Origin: Geosiphon pyriformis uo1
Taxonomy: Eukaryota > Fungi > Glomeromycota
NCBI GenBank assembly: GCA_016748015.1
Contig: JAAOMT010000657.1
Coordinates: 186,001-250,000 of the forward strand
Length of the DNA: 64,000 nt
Direction: 5' to 3'
The notes beneath the pieces were generated by a model, which saw nothing but the letters and a program-made list of their open reading frames with translations, was not told where the DNA came from and searched no databases. Of this stretch, positions 1-64,000 are shown piece by piece. The translations under genes were made by a program, and so were the position numbers. How positions within the stretch are numbered: the first letter of the stretch is position 1; every line of letters starts with the position of its first letter.

Positions 1-165
1 CTTATCTGCAATTCACGGACAAATCTTACTCCTTAATTTTGTTTCAGTAACAATAGAGACCAAATTGTTCATTTCCTTATGCCACCTAATAACGTCCTCC
101 TACTTAGCAGGATTGTTCATGTCTCTAACATTGCACGTAGCAACTTTCCAGACCAAACTGCTTAT
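1..165 (-). pseudogene. LINE ORF2 N-terminus (APE-type endonuclease), partial, with stops
   Basis: Reads (I/M)SSLVWKVATCNVRDMNNPAK*EDVIRWHKEMNNLVSIVTETKLRSKICP*IADK. The NVRG and ETK motifs are typical of EEP endonucleases. Confidence 0.8.
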
Positions 166-1955
166 TGAGTGAGGGGTAGAGACACTGAGTGGACACCTAT
201 ACTATCCACTTTGGCCAAAAGGCCCAGAACCATTTCCATTAGACATCTCATGCTGTCTTCCAGCTTAGACACTGAAGACATATTGAAAGACACCACTCCT
301 ATAACAGTCCCACCACTAGTAGACACACCTGAGCTCTCACTCATTACTACATCCGCCCCTTGATCCTGTGATAAAGGGGTCACCAATGGCTGACATCCAG
401 GACTAGGCTGGAGAACCATTGGCCCAAGTGCATCTAACCTCTTAGCCAGCTTACCAACTTGCTCTGCAAGGCAGACAAGACTGCACTCAAGAGCGGCGAA
501 CCTATTGTTGACCTCCATCGTAACCAGCAGGGATGGCTTTATCTCCAAAGAGAAGCCATTGTCTACCAAAACCTTCTAACTAGAGAGGGGGAGCAAAGAA
601 GACCCGTGAGCAATCTTTGCCCAAGAGAAACCACCAAAAGAGACTGGACGAGCAATTAAAGCCGAGTGTTTGGCATAAATGGCTGCCAGCCTGCTTTTAT
701 CCATGTCCGAGAAAGCCCTACGCAGCGAATTACCAGAAGAAAACTTCCCACCAACCACACAACTCAATAACGTATGACCCAACTTCTCATACTTGGCGCA
801 TTTAGCAGAGATGAGACGAGACCAGTGGAAATTGGTGTTTCTAAGTACTGGTGTGGTTCTCACGCCAGCATCCAATGATTCAGCAGAGTCGAAGCAAACA
901 ACAGCACACCTGGCCCAAGCATACGTAACAGAATGACAATCAATGACATATGTTTTCCCACCCACAGATTTAACAAAATCCCAGATATCATGAGCATTAG
1001 TCCCCATTGGCAATGTGTAGAGTAGCGCCCTATGTCAATTCCTTGCATCCCATGCCTCTTTGTCTGAATCAGCCCTGGCCACACGTACAGTATCTTTTCC
1101 AATTAGAATAGACTACTCAGCTGCGACCAAATCAGTCTGATCTGGTTGCTCAAATTCTACCACTGCCTTCTGCCATAGCCCAATTAACTGCATCTTGATC
1201 GCCTTAATAACTCCAAACTTGGATAGTGCAGTGTGCACAGCCTCAGCCGATATTTCAATTGGAATTTTTTTTATGACCACAGCTTGATCTGATCGCTCAG
1301 ATGATTTTTTGAGATCGGTGTTTACTAGGATCTTTGTACTTGTAGCCTTATCAGTAGCTTTCATTAGACTCGATTCAGAAGTAAACATTATTCTGATGAT
1401 CCCTGAGAATTTTGAGGGGGTAGACACCCCCCCAAAACCATTGATTCCAAAAAATAATTTCCTTACTACCACAAGCTTTTCCTGAGAAGAATTGCTGGCC
1501 ACCTTATCTAAGCCAATATCTAATGCAAATGACTTCCTGACTAAAACATTGACCAAGTTTTTCAAAGGAGAGGGGAGCTCAAGAGGAGCATCCGAGAGAA
1601 TACTATTATCATCACTCTTCTTTGAAAAATCAATCTTTCTTAACGGCTTGCCCAATGCCTTCTTGGTTTTGACTTTTAAACTTGTGGGTGTTTGATCATG
1701 ATTCCCACCAGCCAGAGCACTACCTTTACCAAAATCAAAGCTGGTCTCTTCTACCAGACACTCCTTTTCCATATCAATACTCTTAGACTCAGTAGTGTTC
1801 CCAGTTTCTGAACTCCATGAATGGCTCTCTTGGACTTTAGAAGCCACTTTTTTGCCACTGGAACCATCTTCCAAAACACCACTCCTCCTCTTCTTTCTTG
1901 ACAAGACTGTCTCAAAACCATCACCAGAACTAGAACTCTTAACAGCTTTCTTCAT
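162..1955 (-). pseudogene. LINE ORF1 (RRM-like + zinc knuckle nucleic-acid-binding protein), disrupted by in-frame stops
   Basis: Track ORFs 1113-2042, 576-1013 and 162-569 share one frame (offsets 1029 and 444), separated by single stops such as TGG->TAG. Motifs AVVIKKIP...ALSKFG...GLWQKAVVEF and CAKYEKLGHTLLSC. Confidence 0.85.
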
Positions 1956-2105
1956 GATAGCAGTATATGGGCCAACGGTGGCCTTGTAATCGAACATAAA
2001 TGGTTTAAAAATATCATACTGAATGATAAAAACTTCTTTCAAAAAAAAACTTTTTAGACTCTTTTTTGGGATTTGTGGATGAATAAGAGAAAGAAGTTTT
2101 TTTTT

Positions 2106-3290
2106 AAACTTTTCTTAAGTATTAATAACTTAGTTTTAAAATATTACTTAAACAGAAATAATATTTGTATAAATAAGTTTTTTAATTAATAGAAATAACT
2201 TTTTATAATTTATAAAATTTAAACAATGATTTTTATATTTTACAAGATTAATTTAAAACAATTTTTGATAATCAATTTGTTTACAGTATATAATTTAAAA
2301 AATATTAATTGTAATAATACCAACTTTAAAAATCAACAAAAATTAGTTGTAAATAGATATATTATTTTTAAAATAAAAATATTTTTAATTAACATAAAAA
2401 ATTATTTTCTGAATTAAAAAATTCAAAATGTTTTCTATATTTTTTATAAATATTAAACCAAAAATTATTTAAATATTACTTTAATTATTAAAAAACAAAT
2501 TATTATAATTGATAATAATATAAATACATATTTTTATTATAAATGAAAATTATAATTTTTATTAATTATTATATGTATTAGCCAATAATATTATATAATT
2601 AGTTATTTTATTTTTAAATAATAATTATTAACTTAATTATTAATCTAATTATTGACTTAATTATTAACTTAACTATTAACTTAATTATTAACTTAACTAT
2701 TAACTTAATTATTAACTTAATAATTAACTTAATTATTGACTTAATAATTAATTATTTTAAATAAATATATAAGCAATAAATTTTTTAGTTGTAAAAAAAC
2801 ATATTAAAATCAAAGTAATAAAATAAAAATTACTATTTAATACTTTTTTTTATATTGTTTATTTTTTTTTCTAATTTTTTATTTTTAAGATTTAAATATT
2901 TGTAAATAAAAAATTATTTTTTAATATTTACATATTTTATCTTTTTTTTGATTTATATTGTTAAAATTAATCTAAAAATATTTGTTTGTTTTTGTAATTT
3001 ATTAAATAAAAAAATAATGAAAACATAATAATATTTGTTATTAATTTTAAAAATTGCTAAGTAAAACATAAAATAATAGCACTAATATTATTTTATTAAC
3101 AATTATAAACTATTTTTCTACTTTTAGATTTTTTAAAAATAATTAAATAATTATAATTTTAAGATTAATTATGTATATTAGATTTTTATAAATTTAATTT
3201 ATTTCTTTAATTGATTTTTTTTTGATTATTTCTATTATTTTTAATAGTTTTTTTTTGTTATTTATTAATTTGTTATTTTAATTTATAATA
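2106..3290 (+). mobile_element. Extremely decayed 3' remnant of a family-A LTR element (integrase tail, start of extra ORF, internal deletion, 3' LTR 2535-3290)
   Basis: 2106-2530 aligns by eye to 41280-41725 and 2535-3290 to LTR-A, with most C->T and G->A. It includes about 10 decayed copies (TTAACTTAATTA) of the 12-bp LTR-A repeat. Confidence 0.8.
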
Positions 3291-4740
3291 ATATATTGTA
3301 TAATATAATATTAATTAGTAAATTAATTAATAATGTTTTAAAACTATTTTTTATACTTTTATTTTTAATTGTTTTGGTAATATATATATAGTTTTTATTA
3401 TAAAAAACCATAAATTTGTAATTAATTTATTTTAATATTAATATATTTAATAAAAAATTTTTATTACATAATTTTTTGCTAAATTTAATTGTAAACACAA
3501 ATTTAATAAATTTTTTAATTTTTTTAAAAATAAATATTTTTTAAACTGATTAATAAATTTAAAAAATTTTTAACTTAAAAATTTTTTATTTATAGTATTT
3601 TTTTAACAGTTAAATAATTATATTCAAAATAAAAAACTTTTTTGTCTTAATATCAAAAACTTTTTTTACATAAATTAAATATTTTAAAAAAATATGATTA
3701 AAATAAGTTAAAAATTTAACTTTTTTTTAAAATTGGTAAAAACTTTGAATTTTTTTTTATATTATTAATATAACTTTTAAAATTAATTAATATTATAGAA
3801 TAAATAAATAAATTATTGTCTTATTTGTTAGTTTTTTTATAAAAAAATTCATTATATTTATATTATTAAATATATTATTAATATTGTTGTTTAAAATAAA
3901 ATTTTAGTTAAAAAAAGACTTTTAATTTAAATTAAATATGTTTTTAAACTAATTATAATTTAGTTTTACTTTAAATATTTATAAATACTGTTTTAGCAAA
4001 ATATTATCTATTTTTTTAATAATTAAAAAATAGCTTATGTATTATTATTATTATTATTATTTATTATAAAAAAAATAAAAATTTTTTTCTTTAATTTTTA
4101 CTTTAATTATAAGTATAAATTTACAAAAAAAATTCAAAAATAATAGTTGTAATTTTAAAGCTTTTAAAAAACACAAAAATAATGATTTTAATAATACCAA
4201 AAATTTTTTTTTAGTATTTAAAAAAGTTGGTTGCTATTATTATTGTTACAATAATAGTATTAATTTTTAACTGTTTTGTTTTTTTGGTTATTTAAAATAA
4301 TAATATTATTAAATCTATTTTTAATATGTTTTTAAAAAAACTTTATAACCAAAAAAAGTAGTTTAATAATAATTAAAAGTTATTTTAAATCTGTATTATT
4401 AAAAATAATACTTTTAAAATAGTTGTTTAATTGTTTTTACTATTATAAAAACCTTTTAATTATTTTTTAAATAAAATAACAAAAATAAAAATTGTTTTTT
4501 TTGTTTTTATTTTTAACATAAGATTTATAAAATTAAAAAGCAAAAAAAGATTACATTTAGAATAAAATAGGTTTTTTCCATTTTATTTGTTATATTAAAA
4601 AAATCTATTTATTTAAAAAACCTATATATTGAAATTTGTTTTATGGTATTATGGTTTGTTTTTATATTTTAAATTTTAAACTAAAAATTAATGTTTGTTT
4701 TTTATTAAAGTTTAATAACTCCTATTTAAAGTAGTATTGT
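3291..4740. other. Very AT-rich degenerate DNA, probably an unrecognisable TE relic
   Basis: Composition like the flanking decayed TEs, no ORF, and a sharp return to normal CpG-containing sequence near 4750. Confidence 0.4.
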
Positions 4741-5093
4741 TTATCAAGAATTATTAATGCAAAATTCCATCATATTATGAAATTAGAATCGGTGTTGGCA
4801 ATTGAATTATAGACCCAGTTTAATTAAACGCTTTACATATGTAATTTTCAAGAAGCTATATCAAATTGAAATTTGGCAGCATCATTCGACAATTTTCGAT
4901 CTCATAAACGAATATTTAATAATTAGTGACAAGTTCAAAAGAGAATAAAAAGCTAAAGTAACAGAGACAGATTTTTACGAAAGATAAAAACCTAGTTATG
5001 ATTGTAATGATTATAAACGAGTCTCATTAAAGGGAAACTTGTAATTTTCTATCTGAAATTTAATCGAATATCATTTCTACTGGAAATTAAGGC

Positions 5094-7733
5094 TTAATCC
5101 GATTTATGATGGCCATTGGTTTCAACAACCAAGGGCTTGTTATCTAGTAAGGTTCGGCGTGGCTTTCCTCCATAGTTATAAACTTCAACCCAATCCATTG
5201 CATCCTCCCACGCATGTGGTCCAAACAAACGATACTTTTAAAGATGAATTTTTTAAATCAAAATTAATTTATTTTAAATAAATAGTGACTCAAATATTCC
5301 AAATTAAACAGTACCTGAACTGGAGTAGGAATACCGAAGAAATATATTTTCAATCCTTTGAATCCATATCTTGAAAACATGTTCCTGGGAGTTGGCAAAC
5401 ATCCAATCTCAGAGGCCAATTGATCACAATATGTTAAGAAATCGATTTGTATGGTGTGTCGTGGTGAACTGTAAAAAGTTGAGGAACAGGTAACTTGATA
5501 TTGTTTTATAGATTTATCCATTTCCAAAGCTGACGGTAAAGGATCAATTCTACCCTTGATTAGACCATTAACATAACGAGCTTGCAATTCACTGTATCAA
5601 AAGTAATGCGGTAAAATATGGGTCGAGGGATTTTGCTTTGAGAAATTAATTTTCGTATAAATTAACCGGTAGACTCGGTATTTTTTTCTTTAATTTTACC
5701 TGATTGGCATAATTGGTCCCTGGGGTTGAGCTAATCCTAAAAATGCAATATTATGGTATCTAGGTGGGAACATCATTTTATATAACCAGGCCAAATTGCC
5801 TCGATATTCTGGATCTGTAGCTTCTTCAATTTCTTTTCCCCCTGTAATAACATCTCGATCTAGGAAAGGAAAATCAATTTTATAGCCAGTCGCATAAATC
5901 ACAAAATCGATATCTTCAATGGTGGTTCCATCAGCGAATTTAATTGACCGATCGGCGTTCAATTCCATGATATCAGGTTTAACGATAATTGTGCCGGTTG
6001 AAAGACGTTCAGGAAAATCAGTTTTTATAGTCGCATGCTCGGCGTAAAATGGTGTTTTTGGTTTGAGCTCTGGTGAATGTGGACCCTGGAGCATATTGAT
6101 GATTGTTTCGTTTATGTAATTACTAATTGATCGAGGAATTTTTTTTGAAAAGCGCGTCATCGAATGATCCATTGGTTTGCCGAATATACTTCGTCGTGGG
6201 ATAACCCAAGGGATGGTTCCTTGATATTTAATAGATTAATTTCCAATAAGTTGAATAAAATCATTCAAATAGACTGATGAAGTTTACCTCTTCGACTGGA
6301 TATGTATACTTGTGACGCAACATGAGATAATTCAACACTAATATCAACTCCACTTGGAATTCCAAGACATATATCAAAGAAATAGAAGTCCAAATAAGCA
6401 TAGAATTAGATGTGTCTGTAATTGAAGTTTTCGAAAAAATATCCCGTAAATACCTATTTCCAAGACCGACAACAACAACGCGTTTATTATAGAACTTGGT
6501 TGGGCTATTATGTCAATAAAATTTGTTGATTTATCCAGATATATCTTATTAAAAAAAATTGTGCGACAACAAAATTTCTCACTCACTCTCGATAAAAATG
6601 GGAATGGAGTTGTTTTCCACCGAAACTCTCCATTCCTATATATGTGGGCCATCGATGTTTACGATGATGTCCGGTACAGACCATCACATAATCGAATTCT
6701 TCCTCTTGTTCCAAATCGTCATTATTGTACGCATATCTGACTTTCCATCGACCGTCTGACAATTGAGATATTTGAACCACCTTGCAATTTAGCTTGATAT
6801 GTGGACGAAGATTGAAGTGATCCGCATACATATCGTAATACCTGAAAAGAGATCAATTGTATCACATAATCGACCTAAACTTTGAAGCCAGATTCAAGTT
6901 TGGTCCTGATCAGTAATCTTGAACTTACTTGGCAATCATCGGATTTGGCAGAAAAGTGGGCCAATCCTGCGGGATCGGAAAATCGGAAAATGACATCTGT
7001 TGGTCGGAAAAAGTTTTTAATTAAAAATTTCAATTATCCAAATTTGAGGTAAATAAGGGAATTAAAAATTCAATGATTCAAACAAATTTGAGGTAAATAA
7101 GGGAATTAAAAATTCAATGATTCAAACAAGTTTGAGGTAAATAAGGGAATTAAAAATTCAATGATCCAAACAAATTTGAGGTAAATAAGAGAATTAAAAA
7201 TTCAGTCGACCAAATAAATTTAGAGTAGCAAGAGAATTAAAAATTCAATCGTCTAAACAAATTTAGAGTGGTAAGAGAATTAAAAATTGATTCGTCCAAA
7301 CAAATTTAGGGTGTTAAGAGAATTAATCTTCAAAAAATTTAAAAATTGATGATCAAAAAAATTTCCTTCCAAATCACGAACATACCGTCTCCTTGCTAGT
7401 ATTAATAACAGTGGTTTTGTAGACAGAAGAATGTGGATCTGGATTCGTTTCATCGATTTCAACATATCGCCACAGCCCCGCAATATGCTCGTTCTGTTCA
7501 AAACATATCATATCTAGCTGGTCATCGATGCATTGCTTAATTGCCGCAAGACCGGCAGGACCTTTTACAAAAATCATTGGTTTTTTTATATATAATTTAT
7601 TTGAATTTTTGCAAGTAAAATTTTTTGTAGAGTAGTCAATATGATTGTTACCGGCTCCAATAATCGCGATACGAGGTTTCCTGGCTTCTTCGCTCTGGTC
7701 AACTGAACCAATACCCACGGTTGTTAAATTCAT
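5094..7733 (-). CDS. FMO: Flavin-containing monooxygenase (class B FMO, dimethylaniline monooxygenase-like), 9 exons: 7733-7652, 7561-7386, 6996-6929, 6841-6587, 6504-6454, 6352-6288, 6219-5700, 5591-5315, 5234-5094 (1635 nt, 544 aa)
   Basis: All eight introns are GT..AG and join in frame. FAD motif GAGPAG, FMO motif FGGKQLHSHFY (FxGxxxHxxxY), NADPH motif GLGNSG, YATGY; also INTSKETMSFSDFP, HTIQIDF, QYRLFGPHAW. Confidence 0.93.
7019..7350. repeat. 44-bp minisatellite, about 7 copies, filling most of FMO intron 2
   Basis: Unit ~AAATTTGAGGTAAATAAGGGAATTAAAAATTCAATGATTCAAAC; equivalent G at 7046, 7090, 7134. Confidence 0.9.
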
Positions 7734-7820
7734 TTCTTCTCAAATTGATTTTATGCCAAGTTAATAAAATTTGATCTGAACAATTGAGAAGATTCTTGAT
7801 CCTGTCTTAGGCAGTGCCCA

Positions 7821-7829
7821 TATTTATAG
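7821..7829 (-). promoter_or_regulatory. Candidate TATA box of FMO (CTATAAATA)
   Basis: About 90 nt upstream of the ATG; motif match only. Confidence 0.35.
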
Positions 7830-8378
7830 TTTTCGATTCATTAAATATATTTTAATTTGTAATTTTTAAATGATAAAGGAATTTTGTGATCTACTACAAA
7901 AAGGTCGGGATAGTTACAACCTTTCTATTGAGAGAAGTATGATTTATTTATTTTCAAGTAAATTTATACGTTAATCTTCCATGATCAAGATTAGAATCTG
8001 TTCAGTGAAAGAATTTTGTCGCAGAATTAAAAATATGAAAACAAATCTTTATCTCCAAGAATTGACATTGATATTTTTGAATGCGCAATTAATAATTGAC
8101 TTTTTGAAGCTCGAAGTATTGGCTGCTATATTTCTCAAATTAAGATCTTTTTAAAGGAACGGATGTCATGAAAAGAGAAATCTTGCCGAAAATAGATCTA
8201 CAAACACAGAAAAATATTGATAGTCAGGCTTGTCTTTTTAAAATTCTAAATAATTAATCCAAGAAAAAAGATTGCCCAAAAAAATACATTGAAAATAAAA
8301 TAGATATAAGATTAAACTATTTTCTTTCTCAAAATACTTAACAAGAATTATTCTTAACAATTCCAAGAATATAATATA

Positions 8379-8565
8379 CAGTCAGATCCCCATAAAAGAA
8401 CCCTCGATAAAAGAACAACCTCTTACAAAGAACATTTTTTTATAGAACCAATTGATTAATTAACAATTTTCCCTTTATATAAGAACAATCTATAAAGAAA
8501 CAAGAACATAATTTTATCAAACGTTTATTCGAATTTACCTTTATGTAAGAACAAATATCACGTGC
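8379..8565 (+). mobile_element. Orphan terminus of a pogo/Tc1-mariner-like DNA element or MITE
   Basis: TA followed by CAGTCAGATCCC and repeated AAGAAC subterminal motifs. No partner inverted end seen. Confidence 0.45.
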
Positions 8566-8912
8566 TAGATGTTAATTAGTAATTGGAAAAAGAGTTAAAA
8601 CGTATTGAATTAATTTCATCCTAATTTTCTTTTAAATCGATTTACAATAGACTTACTCTTTTTGATCTTGTCTGTTTTCATGTACAGCTATTTAGTCCTT
8701 ATTGTATTCTAATTTAGGCTTGTTAAAACCAAATCTAATACAGTCAAATCTGAGATAATCTATACTCTTAGTGGATACAAATTGCTATGAGTTATTACAG
8801 ATTATGGGTTTTTTTAGATTTAAGTATATATAGTATACATATAATAAAAATAGATATAATATCATTAAAAAATAAATTTATTTGCATATTTTTATAAAAA
8901 TCTTTAAATAGC

Positions 8913-10553
8913 TCATGTAATATTAAAGAAACTTATAAAAATTGTTTGTTTTTGTTTATTTTGTATTCTCTTATAAAGTATATATTTAACATAAGCAAGT
9001 TTATTAATTACATCATAAAATTTCTTGCTATTTTCAAGCTTTATAAATTGTTCAAGATTTGTAATAATAGTTAATACATTTTTAATACTTATTATTTTTT
9101 GTACTTTTTGTTTTTTATTAGAGCTATTATGTTTTGTTTTACAATTTGTTATAATATAATTTGTAATCTTATTATTATTCAAATGTTTCAAAATAATTGT
9201 ATTGTTTTTCTTAGATAGATTTATCAATTTTTTAATTAATAAGTATATATGATTTGGTTATATATACTTAAATTTTTTGTAACAATTTTTAATCTTTTAT
9301 AATATTATTTTTTGATTATAATTAGCTATTATTTCTAAGTTTGTAGTTTTATTCTAAAAGTTATTATTTGTATTAATTAAAAAAATACTAATTTTGTATT
9401 AACAATAAGTAATTGTTTTATTTAAAACATTTTTCTATGCTTTATAAATTAGACATATTGCTTAAATTTAGTTAATTACATAAATATTATTAGTATTATT
9501 ATCAAAAAAATCTAATATATAGTAAAAAAAATAATAACAGTAATATGTTTTAAAACAATAAATAATTTTAGTATTTATAGATTAAATATGTATTGTTAAG
9601 TTAAGTATAAATTAATATATATAAATATTTGTAATAAATTTTATATTATATTTGTGATCAGCAAAATTGTTTATTAATAACAATATGTTTCAGTTTTTTT
9701 TATACAGCTAATAGTTCTAATTAACAAGCTACTATTAAAAAATATTATCAATTATTTAAATATAAGTATTTAAATAATATTAAAAACCAAGTTGTTGTTT
9801 TTTTTTTTAAAAACAGTATAGACATTTAACATGACTAATAATAAATAATAAAAAATGCTTAGTTTTATTAGCATTAATTATAAAAACAAATATTAGTCAC
9901 TTTTTAATTATTTAATATTATAATATAGTATTATAACAAGATTTTAATTTGGTAATATAACATAAAATAGTACATTTGTATCTATATTAAAAATATTGCA
10001 TATCTTTTAATTAGCAAGAAGTATTATTATATATACTTGTTTATTTTTAATATGTTTAATATTAACTAATAATGTATTATCATAAAAGCAAAGTAAACAC
10101 AATTTAATATAATCTTTAAAGCTTTTAAGCCAGTTATTGAATAGTTTATATTGTTTATTTTCTAAAATATTTAATTAATTATAAAACTTTATGCCAGTAG
10201 TTTAAATTATATTTTTAGTAAATATTATTTTATGTAATTTTGTCTCTTAAACAAAAATAATAAGTGTTTTATTAAAATCAAAATCACATATTATGTGTAT
10301 ATATTTGTTAATTAAATCATATATTGTATTTGCTTATGCATAAAAATTTGGTTTATCTTTGATCTAAGCTAAAACTAAAGACTGTTTTATGTATAAAAAA
10401 CAGTTTTTTTTAAAGTGTCTTGTAGTTTTTAATTGGTTTTTATTATTTGTATAATACCAATTAAGTACTATAAACTTATTATAAAATATAGTATTTTTAT
10501 AATTTTGCAAAAATATAAGCTAAAAAAATAGTATGTTTTTTGCTATTAGACAT
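8913..10553 (-). pseudogene. pogo-like transposase (CENP-B HTH + DDE_1), heavily mutated
   Basis: Minus-strand relics: FNNWLKSFK (~10115-10141, HTH GWLxxFK), NILLLINNFADH (~9655-9690, DDE_1 ILLLxDNxxxH), C-terminal KQKQTIFISFF (PIP-box-like). Confidence 0.75.
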
Positions 10554-10599
10554 AGTAAAATCAAAAAACAAAGAAAAAATATAATTAAGACTTTAATTA

Positions 10600-11035
10600 G
10601 ATAGGACTAATTCAAAAATTCAACTTGATTATTTACAAAATTAATAATAATTTAAAACTTAGAATAATTCGAAACTTTAATTTAATTATTCACACAATTA
10701 ATAATAATTTAAAACTTGAAACAATTTAAAACTCTGATTTAATTATTTATATAATTAATAACAATTTAAAACTTAAAACAATTTGAAATTTTAATTTAAA
10801 TATTCATATAATTGATAATAATTTAGAACTTGAAACAATTTAAAACTCTGACTTAATTACTTATATAAATGATAATAATTTAAAACTTGAAACAATTCAA
10901 AACTCCAATTTAATTATTTATAAGATTAGTAATAATTTAAAACTTGAAACAATTTAAAACTTTGATTTAATTATTCATATAATCAATAATAATTTAAAAC
11001 TTAGAACAATTTAAAACTTTAACTTGATTATTTAT
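10600..11035. repeat. 57-bp tandem array, about 7-8 copies
   Basis: Unit ~TTAATTATTCATATAATTAATAATAATTTAAAACTTGAAACAATTTAAAACTCTGAT; shifts 3 nt per 60-nt line. Confidence 0.88.
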
Positions 11036-12515
11036 TGTTATGAATAAATTTAATAAGGTATTATAATAATGTTTAGTGTTCTGAGTTTGAATAAAAGAGC
11101 TGTAAAATTTTTTTTAAATACATGAAAGATATATTAAAAAGTATTAGTCTTTAAAAAATTTTACTATATGTAAATTTACTCATAAAGTTCTTTGGTTATA
11201 AGATACAAAAATGTATTTTGGTAGTTTATAATTGTAAATATAATCTATTTTTTCCAAGCTAATTAAGTACAATTATTAAAGTTTAGTGTTGTTTTTTTGG
11301 TAAGTTAACAAAATAAAATTAATATTTAAACCTAAAAAAAACTTTCTTTTTTTACCAAATTATTACGAAATCTATTTTTAGACAGTCAATTTCTAATATT
11401 ATTACTCTACAAAAAAAAAAAAAAATTAGTATTGTCAATTATTATGATTAAAAACAATTGATTTAAGTTATTAAAATTCTAAAACTATTTATACTAATAA
11501 TATTTAGTCTAAAATAAAGATAAAAAAAATAATTAATTTGATTTTAATAACATGAATTTTGAAATTATATATGAATAAATTAAATAATATTTTATTTAAT
11601 AATTAATAAAAAAATATAAAAAAAATAAGATAAAAAAGATTATTAAGTTTAAAAATAAGATATTTAGAAGGAAATTAGTTTTTGTTTTTTGTTTGTCTTT
11701 TTTTATCTGCTAAAAATTGCTTGTTTTTATATATATTTTTTAGTTTTATAAGATTGTTTTTAATTATTTGTTATGATTAACTATTGTTTACTATTTTTAT
11801 TATTGTTTCGTTTTTTTATGTTATAATTAGTTATTTTATATTATAATTAGTTATTTTGTACTATTTTATATTATTGTATATTATTTTATATTATTCTGAA
11901 TTATTACATGTTATTTCTTGTTATTATGTTTTTTTTATGTTATTATGTGTTAATTGCGTTTTTCTATAGTTTTGTATTGGTTTTTTTACTTAGATAACAT
12001 TATCTTTTTTTTTAGAATTAAGCTTTTACAAACTTATATATATCTGTAAAAATTGTTTTTTAGTATAATATTTAATTATAGGTTTTCAAACTGTAAATTT
12101 GTTATTTGTTTTATGTTGTTAACTATAATAGTTTTTAGTAAATTATCCAATAGTATAATTAAATAACATTTAAATGCTAAATACAGTTAGTATATTGCTT
12201 TGTAATATAAAATCAAGTTGTTTCTTTTGACAAATTTTTCTATTTGTTTAAGAGCTTTTCTATTGAATATTTGTTTATTGATATTTAAAAATAGTATTTA
12301 TAAGTCTAGTTTTTTCACCAATTTTAAAAAACTAATAAACTAATAAAAGTTTTTTTTTCTAAGCTTTAAAAATTTTAGTGTCTATTTTCTTATGTTTGGT
12401 TTTATAATTAATTTATTTAAGGCTTTTTTTATTTTTTCAAATATGTAATACTATATATCTTTTTTTATTATTATTTATAAGAATAAAAATACTTAATTTT
12501 AATTAAACTTTTGTC
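11036..12515 (-). mobile_element. Family-B Gypsy remnant B0: 3' LTR (11036-11999), PPT and part of the extra ORF
   Basis: TGTTATG...GATAACA termini; homologous to 13150-14166. 12000-12515 is homologous to 14167-14705. Confidence 0.8.
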
Positions 12516-15500
12516 CTAAATACAGTTATTAGTAACATAGTTTTTGTGTATAATATTAGTACAATAAACTATTATATTTTTTTAGTAATAAATACATATT
12601 TTGTTTAATCTATTATAAAAATTAAGAATTCATTAACCTAATACCCAAAAAAAAATAAACTGTTTAAGATTTAATCACTAATAGTAAAACAAAAAAAACC
12701 TTTTCCAAAAGAAAAAAATTTAACATTGAAAATTTGCTGATTAGAAACAGTTCAGTAATATTAAAAAAAAAATATCTCTAAACAAATTTATATAATACAA
12801 CATACTATTACCACCAAAAAAACTTGTTTTATCTATTTAAAGCCTTATTAATTCAATTACCACAATAATGAATTCATCAAAAAAAAATAAACCAAACCAA
12901 GAGCAAATAAGCTTTTTCAGTTGTAGTAATATTTAAAAAAGATGAAATTTTATGCTTTTGTGTTGACTACTGTTAATTAAATATCATTATTAAAAGAAAT
13001 ATATATTTATTTCTTAAAATTAATACAATACTAGATTAATTCAAAAATGCTGTTTTCTTTTCAACTATTAATTTAACTACTGAATTTTGGTAAATAGAAA
13101 TAAATTTAAAAAGTAAAAAAAAAACCATTTTTATTATCAAATATAATACTGTTATAAGTAAACTTGATAAAGTATGGCAGTAATATTTAGTGCTCTAAAT
13201 TTAGATAAGGGAAGCTTGAAGGTTTTTTTTTATAGGCTTATATGATATATTAGTGTTATTAATTTTTAAAAGTTTCTTAATAGATGTAAATTTACTTATA
13301 AAGTTCTTTAGTTATAAAGTACAGAGATATAGTTTTGTGGTATTAAAACTTATATATATGAGCTATTTTTTCCATGTTAGTCAAGTGCAATCACTAAGGT
13401 TTAATGATATTTTTTTGTCTTTTTGATAAGCTAATAAGATAATGTTATTATCTAATCTTAAAAGAAACTTCTTTTTTTTATTAGGCTATCATAAAGTTTA
13501 TTTTCAGACAGTTAATTTTTTTATGTTGTTATTTCACAAAAAAAGAAAAAAAAAGAAAAAAAAGAACAAAAAATAAAATAAAAATAAAAATAAAAAATAA
13601 AATAAAAATAAAAAAAGAAATTAGTATTGTTAATTGTTGTAATTAAAAATAATCAATCTAAGTTGTTATTTATTTAAGATATTTTTATGTTAAGAGCATC
13701 TGACCAGAAATAAAAGTAAGAAAATAAGTAATTTGGTTTAAACATAAAATTCAAAGATTATGAATAAGTAATTTTTGGTTTTAAATGTTTTTTTATTTAA
13801 GTTAATGTAAATATATAGGTAAAATAAACTTAATAAATATAAATAAAAAATATATTTTTTATTTGACTATTTTTTCTGTTTCTCTGTCTTTTTTTTACTG
13901 CTAAAATTATTTGTTTTTATACATATTTCTAGTTTTACAAGATTGCTTGTTATTACTAGTTATTGCTTTATTTTTTTATACTATAATTATTTTATGTTAC
14001 AGTTAATTATTTTGTGTTATTTTATGTTATTGTGTTATTTTATGTTATCTTGAGTTATAATATGTTATTTAGTATTATTTCATATTATTATGTTTTTCTA
14101 TATTATTATATTTCTTAATCACGTTTTTTCAATATTTTTTGGATTTGTTTTTTTATTCAGGTAATATTATCTCTTTTTTTTAAAATTAAGCTTCTATGAA
14201 ATTATATATATCTGTAAAAATTGTTCTTTTAGTATAGTGTTTAATTGTTATATTAAGTATTGTTTTTTGTAAATTTTCAAACTGTGTATTTGTTATTTAT
14301 TCTATGCTGTTGATTGTAATAGTTTTTAATGCATTATCTAATAGTATAACTAAACAGTATTTAAAGGCTGTATACAATCAATAGATTGCTTTATAGTATA
14401 GTATTAAGTTGCTTCTTTCTATGAATTTTTTTACTTGTTTAAGAGCTTTTTTGTTAAAAGTTTATTTGTTGAAGTTTTTATATAGTGTTTTCAATTCTAA
14501 TTGTTCATTAATCTTAAAAAACCAGTAGACTAATGAAAGTTTTTTTTTCTACTCTGACATTTTCTGGTGTTTATTCTCCTATGTTGGATAGTTTAATCTT
14601 CTAGAAAAAATCTCATTGGATTTTTTTTAGTATCAGAAACCACATACTTTTTTTTTTCTTTAATTATTTATAAAAATAGAAATACTCAGCTTTAATTGAA
14701 TTTTTGTTCATCTTTTTCTTGTGCAAATTTTTGTATTGTATATTTTTTTTATTAATTGTAATTTCTATTGGTGTTGTAAATTGTTAAATTGCTTCAAATA
14801 ATTGGTTTAAAAGTTTTAGAATTTGATCTAAAAGATTTATTTTGAAAGTTTTATTGTCTTCTTTCTTGCTGTTTCAGTTTTTATATATACTTAAATTTGC
14901 AATTTAATTTATTACCAATGGACTATGTTTCAATAACAATAATTGGTTCCAAATTTTGTAGTATATCTTCTGATCTGATTAATAAAATTTGTGTTTTTAG
15001 TTGAAGTATAAATAATGATGACTTTTAGTTAATATGATAAATTTTCAGTTAATTTTTATATACTACTTTCTTTAAAATTTTGTTTTCTAATTATAATTTG
15101 TATGTTCTATTGCCTAAAACTTTGTGTATGTAAAATAGTCTATTCTATTTTAGGTTAAACTTTTTACTCTATTGTTTTTCAGCTTTAGTACAATATAACA
15201 ATACTTTGTTTTCAATCTTAAATTCAGCTAATTGGTCAAGTAGGTAATTATTATGTCTCTTTTTTTGTTATTTTTGAGTATTATTAATATTGTCTGCTGT
15301 TGTTTTATGATTGTTTTCTAATGTTTTTATTAGCTGGTATGTTTTCTGGTATAAGATGGCTTCAAAATTCTTTTTGGTAATTGATTTTGTTAAAAAAAAA
15401 GATATTTTTTATTCAATAGGTAGAGTGATTTGTCTCTTATATACTAGTTTAAATAGTATAAACTAACTAGTATTTTGCTTTATTGTTTGATATGCAAATA

Positions 15501-17759
15501 ATACAGAAGATATAAATAAGTTCTATTTTTGTGTATTTTTGTAACTTATTTTTGTTAATGCTTCACATAATGTTTAGTTAAATTGTTTTACCAGTTTGTT
15601 TGTTTGTAAGTAATATGATAATAATAATAGTTGCTTTATTTTAAATTATTAACTTAGTTTGGTTAATGTATTATTAATAAAATAAGTTCCTTGGTTAAAT
15701 AATAATTCTTTTGGGCATCTATGTTAGCAAATCAGATCTTGATGCACAAATTCAGCTACTGTTTTAGTATTAGTTACTAAAATAGCTCTGGCTTTAGACC
15801 ATTTGGTAAAATAGTCTACAGTTATAGCAATATAACAATTTTTTTTAAATATAATTAAGAAAAAACCAACCAAATTGATCCTAATTTTATCAAATAAATT
15901 TCGAACTGGAATAAATTAATGTGGTTCTATGGTTTTGGCTTCTTTTTTCTGTTGGCATAAGTTACAATTAATAACATATTCAAAAATATTCTTATATATC
16001 ATTAACCAATAATATAGATTTATTATTTTTTTTAAAGTAGCATTTTTGTTAAAGTGTTTTGTGGTTAGATTAGAGTACATGCTATACAAAACAGTTTTTT
16101 TTCATTGTTTTTTATAATTTATTGTAAAGTAGTATGGTTTTGATGTTTTAATAGTATAGTTGGTTGTTTTGAATAAAGTAATTATAAGCTTGTTTTCATA
16201 TAATACTTTGTTTTTGTTAAAATATTTCTTTTTAAACTGAAATGTTAATAAATAATGGTATAATTGCTGATAAGTAGTTGTGTTTATGAGTTTAGAATTA
16301 GATTTGTAATATTCTTGACAAACTGTTAACATTAATATTTTTAGATTCTTTTTTATAATAAACTTTATATGGAAATTGTTATAGATAAGTATTCTATTAT
16401 GCATATTTTCCTTTTAGTTGTGGCTTATTGAGTAATCAAATAAGTTTTTTGTGATTAATATATAAATTAAATAGTTGGTAAAGATAGTGTTTCTAATTTT
16501 ATATTGTCTAGTAAATAATAAGACATTCCAAATTTGTTATACTGTATATTTTTTTTATTACACTAGTACTGCAATTAGCATAGACAATTGAATGTTTTCT
16601 ATTGTTTGGTCTAATTTATGACAAAACAGTTTTTAATGCATTTTTTGAAGTATCTGTAATAACAATAAAATATTTATTAAAGTTTGGATAAATTAATATT
16701 GGGGCTTTAATCAATTATTGTTTGAGATACTCAAAAGTTTTTTTCTGTTCTTTTTTATATAGATATAAGACATGTTTTAATAGCAGATAATAAAATGGTT
16801 TTGTAATATTGGAGAAGTCTTTAACAAATTTGTAGTAGTATTTAGCCAGTTTTAAGAATTTTTTTAGTTCTTGTAAATTGGTTAAAGCTGGGAAATTTTT
16901 GATTTTTTGGACTTTGTTTGAATTGGGCTTTACTTTGTCTTTGCTTATTATATGTTTCAAAAATTTTAGTTCAATCTTCCCAAAAAAGCATTTGTTCAAG
17001 TTAAGTTTAATGCTCTAAAGACAATTAAAAACTTGTTGAAAATAGAGCAAATAGTCATTAAATGTTTTAAAAAATACATTGGTATTGTCCAGATATACTA
17101 TGATTGATTTTCAGAGAATTTCTTTATATATGATATTTATAAAATACTGAAAAGTAGTGGGAGTATTGTAAAGTTCAAAAAGCATTACATTAAATTCAAA
17201 ATTTTTATCTTATATAGTAAATGCCATTTTTTTTTATCTTTGGAGTCTATTTCGACTTGTCAATATCTACTGACTAAGTCTAATAATAAGAACTATTTTT
17301 TATTTTCTAAATTATCCAAAATTTTTTAAATAAAAGAAATTAAATAGCTATCTTATTAAGTAATACTATTAAGCTTTTGGTAGTCTATACAAAACCATAT
17401 TTTTCTATTTTTTTTAGTAACCAATATAATTGAAGAGGACCAAGAGTTTAACAATTTTTTAATCAATTTATTATTTAATATTTGTTGTATTTTTTGTTTA
17501 ATTAGGTTCTTATTAGCAGAAATTATTCAATAGACTCATTGTTTAATAAATTAAGTATCTTCTATATTAATCTGGTATTTTATGATATCAATAAATCTGA
17601 ATTTATTTTTACTGGCAAAAACATTAGCATATTGATTCAAAAAAGCTTTAAGTTACATTTGTTGTAGTGTACTTAAGTTTTCCAAGTTTAGTTTAGTGAT
17701 TTCTTCTGGTGTAAACAAATAACTTTTTTTTGGCAAGTTTTATACTTACAAGATAATAT

Positions 17760-20050
17760 ATATAAAAAAAAAATAAAAGTTACTTTTTGTCTCCTTAATT
17801 TTATGACCATAACCAGAACAAAAAATAAAAAAGCTATACCTAATATTTTTTTTGAGATATCTAATAAAATTTTAACCAAAAAAACTCTTTCTATTGTAGA
17901 AACAACAAAACAGAACGTTTTAGAAATCTTCTTTTTACTTAGTAATCATAAAAAGCTGTTTTTAATAGCTACTAAAGCAACTTTTTTATCTTTGGCTGGT
18001 TTTTTACTAATTAAAGTTTCCTTAAAAAACACACTTAGATTAGTTCTAGTGTTGTCTTTATTCCAATTAAGAGCCCAAAAATTTTTAATAATAGACTAAT
18101 AAACAAGCTGGTTTTCTTTTTTATAGCTTTAATACCTAATACTACTAGTATCATCTTTTTAAAAATAATAATTAAAAAGACCAAAAGTTCAGAAAAATAA
18201 AAACAGTCACTTGTTTTTGTTATTGTTACACCAAATCTCTTTGTAGTTCCCAATAAGATCTTAGATAAGGTCTTTATAGTATTATCTGACATGTCATTTA
18301 AGATGGGCCAAAATCAACCACTGACTGTATTATTAAATGTGATGTCTTTCAACAGATTATCATTGGTTTTAGAAGCAAAACAATTATCTTTTGTGGTGTT
18401 ACCTGTTCTTAAAAATTGGGTTAACTAAATAGAAACTGATTCATTTTCTTTTCTGGTTTTTGGTGCTGTTATTAATAATGCTTGAAAAACCATTCTTAGT
18501 TATTAAAGATTTGCTGAATGAATGACCTCTATTTTAGTGCTTAATACTACTTTCAAGATCAAATTGGCTTATATTAAGACTGTTTTTCAGTCTGTACATG
18601 GTTTTCTGAATGTAAAATTGGTGTTAAAGAACAATATGAAGCTTTTTTGTATAGAGTTTGCTTCCCAAATGTCTTTGAAAACTGCTTTCTTGATTAAGTT
18701 TACAGGTTTTGTTTGTTTAGTTTCTTTTAAAATTGCCAAGTCTCTGATGGTCTCTGAATTTAGTTCTCTTTCTGCTGTTGTTGTGCTGTGTAATATGTTT
18801 TTAGGTGTGTTTGCTGCTGACATTAAAACAGCTCTCAGTATGTTTGGTGGTATTACTTGTGTTGTGCTAAAGCCTGTTGGCATTTGGCAATATGTGGTTA
18901 TTTATTTTGAAAAATTAAACTCTGCTGTGTTTGCTTTAAATCATTGGTTAATTTTAATAAGCAAAGATAGTATTAGAATTTTCCTTTTGGTAAATCAAAA
19001 TGAGACTATTTTGTTTTGTAATAGATTTAAGGCCAGATTAGTCAATCTTTTTTTTGGCTGTATAGCTTTTAAAATTAGTAATATGATTTTTTAGGTTGGT
19101 AATTGAACATGTTTTATTTCTTATTTTCCTAAGTCTGATTATTATTCCCAGTTTGTTCTGGTTATATTTGATTCTTAGATTGATTTGGATGCTGTAGTAC
19201 TCAAGACTGGTATACTAAGAAAGTGCTGTATTTGATAGAAAATTTCTGAAAATTGGCACTGTTTTTAGTGCTAAGGTACAGATTATCTGGCTTTAAATTG
19301 TAAAATGTCTTTATTTCTTTTTTTTAAAACTTCCAAGATGTTCATTTTTTATGTTTTTGGTAATGTATTGTATGTCAAAGCTGCTGCTTCTGTGTTTCTT
19401 TTGGTTGATTCAACATTGTTTGCTGATATAATATTTGATAATTTTATGGTCTCTTCTCAATTAACTTTTTTGGAATTGAAGTTGGCCAAGCTTTTCACTT
19501 TGGTTAATTTTATTGTTAAGTCTGTTGATTTTATGGTAAAAGTGTTTAAACAATTCATTAATGAAGACTTGGTTTTAAGTAGTGTTCTTGGCCTTAAGAT
19601 TAATGAAATTTTGGTACACATAAATTTTTTTAGCAAAACTATTGGTAAGCTAGAATGTAAGATGGTTGCTTTGAAAACTGAGTATAGTTTTAAAGACATT
19701 AATATGTCTGGTCTTTATGTAGATTTGTTTTCTATTGATAATGATTTGTTTTCTAATTTGATGTTACTCTGGAACATGAATCTGTTGCTGTTAAGACTGA
19801 TGCCTTTAAAATAGCTGAATAGTTAGTTAGATTAGTTAATAATAATGTTATATTATTTAAAATTGTTTAAAGAATGTTTTCTTTAGATAAATTTTCTTCT
19901 AAAGTATTAATGTAGTATTGCCTAAACTGGTTTGAGTAGCTGATTACATATAGAAAGTGTGTAAACCACATTTAGCACTAAAACACTTAGTTTGCTCTTA
20001 ATTTCTAGATAGTAATAGGGCTTTGTTTATTAAATCTTAATAAAAAAAAA
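17760..20050 (+). mobile_element. ORF1-only non-autonomous LINE derivative (HAL1-like) with poly(A) tail
   Basis: A single decayed ORF (17803-~19915) homologous to LINE ORF1 at 162-1955, a short 3' UTR, and an A-tail at 20042-20050. Flanking duplication ~ATAATAT (17753-17759 / 20050-20056). B1 pol resumes on both sides. Confidence 0.82.
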
Positions 20051-20414
20051 TAATATCACAAAATAAAAACAATTGTGCAAAGTCTAAAATAAGCTAAAGT
20101 TTTCTAGAATTTTGAATATTTAAAGAAATAGAGCCAATAAAAATTTCTTTGGAAATCTTAATAACATTTTTAATAAGATTGTAAATAAAGATTTTGAAAT
20201 ATTTGTGAGCTTTAACAGATATATATAGGTTAGCAATATTGGCTAGAAAACAGATTTCTGGTTTAACTTCAAATAATAGAATCTGATTCTGAATTTTCTA
20301 ATCTACTTTTAAAATATACTGTTGATATAGGAGAATAAAGATGACTATATTGGTATAAATAAGTTTTATTTTATTATTGTCTTCTTTTATGAAATTAAAT
20401 GGTATATTTTCTTT

Positions 20415-20805
20415 TTTACTTGATCCAAACCTGTTAATTTTTTGTACAGTAAAACTTGATTTTTTGTGCATAATAACTGGAATTAATTGCAGTATTTTAC
20501 AAAAAATAAAAAGATAGTTTAAGTAATCTTTTCTTGTAATTCAATTGTATAAAGTTTATTAGAATTATCTTATAATATTATGATAATGTTTTCAGTGTAT
20601 TCAGCATCAATAATTCTTTTTTTTATGTTAATTTTTTTTTTGTAAGACTAAACCAAAAAGCAACTTAAATCATAGTATTAATAAAAATTTTTAAAGCTAT
20701 TTTGAGATTTATTTTTACAAAGAAGTGTGAAACTATAACTATAAAGAATTGTTTGGAATATTTTAAATCAAATTCAGCATTATTTTCATGTGTTTTTTCA
20801 GATAT
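20415..20805 (-). pseudogene. dUTPase domain inside B1 pol (between protease and RT)
   Basis: Reads ..THENNAEFDLKY..INLKIAL..FSLTKKKINIKKRIIDAEYTENI..NRFGSS, i.e. decayed motifs AGFDL, RSS, IDxGYxG, RGxxGFGS. Confidence 0.8.
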
Positions 20806-22627
20806 ATTCTTTGTTGTTATTATTATACTATTTCAATTCTAACTTTTTGGAAAGATTAAAGTAGACAAGATACTGTTTTATCTTAGTAGTCTTATTTGGC
20901 TCTTGAAATAATATGTTTTTAATAGCAAACTTGTATTTTTTTTAAATTTTGGTAATTTGATAATAGGATATAGTGTTTTTGGAGATAGATTAAACAAGAG
21001 ATCATATTTATTGAAGTACTAAAAATAATAAGAAATCAAGCAATAATTGCACAGTTTTGTATTGAAATCTGCTAGTTTCTGTTTTTGTTTTTCTTAAATA
21101 AGAGTCAGTTCTTGGTACTGGTCTTAGAATGTTTTAAGATCATCTGTGAATAGGTTATTTATTTTTTTAATAATTATTAGGACATTTTTTATGGTATGTA
21201 TTTTATTAATTGTGACATTTTTCTATTTGGCTGTAGCCATTTTTTAAATTTTCTTTTCATTATAAGAGTATAAATCTAATTGGTTTATTGTTTAACTATA
21301 AGTTATAACAAATAAAGTTTTTTTTTGGGCTCAGTTATTGATTAGAATAGTGTACTAACAGAATGTGTTATATGTTTTTCTTTTGCCAAAAACATCATTT
21401 CACAATTTTTCATTTAATAAAATTTTACTATATACAAGACATAGTATATTATTTTATTTGCCATGTTATTTTGGTTATTCAAATTGTTTCAATACACAAA
21501 ATTGGCAATAGTATTTGGTTGCAGTTGGCTATATTTTATTGTCTCTAATACAGGCATTTATTGAAAATAACTTTTTTCTACAATTGACACAAATTAATAT
21601 TAAGGGTTAATAAGATTAATGTCTTTGATTTAAAGTTAGATAAATTAATAGTGCTGTCATAAATTTTTCATCAACTCTTTTTTTATCTTTTTTTTTTCAT
21701 GTGAGAAGTAGTGGTAGTTCTGTTTTGTAATTGTTAAACCAAAAAACTTGATAAGTTTTCAAGATTGGTTGAAAAGTAGGTTTTTTGAATTTAATTAGAA
21801 GTTGTTATTCTGAAGTGTTCACATATAGTGAGTACTTTAGCATATTGTTTATTAAAAATAATCTAGAGTTCTTGAATATTCCAATCAAATATAGCATGAA
21901 CTTTAGTTAACCAATTATTTTTTGTAAGAGCTTGAAACTAAGTAGCTTCTATAACAAATACTTTAATTGGAATGTTGATTTTATAAATTTCGAAAAAAAA
22001 ATTGGCAATCTTTTCTACCAATGTTTTGGTATTCTTATCTATGATAATTATTTTAGTAATGGTTGTACAATTCACTTAATAACTTAGTTGATTCATGAGT
22101 CGTTTTGTGATTATGCTGCCTGCAAATCTGCTGTTAAGTATTAATTTAATGTTTAATTATTCTACTTTGACATTAGTGTATATTGCTATAACTGGCTTAT
22201 CCTAATTAATGGCAGCTCTACTAAAAAAATCAGTAATGTTCAAATTATTAATATCAAATAGAAATATAGTAGTAAGAGTATTATCTTTAGTAATTGTAAT
22301 AAGTAGAATCATATTGATAAACAGATTTGTGTTCTAAGTAGAAAGATTGATAATTTTGACTACATTTTTTCTTTCTAAAAATGTTGTATTACCAAAATTC
22401 AGAGTTTTTGTAAGACCAAAATATAAAGTCTGATTTAAATATCCAGTTTGTGCTATTTAAGATAATATGTTATTATTATTATTTATAAAAATTAGGAGTA
22501 TTATAATTGGAGAAATAACCAATCAGAAGTAAGCATAGTAACAGAAAAATTTCAAGATTCCTCCAGAATTCCAGAATTTTTTTGAAAGAATTGCAAGATT
22601 TCAGGAATCTCATATAACACAAACTAT

Positions 22628-25600
22628 TATTATGGATTGGAGTAACAAGCTAACAGATAGCAAGGGAGAGCAGGATTGTAGAGTAATGGAAATAATAAAA
22701 AGGATTTCAACTTTAATGAGTGAATTAAATAAGTATAGATTCAATGTGCAAGATCAGTCTCATAAAATATCTTAGTCACTATTCTTTTAAAAAATAACTA
22801 GAGAATCTGAAGATAGAGGAATAGTCTGTACTATCAACAAATAATTACGTCTGGTATAATTCTATGCTTCACATCAACACTCTTAGAATTCAATATCAGA
22901 TATCAAATGTACTCTTCAGTTATGTTTTATTCAATAATCTTCAAATGCTGCAATTACATGTTTTTAGAAAAAGAATAAGGAATAACCAACAAGTAATCTT
23001 TTATTCCAAGATGTTCAGATACTTGAAAGTAGGGAAAAGAAATTTAGTAATAAGAAAATAATTAAGATGAAAGTTGTTATTTTATTTATTTTTTTTCTTT
23101 GATTTCTACATGCTTTTCTACAGCTAAGAGATTCATTACTTATATAGCTATCAAAAGTGGTCAATGATCAGGTCAATAATTAGGTCAATAATCAGGTCAA
23201 TGATTATTTTTTAAAAATAGAGTGGCTAATTTATATGATATCAATGGCTAATACATGTGATAATTAATAAGAAGTATAAGTTTCAATCATAATATTATCT
23301 TCTTTAAAGAGATTGAGCTCCAGTGAAATCAAGCTATTTATAATGTAATCTATTTAAAGAGTTTTATTTAACTCAAAGCTAACTAGTTTGTTGAAGTCTT
23401 TTGTATATAGAGTATATAATACTTGAGATGAAATGAGTTTTATATCTAAAAAACCAAATTTTTGTATTAGAGTTTTGGCTTTTCTAACAATAGTTAAAAC
23501 TCTTGGGACATCTAACCATATAATGCCCAAAATTTCTGCCTGTATCTCTGAAGTTGTTTTCTTCATGAGTTTCATATCTTCTATGATTTCTCCAAAGTGA
23601 CCATAGAATTCTAATTGCCTTTCATATGACAAGTTTTTGTTTATGGATAAAATTTCTTAGAGTGTTTTTTCAATTGTGCTGAAAGATAAGAGTATAGCTG
23701 CTATTATACTTTTTAATAGATATTTATCCATTTTGCTACCAATTTTTTCTCTTCCAGTAGTAGTTTTCTTTGGTCTAATAACAGTATGTATTCCACTGTT
23801 ATCAGTTATGGTGGTTTGTTTTCCAATGGTCAGAGTAGTATTTGGATAGTTTTTGATCCAATACTTATGGAGAGTATAGAAGATGTTTTGAATGTTTTGA
23901 TCCAAAAAATAATTGTTCATGTCAATTGAAGATACCTCTGTTTTGGGAATAGTGCATTTATTTATATTTGATTTTTGCTAATTATTTAAGTTGATATTAT
24001 TACAACAGGCAACCAATCAGATCATTTATGATATTTTTTGAGTCATATACTATAAACAGGACAATCATTAAAGATTGTTTCGGATTGATCTTAAAGAATA
24101 TAAGAACTATTGTTCAAAACTTTATTGACTATAAAGAGTTTTTTCTCTTAGCTAAAGAATTCATCACCATAGACATTGTTTCTGTTTGAATGGTATTTTA
24201 GTACCAAGTCACCAACACTTAAAGAAAGTGTTTTATTGATTTTCTTTCTTTTAAGCTTTTTTGGAACTGTTTTATCTTTTCAAAAGCAATTATTCATGCT
24301 TTTACTAAGGAGTCAAGAATGATACCAAGTCTTTTTTGCAAAATGTCTTTGTAATTTCCTATTATGATTTCTTCAAAAGGTATTGTCTCAATGTCAGTTT
24401 CTATTGGTAGTATTGCCATATATTCATAGAGCAGATAAAAAAGTTCATAACTTGTTATGTTATAATTCACAGTTCTATAAGCAAACAAAGCTAAAGGCAG
24501 TACTTTGTCCCATAAGTTTGTTTCTTCACTGGTTTTGGCTAGGATTTCACATAGTGTTCTGTTAAAACGTTTCACTAGGCTATTTGTTTAAAGGTAATAA
24601 GGAGAGGAGAATTTATAATGTATTCTTATTTTTCTACAAAGTTCTTCAACCAGTGTATTGAGAAAAGCTCTTCTTTTATCAGATAAAAGTTCTTTGGAAC
24701 AGTCATGATGGCAAATAATATCTTCATAAATGAAATTGGTTATTAAGACTGCTGTTTGGTCAGGAGTACCTCTTGCTTCTATCCACTTTGTAAGATAATT
24801 GGTAACTGTAATAATATATCTGTTGCCATCAAGAGTTATTGTTAAAAGTCTAATAACATCTATACCAATTCTGTTAAATGGTTGATCAACAGAGATTGAA
24901 TGGATATTTTTTTTGTGATTGGATTTGCCTCTTTTTTGGCAGATGTCACAGGTTTTGATGTATTCACCAATGTTCTTTTCCAAGGTAGACTAATAATAGT
25001 GAGCTAAGGTTTTCTGAATTGTTTTTGTTTTTTTAAAGTGTTCAGCTAATGGGTCAATATATATGTTGTATATTACAATTTTTTTTTTTTCAAATCTGAT
25101 AATTCTCTGGAGACAATCAGAATCTTTTCTATTTCTTTTATATAACTGGTTCTGAGAGATTAAATAGAAATTTGAATGTTTGCACAAATGTTTTTTTTGC
25201 TGTTGAGTGTATTCTGGTGGGTATTGTCCTTTACCCAAAAATTCTATTAAGGCAGAATAATTGTCCAAGTTCATTATTATGTTTGTTTGTAAAAGAGTTA
25301 CTAATAATTAAGTTGGTTTGATTTGAGAGGTTGTACTATTACTGAATGATAAGTCTAAAAAGAGTGTCTGCATTTGATGATTTGCTTCTTTATAGTGTTA
25401 AATATTATAGTCAAATTTATCCAAATGGAGTATTCAGTAAGTTATTCATTTATGTTCCAGCTTCTTTTTATTGTGCAGCCAAACCAAGGCTTGATGATCT
25501 GTTATCACTAAGAATTTTGCACCAAAAAAATATTGATCTCAGTAACTAGTAGCCCAAACTACTGCTAAGCATTTCTGTTTAGTAACTGAATAATTCTTTT

Positions 25601-28600
25601 TTGCTGGTGTAAGGGATCTACTGGCATATGCTATGGCATATTCTCTACTATTTTCATCTTTCTGTAAAAGAACAGCACCAAGTTCATAGCCAGATGTATC
25701 AGTGTGGAGAATAAAAAGTTGGTCAGATCAGGTTACTTGAGAATTGGTTTAGTAACAAGTTTTTCCTTCAGAATTTCAAAAGCTTTTTGTTAATAAGTGC
25801 TTCAGTGAAAATTGACATTTTTTCTAAGTAGCTGATTAAGAAAAAAGACAATTTTGGAGAAATCCTTAATAAATTTGTAATAGTAAGAGGCCAAATCAAG
25901 GAAAGAGTGTAGTTCAGGAACATTTATTGGTTGTCTAATGTTCTGAACTTTTTCAATTTTAGCTGGGTTAGGGAAAATTCCATCTTTTGTAATAAAATGA
26001 CCAAGGAACTGGGTAGATTAGTGTTCAAAGAAAGATTTAATTGGGTTGATTTTGAGGCCAGTATTTCTGATGCAGATCAAAAACCTTCTGTAAATGTTTA
26101 AGGTATTTATCCCAAGTTTTTGAGTAAACTATTATGTTATCTAAGTAGACCAAAACAAAGTTTTCTTTTACTGATTCAAATACTTTGTCTATTAGGCATT
26201 AAAAGGTGAAAAAGGCATTGGTGAGACCAAAAAACATGACTGTGAATTTATAGGTATTATACTTGGTAATAAAAGCAGTTTTTTTTCTGCTTTCTGGATC
26301 TATCTCTACTTGCCAAAATCCAGCAGTTAAGTTAATGGTTGAGAAGAAAGCAGCACTATTGAATTTATCTAGCATTGCATCAATTTTGGGAAGTAGGTAT
26401 ATGTCTCTTATAGTGATGGTATTTAGTTGACAGTAGTTAACACAGAAGCATAGAATTCCACTTTTCTTGAATACCACTACAACTGGGAAAGCCCATTTAC
26501 TCTTGGTTTTTTGTATGAATTCAAGATTTTTCATCTGGTTTATCTCTTTCTTGATAAACTTATCATTGCATTGATTGGATTGATAAGGCTTTAAATAGAT
26601 AGGACAAGTTTCTTTTGTAGTGATAGTGTGTTGTATCACATGGGTTTGTTCAGAGGTATTACTTTCTTTTAAGATAATTGGGCTATTCCTAACCAACAGA
26701 TTTTTAATTTTCACTTTTTTTTCTTCAGGGGAAGGTTTTCTTTGTTCTACAACTAATGATTGGATTTTAGGTGGTTCACTTTCAAAGGACTTCTGTACTT
26801 TTTTTAGTTCTTTTCTGGATATCAAACTAATTGGCTCCCAATCTTTGTAATAGATTAGACAGAACTTGCATTCATCACTAGGAGAATACAAAAGTTTATT
26901 GCACCAGCACCTGGTACAAGAATCATGCCATTAATAACTGTATTTTGCTTTCTTGCCAGGTTTTCTATCAAAGGTTTTTCTGAGAATATTATAGTAGGGC
27001 CAGCAAATCAGCTTGTTATTTATCATAATTCCTTTTTTGTCAGCTTTAACATTGTCCAGTGACTTGCCATTACTGGTAAAGATAGTATAGGTGAGTTCAG
27101 CAGTTTCTTCTTGTTCTTCTTGATCTTTTTTTTTATTACTCTCATCATTATCTGATTCATCTGATTGTTTTTCTTGTTGTTTTTGTGTAGGCACTAAGAA
27201 AGTTGTCCAATGGTGGCACTTAACCACAATGGGTTTTTCACCACATCTGATGGTCAGTTCACAGAATTTATAATCAAGCAAGACTTTTGTTTTCTTGAGC
27301 CATTCATTGCCAACTATTATGGTGTATTTTTTTGCTTCAGATACTTCTATGTCAGTTTCAATGCTAATGTCATTGATTCAGACAGAAACAGCTTTGGCTA
27401 TGCCCAGATCTTTCTTTTTGTCATCATGTACATTGGTCATTGGTTTTGTAGACAGTTCATTAATTTTTCTGCCAATTGCTTCTAAAAAGTGTTTGGCAAT
27501 AACACTAACAAATAATCTACTGTTTAGGATCAGATTAATGAAGTAACCAGCCACTTGGGCTTTACAAATGAGAGGAGTAATATTGCTATTGTTAGCAAGT
27601 CCAGTTTGGCATAAGTGCTTGTTGGTCTTTAGTGTCTTCTTTTTAGGAATTAAAAATTTGTGAAAGTCTTTTCTAAATTGGAGATAAGTTATTAATTGGC
27701 CAAAGGTAATGTGAGCAGGCATTTCTATAAGATCTTTGACAACAAAATAGAGACCAGATTTTTGTAATATTTCTGGGGATTCTAACTTTGGAGAATTCTT
27801 GAAAACTTTGGTCTTTGGTGGCTCATTGTTATCAGCAGTTGATGTGAAGACTTTCTTTGGATTTATAACGAAATCAACCTTGGATTTTTTCTTCTTTCTT
27901 GTTGATTCAGAAGTGTTGATTGCTAGTTCATTCATGTTATAGTTATTATTAGTTAAGTTAAAAGCATAAAAGAGGTTTTTTTCTGGTTGGCTTGTACTCT
28001 TACTCTTTGGAGGTGTACCTATCAGTTTAAAGACTAATAAACAGTGGCTTAAACTAAAGGATTCTCTTCAAAGAAATTGATGTTGGCATGATTGGGTCTT
28101 TGGTTGGGAATATTGTTGTTGATAGTTCTGTTGTTTTGATTATTATTGTTTCTGGAAGCTGGAGGAGACAGGAAAGAATTGTTGCAATCTTTGAAGAAAT
28201 GTCTAGTTAATCCACAGTAATAACACACAGATGGATCACAATTTTGTTGTCTTTAATAAAAAAGTTGTTGGGGTTGATTAAAATGGGGTTCAAATCTGAG
28301 TTTTTAAGTTTGTTAATTTTCTCTGACTGCTTGAATTAAGAGTTCTAATAACCAGGCAAGATTGGCTGTGAGTTTATCTATTAATTGTTTATTGGAATCT
28401 GAAGTTTGGGCAGTGAAAGAAGTAGCAGCCATTTGAGAAGCAGGGGCCATAACAAAAGCAAGAACAAAAACTAGAAGTGTAAATTCCAAGTGCATCCTTT
28501 AATTGTCTTCAATTTATTGAACTAGTTCAATAATCATATCCATTGTGGGATTGTTTTTTAGGGCCAAAAGAAGCCAAAGAGCATAGGACAGATCTGTTCT

Positions 28601-30327
28601 TAATTCTTTTGTAAAAAAATGAATCTTTTGTTCTTCTGTCCAGTTTTTTCCAGAGTCTACCCACTTGATTAACTTTCTGATTGCTTTTGCATATTTGATT
28701 ACAGCTTCATCAGGACCTTAAATTCTTTTTTCTAATTCCATGTGTCATTTAGATATTAAGATAAAAGTTCTAAATTTCATTTCAAACCAGATAGTAAAAG
28801 AGATGTTATCTTTTCTGGCATTTGCTGGTGCCCATTTAATGATTTTTTGCTGAGTGTTGGCATTGGTTTTTTGTGAGAACCAAGTAACAAGAGAGCTTTG
28901 AAAATAGCCACCAACAATTTGGAATTTATATTTATTATTATATTGGTTGGCTGTGGCAGTTCTTTTAAAGTCATTCAACCATTCAATTGGATCTTGTGCA
29001 TCACTTTTAAACAAGGGTAATGGAGTGTTATTTCTTCTTTTCAAAGCAGTTTGTATGTCTTGGAGAGCAATCAGAATGTTCTATTGTATAAGATCATTAG
29101 CTATTGGTTCAGGAGTTACTGTTTGAATAGAATGATCTAATTCATTTGAGAAAAGATCAAAAACAGAAGCAGTTTAATAGCTTTCTTCTTCTGTTTCAAG
29201 AAAAGTTTCAGTTAATTGATGAGCAGTAACCCAAGTATAGATTTGATGATTCAGATATTCGAAATCAGAAGACTGTTGTTCAAAGATTGTGGGATATAAA
29301 AGCTAATTGATGCTGTTTTTTTTTTTTTCAAAGTTGTCTTCAAAATAAGCTTAATCAAAGTAATAAGTTGTATAGACTGTGTAAGTTTCAGCTAAATGCT
29401 CATTCAAAAACCAGTTCCAAAAGTTTTGGAATTGTCTGTTGGATTGTTCTTTAATGGAAAAGCAAATCAAGCAGGAAAGCAAAGAATTGAGTTCAATAAA
29501 GTCTAGATCATTTTTGTTATGTGTTTTAAAGTGTTCTTTTGATTGTTGTAACAGGTATAAATAATCACCCATACAATAGAAAACAGAGTGGATTTTGACA
29601 ACCTGACAGGGAGCACCACTTTTATGTTATGAGTTGGAGTAACAAGCTAACAAATAGTAAGAGAGAGCAGAATTGTAGGATAATGGAAATAATCAAAGAG
29701 ATTTCAACTTCAATGAGCGAATTGAATAAGTATAAATTCAATGTGCAAGATCAGTCTCATAAAATATCTCAGTCACTATTCTTTCAAAAAATAACTAGGA
29801 AATCTGAAGATAGAGAAATAGTCCATACTGTCAACAAATAATCATGTCTGGTATAATTCTATGTCTCACATCAGCACTTTTAGAATTCAATATCAGGTAT
29901 CAAATGTACTTTTCAGTCATGTTTTATTCAATAATCTTCAAATACTGCAATTACAAGTTTTTAGAAAAAGAGTAAGGAATAACCAACAAGTAATTTTTTA
30001 TTCCAAAATGTTCAGATACTTGAAGGTAGGAAAAGAGAATTTAGTGATAAGAGAATGATTGAGATGAAAATTGTTATTTTATTTATTTTTTTTCTTTGAT
30101 TTCTACATGCTTTTCTACAGCTAAGAGATTCATCACTTATATAGCTATCAAAAGTGGTCAATGATCAGGTTAATGACTAAGTCAATCATCAAGTCAATGA
30201 TCAGGTCAATGGTCAGGTCATTGATCAAGTCAATGATTACTTTCTAAAAATAGAGTGGCTAATTTATACAACATCAATGGCTAATACATGTGATAATTAA
30301 TAAAAAGTATAAGTTTCAACCATAATA
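22628..30327 (-). mobile_element. Family-A Gypsy element A1, full length 7.7 kb (5' LTR 29625-30327, 3' LTR 22628-23294)
   Basis: TSD CTAT (22624-22627 / 30328-30331), PBS 29602-29618; gag, PR, RT, RH, IN and extra-ORF fragments in the ORF track. Confidence 0.93.
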
Positions 30328-32710
30328 CTATATATATATAGCAGTAGCATTAGAAATAAAAAAAGTATTCAGTTCAGTTTCAATTTAACATTCCTTTTTT
30401 TATCTATTAATTAATTTTTACTTTACAGATAATTACTATTAACCAAAGTAAATTTATTACAATATTAAATAAAACATATTTATTATCATTCAATCCATAT
30501 TATTATTGTTTGATTGAGAATTTTTACCACTCTTCTGTTATTAACACTCCATATTGATAACATTTAATACTTAACTACACTAGAACAATAGTTCTTGATT
30601 ATGGCTATTGATGAAATACTAATTTTTTATTTTCTTTTCATTTTTTTTATTTTTTTATTTTATTTTATTTGTTTGTTGTTTTATTAACTGAGAAAAAAAG
30701 ATTAAGTGCTAAGCAATTTTAATATCAAAAATAGTCTGGTAAAAGACTCAGAAATAAGGATAGAAATTTAAGGATAGCTTACTAAAAGAACACAACTGCC
30801 AAAATAAACTGGCCACCATGCTGAAGAAAAAAATTTGACAGAATAACCATTTTGGAAGGCTATTAAAGCAACTATTAAATCTCTGTTCATTATACAAAGA
30901 ACTTAACCAAAATCTTCAAATTACCAAAACCTTTAGATATTACCAACATTATTAAGCTATTAAGTACCAAATTATGAGTTTGTTATTTGTTTTAACATTC
31001 CAAATAATTACTTGTAACATTTGGTGCTTCTTGTAAGATATAATCCAACAAAAAACCAGTATCAGCAACAACTATCTAAAACAGTGGCAGAATCAGAAAA
31101 AATAGAGACAAACCACTTGGAATTTGTGAAAGCTTTATTTCAATACTATCACCCTCATTTTAGACTAATAAACAATAATTGGCCAACAAAATCAGTATTT
31201 AATTGCTATGTTAACAAAAAAATTATATATTACTTAGGAAGACAAAGAGATTCAGAAGCTGTCTTTAACAATTTCTATAGTAAATTACTCTAAAGCACTA
31301 TATGTTTAGCAAACTATTTGTTTGCACCATTAATCACAAAAATAAACCAGAAAATTAAAAAATATACACCACAAAAATTTCTCATTACTTTTGCCAAAAA
31401 GAGAAAAAAAAGATTACAAATCTCAGCAGAAACACCAAAAAAAGCACAACCACTTACTTAAAAGAAACCAAAAATTGTTTCACTTATTAACCCATTATAT
31501 TATTACACTTTAGGAAGTACTATCTACATAATATCAACAGCCATGTTCACAGCAACTGTGAAAACACTATTGGCAAAAATACTGTTTTAGAGTAAACAAA
31601 AAAAAACTAAACTATTAGGAACCTATAATAATTATTTTGAAGGATTTAAATCATGACCAACCACAATATCAAGACTTTAATTACCACCACCTCAATTGAA
31701 TTTTAGACAACCAGTAACTAAACAAACACAGAATCAGAAGAAAAAAAAGACAACAATCAAGAAATTAATAACCAGAAACTGATCATAAATAAACTGGAAT
31801 TACAAACTCTGATTGTTTAAACTCTGCCAAATCCAGAGAACCTAAATTCCACTCAGATTTATCAACAAAACTTATCTCCAGTAATTGTGATTACAAATAG
31901 CATACACACTTATTACCAAGCTAGAAAAATTTATGAGTAAAGAAGACAATACTCAAGCCTAATTAAATAATGTTACCAAAGCAATTACTACTGTTACAAT
32001 TGAAACCCATAATTTTTATTAATTATCACATGTATTAGTTACTAATATCATATAATTAGCCACTCTATTTTTAGATAGTGATCATTGACCTGATCAATGA
32101 CCTGATCATTGACCTAGTCATTGACCTGGTCATTGACCACTTTCAATAGATATATAAGCAATGAGTCTCTTAGCTGTAGAAAATCATCTCTCAGACAAGA
32201 ATCAAATAAATAAAAATAACAACTTTCATCTCAATCACTTTCTTATTGCTAATTTCCCTTTCACTACCTTCAAGTATCTGAACATTTTAGGATAAAAGAT
32301 TACTTGTTGGCCTTTTCCTGATGTATATAATTGTAACATTTGAAGATTATTTGAATAAATGTAACTAAAAAGCACAAGTTGATACCTGATATTGAATTCT
32401 AAGAACACCAATGTGAGGCATAAAATTATATCAGTGGTGATCAATTGTTGACAGTACGGACTATCCTTCTACCTTTAGATTCCCCAGTTACCTTTGAAAA
32501 GAATAGCAACTGAAATATTTTATGAGACTGATCTCGCACATTGAATCCATACTCATTCAATTTGCTCTTTAAAGTTGAATTTTCCTTTGATTATTTCCAT
32601 CACCCTACAATCCTGTTCTCCCTTGCTATCCATTAGCTTGTTACTCCAACCCATAACATAAAAGTGATGCTCTCTGTGAGGTTGTCAAAATTCACTTATT
32701 TCCTCATTGT

Positions 32711-34267
32711 ATGGGTGATTACTCATATCTGCCACAGCAATCAGAAAAACACTTTGCAGCACATAACAGAAACGACCTAAATTTCATTGAACTTAATCCT
32801 CTGCCCTCCTGCTTAATCTGCTTCCCCCTTGAAAAACAATCCAGTAGACAATTCTAAGACTTTTGGAACTGGTTCCTGAACAAACATTCAGCTAAAACCT
32901 ACACAGCTTATACAACCTATTACTTTGACCAAGCTTATTTTGAAAACAACTTTGAAGAAAGAAACAACAGTATCAATCAGCTCTTATATTCTGCAACCTT
33001 TGAACAACAGCCCTCTGATTTCGAATATCTGAATCATCAAATCCATATTTGGATTGCTGCCCATCAAACAACTAAAACTCCTTTTGAAACAAAAGAAGAA
33101 AGCTACCAAACTGCTCCTGTTTTTGACCTTTTATCAAGCAAATCAGACTCGTCTACACAAACAGTTACCCCTGAACCAATGGCTAATGACTCCATGCAAG
33201 CAAACATTCTGGCCACTCTCCAAGATATACAAACTGCTCTAGGAAGAAGAAACAATACCCCACTATCACTATTTAGAGGTAATGCACAAGATCCAATTGA
33301 ATAGTTAGATGATTTTGAGAGAACTGTTACAGCCAACCAGTATGATGAAAAATACAAATTCCAAATTGTTGGTGGCTACCTCCAAGGCTCTTCTGCTATC
33401 TGGTTCTCACAAGAAACAGATGCCAATGCTTAACACAGAATAATCAGATGGACACTAATTAATGCTGGAGAAGAAAATACCTCTTTCACTACCTGATTTG
33501 AGGCCAAATTCAGAACCCCAATATTAATATTCAAATGGCACATGGAATTGGAAAGAAGAACCCAAGGCCCTGGAGAAGTAGTGACTGAATATGCCAAAGC
33601 TATTAGAAAGCTAATCAAATGTATAGACTCTGGGAGAAACTGGACAGAAAAACAAAAGATTCATTCCTTTACAAAAAGATTAAGAACCAATTTATCTTAT
33701 GCTCTTTGGCCTCTTTTGGTCCTAAAAGACAACCCTACAATGGACATGGCCATTGAACTTGCCCAACAAATTGAAGACAACCAAAGAATACATTTGGGAT
33801 TTACACTTCCAGTTTTTGCTCCTACTCCTGTCATGGCTCCTGCCTCTCAAATAGCTGCTGCTTCTTTTGCTGCCCAAACTCAAGATCCAAATGAACAATT
33901 AATTGATAGACTCACAGCCAATCTTGCATGGTTATTAGAACCTTTGGCACAAGCAGTCAAAGATAACCAACAACCACCAAGACCTAGATACAAACCTCGT
34001 TTTAACCAGCCCCAGCAACCTCCCTATCAAAGACAGCAAAATTGTGGTCCACCTGTGTGCTATTATTGTGGATTAACTGGACATTATTCAAGAGATTGTA
34101 ACAATTCTCCACTGCCTCCTCTAGCTCCCAGAAACAATGACAACCAAAACAACAGACCCAACAACAACAACAATGTCCTCAATCAAAGACCCAATCATGC
34201 CAACATCAATTTCTTTGGAGAGGATTCTCTAGTTGAAGCCACTGTTTATCAGCCTTTAAACTGGTAG
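32711..34267 (+). pseudogene. gag: A2 gag (capsid-like + CCHC zinc knuckle), with stops
   Basis: FRG.AQDPIE.LDDFER (retrotransposon gag N-domain), QGPGEVVTEYA (MHR-like), CYYCGLTGHYSRDC. Confidence 0.9.
34255..34261 (+). other. -1 ribosomal frameshift slippery site T_TTA_AAC (also 37473-37479 and minus 28025-28031)
   Basis: Correct phase in gag (CCT TTA AAC TGG TAG). The -1 frame is open into pol, 96 nt before the first pol Met in all three copies. A GC-rich hairpin-forming tract follows. Confidence 0.75.
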
Positions 34268-35885
34268 CCGCACCTCCAAAGGGTGAGAGTGCAAACCAAC
34301 CAGAAAAAAACCCCTTTTTTGCTTTTAACTTAACTGATGATGACTATGACATGAATGAACTAGCAATTAACACCTCAGAACCAACCAGAAAGAAGAAGAA
34401 AGCCAAGATTGATTTCGTTCTAGACTCCAACAAAGCCTCAACTTCTGCTGCTGATAACAATGAGCCACCAAAGGCTAAAGTCTTTAAGAATCCCCCAAAG
34501 TTGGAACCCCCAGAAATTGTACAAAAATCTGAACCCTATTCCATTGTCAAAAATCTCATGAAAACCTCAGCACATATTACCTTTGGCCAGTTAATGACCC
34601 ACCCACAGTTCAGAAAGAATCTTCACAAATCTTTGATCCCAAAGAAGAAGACACCAAAAACCAACAAGCACCTTCGCCAAGCTGGACTTGCTGACAACAG
34701 CAATGTCACCCTTTTGATTTGTAAAGCCCAAGTGGCTGAATACTTCATTGACTTAATTCTGAACAGTGGATCATCTGTTAGTGTCATTGCCAAACACTTC
34801 TTGGAAGCAATTGGTAGAAAGATTGATGAACCTTCCACCAGACTAATGACCAATGTACATGGTGACAAAAAGAAAAGATTGGGTATTGCCAAAGCTGTTC
34901 CTGTCCGCATTAATGGAATCAACATTGAAACTGATATGGAAGTTTCTGAAGCCAAGGAATACATCATTATTGTTGGCAATAAATGGCTCAAGAAAGCAAA
35001 AGCTTTGCTTGATTATGAACTTTGTGAATTAACCATCAGATGTGGTGAGAAACCCATTGTGGTTAAGTGTTGCCATTGAACAACTCCCCCAGTACCCAAA
35101 CAAAACCAAAAAGAAAAACAATCAGATAAATCAGATGATGAAAAAAGTGATGAAGAAGAAAAACAAGAAGAACAAGAAGAAACTGCTGAACTTGCCTATA
35201 CCACCTTCACCAACAATGACAAACTACTGGACAATGTTAAAGCAGACAAAGAAGAAATCATTGTAAATGGCAAGCTAATCTGCTGGTCTTATTTATTACA
35301 TGTATTAGCCACTGATGTCATATAATTAGCCACCCTATTTTTAGATAGTGATCATTGACCACTTTAGATAGCTATATAAGCAATGATTCCCTTAGCTGTA
35401 GAAAGACATGATCAAAGTAACGAAATAAACAATATCAATTACTTCCTTTCATAATTGCTTATTCCCCTTTCCTTACCTTCAAGTATCTACTTGTTGGCAT
35501 TCACATACCTTATCTTTTCCCCTTTTTGATTTGTATTTGTTAGAATTAGTCTGAGAAGCAATTGGCTTGCTCTTGTAATTTATTGAATAAAGAAACAACT
35601 GAAAAGTACAATGATACCTGTTATTGATTCTAAGAATTGCCGAGTTGAGGCATAGAATAATAGCAGCAGTGTTATCTTGTTGACAATCACGGACTATTCC
35701 TCTACCTTCAGATTTAAGAAAAGATTAGCAACTGTGATTTTTATGAGACTGATCATGCACATTGAATTCTTACTTATTCAATTCACTCCCTTATTGTAAT
35801 TTTTTCTTTGTTTATTTCCATCACCATACAATACTGTTCTCCCTTGCTATCCATTAGCTTGTTATTCCAACCCATAACATAAAAG

Positions 35886-35902
35886 TGGTGCTCCCTGTAA
35901 GG
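35886..35902 (+). other. Primer-binding site, consensus TGGTGCTCCCTGTGAGG (also 32665, 31022, 59865, 62456; minus 29618, 57188)
   Basis: Starts with TGG (TGA in two decayed copies) just downstream of each 5' LTR and is conserved across the three families. Confidence 0.85.
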
Positions 35903-35931
35903 TTGTCAAAATTCACTTATTCCCTCATTGT

Positions 35932-37485
35932 ATGGGTGATTACTTATATCTGCCACAGCAATCAGAAGAATACTTTGTAGCACACAATAGAAATGACCAA
36001 AGTTTCATTGAACTTAATCCTCTGCCCTCCTGCTTGATCTGCTTCCCCCTTGAAAAACAATCAAGTAGACAATTCCAAGACTTTTGGAACTGGTTCCTGA
36101 ATGAGCATTCAGCTGAAACCTACACAGCTTATACAACCTATTACTTTGACCAAGCTTATTTTGAAAATGACTTTGAAGAAAGAAACAACAGTATCAATTA
36201 GCTCTTATATTCTGCAACCTTTGAACAACAGCCCCCTGATTTCGAATATCTGAATTATCAAATCCACATTTGGATTGCTGCCCATCAAGCAACTGAAACT
36301 CCCTTTGAAACAGAAGAAGAAAGCTACCAAACTGCCCCTGTTTTTGATCTTTTATCAAGTAAATCAGACTTGTCTACACAAACAGTTACTCCTGAACCAA
36401 TGGTTAATGACCCCATGCAAGCAAACATTCTGGCCACCCTTCAAGATATACAAACTGCTCTAGAGCAAAAAAACAACACCCCAATACTATTATTTAGAGG
36501 TGATGCACAAGATCCAATTGAATGGTTGGATGACTTTAAAAGAGCCACTACAGCCAATCAATATGATGATGAGTACAAGTTCCAAATTGTTGGTGGCTGC
36601 CTTCAAGGATCCCCTGCTACCTGGTTCTTACAAGAAACAGATACCAATGCCCAGCAAAGAATCATTAGATGGACACCAGCAAATGTGGGAGAAATCAACA
36701 CTTCTTTCACTACCTGGTTTGAAAACAAGTTCAGAATCCCAATATTAATATCAAAATGGCATATGGAATTGGAAAGAAGAACCCAAGATCCCAGTGAAGT
36801 TGTAACCAAATACGCCAAAGCAATCAAAAAGTTAATCAAATGAGTAGACACTGGAAGAAATTAGACAGAAGAGCAGAAAATTCACTTTTTCACAAAAGGA
36901 TTGAGAACTGATCTATCGTATGCTCTTTGGCCCCTTCTGGCCCTGAAAGATAATCCCACCATGGATATAGCCATTGAATTAGCACAAAGAATTGAAGACA
37001 ACCAAAGGATGCACTTGAGATCCACACTACCAGTTTTTGCATCTGTTCCTGTCATGGCTCCTGCCCTTCAAATGGCTGCTACTTCTTTTGCCACTCATAC
37101 TCAAAATCCAAATGAACAGTTAATAGACAGACTCACAGCAAATCTTGCTTGGTTATTAGAACCCTTAGCCCAAGCAGTCAGAGAAAATCAGCAACCACAA
37201 AGACCCAGATTTGAACCACGCTTCAATCAGCTCCAGCAACCACCTTATTAAAGACAACAAAATTGTGGCCCACCTGTATGCTATTGCTGTGGATTAACTG
37301 GACATTTTTCAAGAGATTGCAACAATCCTCCACTGCCTCCACCAGTCTCCAGAAACAATGATGCTCAGAACAACAGGATTAACAACAACAATATGCCCAA
37401 CCAAAGACCCAATCATGCCAACATCAATTTCTTTGAAGAAGATTCCCTAGTTGAAGCCACTGTTTATCAGCTTTTAAACTGGTAG
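35932..37485 (+). pseudogene. gag: A3 gag, with stops
   Basis: Same frame through track ORFs 35932, 36370 and 36901; CYCCGLTGHFSRDC knuckle. Confidence 0.9.
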
Positions 37486-40169
37486 GCGCACCTCCAAAGG
37501 GTGAAAGTGCAAGCCAACCAGAAGAAAACCCCTTTTACACTTTTAACTTAACTGATGATGACCATGACATGGATGAATTAGCAATCAACCCCTCTGAATC
37601 TACAAGAAAGAAGAAGAAAGCCAAAGTTGATTTTGTTCTAGACCCCAATAAAGCTTCTATATCAACTGCTGACAACAATGAGCCCCCAAAAGCCAAAGTT
37701 TTCAAGAACCCTCCAAAGTTGAAACTCCCAGAAATAGTACAAAAATCTGGTCCCTATTCTGTTGTCAAAGACCTTATGAAAACCCCAGTACATATAACCT
37801 TTGGCCAATTGATGACCCATCCACAATTCAGAAAAAATCTTCGCAAATCTCTGATTCCAAAGAAAAAGACACTCAAAACCAACAAATGCCTTTGCCAAGC
37901 TGGACTTGCTGACAATAGCAATGTCACTCCTCTAATTTGTAAAACCCAAGTGGCTGGCTACTTCATCGATTTGATCCTAAACAGTGGATCATTTGTTAGT
38001 GTTATTGCCAAACACTTTCTTGAAGCAATTGGCAGAAAAATTGATGAATCATCCACATGACCAATGACCAATGTGCATAGTGATAAGAAAAAAGGGCTTG
38101 GCATAGCCAAAGCTATTCCTGTCTGCATCAATGGCATCAGCATTAAAACTGATATGGAAGTGTCTGAAGCAAAAGAATACACCATCATTGTTGGCAATGA
38201 ATGGCTCAAGAAAGCAAAGGCTTTGCTTGATTATGAACTCTGTGAACTAACCATTAGATGTGGTGAGAAACCCATTGTGGTTAAGTGTCACCATTGGACA
38301 ACTCCCCCAGTACCCAAGCAGAGTCCAGAAGAAAATGAATCAGATGAATCAGATGATGAAAAAAGTGAGGAAGAAGAAGAACAAGAAGAACAAGAAGAAC
38401 AAAAAAAAACTGCTGAACTCACCTATACCATCTTCACTAGCAATGGCAAACCACTGGATAATGTCAAGGCAGATAAAAAAGGAATCATTGTTAATGGCAA
38501 GCTAATCTACTGGCCTTATTATGACATGCTCAGAAGAACCTTTGACAAAAAGCCAGGCAAAAAAGCCAAATACAGTTATTGGTGGCATGGTCTTTGTGCC
38601 TGGTGCTGGTGCGACAAACCATTGTATTCTTCTAGTGATGAATGCATGTCCTGCCTGATCTATTACAAAGATTGGGAACCAATCAGCTTGATACCCCGAG
38701 AGGAAATAAAAGAAGTCCAAAAGTCCTTTGAAAATGAACCACCTGAAATCCAATTACTGGTTGTAGAACAAAAAAAACTCTCTCCAGAAGAAAGAAAAGT
38801 AAACATTGAAAACCTGCTGGCTAGAAACAATCCAGTTATCTCAAAAGAAGGTGAACCTCCTGGACGTACACATGTGATACAACACACCATCATTACCAGA
38901 GAAACTCACCCCATTTATTTGAAGCCCTATCAATCCAACAGGTGCAATGATGAGTTTATAAAAAAGGAAATAACCTGAATGAAAACCCTTGAATTCATAC
39001 AGAAAACCAAGAGTGAATGGGCATTCCCAGTTGTAGTGGTATCCAAGAAAGAAGGAACCCTACACTTTTGTGTTGACTATCGCCAATTAAATGCCATTAC
39101 TGAAAGAGACATGTACCCACTTCCTAAGATTGATGCAATGCTAGACCAATTCCATGTTTTCTTCTCAATCATTGACTTAACTGCTGGATTCTGGCAAGTA
39201 AAGATGGATCCAGAAAGCAGAAAAAAAACTGCTTTCATCACCAAGTATGGTACCTACGAATTCACAGTTATGCCTTTTGGTCTCACAAATACTCCTCTCA
39301 CATTTCAATGCTTAATGGACAAAGTATTTGAATCAGTAAAAAAAAACTTTGTTCTAGTCTACTTGGACGACATAATGGTATACTCAAAAACCTGAGATGA
39401 ACACCTTGAACATTTGCAAAAGGTTTTTGACCTCCTTAGAAATGCTGGTCTCAAGATCAATCCAATCAAATCATTCTTTGGATGTCAATCCACTCAGTTC
39501 CTTGGCCATCTTATTACAAAAGATGGAATCTTCCCTGATCCAGCCAAAATTGAAAAAGTTCAAAACATTAGACAACCAATGAATGTTCATGAACTACACT
39601 TTTTTCTTGGTTTGGCCTCTTATTATTGCAAGTTTGTCAAGAATTTCTCCAAAATCGCTGCTCCTCTCAATCAGCTACTTAGAAAAAACATCAATTATTA
39701 CTGGGGCACTCATCAACAAAAAGCATTTGAAATTCTGAAGGAAAAACTGGTTACAGAACCCATTCTCATGCAACCTAATTTGGATCAACCTTTTATCCTC
39801 CACACTGATGCATCTGGCTATGGACTTGGTGCTGTTTTTTCTCAAAAAGATGAAGATAACAGAAAACACGCTGTAGCATATGCCAGTAGAACTTTCACAC
39901 CAGCAGAAAGGAACTACTCAGTTACTGAGCAGGAATGTTTAGCAGTAGTTTGGACTACTAGCTACTGGGACAAATATCTTAAGGGTGTGAAATTTTTGGT
40001 GGTAACAGATCACTAAGCTTTGGTTTGGCTACGCAACAAAAGAAACCTAGAACATAAATGGATAACTCGCTGAATACTCCACTTGGATGAATTCGACTAT
40101 GACATTCAACACCGCAAAGGAGCTAATCATCAAAATGCTGACACTCTCTCCAGACTTATCATCCAGTGA
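37473..40169 (+). pseudogene. pol: A3 pol (protease, Cys-rich insert, reverse transcriptase, RNase H) in the -1 frame relative to gag; ends before integrase
   Basis: LILNSGS (DSG), FCVDYRQLN, MPFGL, VYLDD, LHTDASGYGLGA, EQECLAVVW, VTDH, ADTLSRLIIQ*. Confidence 0.92.
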
Positions 40170-40234
40170 TAGTAAAACCCTCTCAAACTAAACCAACTTA
40201 ATTATTTGTAACTCCCTCACAAACAAACACGATA

Positions 40235-41548
40235 ATAGACTTGGACAACTACTCTGCTTTAATGAAATTTTTGGGTAAAAGACAATACCCACCAGACTAT
40301 AATTGACAGCAAAGAGAACATTTGTGCAAACAATCAAATTTCTATTTGATTCGCCAGAACCAGTTATATAAAAGAAATAGAAAAGATCCTGACTGCCTCC
40401 AGAGAGTTATTAGATTTGAAGAAAGAGAAATTGTGATCTACAATATGCACACTGATCCATTAGCTGAACACTTTGGAAAAACAAAAACAATTCAGAAAAC
40501 TTTAGCTTGCTATTATTGGCCTACTTTGGAAAAAGACATTGCTAAATACATCAAAACCTGTGATACCTGCCAAAGAAGAGGAAAACCCAATCGCAAGAAA
40601 GATATCCATTCAATCTCTATTAGTCAACTATTTGATAGAATTGGTATAGATGTTGTTGGATCTTTAACAGTAACTCCTGATGGCAACAGATACATTATCA
40701 CAGCTACCGACTATCTTACAAAGTGGGTAGAAACAAGAGCCACTCCAGATCAAACAGCAGTCTCAATTGCCAATTTCATTTATGAAGATATTATCTGTCA
40801 CCACAGCTGCCCCAAAGAACTTTTATCTAATAGAGGAAGAGCTTTTCTCAGTACACTGGTTGAAGAACTTTGCAGAAAAATGGGAATACGTCATAAACTC
40901 TTTTTCTCTTATCACCCCCAAACAAATGGCCTAGTGGAATGTTTCAATAGAACACTATGTGAAACCCTAGCCAAAACCAGTGAAGAAACCAACCTATGGG
41001 ACAAAGTATTGCCTTCAGCCTTGTTTGCTTACAGAACTGTGAATTATAACATAACAAGTTATGAACCCTTTTATCTGCTCTATGGATGAATGGCAACTCT
41101 ATCAATAGAAATGGATATAGAAACAATACCTTTTGAAGAAATAACAATAGGAGATTACAAGGATATTTTGCAAAAAAGACTTGGTACCATTCTTAACTTA
41201 TTAGTAGAAGCACGGATAATTGCCTTTGAAAAGATAAAACAGGTCCAAGAGAAGCTCAAAAAGAAAAAGACCTATAAAACACTTTCCTTAAGTGTTGGTG
41301 ACTTAGTTTTGGAATACTGTTCAGACAAAGACAATGTCTATGGTAATAAATTCTCTAGCCGGTGGAAAAGACCCTTTATAGTCAACAAAGTTTTGAACAA
41401 TGGTTCTTATATCTTACAAGATCAATATGGAACAATATTCAGTAATTGCCCTGTTCATGGCATGCAACTCAAGAAATATCACAAACAACCTGATTGGTTA
41501 CCTGTTGTAGTAATACTGACCCAAATGATCAGCAAAAATTAGATATAA
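40235..41548 (+). pseudogene. A3 integrase, separate ORF (start codon mutated to ATA)
   Basis: HTDPLAEH...CDTC, IGIDVVG, NGLVE; begins 65 nt after the RNase H stop, in a different frame. Confidence 0.88.
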
Positions 41549-41589
41549 ATAAATGCACTATTCCCAAAACAGAGGTATCTTCAATCAAC

Positions 41590-42246
41590 ATGAACAATTA
41601 TTTCCTGGATCAAAACATTCAAAATGCTTTCTATACTCTCCATGAGTACTGGATCAAGAACTATCCAAATACTACTCTGACTATCGGAAAACAAACCACT
41701 ATAACAGACAACAGTGGAACTTACACTGTTATTAGACCAAAGAAAACAACTACCAAAAGAAAAAGAATTGGTGGCAAAATGGATAAATATCTGCTGGAAA
41801 GCATAACAGCAGTGATACTTTCATCTTCCAGCACAATTGGAAAAACAATACAAGAAATCTTGCCCATAGACAAAAACTTGTCATATGGAAGACAACTAGA
41901 ACTCTATGGTTGTCTTGGTGAAATCATAGAAGACATGAAGCTTATGAAGAAAACAACTTCAGAGATACAAGTGGAAATTTTGGGCATTATACGATTGGAT
42001 GTCCCAAGAGTTTTGACCATTGCAAGAAGAGCCAGAACTCTTATACAAAGATTTGGTTTCTTGGATACAAAGCTTATTTTGTTTCAAGTACTATATACTC
42101 TATTCACAAAAGACTTCAACAAACTAGTTAGTTTTGAGTTAGACAAAACCCTTCACATAGACTATCCCATAAATAGTTTGATTTCGCCGGAGCTTAATCT
42201 CTTTGGAGAGAATGATGTTATGGTTGAAACACATAGTTTTTATTAA
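41590..42246 (+). CDS. A3 extra ORF of unknown function (218 aa), overlapping the PPT and the first 31 nt of the 3' LTR
   Basis: Stop-free, MNNYFLDQNIQN...VMVETHSFY; conserved in A1 and A2. Confidence 0.75.
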   Translation: MNNYFLDQNIQNAFYTLHEYWIKNYPNTTLTIGKQTTITDNSGTYTVIRPKKTTTKRKRIGGKMDKYLLESITAVILSSSSTIGKTIQEILPIDKNLSYGRQLELYGCLGEIIEDMKLMKKTTSEIQVEILGIIRLDVPRVLTIARRARTLIQRFGFLDTKLILFQVLYTLFTKDFNKLVSFELDKTLHIDYPINSLISPELNLFGENDVMVETHSFY

Positions 42247-42308
42247 TTATCACATGTATTAGCCACTGATGTCATATAATTAGCCACTCTATTTTTAGAT
42301 AGTGATTG

Positions 42309-42424
42309 TTGACCTGATCAATGACCTGACCATTGACTTGATCATTGACCTGATCATTGATCTGATCATTGACCTGATTATTGACCTGATCATTGACCTG
42401 ATCATTGACCTGATTGTTGACCAC
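42309..42424 (+). repeat. 12-bp tandem repeat TTGACCTGATCA in LTR-A U3 (9 full copies here)
   Basis: Directly visible; present in the LTR-A copies in variable number. Confidence 0.92.
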
Positions 42425-44660
42425 TTTAGATAGCTATATAAGTAATGATTCCCTTAGCTGTAGAAAGACATGATTAAAGTAATGAAATAAACAATATCAA
42501 TTACTTCCTCTCATAATTGCTTATTCCCCTTTCCTTATCTTCAAGTATCTACTTGTTGGCATTCACATACCTTATCTTTTCCCCTTCTTGATTTGTATTT
42601 GTTAGAATTAGCCTGAGAAGCAATTGACTTGCTCTTGTAATTCATTGAATAAAGAAACAATTGAAAAGTACAATGATACCTGTTATTGATTCTAAGAATT
42701 GCCGAGTTGAGGCATAGAATAATAGTAGCAGTGTTATCTTGTTGACAATTACGGACTATTTCTCTACCTTCAGATTTGAGAAAAGATTAGTGACTGTGAT
42801 TTTTATGAAACTGATCACACACATTGAATTCCTACTTATTCAATTTGCTCTCTTATTGTAATTCCTTCTTTGTTTATTTCCATCACCATACAATACTGTT
42901 CTCCTTTGCTATCCGTTAGCTTGTTACTCCAACCCGTAACAATATTCTTAGAAAAACCTTTGAAAGAAAACCTGGCAAGAAAGCCAAATACAGTTTTTGG
43001 TGGCATGGTCCTTGTACCTGGTGTTGGTGCAACAAACCCTTGTATTCTCCAAGCAATGAATGCAAATCATGCCTGATCTATTACAGAAATTGGGAACCAA
43101 TCAGTTTGATACCCAGAGAAAAATTAAAAGAAGTACAGAAGTCCTTTGAGAATGAACCACCTGAGATCTAATCACTGGTTGTAGAACAAAAAGAACTCTC
43201 CCCAGAAGAAAGAAAAATAAACATTGAAAATTTGCTGGCTAGAAATAGCCCAGTTATCTCTAAAGAAGATGATACCCCTGGACATACCCATGTAATACAA
43301 CACACCATCATCACCAGAGAAACTTGACTCATCCATTTGAAACCTTATCAATCCAATCAGCACAATAATGAGTTTATCAAGAAAGAGATAAACCAGATGA
43401 AAAAACTTGGATTCATACAAGAAACCAAGAGTGAATGGGCTTTCCCAGTTGTAGTGATATCCAAGAAAGGTGGAACACTATGCTTCTGTGTTGACTATCA
43501 CCAATTAAATGCCATCACTAAAAGAGATATGTACCCACTTCCCAAGATTAATGCAATATTAAACCAATTCAAAGATACTGCTTTCTTTTCAACTATTGAC
43601 TTAACTGCTGGATTCTGGCAAGTAGAGATGGATCCAAAAAGCAGAAAGAAAACTGCTTTCATCACCAAGTATGGCATCTATGAATTCACAGTTATGTTTT
43701 TTGGTCTCACCAATGCCCCTTCCACCTTTTAATGTTTAATAGATAAAGTATTTGAATCAGTCAAGGAAAACTTTGTTCTAGTTTATTTGGATAACATAAT
43801 GGTATACTCAAAAACCTGGGATGAACACCTGAAACATTTGCAAAAGGTTTTTGACCTCCTTAGAAATGCTGGTCTCAAGATCAACCCAATCAAATCTTTC
43901 TTTGGAAGACAATCCACCAAGTTCCTTGGTCATCTTATTACAAAAGATAGAATCTTTCCTGACCCAGCCAAAGTTGAAAAAGTCCAAAACATCAAACAAC
44001 CAATAAACATTCATGAACTATGCTCTTTTCTTGGTTTGGCCTCTTATTATTGCAAATTTGTCAAGGATTTCTCCAAAATCGCCTCTCCTTTCAATCAGCT
44101 ACTCAGGAAAAATGTCAATTACTATTGGGGAACACATCAGCAAAAAGCCTTTGAAACTTTAAAGAAAAAACTGGTTACAGAACCCATCCTCAAGCAATCT
44201 GATCTAGATCAACCCTTTATCCTCCACACTAATGCATCTGGCTTTGGACTTGGTGCTGTTCTCTCCCAGAAAGATGAAGATGGCAAAGAACATGCCATAG
44301 CCTATGCCAGTAGAACTTTTTCCCCAACAGAACAGAACTATTTAGTCACTGAACAAGAATGCTTAGCAGTAGTATGATCTACCAGTTACTGGAACAAGTA
44401 TCTTCTTGGTGTGAAGTTTTTGGTGGTAACAGATCACCAAGCTTTGGTTTGGCTGCACAACAAAAAGAGACTAGAACACAAATGGATAACTTGCTGAATA
44501 CTCCACTTGGATAAATTCAACTATGATATTCAACATTACAAAGGAGCTAATCATTAAAATGCCGACGCTTTCTCCAGACTTACCATCTAGTAACAGAACA
44601 ATCTTCTCAAACCAAACCAACTTAATTATTAGTAATTCCCCCTTTTTGACAAACATGATA

Positions 44661-45974
44661 ATGGACTTAGACAACTACTCTGTCTTAATAGAATTTTTGG
44701 GTAAAGGACAATATCCACTGAAATACACATGACAACAAAGAGAACATTTGTGCAAACAATCAAATTTCTATTTGATTTGCCAGAACCAACTTTATAAAAG
44801 AAATAGAAAAGATCTTGACCACCCCCAGAAAGTCATCAAATTTGAAAAAAGAGAAATTGTGATCTACAATATGCACACTGATCTATTAGCTGGACACTTT
44901 GGAAAAACAAAAACAATTCAGAAAACTATAGCTTACTATTATTGGCTTACCTTGGGAAAAGACATTGCTAAATACATCAAAACCTGTGATATCTGCCAAA
45001 GAAGAGGAAAACCCAATTGCAAAGAAGATATTCATCCAATCTTTGTTGGTCAACTCTTTGACAGAATTGGTATAAATGTTGTTGGATCTTTAACAATAAC
45101 TCCTGATGGCAACAGATACATTATCACAGCTACCAACTATCTTACAAAGTGGGTAAAAGCAAGAGCCATTTCAGACCAAACAGCAGTTTCAATAGCCAAT
45201 TTCATTTATGAAGATATCATTTGTTGCCATGGCTGCCCCAAAAAACTTTTATCTGACAGAGGAAGAGCTTTTCTCAGTACACTTGTTGAAGAACTTTGCA
45301 GAAAAATGGGAATACATCACAAACTTTTCTCTCCTTATTACCCCCAAACAAATGGCTTAGTAGAACGTTTCAATAGAACATTATGTGAAACTCTAGCCAA
45401 AACCAGCAAAGAAACAAACTTATGGGACAAAATACTGCCTTCAGCTTTGTTTGCTTATAGAACTGTGAATCATGACATAACAAGTTATGAACCCTTTTAT
45501 CTACTCTATGAACAAATGGCAACCCTACTAATAGAAACTGACATTAAGACAATACCTTTTGAAGAAATAACAATAGAGAATTACAAAGACATTTTGCAAA
45601 GAAGACTTGGTACCATTCTTGACTTATTAATAGAAGCACAGATAATTGCCTTTGAAAAGATAAAACAATTTCAAGAGAAGCTTAAAAAAAAGAAAACATA
45701 TAAAACACTTTCCTTAAGTGTTGGTGACTTAGTTTTAGAATACCATTCAGACAGAGACAATGTCTATAGTAATAAATTCTCTAGCCAATGGAAAGAACCC
45801 TTTATAGTCAACAAAGTTTTGAACAATGGTTTTTATATCTTACAAGATCAATATGGAACAATCTTCAATGATCACCCTGTTCATGGCACATGACTCAAGA
45901 AATATCACAAACGACCTGATTGGTTACTTGTTATGGTAATACCAACCCAAAAAATCAACAAAAATCAGATATAA
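44661..45974 (+). pseudogene. A2 integrase, separate ORF (HHCC, DDE, GPF-like tail; no chromodomain)
   Basis: ATG at 44661, 67 nt after the RNase H stop. HTDLLAGH...CDIC, IGINVVG (D->N), LLSDRG, NGLVERFN, WKEPF. Confidence 0.88.
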
Positions 45975-46015
45975 ATAAATGCACCATTCCCAAAACAGAG
46001 GTATTTTCGATTGAC

Positions 46016-46672
46016 ATGAACAATTATTTTTTAGATCAAAACATTCAAAACACTTTCTACACTCTCCATGAGTACTGGATCAAAAATTATCCAAATGCTA
46101 CTCTGACCATTGGAAAACAAACCACCATAACTGATAACAGTGGAACACATACTGTTATTAGACCAAAGAAAACCACTACCAGAAGAGAAAGAATTAGTAG
46201 CAAAATGGATAAGTATTTACTAGAAAGCATAATAGCAGCAATACTTACACCTTTCATGACAATTGGAAAAACAATTAAAGAAATCTTGCCCATAGACAAA
46301 AACTTGTCATATGGAAGGCAATTAGAACTCTATGGTCGTTTTGGTGAAATTATAGAAGAAATGAAGCTCATGAAGAAAACAACTTCAGAAATACAAGTGG
46401 AAATTTTGGGCATTATACGTTTAGATGTTCCAAGAGTTTTGACCATTGCAAAAAGAGCCAAAACTCTTATACAAAGATTTGGTCTCTTGGATACAAAGCT
46501 TATTTTGCCTCAAGTACTATATATTCTATTCACAAAAAACTTCAATAAACTAGTTAGTTTTGAGTTAGACAAAACTCTTCAATTAGAATACCCTATAAAT
46601 AGCTTGATTTCGCTGGAGCTTAATCTCTTTGGAGAGGATGATATTACAGTTGAAACCCATAATTTTTATTAG
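46016..46672 (+). CDS. A2 extra ORF of unknown function (218 aa), stop inside the 3' LTR
   Basis: Open from ATG 46016; homologous to 41590-42246 and ~23264-23920 (minus). Confidence 0.75.
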   Translation: MNNYFLDQNIQNTFYTLHEYWIKNYPNATLTIGKQTTITDNSGTHTVIRPKKTTTRRERISSKMDKYLLESIIAAILTPFMTIGKTIKEILPIDKNLSYGRQLELYGRFGEIIEEMKLMKKTTSEIQVEILGIIRLDVPRVLTIAKRAKTLIQRFGLLDTKLILPQVLYILFTKNFNKLVSFELDKTLQLEYPINSLISLELNLFGEDDITVETHNFY

Positions 46673-49600
46673 TTATCACATATATTAGTCACTAATGTCA
46701 TATAATTAGCCACTCTATTTTTAGATAGTAATCATTGACCTAGTCATTGATCTGGTCATTGACCATTTTCAATAGATATATAAGCAATAAGTCTCTTAGC
46801 TGTAGAAAATCATCTCTCAGACAAGAATCAAATAAATAAAAATAACAACTTTCATCTCAATTACTTTCTTATTGCTAATTTTTCTTTCCCTACTTTCAAG
46901 TATCTGAACATCTTAGGATAAAAGATTACTTGTTGGTCTTTTCCTGACATATATAATTGTAGCATTTACAGATTATTTGAATAAACATAACTGAAAAGCA
47001 CAAGTTGATACCTGATATTGAATTCTAAGAGCGCCGACATGAGACATAGAATTATATTAGTGGTGATCAATTGTTGACAGTACGGACTATCTCTCTACTT
47101 TCAGATTCCCCAGTTACCTTTAAAAAAAATAGTGACTGAGATATTTTATGAGACTGATCTCGCACATTGAATTCATACTCATTCAATTCGCTTTTTAAAG
47201 TTGAATTTTCCTTTGATTATTTCCATCACCTTACAATCCTGTTTTCTCTTGCTATCCATTAGCTTGTTACTCCAATTCATAATACTACTAACAACTGAGA
47301 CAATACCAGAGTTCTATAAATTATTTTCTATTTCTTAAAAAATATCACCAATTTATGGTATTAGAGTTTGATTCAGAAACCCCAAAACTTTAATGCATTT
47401 AAACTGGAATTTTTTAGATATTTTAGTAATAACAATAGTATTAATCAATTGACAACTGTCTTTACTACTATTAAGTAAAAAAACATTGAAGCAGTTATTA
47501 CTTACTTGAAATGCTTTTACAAAATACTGCATCAAATTCAAGCTATTGACACTAACTATTTTACAGCACCACAAATCCTAAATTAGTTTATCTGTGGTTT
47601 ACACAGTAGCATTTTTCAGCAAATATGCCCATTACATCTACAAACACTCTAAAATACAGTCACACATACCAGAGATTTTGAATTGGTTAAGCTGGAAGCC
47701 AATCATGCTCAAACCATTAATCTAATAATAAGTAGATTATCTGATTTGAATTCCAAGTTAAAACAATTTAGTGATTCTATCAACCAAAAATTAGAGGGAT
47801 ACTTAACTAATAATTAGACAATATATCAACTTTTACAATGTTGTGACAATTCAGGAAACTTTAATCAATCTCAAAGTCAGTCACATTTTTTATTCTCATC
47901 AACCAATTAACAGTAGTAACAAGAGATGCATAGTTGCCACTATTGTAGTAAACAAAAACATTTGCAAATCAATTGTCACACATGATTAAACAATCAATGA
48001 TCGGAAAATCAATATTAAAACCCCAATTGCCAATTTCAAACTTTGAATTATCAATCAAATCAAGACCAATATCAGCCTTAATACACTCCAATAATACAAT
48101 AGGCAATATACTCACTGCTTATTTATTAGACTTCAGTATTAGTAATATATTAACTATAGTTACAGATCATTTATTAAATCCTACTATTTCAAACACCACC
48201 ACAAAACTCAGTTTAAATAACATCTGAAAATCAAAGACTGAAAATTACTTATATCCAACAAAACTAAAAATTAGCAATAGTAATATATCAACCAATTTTC
48301 AGTTTATTAAACCAGTCCTTAAGATTATGTCAGTGAAGTTTGAGAACTGAGTACATCCAAAACCCGAATTTCTAAAACTATTTAAGTCTTTTAATTATCC
48401 CAGAAAACAAATTATCCAATGATTTAGAACCCAACTAATAAGCACTTACTAACAATATTCTACTAGCAACCATCACAAAAAATAAATTACTTACTGCAAT
48501 ATTCTCTTTTAAAATAGAAATCCAAGCCAAAACACTATTTTTTAATAAAGCTGCTCTTAATGCTAAATCAATTATTATCATATATACTAATGCTAAAGTT
48601 AACAGTCATTATATTAAACTAATTCTTAATAGTGGTTTAGCAAGCAACATTATTACATAACAATTTATGGACTAATTAGGTTGCCAAGTTGATTGCACTG
48701 TCAGTGCCAGGATTATTACTGCCAATAAAGTGATAAAAACATTTATTGGTAAGATAGATGACTTTTTATTTGAGATCAATGACATTATGACACTAATCAA
48801 AGTGTTGATCATAGAAGCCACACAATACTAAGTGCTAATTGGTAATAACTGGCTGTCCAAAACCAATACTTTACTTAACTGAAATACCCAAAAGTTATAG
48901 CTCAGTTAAGATGTTTTGTAAATTCAAATATCTACTACTTATGGCCACTTTAAGTCAATCATTATTAATTGAATTAGAAGAAGAAAAGTAGAAATTTACT
49001 TGAGAAGCATATTAGATATTATGAGCCAAAAAAGATCATAATAAGCTATCACCAATCTTATTTTAGAACAACAAAGGAAAAAAAAAGGGAGATAAATCAC
49101 AAGCCACTACTGACTCTAATAAAGCCAACAATAGTTGGCATACACCATACTCAATAAACATTAAGAAAAAACCATCTTATATTCTTTTTAAGTGTATCAA
49201 CTACAAGAAAAAGCTTTCATTTATGAGAGCTTAGATAATATCAAACAAGGACTACTGAACACATACCTATTATTGTTGTAAATTGTGCTACCAAGAATGT
49301 TTTGGTTATCCAAAATAACAAAAAAAATAGAACAATAAACTTTGTCTTACTTACAGAAAAATACTACTCAATAAAAAAATGTAAAACAACATTTTTGGTT
49401 AAAAAAAAACATGCAATACATTATGTCAATACACAATTCTTATTAGTGACTGGGTAAGCCGAGGAACATTTTTTAATGCTGCATGGAACTGAGCATTTTC
49501 ATGCTTAAATGGCTATCCACATAATAAAAACAAAATTTAGTAAATAACAAGTGCCAAAGTTAAAAATGCTTTGCTCAGTAAAATATTGGCAATCAAAAAC

Positions 49601-50071
49601 AATCTATCAAAACCAGTTAAGACCATTCTTATTTCCAATTCAGACACATTTTTTGATATTCTAAGCAATCCAAAACAATTCCACAAACACTACCAAGACT
49701 TAACACCCACTAGAAAAAAGCAAGAGCAGCATTTGGAACAGTTAAATACAAGCCTTTGTAAATACTGCCTAATTTCCAGTAACTTTGAATATTGTGATAA
49801 ATGTGATTTTATTTATAATCTACCATCATATATGATCTATTCAATTTCTAAAGAAGAAAAACCAATCAGCAAATGTGCAATGGAATTGGAATTAAAATTT
49901 AATTCCAATTCAGACTTCGACAATTACAACAATAACAGTTCTAATTTTGTTTATTATGGCAATGACAATAATAATTCAAACTCTAATTACAATTCCAAAC
50001 AATATATTACACTTTCAAATTTAACAATAAAACAAGAACTAAAATGGTTTAGCAATAATAATGAAGGTATT

Positions 50072-50465
50072 ATGTCAGAATGTGCACATAATACTAATGC
50101 AGAATTTAATCTCAAATATTTAGAAAAAACTGCCATCAAATTGGAATCTTATTTGTGTATCAGTATAGATCTGAAAATAGCATTGGAAATTTCAGCAACA
50201 ACAATAATCCAATTAGCTTTTAGATTTAGTTTAGTGAAAAAAGAAATCAATATTAGAAGAGAAATAATTAATGTAAGATATATAGAAAATATCATTGCAA
50301 TATTACAAAATGATTCAAAAAAAAAATATACTATTGAACCAAATAAAAAGAAAGCACAAGCAATATTTCTGTCTTTGGTTAAAATAGCTCAGTTAGTTTC
50401 AGTAGAAAAAAAGGAAGAATTAGGGATTACAGCAAGAAAAATAAAAAGATTTGAATCTATAAATA
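50072..50465 (+). pseudogene. dUTPase domain inside C1 pol
   Basis: MSECAHNTNAEFNLKY...IDLKIALEI...QLAFRFSLVKKEINIRREIINVRYIENI...KAQAIF...TARKIKRFES: all five dUTPase motifs, decayed by G->A/C->T. Confidence 0.85.
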
Positions 50466-53400
50466 GAATAGACATACCAGTTAATATGGCAAAAAAAGAA
50501 CCAATTAATAAAGAAGAAATTATTTTTACCAATTAATTAGTTTCTATTCTACTATATGACTAGTATATATTAATAATAGAGAGAAAAATGAGAGACCAGC
50601 TCCAGATTTTTGAAGCAAAACAAACTATTTGTGAATCAGAAAAAATTAGAATTACTAATTTCTATATACTGGCCAAGAACTATAAATACATCAAAATTTT
50701 CATTTACAACACAACTGGAAACACCATTAAAATACCAAGTAGAACTACCATCAGATACTTAAGCACTGAAGTTAAAAACCAACCACCAAACACCATTTCA
50801 GATTTTTCACAACTGTACAAATATGTGAATATTATATTACAAACAATTTATAAACAAGAAAAATGTTATTTGCTCCAATCAGAACAACTAGAGCAAATAA
50901 ACTTGGGAAATTTAAATCCACTTTAATGTATGCTATTCAAGATGCTACTCAACAATTTCATTAATATATTTGCCAATGAAAATAAATTTGGCAAAACTAA
51001 TATTATTCAGCACCAAATTAAGACTGGAGATACAATGCCAATAAAACAACAAGCATACAAAATATTACTAGCAAGCCATGAAATTATTTAACAAAAAATC
51101 AACAGAATATTAGACAATAGATTAATTTAACTATTAATAAGTCTATGATCATTATCAGTAATACTTGTTCAGAAGAAAAATGGAAAGATCTGTTTTTGTG
51201 TGGATTATAAAAAACTCAACAGTATAACACATAAAGACAGCTATTCAACTTCACAAATTCAAAAGCTATTCAATGCTTTTAGAGAAAAAAATGGTTTTCA
51301 ATATTAGACTTAAATATTGGTTACTGACAAGTAGTTATGAAACCAAAAAACAAGAAAAAGATAGCATTTACTACAAGAAAAGAGAATTTTAAATTTAATG
51401 TTATGTTATTTGGCTTAACCAATACACTAGCAATATTTCAATAGCTTATAAAAATTGTTTACACTAAACTACTATGAAAATTAGTAGTTATGTATTTAGA
51501 TAACATTAATGTATTTTCAAAAACATTTGATGATTATTTTTATCATCTTTAGCAGACATTCAAAAGATTGAAAAGAGCTGAATTAAAATTAAATGCAAAT
51601 AAGTGCTTCTTTGGAAAAACAAAACTCAAATTTTTGAAACATGTTGTGAGTAAAGAGAGCATCAAAATAAACCCAAATAAGATTGAAATAATCAAAAACT
51701 TTTTAGTACCAACCAACTTAACAGAACTAAGAGCATTTTTGAAATTTACAGAATACTATTGTTGATTTATCCAGAACTTTTCCAAATTGGCTTAACCATT
51801 TTACCAGCTTTAAGCAAAAAATATCAAATATAAATAAACAGAAAACCAACAAGAAGCTTTTGATATTTTAAAAAAAAAGCTCATTCAAGCTCTAGTACTG
51901 ATCTATCCAGATCATAACAAACCATTTATTATCACAATAGATGCATTAAATCAAGCATTAAAAGCTGTACTGTTTCAAAAAAGATCTGATAAATAAGAAC
52001 ATTTAGTAACATATGCCAACAGAAATTTAAGTCCAGCCAAAAAAAACTATGGAACCTTAGTATTAGAATACTTAACTATCTATTGGGCTGTTATCAAATA
52101 GAAAAAATACTTGAGTCAAAAATTTGATGTATACATTGATCACAAGAGATTAACATTAATTCAAAAGCAAGAATTTGGAAACAATTACTATATAAGATAG
52201 AAAATAAAACTATCATTATTTAATTATATTATACATTATAAAAAAAAAAATGGAAATGCTGATGATTTGTCACAAATAAAACAAATCTAAAAATATTTTA
52301 ATCCAAAAATATAATAAAAAATAAACACACAAAAATATTAACAACTACAACATTTTATTAATATTTAACAGTTCAAGGAGAAATTATTTCAAAAAGAACA
52401 AAACAACATAAAACAGCAAGCAAAATATTTTATTACTTACCAAAATATATTATACTAAAAAAACAAAAAATACCCAGATCAGTCACTCAGAATAATTACA
52501 GAAACAGAAAAAGAAACAATACTGTTTAATATGTACTCAGATCCAACAGTAAAACATTTTTATAAAGAATCAACAATAGAAAGAACCAGAAAAAGATATT
52601 ATTGGCCATCCATGTATTCAAATATCATCTAATACATTCAAAATTGTGATGCTTGTCAGAAAAAAAAAGGAACAAAATCCAGCAAACCACTAAGACCAAT
52701 TAAAGTAAACAACTATTTGATTAAATTGAAATTGACTTGGTTGGACCATTAACAATAACCAGTAAAGACAATTATTATATAACAATAGCTATAAACTATT
52801 TTACAAAATGGTCAGAAGCAAAAGCAATCCAAGAATCTATAGTTGAATTTATCTATCAAGATTTAATTTGTCAATATAGATGCCCAAAAAAATTATTATC
52901 AGATTAAGGAACTTACTTTGTAAACAGAATACTAACAAAATTAAGTCAAAGATTTGAAATTAAGAAACTATTATTATTACTATATCATTCACAAACAAAT
53001 GGCTTAGTTAAAAGATTTAACAGAACATTGTGTAAAGCAATAGTAAAAATCAGCCAAAAAAACCAGGACAAATGAGATTTATTCATACCATCAGTATTAT
53101 TTGCTTATCAGATAATAAAGCAAAATACCACACAAGCAATGCTATTTGAATTTGTTTATAGTAGAACAGCAACATTACCAGTAGGGATAAATATTAATAC
53201 ATATTTAACAGAACCAATAACAGAAGCTAACTTTCAAAAAATATTGCTAAGAACATATAAGTTAATAAAAATATTGGAAAACAAAAGATAAAAAGCAGCT
53301 GATAACATCCAAAAATCACAAAAAAAACAAAAAAAATGACACAATAACCAATTACCAGATAAACCAGTTAAATTCAGAATTGGAAACAAAATACTTTTAC

Positions 53401-54504
53401 ATTGTACCAAAGTGAAAAAACAATTAAAGTTTAATTTCAAATAAGATAGACCATTTTACATTAAAGAAATTCTAAAAAATAGAACTTATAAACTAAGATA
53501 GGATAACAAAATTTTAGCTAAAACAGCATATGAAAATTAACTAAAACCATATTATAATATAGCATTATTATTAATTAATAATATTTTACAACTGAAAATA
53601 CAAAGAATACTAGTCAAATTAAATGAAATTCTACAAGATTTAGAACTATTATTATTGAAGCAAACATGTTGAATTAACCTATTAAAACAGTATATAAAAA
53701 ACCAGGACATGTAATAAAAAACAACAAGTAAAAATAGAAATTACCAACAACATTTACTCACTTACACAACAACTATTACAACTGATTCAACAACAAGAAT
53801 CAAGTCTGGAAGTTACTATCAATAAACACATAATACAATACAAAAACAAAGAAATAATATGAAAAGACCAAACCAAAAAACAATATTTCAAATACTATAT
53901 TTCTAAGAATACTATAGATAAAATAATAAGAAAAATAGAAAAGACATTAAAAGATCCAAGAATATCAATACCAGAAGAAGAATTAATCTTAGAGAATTAA
54001 AACCAATAAATACAACAAATTCCAAAAAACTTTTGTTACTATTAGTTAGGACAATAATTAAGCATCAAAAACTTATATATCAACAAAACAAAAAAAAATT
54101 GATCCAATTTGACTACAACAAATTGAACAAATTGTCAAAAAGAACAATTTATTTACATATACAAAAGTCATTTACTGATTATGGATAGAATTTTAAAACA
54201 GACCAGAAATATTATTACACTCAACAATGAATACTGTAATTATTAATCAATTGAGAAAATTAACCAATACTTAATTTAAAAAATTGCAGATGAAAATTAC
54301 AAAAGCAATTCTAGAAAAAAAAGTTATGAAGTTAATCCAAAAAAGAAATTTAAAAAGTTTAAAAAATTTTAATAGAGTTCAATATTAAAAAGAAGGAATA
54401 ATATTATTCATAAAAATTAAGAATATTATAGTTAAAAGAATAACCAATTAAAAGTAGACATAGTAACAAAGAAATTCCAGGATTCCTCTAAAAAAATTGC
54501 AGAA

Positions 54505-54522
54505 TTCCAGAATTTTCCTAAA
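54505..54522 (+). promoter_or_regulatory. Heat-shock-element-like array in LTR-C between CCAAT box and TATA
   Basis: TTC-ca-GAA-tt-TTC-ct-AAA here and TTC-ca-GAA-tt-TTT-tt-GAA at 22569-22586 in the partner LTR. Confidence 0.45.
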
Positions 54523-57500
54523 AAAATTGTAGAATTCTAGGAATTTCATATAACACAAACTATGTATATATAACAATAGCATTAAAAGTGAGAAAAGTAT
54601 TCAGTTTAGTTTCAATTTAGCATTCTTTTTCTTATCCATTAATTAACTTTTACTTTATAGATAGTTATTATTAATCAAACAAATTTATCACAATATCAAA
54701 TAAAATATACTTATTATTATTCAATCCATGTTATTATTGTTTGATTGAAAATTTTTATCACTCTTCTATTATTAACACTTTATGTTGATAACATCCAATA
54801 CTTAACTATACTGGAACAATAGCTTTTGATTATGGTTATTAATGAAATACTAATTTCTTATTTTTTTCATTTCTTTTATTTTTTTATTTTTTTTTGTTTG
54901 TTTGTTGTTTTACTAATTGAAAAAAAAAATTAAGTGCTAAACAATTTTAATGTCAAAAATAATCTGGTAAAAGACTTAGAAATAAGAGTAGAAATTTAAG
55001 AATAGCTTATCAGAAGAACACAACTGTCAGAATAAATTGGTCATCATGCTAAAGAAAAAATTTGATGAAATAACTATTTTGAAAGGCTATTGAAACAACC
55101 ATTGAATTTTTGTTCATTATACAAAAAATTTAACCAAAATCTTTAGATTACCAAAACTTTTAAATATTATTAATATTATCAAGCTATTGAGCACCAAGTT
55201 ATGAGTTTGTTATTTGTTTTAACATTCCAAATAATCATCTGTAATACCATGATTTACTGGTCAAAATAGTTTATTAATAGAATGTGTTTAATTTCTATTG
55301 GTGTTTTATCATTCTTGGTTATAATTAATTCCTTAAAATCTAAGATAGTTATATAAAAAAGCTTAGTATTGAGACATTATTTGCATTATTGCTTGTGGTT
55401 GCTAATAGTAATTTTAAGCAGTTGATATGAATATTATAGTGGTTAATATTAAGGTACAGAATATTAAAATTTTACAACTTAAGAATATTTTAGTTGTTGT
55501 TAATATTGATTTTCTTAGTTTTGGTCTGCTACTTTTATTTGGCAATCTCTGGCAATATGTTTGGGTTTTTGACAATAATAACAATTGTAAAGATTTGATT
55601 TTCAGAGTTGTTGTTATTGTTGTTAATTCTGCTGTTACTAGTATCTATTGATGTTATTTTTCTATTGTGATAGTTGATAAGTTTTTGTAGTTTTGGCTAA
55701 AAATCTCTGAATTTTCTGAATTAATTTTTTACTTAATTGGATAAACTTTGTGTTAATATTGAAGATTCTATTTATAGCCAAATTAACAGCTTAAGTATAA
55801 TTGGCTTCTTGTTTTACTAATTTAATATTATGAACAAAGATAACTGTTTTTTATAAGTTAATTAGATGGTTAGATCTTATAGATCATAAGATGCTGTTCC
55901 TTAATTTCTTAATGAATTGGTTAAAAATTTGTTTTGTAGTATAATAGTTTTGTTTAATTGCTTATATTTGTTGAAAAATTTAATTGAACTATTTAAAATA
56001 AGTGGTTACTGTTTTATGATCTTTCTGTTTTATTATATTAAACTGATTTTATAGCCTAATAAACATATTAGAATTACAGAAGTATTGTAAAAAAACAAGT
56101 TTAAAAGCAGCAAAGTCAGTTGGTTTCTTCTTGAAACTTTAGTACTATAAGTTTGCAGTTCCTATCAAAAAAACAGCAATACTTAAATTGTTTTGGTATT
56201 ATTCTAATTATTGGTGCTAATTATTTTCTTAGCTTTTATAATCTAGATATATATGTTGTCTTTTTTACCAAAATTTTTTTTCAGTTTAGCAATATCTCAA
56301 TAAGTTATAATTTGAGTAACAGAAGGTAGTTTAATTGTTAACAATAAGAGAATTGACAGAAGTGTATTTGATTGTTTTGTTAAGGTTAATGCTGGTTGTT
56401 TCTTTTTGTTAATTGGACTAATAGACTGCAAGATGGCTGTTCCTCCTAAAAAGATAGTTGTTAATTCAGTTAAGGGCAGTATAAGTGGTAGTGTCCAAGA
56501 TAATGTGCTTTTGCCAGATTTATTGACTACTGGAATAAGATTTTTGAACAATGATCTGTATTCTTTTAGGAATTTGGTCTAAAAATTGTTATTATAGTTC
56601 CAAAAGTACAGAATTCTGAGAGTTTTTGAAGTTTTTAATTGTGTTTCTATAAATTGGTTAAATATAATTCTACTTTTTGGTGTCTAATAATATAAAAAAA
56701 TAGTTGATAAGAGAAATTTTGATTTCTTGTTGACTATGAGTTGAGCTTTTTCTTATGCAGTTGTTATATTATCAGATTTAGACTTGGATTTTTCAAAGTT
56801 GAGTTTTATTAGTTGTTTTCTTTTTACTTAAAAATACTGTTTTGTTGTGTATTCTTTAATTTTTTTATTAATTATATAAAAAGTCTCAGCTATAATCTGG
56901 ATAATAATTGTTGTTAAATATGTTAATAATTTTTAATAAATTTATTCTTTAAGTATTTTTGTGTTGTTGTTCAGTCTAATAAATAGTTAATCTTTGGCAT
57001 ATAAGTAGTAACAAAAATTACTCTTTGCAGTAATAATTTCTGGTAGTATTTTTAAGTCTTCTTTAAAATATTGAAATAATACTTTTTTTACAGTAAGTGA
57101 TTTTTTCTTACAATTCCAATAGTTATCCTTTTGTAAATTTCTGGAGTACTCTGTTTTAGTGGATTTTATAACCTCACAGAAAGCACCAAATGTTATAAGT
57201 AAACTTAATAGGATATGACAGTAATATTTAGTGCTCTAAATTTAAATAAAAAGAGCTTAAAAGTTTTTTTTTGTAGACTTATATGATATATTAGTGTTAT
57301 TAATCTCTAAAGGTCTCTTAATAGATGTAAATTTACTTATAAAGTTTTTTGGTTATAAGACACAAAAATATAGTTTTACAGTATTACAACTTGTATATGT
57401 GAACTATTTTTTCTAAGCTAATTAAGTACAGTTACTAAGATCTAATAATCTCTTTTTGTTTTTCTGGTAAGCTAACAAAATAATGTTAATATTCAATTCT

Positions 57501-59021
57501 AAAAAAAGCTTTCTTTTTTTATTAGGCTATCACAAAGTTTATTCTCAGACAGTTGATTTTTTATGTTGTTGCTCCACAAAAAAAGAAAAAAAAAAGAAAA
57601 AAAGAACAGAAAGAAAAGAAAAAGAAAAAATAAAATAAAATTAAAGAAAAAAATTAATATTGTTTATTATCATAATTAAAAGCAATTGGTTCAAGTCATT
57701 ATTTGTTCAAGACATTTTTATGCTAAAAGCATCTAACTAGGAATAAAGATAAAAAAATAAGTAATTTGGTTTAAACATAAGATTTGAGAATTATGAATAA
57801 ATGATTTTTGGTTTCAAATGTTTTTTTTATTTAAGGTAATGTAAATATATAAGTAAAATAAATTTAATAAATATAAGTAAAAAATATATTTTCTATTTAA
57901 CTATTTTTTTTGCTTTTTTGTCCTTTTTTTACTGCTAAAACTACTTGTTTTTATACATATTTCTAGTTTTATAAGATAGTTTTTTGATTGTTTATTATTA
58001 TTAGCTATTGCTTACTATTTCTGTTGTTGCTTCATTTTTTTACACTGTAACTAGTTATTCTATATTATGACTAGTTATTTTGTGCTATTTTATATTATTG
58101 TGTTATCTTGTGTTATTTTAAATTATAATATATTATTCTGTATTATTTTGTATTATTACATTTTTTTTACATTATCACATTTCCTAATTACATTTTTTCA
58201 ATATCTTTTGAATTTGTTTTTTTCTACTCAGATAACAATACTTATAAATTTATAGTCATGTTTTTTGATTTTATTAATGCTTTTTCTATTTTTCAATATT
58301 TAATAGACAAAGTATTCAAATTAGTTAATAAAAATTTTGTTTTAATTTATTTAAATGATATAATAGTATATTCAAAAACCTAAGATGAATATCTTAAACA
58401 TTTACAAAAAGTTTTTGACTTTTTTAGAAATACTAATCTTAAAATCAATTCAATTAAATCTTTTTTTAAATATTAATCTACTCAGTTTTTTGGTTATTTT
58501 ATTACAAAAGATAGAATTTTTTCTGATTCTACCAAGATTAAAAAAGTCTAGAATATTAGATTACTAATAAATATTTATCAATTACACTTTTTTCTTAAAT
58601 TGGCTTCTTATTATTAAAAATTTGTTAAAAATTTTTTTAAAATTGTCTTTTCTCTTAATTAACTATTCAAAAAAACTGTTAACTATTATGAAAACACATA
58701 TTAGCAAAAAAAACCTACAAAATCTTAAAAAAAAATTAGTCACAAAATTCATTTTTATGTAATTTAATTTGAATCAACCTTTTATTTTTTACATTAATAC
58801 ATCTGGTTTTAAACTTGATACTGTTTTTTCCTAAAAAAATAAAGATAACAAAGAGCATACTATAGTTTATATTAATAAATTATTCTGTTCAGTAAAACAA
58901 AATTATTTAATTACTGAACAGAAATGTTTAATAGTAGTTTGGACTACCAATTATTAAGATAAATATTTTCTTAGTGCCAAATTTTTGGTAAAAACAGATT
59001 ATTAAACTTTGGTTTAACTGT

Positions 59022-61611
59022 TGTTATCTGAGTAGAAAAACCAAAAAGCTATGGGAAAACATAACAAAGAAATGTGACAAGAAACATGCAGTACAACTCA
59101 AAGTAACACAGAACAAACGCGAGCAATAACTAGCAATAGTAAAACAATTAAAAGCAATCCTGTAAAACCAAAAGAATGTATAAAAGCAAATAGTTGTAGA
59201 AGTTGAAAAGACAGACAGTTAGTCAAGTAATCAATTTTACTTTGTATTATACTTATCATATATCTATAGTCTGAAATATAATAATTATCAAAAACAAAAT
59301 CCAATTTACCAATTCATGTTTTTCAATCTTACAGATTTTAATTTCAATTAAAATCAGTATTTCCTACCTTTGTTCTGGGACAGATGCTATTAGCATAAAT
59401 GCCTCGAATCCTTAACAATTTGGATCAATTGCTCTTGATTATGGCAATTGACGAGAACTAATTCTTTTTTTTTTTTTTTTATTTTTATTTTTTATTTTTT
59501 ATTTTTTTTGTTTGAAGCAGCAACATAAAAAAATTGACTGTTTTAGAATAGACTTCCCCCTAAGTTTTGGATATTAATGTTATCTTGGCAGCTTACCAGA
59601 AGAGCAAAAAAACAATGCTGAATTCTAATAACTGTGCTTGTTAGTGTGGAAAAAAAAGCTCACATTTATGGAAAACATTGTAATCAACAAAAGACAAACT
59701 CTATGCCTTATAACCAAAAAACTCAACAGGTAAATTTACATCCAAGAATAGATCTTCAAAGACTGATAACACTAACACTACAGAAAAAGCAACCAATCTT
59801 AAAAGATCAAAAAATAGAGCACCAAAAGTTATCACCATACTCTACTTAGTTTACTTATAACATTTGGTGCTTCTTATAAGATTATAAATCTACAGAGACA
59901 GAGCATCTCAGAGATACACAAAAGTGGCAACTATTAAAACAATAAAAAAAGACCACTCTTCATACAAAAGAGTACTATTTCAATACTTTTAAAAAGATCT
60001 AGGAATACCAGCAGAAACCACCATCACAGAAAGTGATTTTTGCAACTATATCAATGCAAAAATCAACTGCTTATTAGGCCATACAACTAATACAGAAAGA
60101 CTTGAAGAACAAATTCATTAAAGTTTACTAAAGTACTCAACAACTATCATTACTCAAGCAATTGCTGAAACTCTACGTATAGTTAATACAGACATTAAAC
60201 ACTATGTGACAAAATAATTCTCTCAAGTACAACAATCAGTAGAATCTGATCTGGAAAAATATGAGTATGGATCCAATAATCCCACAACTGCCCAAGACAA
60301 GTCCATGGTCAATAAGAAACCAAGGTTTCTCTTCCTAACAATTCCATCATATCATCAGACACCTCAAAGTAGAATTGTATTCAACCCACCTTTGGAAATC
60401 CAGTCAGAAACACCACAAACTCCTGGAAATCTACACTCTTGGAGTTAACACAGTTGGACCAAATCATTAGGAGAATATAGATTGCTGTTTGGAAATCTTA
60501 CCCCAACAGCTAGTTAAACAGAAGAAAACATGTCAACTTGGAAACAACCACCAGCACAAAATCCAGCAGAATCAGCATCTCCCCTGATGGAAGGAACAGC
60601 TATCTTACAACCTATTGGTTCAAACGACAAAGGGAAACAACCAGCATTAGCACCCAAAGAACACTTGAATATGCAGACACCAATCTTCTTAAATGTAACC
60701 AGTAACATTCCACCCATTAACCAGATCATGGCTTACCGGGATATTGTTAAATTGGAGAAATTCTCTGGTGAAAAAGATAATACATATTTTTGAATTGCAG
60801 ATGTCAAGAAAGCAATTACTGCTAATGGTTGGAATAACAACTACACAATTCAGGCACTGCTGTTCTTTCTAACTGGAACCATCAATTCATGGTACCAGAG
60901 CCTTGCAAAGAAGTTTATCTTCTTTACAGAGTTTAAACTCACATTTTTGCAATACTTCTGTGATCCTAATACACTCATTTAATTGCAAAATTAATTCAGT
61001 ATAATAAAACAAAATGACCATAAAGCAGTAATTACTTATTTCAAAAGATTCAATCAGGTTCTTTAACAAATCCTAGCCATCGAGCAGAATTATTATACCA
61101 CCACACAAGTCTTCAATCAATTCATTAAGGAACTAAAGAGCAGCCTTCTAAAATTCATATAACCTTGCCATCTGACAAATCTACAAGAAGCAGTCACTCT
61201 CGTTCACAATTTTGAGTCTGCAGAACAAAAAGTGAACCATATTCAAGCCATTAATTTAGCCATTAATGGAACTTCTAATATCAATACAAAGATAATCCAA
61301 TTAAGTGAAAAACTAACTTAGAAAATTGAGAGATTCTTAGCCAGAACTGCAGGAACTTACCAACTATCACAATGGAGAGAAAATAACAACAACAACAGAT
61401 ACCCACAGCAACAGAACTGTCAACAACAGCAACAACCTTGGAGATCTGATCCCCACAACTGTTACTACTACCAGAAACATGGACATATTGCCCATGACTG
61501 CAGAAAAAAGATAATGGACTAAAATCAAGGAAACCAATATTAGCAACCAAGATATTAGCAAAACATAGTATTTCAATATTCAATATCTCAAAATCAACTG
61601 CCCCAGTATAC
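59022..61611 (+). mobile_element. Family-B Gypsy element B2: 5' LTR 59022-59862, PBS, gag (interrupted by C2)
   Basis: TGTTATCTGAG...TTATAACA is the reverse complement of the B1 LTR termini. Gag MAYRDIVKLEKFSGEKD, decayed CYY.QKHGHIAHDC knuckle. Confidence 0.87.
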
Positions 61612-64000
61612 TGTTACTTATAGAAATATAGGAAATATATTAGCATGATTAGTAGCCAATCAGAAGTAGATGTAGTAAATGTAAAATTCCAGGATTCCTC
61701 TCAGGATTCCCCGATGAGGAATCACAGAATTCCAGAATTTCAGGATTCTTCTCAAAGAAATCACAGGATTCCAGGAATTCCAAGATTCCTGTCATGAAGA
61801 ATTGAGGAATTAAGAAATCTCAATTATGTATATATAGCAGCAGGATTAGAAGCTAAAAAGAGGGATTTTTCAGTTTAGATTTAATCTAAGCAACCTTCCA
61901 ATTCCCAATTATCAAATAAATAATTATTTTATATCTCAATCCACTCTCCACTATTAACACTTCATGTTGATAGTAATTGATACTTAACCACACTGGAACA
62001 ATAGCTCTTGATCATGGCTATTGATGAGATACTAACTTACCAAATTGCCTTGGCTTATTTTCATCATTATTTTCTTTATTTTATTTCTTTCTTTCTTTAA
62101 TTCTGTTGTGCCTACTAATTGATTGAGGATTAAAAGCACTGAGTTATTGACGTCACAGATAGCCTGATAAAAGACCCAGAAATAAGAGTAGATTTATATA
62201 TATTATTAGTTAGCTTACCAGAAGAGCACGACTGCCAGAATAAATCTGGCCACCAAGCTGAGAAAGAAATTGGAAAACAACTGACAACAAATAACGAATT
62301 GCCACACTATCAGATCTCTGTCCATTATACAAAAGACTCTATCAAAACCTTCAGATACAACATTTACAGAATATCATTGATGGAAATAGCTTTTGAGCAC
62401 CAAGTTACGAGTTTGTTATTTGACTTGAGACTCCAAATAATTCAACTGTAATATTTGATGCTCCTTGTAAGGTATAATCCTACAGAGAACCAGCACCAAC
62501 AACACCAAACCAAAAGTGGTAGAATCAGAAATAATAGGGACAAATTATTTAAGATTTGCAAAATTTTTATTTCAACAGTACAGCCAGCAGCTAGGCCTAA
62601 ACAACAATCATTACCCAGCAGAATCAGCTTTCAACTTCTATGTCAATGAAAGAATCACAGATTTCCTAGGAAGACCAGTTGACATTGAATCAGCAAGAAA
62701 AAATTTTTATTCAGAACTAATCCAACATACCAACTTATCCAGAAATTACAGCTTTGCACCCATTATCAGAAAAATCAACCAAGAAATTGAAAGATATACA
62801 CAAAAGACATTCCCTATTACTTACCAAAACAAAGGCAAAGGAAAACTACAGACACCAGCAATAACACCCAAAGAAATACAAATTCCTAACTGGAAAAAAC
62901 AAAGAATCGAATTTCTGATATACTCATTATACCATCACACACCTGAAAGTACCATCAACATCACATTAGCAGATGCGTCTACCAGTACAAAGACGCCACT
63001 AGCAAGAATCACATTTCAGAGTAAACAAAAGAAAAACGAACTATTAGAAGCATACAGCAATTATTTTGAAGGATTTAAATCAAGATCACTAACACCATCA
63101 GGATTTCAATTACTGCCTCATCAGCCAGATTTTGGAACTGTTAGTCCTTGGGAAATTACTGAATCAGAAGAAAAAAAAGATGAGGATCAGAAATTTAATT
63201 ACCAAAACCCAATCCTAGAAGACCCGAACATTCAAACTCAGCAACATTTAAAAAATTCAGAAATTGAAACTCTGAATATTTGAACCCTGCCAAATCAAAG
63301 AAATTAAAACCCCGAGTTAATTCATCAGCAAAATCTATCTCCAGTTATTGTTATTAATCAACCACCAATTAAGCCGATCAGTAAGCCAATTCAACTATTT
63401 CAAGTACTACTCCAACAACTGTTACCTTTTCAACAACCACTTCAACAGCCACCACAACCACCCAACTTAGATCCAATGGCCTATGCACCAATCACAAAAC
63501 TTGACAACTTTACCGGCGAAGAGGATGATGCTCAAGTATAGCTGAATGATATAGAAAAAGCCATTGCAGCCAATGGATGGAATGATGCCCAGACAATGCA
63601 AGCCATTCTCTACTTTTTCAAGGATACTGCCAATTTATGGTACCAGAGCTTGATTAATAAACCACAAGATTTTGATGCATTCAAAGAGGAATTCCTAAGA
63701 TACTTCAGCAACAATAACAGCATCAATTGCCTAGTCAACATGTTCACCACCATGAAACAAAGAGAAACTAAAGCAGTCACTACTTACTTGGAATGCTTCC
63801 ATCAAAATCTGCGCCAAATTCAAGCAATTGATGCCAACTATTTCACAGCATTACAGATCCTTAACCAGTTTATCCATGGCCTGCGCAGCAGCATCCTGCA
63901 ACATGTATGTCTGTTGCATCCAGGTATACTTCAAGATGCAGTCACACATGCCAAAGATTTTGAATCTGCTGAGTCAGAGGCCAACCACGCCCAAGCCATT
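61612..64000 (+). mobile_element. Family-C-like Gypsy element C2: 5' LTR 61612-62453, PBS 62456-62472, gag running off the window
   Basis: LTR homologous to C1 LTRs (CCAATCAGAAG, ATTCCAGGATTCC repeats). Gag ORF 62516-63283 and MAYAPITKLDNFTGEEDDAQV from 63476; left flank ATAC. Confidence 0.87.

Follow-up and report, generated by a model that had tools for sequence, protein, structure and literature searches.

Extra open reading frames between pol and the 3' LTR form a known class of LTR retrotransposon features (PMC7264820; PMC5408684, in the available parts of both). Third ORFs of this kind are mostly unexplained, and those in the sense orientation are usually classed as env-like. In the available part of the review PMC7264820, the sense ORFs (aORFs) are described as env-like, some with transmembrane segments and spliced RNAs. 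The ORF considered here, ORF3, shares with the sense aORF-3S of that text its position, orientation, presence in most family copies, and core-gene-like conservation, but differs from the reviewed sense aORFs in being soluble, in overlapping the polypurine tract (PPT) and the LTR, and in having a predicted basic helical domain (PMC7264820, same part). It is found in Geosiphon pyriformis, whose genome comprises 41.2% LTR sequence according to the available part of PMC11952901.

The window and the carrier elements

The window, i.e., the whole stretch of 64,000 nucleotides analysed, is a stack of decayed LTR retrotransposons, and ORF3 belongs to those of family A. The features of family A discussed below are as follows.

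35293-42941, plus strand: element A2, nested in the protease-RT region of A3
about 31992-47284, plus strand: element A3, with a 4-bp duplication CTAC (31988-31991/47285-47288)
30327-22628, minus strand: element A1, with a 4-bp duplication ATAG (30331-30328/22627-22624)
42216-42941, plus strand: 3' LTR of A2, TGTTA...TAACA
37473-37530, plus strand: gag-pol junction of A2, where a heptamer of slippery type, TTTAAAC, precedes the gag stop and a hairpin comes next
40234-41548, plus strand: integrase ORF of A2, with its own start, separate from RT-RNase H

The gene order gag (with a zinc knuckle), protease, RT, RNase H, and integrase is that of Ty3/gypsy, and family A has what defines an LTR retrotransposon of this group: core genes between LTRs, a primer-binding site (PBS), a PPT, and a target duplication. 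Among solved structures, the one nearest to its integrase is Ty3-G Gag-Pol. The LTR pairs of the family are 91-94% identical. Both duplications, CTAC and ATAG, have a central TA, which could be a decayed CG; the 5' LTR of A2 (35293) lacks the first ~30 bases of its 3' counterpart, and no target duplication is evident for this element. The PBS begins with TGGTGCTCCC ~5-6 nt past the LTR end (35886, 32665, and 29618 on the minus strand), which we take to resemble the 3' end of the elongator tRNA-Met.

TTTAAAC with the hairpin is present in all three A copies (37473, 34255, and 28031 on the minus strand; hairpin z -2.7 and -2.1), which suggests that pol may be reached by -1 frameshifting, a well-established mechanism in itself. 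The integrase ATG lies some 65-75 nt past the RNase H stop, and the frame of the spacer varies across the three A copies. At the RNase H-integrase junctions (40130-40340, 44554-44766, and 25170-25380) the spacer holds a conserved CTTAATTATTAG, similar to the consensus of fungal branch points and acceptors.

Elsewhere in the window, a dUTPase-like ORF (49571-50536; Pfam E 1.8e-6) precedes the RT of element C1 and has a decayed relative at 20495-21135 (minus strand), and part of a host gene for a flavin-containing monooxygenase, of normal CpG content, lies amid the decayed elements at 5696-6172 (minus strand). Another type of repeat, with long frames at 162-2042 (minus strand) and 18522-19814 (plus strand), gives a weak RRM match (E 0.026) and is possibly LINE ORF1-like.

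ORF3 and its copies in Geosiphon

ORF3 lies between the integrase gene and the 3' LTR.

41590-42246, plus strand: ORF3 of A2, 218 aa, open frame
46016-46672, plus strand: ORF3 of A3, 218 aa, open, 86% identical to that of A2
23264-23920, minus strand: ORF3 of A1, 79% identical, with 2 in-frame stops
about 2394-2490, plus strand: N-terminal ORF3 fragment of a fourth A copy (E 1e-8), heavily decayed and internally deleted
42205-42215, plus strand: PPT of A2, translated as G-E-N-D within ORF3

The 3' LTR of A2 starts at 42216 (TGTTAT, directly 3' of the purine run), so that ORF3 crosses the PPT and its stop lies 31 nt inside the LTR. The original prediction had described this overlap and a 218-aa frame open in A2 and A3 and interrupted by stops in A1, and both points hold; the fragment at 2394-2490 had been overlooked.

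A protein search with the A3 ORF gave 130 matches at E<=0.001 among 382 candidates. Among the 120 matches listed, 119 are hypothetical proteins of G. pyriformis and one is the query itself; 20 are exactly 218 aa long, with 78-93% pairwise identity, and 65 of the 120 have the same N-terminus as ORF3.

Selection and decay

Pairwise dN/dS, computed for the A copies of the window over the 208 ORF3 codons upstream of the LTR, is 0.22, 0.16, and 0.23. These values are as low as or lower than those of integrase (0.30-0.47) and similar to those of gag (0.14-0.28). Between A2 and A3, the other two sense frames over ORF3 give 0.72 and 1.22, and the antisense frames 0.89, 0.40, and 1.52. Since the decay is transition-biased, the differences were also reshuffled at random among sites with the same trinucleotide, and the observed number of synonymous changes was reached in 0-8 of 3000 draws in all six tests. 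ORF3 is a real gene under purifying selection. The dN/dS check attached to the original prediction, run here among the A copies, thus yields values (0.16-0.23) well below 1. The A copies of the window are dead, and hence the selection acted in their mobile ancestors.

The open state of ORF3 in A2 and A3 is itself little proof, because few stop-prone codons exist: 9-10 are left in these frames, vs 110 in the other genes of A2, which have acquired 9 stops (3 in gag, 5 in pol, and 1 in the counted part of integrase). Domestication of ORF3 by the host was considered and rejected, the open frames being unremarkable and the 24 deeply invariant columns being kept no better in 20 Geosiphon copies than the remaining ones (conservation of 0.906 vs 0.904).

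The CpG observed/expected ratio is 0.14 in the element vs 1.02 in the adjacent host gene, and at 23 of the 36 CpG cytosines A2 and A3 show a C/T difference. Such a strong loss points to heavy methylation pressure from the host, under which ORF3 could be an anti-silencing protein that, bound to the DNA of the element, prevents or erases cytosine methylation. Such a role would be in keeping with a DNA-binding domain, but no direct sign of it was seen, and a catalytic-type residue set is absent, D40 and E104 being the only invariant residues outside the C-terminal tail; we regard this explanation as quite improbable.

Relatives outside Geosiphon

A search of 1.84 billion representative sequences gave 29 matches, five of which are distant environmental proteins at 27-35% identity, and a profile built from the distant proteins found 12 proteins among 3475 candidates. 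P0137 (E 1.8e-4) was discarded as a relative, being a repeat artefact. Four full-length environmental relatives, of 196-206 aa, are 42-53% identical to one another and 24-34% to the ORF3 of A3; they share the start methionine, and their C-terminal acidic motif corresponds to the PPT-LTR junction. No named protein from outside Geosiphon was among the ORF3 matches in these database searches, and no relative of ORF3 was found in viral contigs (0 of 11 and 0 of 77 candidate stretches).

One metagenome contig, L001, was recovered (1 of 58 candidate stretches). It comprises, in this order, the C-terminus of an integrase, a 47-nt spacer, an open ORF of 197 codons, a purine tract, and TGTTAC. The integrase C-terminus is 51-54% identical to that of family A and the ORF 25% identical to the ORF3 of A3. 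With a CpG ratio of 0.77, L001 has undergone little CpG loss. Judging by these alignments, ORF3 is an old gene, conserved well beyond the Geosiphon genome at 24-34% identity. The selection on it and this conservation far beyond a single genome agree with its original designation as an accessory protein.

Composition and predicted fold of the protein

The maxima of Kyte-Doolittle hydrophobicity over 19 residues are 0.33-1.37 in all seven ORF3 sequences, i.e., a hydrophobic segment is absent, the N-terminal 9-residue maximum is below 1.0 in four sequences, and the four sequences counted contain 0-1 Cys. The lack of a signal peptide and of a long hydrophobic segment, originally noted by eye, is thereby corroborated (maximum 1.37; N-terminus not hydrophobic). 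The position and orientation of ORF3 are those of env (PMC7264820, in the part available), and it could accordingly be a protein of the env type, or a small membrane protein, serving spread from cell to cell, but the hydrophobicity of the seven sequences, their N-termini, and the cysteine counts largely refute this, leaving it scarcely credible.

Pfam at E<=0.1 gives nothing for the ORF3 of the window. A chromodomain, originally said to be absent from ORF3, has no Pfam match either there or in the integrase ends, in the window and in L001. No usable match was obtained in PHROGs, NCBIfam, PDB sequences, or, by features, in the ESM Atlas; a match to a previously described retroelement domain was thus looked for in Pfam, PHROGs, and NCBIfam, with none found. 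Neither a Pfam profile match to a GDSL or DEDDy enzymatic family nor a catalytic-type residue set is present in ORF3.

The model of the whole protein is of poor quality, with an unreliable N-terminal half, and fold searches with it gave nothing significant. In the ESM Atlas, the best whole-protein TM of P0143, 0.48 with 134 residues aligned, is to an unnamed segment of ascomycete SET-domain proteins and is below the bar. The C-terminal half of ORF3, in turn, is predicted to contain a helical, positively charged domain.

41857-42132, plus strand: codons of a basic C-terminal domain of five helices (residues ~90-181) that is predicted to bind nucleic acid

The model of this domain, with a pLDDT of 86.8, was built for the L001 homologue from alignment A7, and a basic helical domain is predicted at the C-terminus of all ORF3 homologues examined. 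The description of the protein as basic and helical therefore applies to its C-terminal half and not to the whole, four of the five environmental sequences being acidic (pI 5.3-6.0) and the fifth neutral (6.9). In the model, the fold matches of the domain tend weakly toward DNA-binding domains, the most complete overlaps being with the helix-turn-helix domains of ParB, SopB, KorB, and Spo0J (75-86 of 103 residues aligned). The N-terminal ParB/CTPase domain has no Pfam match in ORF3, in which the N-terminal half is modelled unreliably. From the predicted fold and the charge, ORF3 is likely to bind nucleic acid.

That nucleic acid might be RNA. ORF3 would then be a helper in the export, packaging, or translation of genomic RNA, similar to Rev of HIV or CERV of Cer1, the need for which would arise from integrase being split from pol. 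The basic helical domain of all homologues is consistent with such a role, the four-cistron layout with a stand-alone integrase needs unusual RNA handling, and CERV is a precedent for a factor of this kind encoded by an LTR retrotransposon (PMC10309623, available part). Nevertheless, no known RNA-binding family was matched and the fold matches favour, if weakly, DNA-binding domains, which makes this explanation rather unlikely.

Candidate expression signals and the U3 array

An earlier TAG in the A2 integrase is CAG or CAA in A3 and A1, which identifies TAA at 41546-41548 as the integrase stop of the family.

41544-41549, plus strand: TATAAA over the integrase stop of A2, candidate internal promoter
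42309-42422, plus strand: 12-bp tandem array in the U3 of A2, unit TTGACCTGATCA, 9.5 copies, candidate binding sites

The integrase stop lies within TATAAA in A2 (41544), A3 (45970), A1 (23966), and L001 (438), the chance of this hexamer per 45 nt being 0.035 and 0.014. In family A and in L001 alike, an out-of-frame ATG comes within 5-7 nt past TATAAA, and ribosomes reinitiating after integrase would be diverted by it from ORF3. Transcription starts ~25-30 nt downstream of a TATA box, and with such a start the upstream ATG would be skipped. The integrase-ORF3 spacer shows no RNA structure (z 1.2 and -0.2), and Rfam gave no match anywhere in the 64-kb window.

Instead of being a protein of its own, ORF3 could be the tail of an integrase fusion formed by -1 frameshifting or splicing: its frame, the -1 frame, stays open through the integrase stop in A2, A3, and L001, and one database gene model, P0022, joins the two. 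The start methionine is, however, invariant wherever a homologue extends that far, with no conservation of the residues preceding it, no slippery heptamer is shared upstream of the stop, and L001 lacks an AG from the upstream ATG to the start of ORF3, making a splice acceptor at that place less likely. We give the fusion very little credence.

The 12-bp array recurs in other A-family LTRs in 2.8 to 10.8 copies. The LTRs of families B and C also contain tandem arrays, but with different units. A likeness of TGACC/TGATCA upstream of the A2 TATAAA to the U3 unit was dropped, being absent in A3.

The post-integrase ORFs of families B and C

14165-14845, minus strand: decayed post-integrase ORF of family B (B1), homologous to that of C1
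53730-54400, plus strand: decayed post-integrase ORF of family C (C1), frameshifted

The decayed ORFs that had been reported in the position of ORF3 in B1 and C1 are indeed there and are homologous to each other, with 32% identity over 98 aa (E 1.5e-10 within the window) and a second, N-terminal block of 46% over 39 aa. Their transversions fall on the three codon positions as 16/4/18 (P 0.011). A two-block ORF of this type, preceded by GTATATAAAA, is seen at both places and at 11977-12412 (minus strand). TATAAA occurs shortly past the integrase end in B and C too, being common at 21% GC (chance 0.13-0.14), and the B/C ORFs cross the PPT in another frame than ORF3 of A.

The loose pattern that was said to link them to family A is another matter. 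BLASTP of A ORF3 against B/C gave nothing above background, the best hit of a profile search was C1 at E 2.2, and hhalign returned a probability of 0.1%; profile similarity thus ties B1 to C1 and not A to either. Three purpose-made decay-aware scores likewise gave nothing above background: the score of C1 was reached in 7 and 12 shuffles out of 100, and those of B1, B2, and the pooled blocks were at the null mean. The motif seen by eye (RA..L ... T...L.KL....F..L) survived no score, and the C1 segment quoted for it was spliced from two frames, KLSKRTIYL being outside the frame that matches B1. A lineage-wide protein of A, B, and C is backed by no test, though in B/C copies so heavily decayed (21% GC) a distant homology may have gone unrecognized. 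No intact B/C copy was found, and B1 had no database relative among 14 candidates. The B/C ORF would represent either another, unnamed ORF3 family or a very remote relation of the one in A.

This bears on the view of ORF3 as a partner of integrase, packaging the separate enzyme or, as a substitute for a chromodomain, tethering integration to chromatin. Its constant place behind a stand-alone integrase that has no chromodomain and its two-part build, with one half DNA-binding-like, accord with this. It nonetheless diverges faster than the integrase C-terminus (25% vs 51-54%), and the ORF of families B and C could not be tied to it. Such a partnership is unlikely.

Proposed function

The reading we favour, as a tentative possibility, is that ORF3 is a separate accessory gene kept by selection, whose product, likely DNA-binding through its predicted domain, regulates the transcription of its own element. 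A short RNA would start at the internal promoter formed by TATAAA on the integrase stop, past the out-of-frame ATG, with a leader of about 15-25 nt, and would terminate in the 3' LTR. The protein would then move into the nucleus and bind the tandem repeats of U3, perhaps also the internal promoter, and its acidic parts may recruit host transcription factors in the manner of the foamy-virus Tas. Targeting, integrase packaging, and anti-silencing had been proposed originally; the layout of the element points more to regulation of its own transcription. The function of ORF3 is open to direct testing, given an intact relative, a domain modelled with confidence, and candidates for both the promoter and the binding sites.

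Comparison with known systems

The ORF3s of LTR retrotransposons of bdelloid rotifers are likewise third ORFs in Ty3/gypsy-like elements that include non-env ones, but they code for env, a GDSL esterase, or a DEDDy exonuclease, none of which matches the ORF3 described here (PMC5408684, in the part available). The nuclear examples among aORFs, GENE23 of Grande and PvRetro13, are antisense, unlike the sense ORF3 (PMC7264820, available part). CERV of Cer1, similarly to the proposed ORF3 product, is a nuclear accessory protein encoded by an LTR retrotransposon and has no counterpart in retroviruses, but its 517 aa come from spliced gag exons and include a G-like domain and a cysteine loop, all of which ORF3 lacks (PMC10309623, available part). 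The open literature covered, including the accessible parts of PMC3248453 and PMC6338049, holds no account of ORF3 or of a fungal gypsy transactivator. The ORF3 proteins form a real family, apparently new to the literature, and the gene is an accessory one of a known kind; it defines an unnamed family of soluble proteins, old, selected, and present in many Geosiphon copies.

The working model for ORF3 is Tas/Bel-1 of foamy viruses, the product of an accessory gene beside the 3' LTR, with an internal promoter and DNA-binding and activation parts, which acts on both the LTR and the internal promoter (PMC4929722, in the part available). Tas/Bel-1 is a retrovirus protein to which ORF3 showed no link in sequence or fold in the searches made, and for ORF3 the promoter, binding, and activation are all inferred. 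A Ty3/gypsy lineage of fungi may have independently evolved a plan resembling that of complex retroviruses, with a frameshifted gag-pol, a stand-alone integrase, a transactivator with a ParB-type helix-turn-helix, an internal promoter, and tandem sites in the LTR, a broader proposal that we consider doubtful. Such a retrotransposon would encode the switch of its own transcription, and might have driven the spread of LTRs in Geosiphon. Were ORF3 a transactivator, a trait of complex retroviruses would have arisen separately in a fungal retrotransposon.
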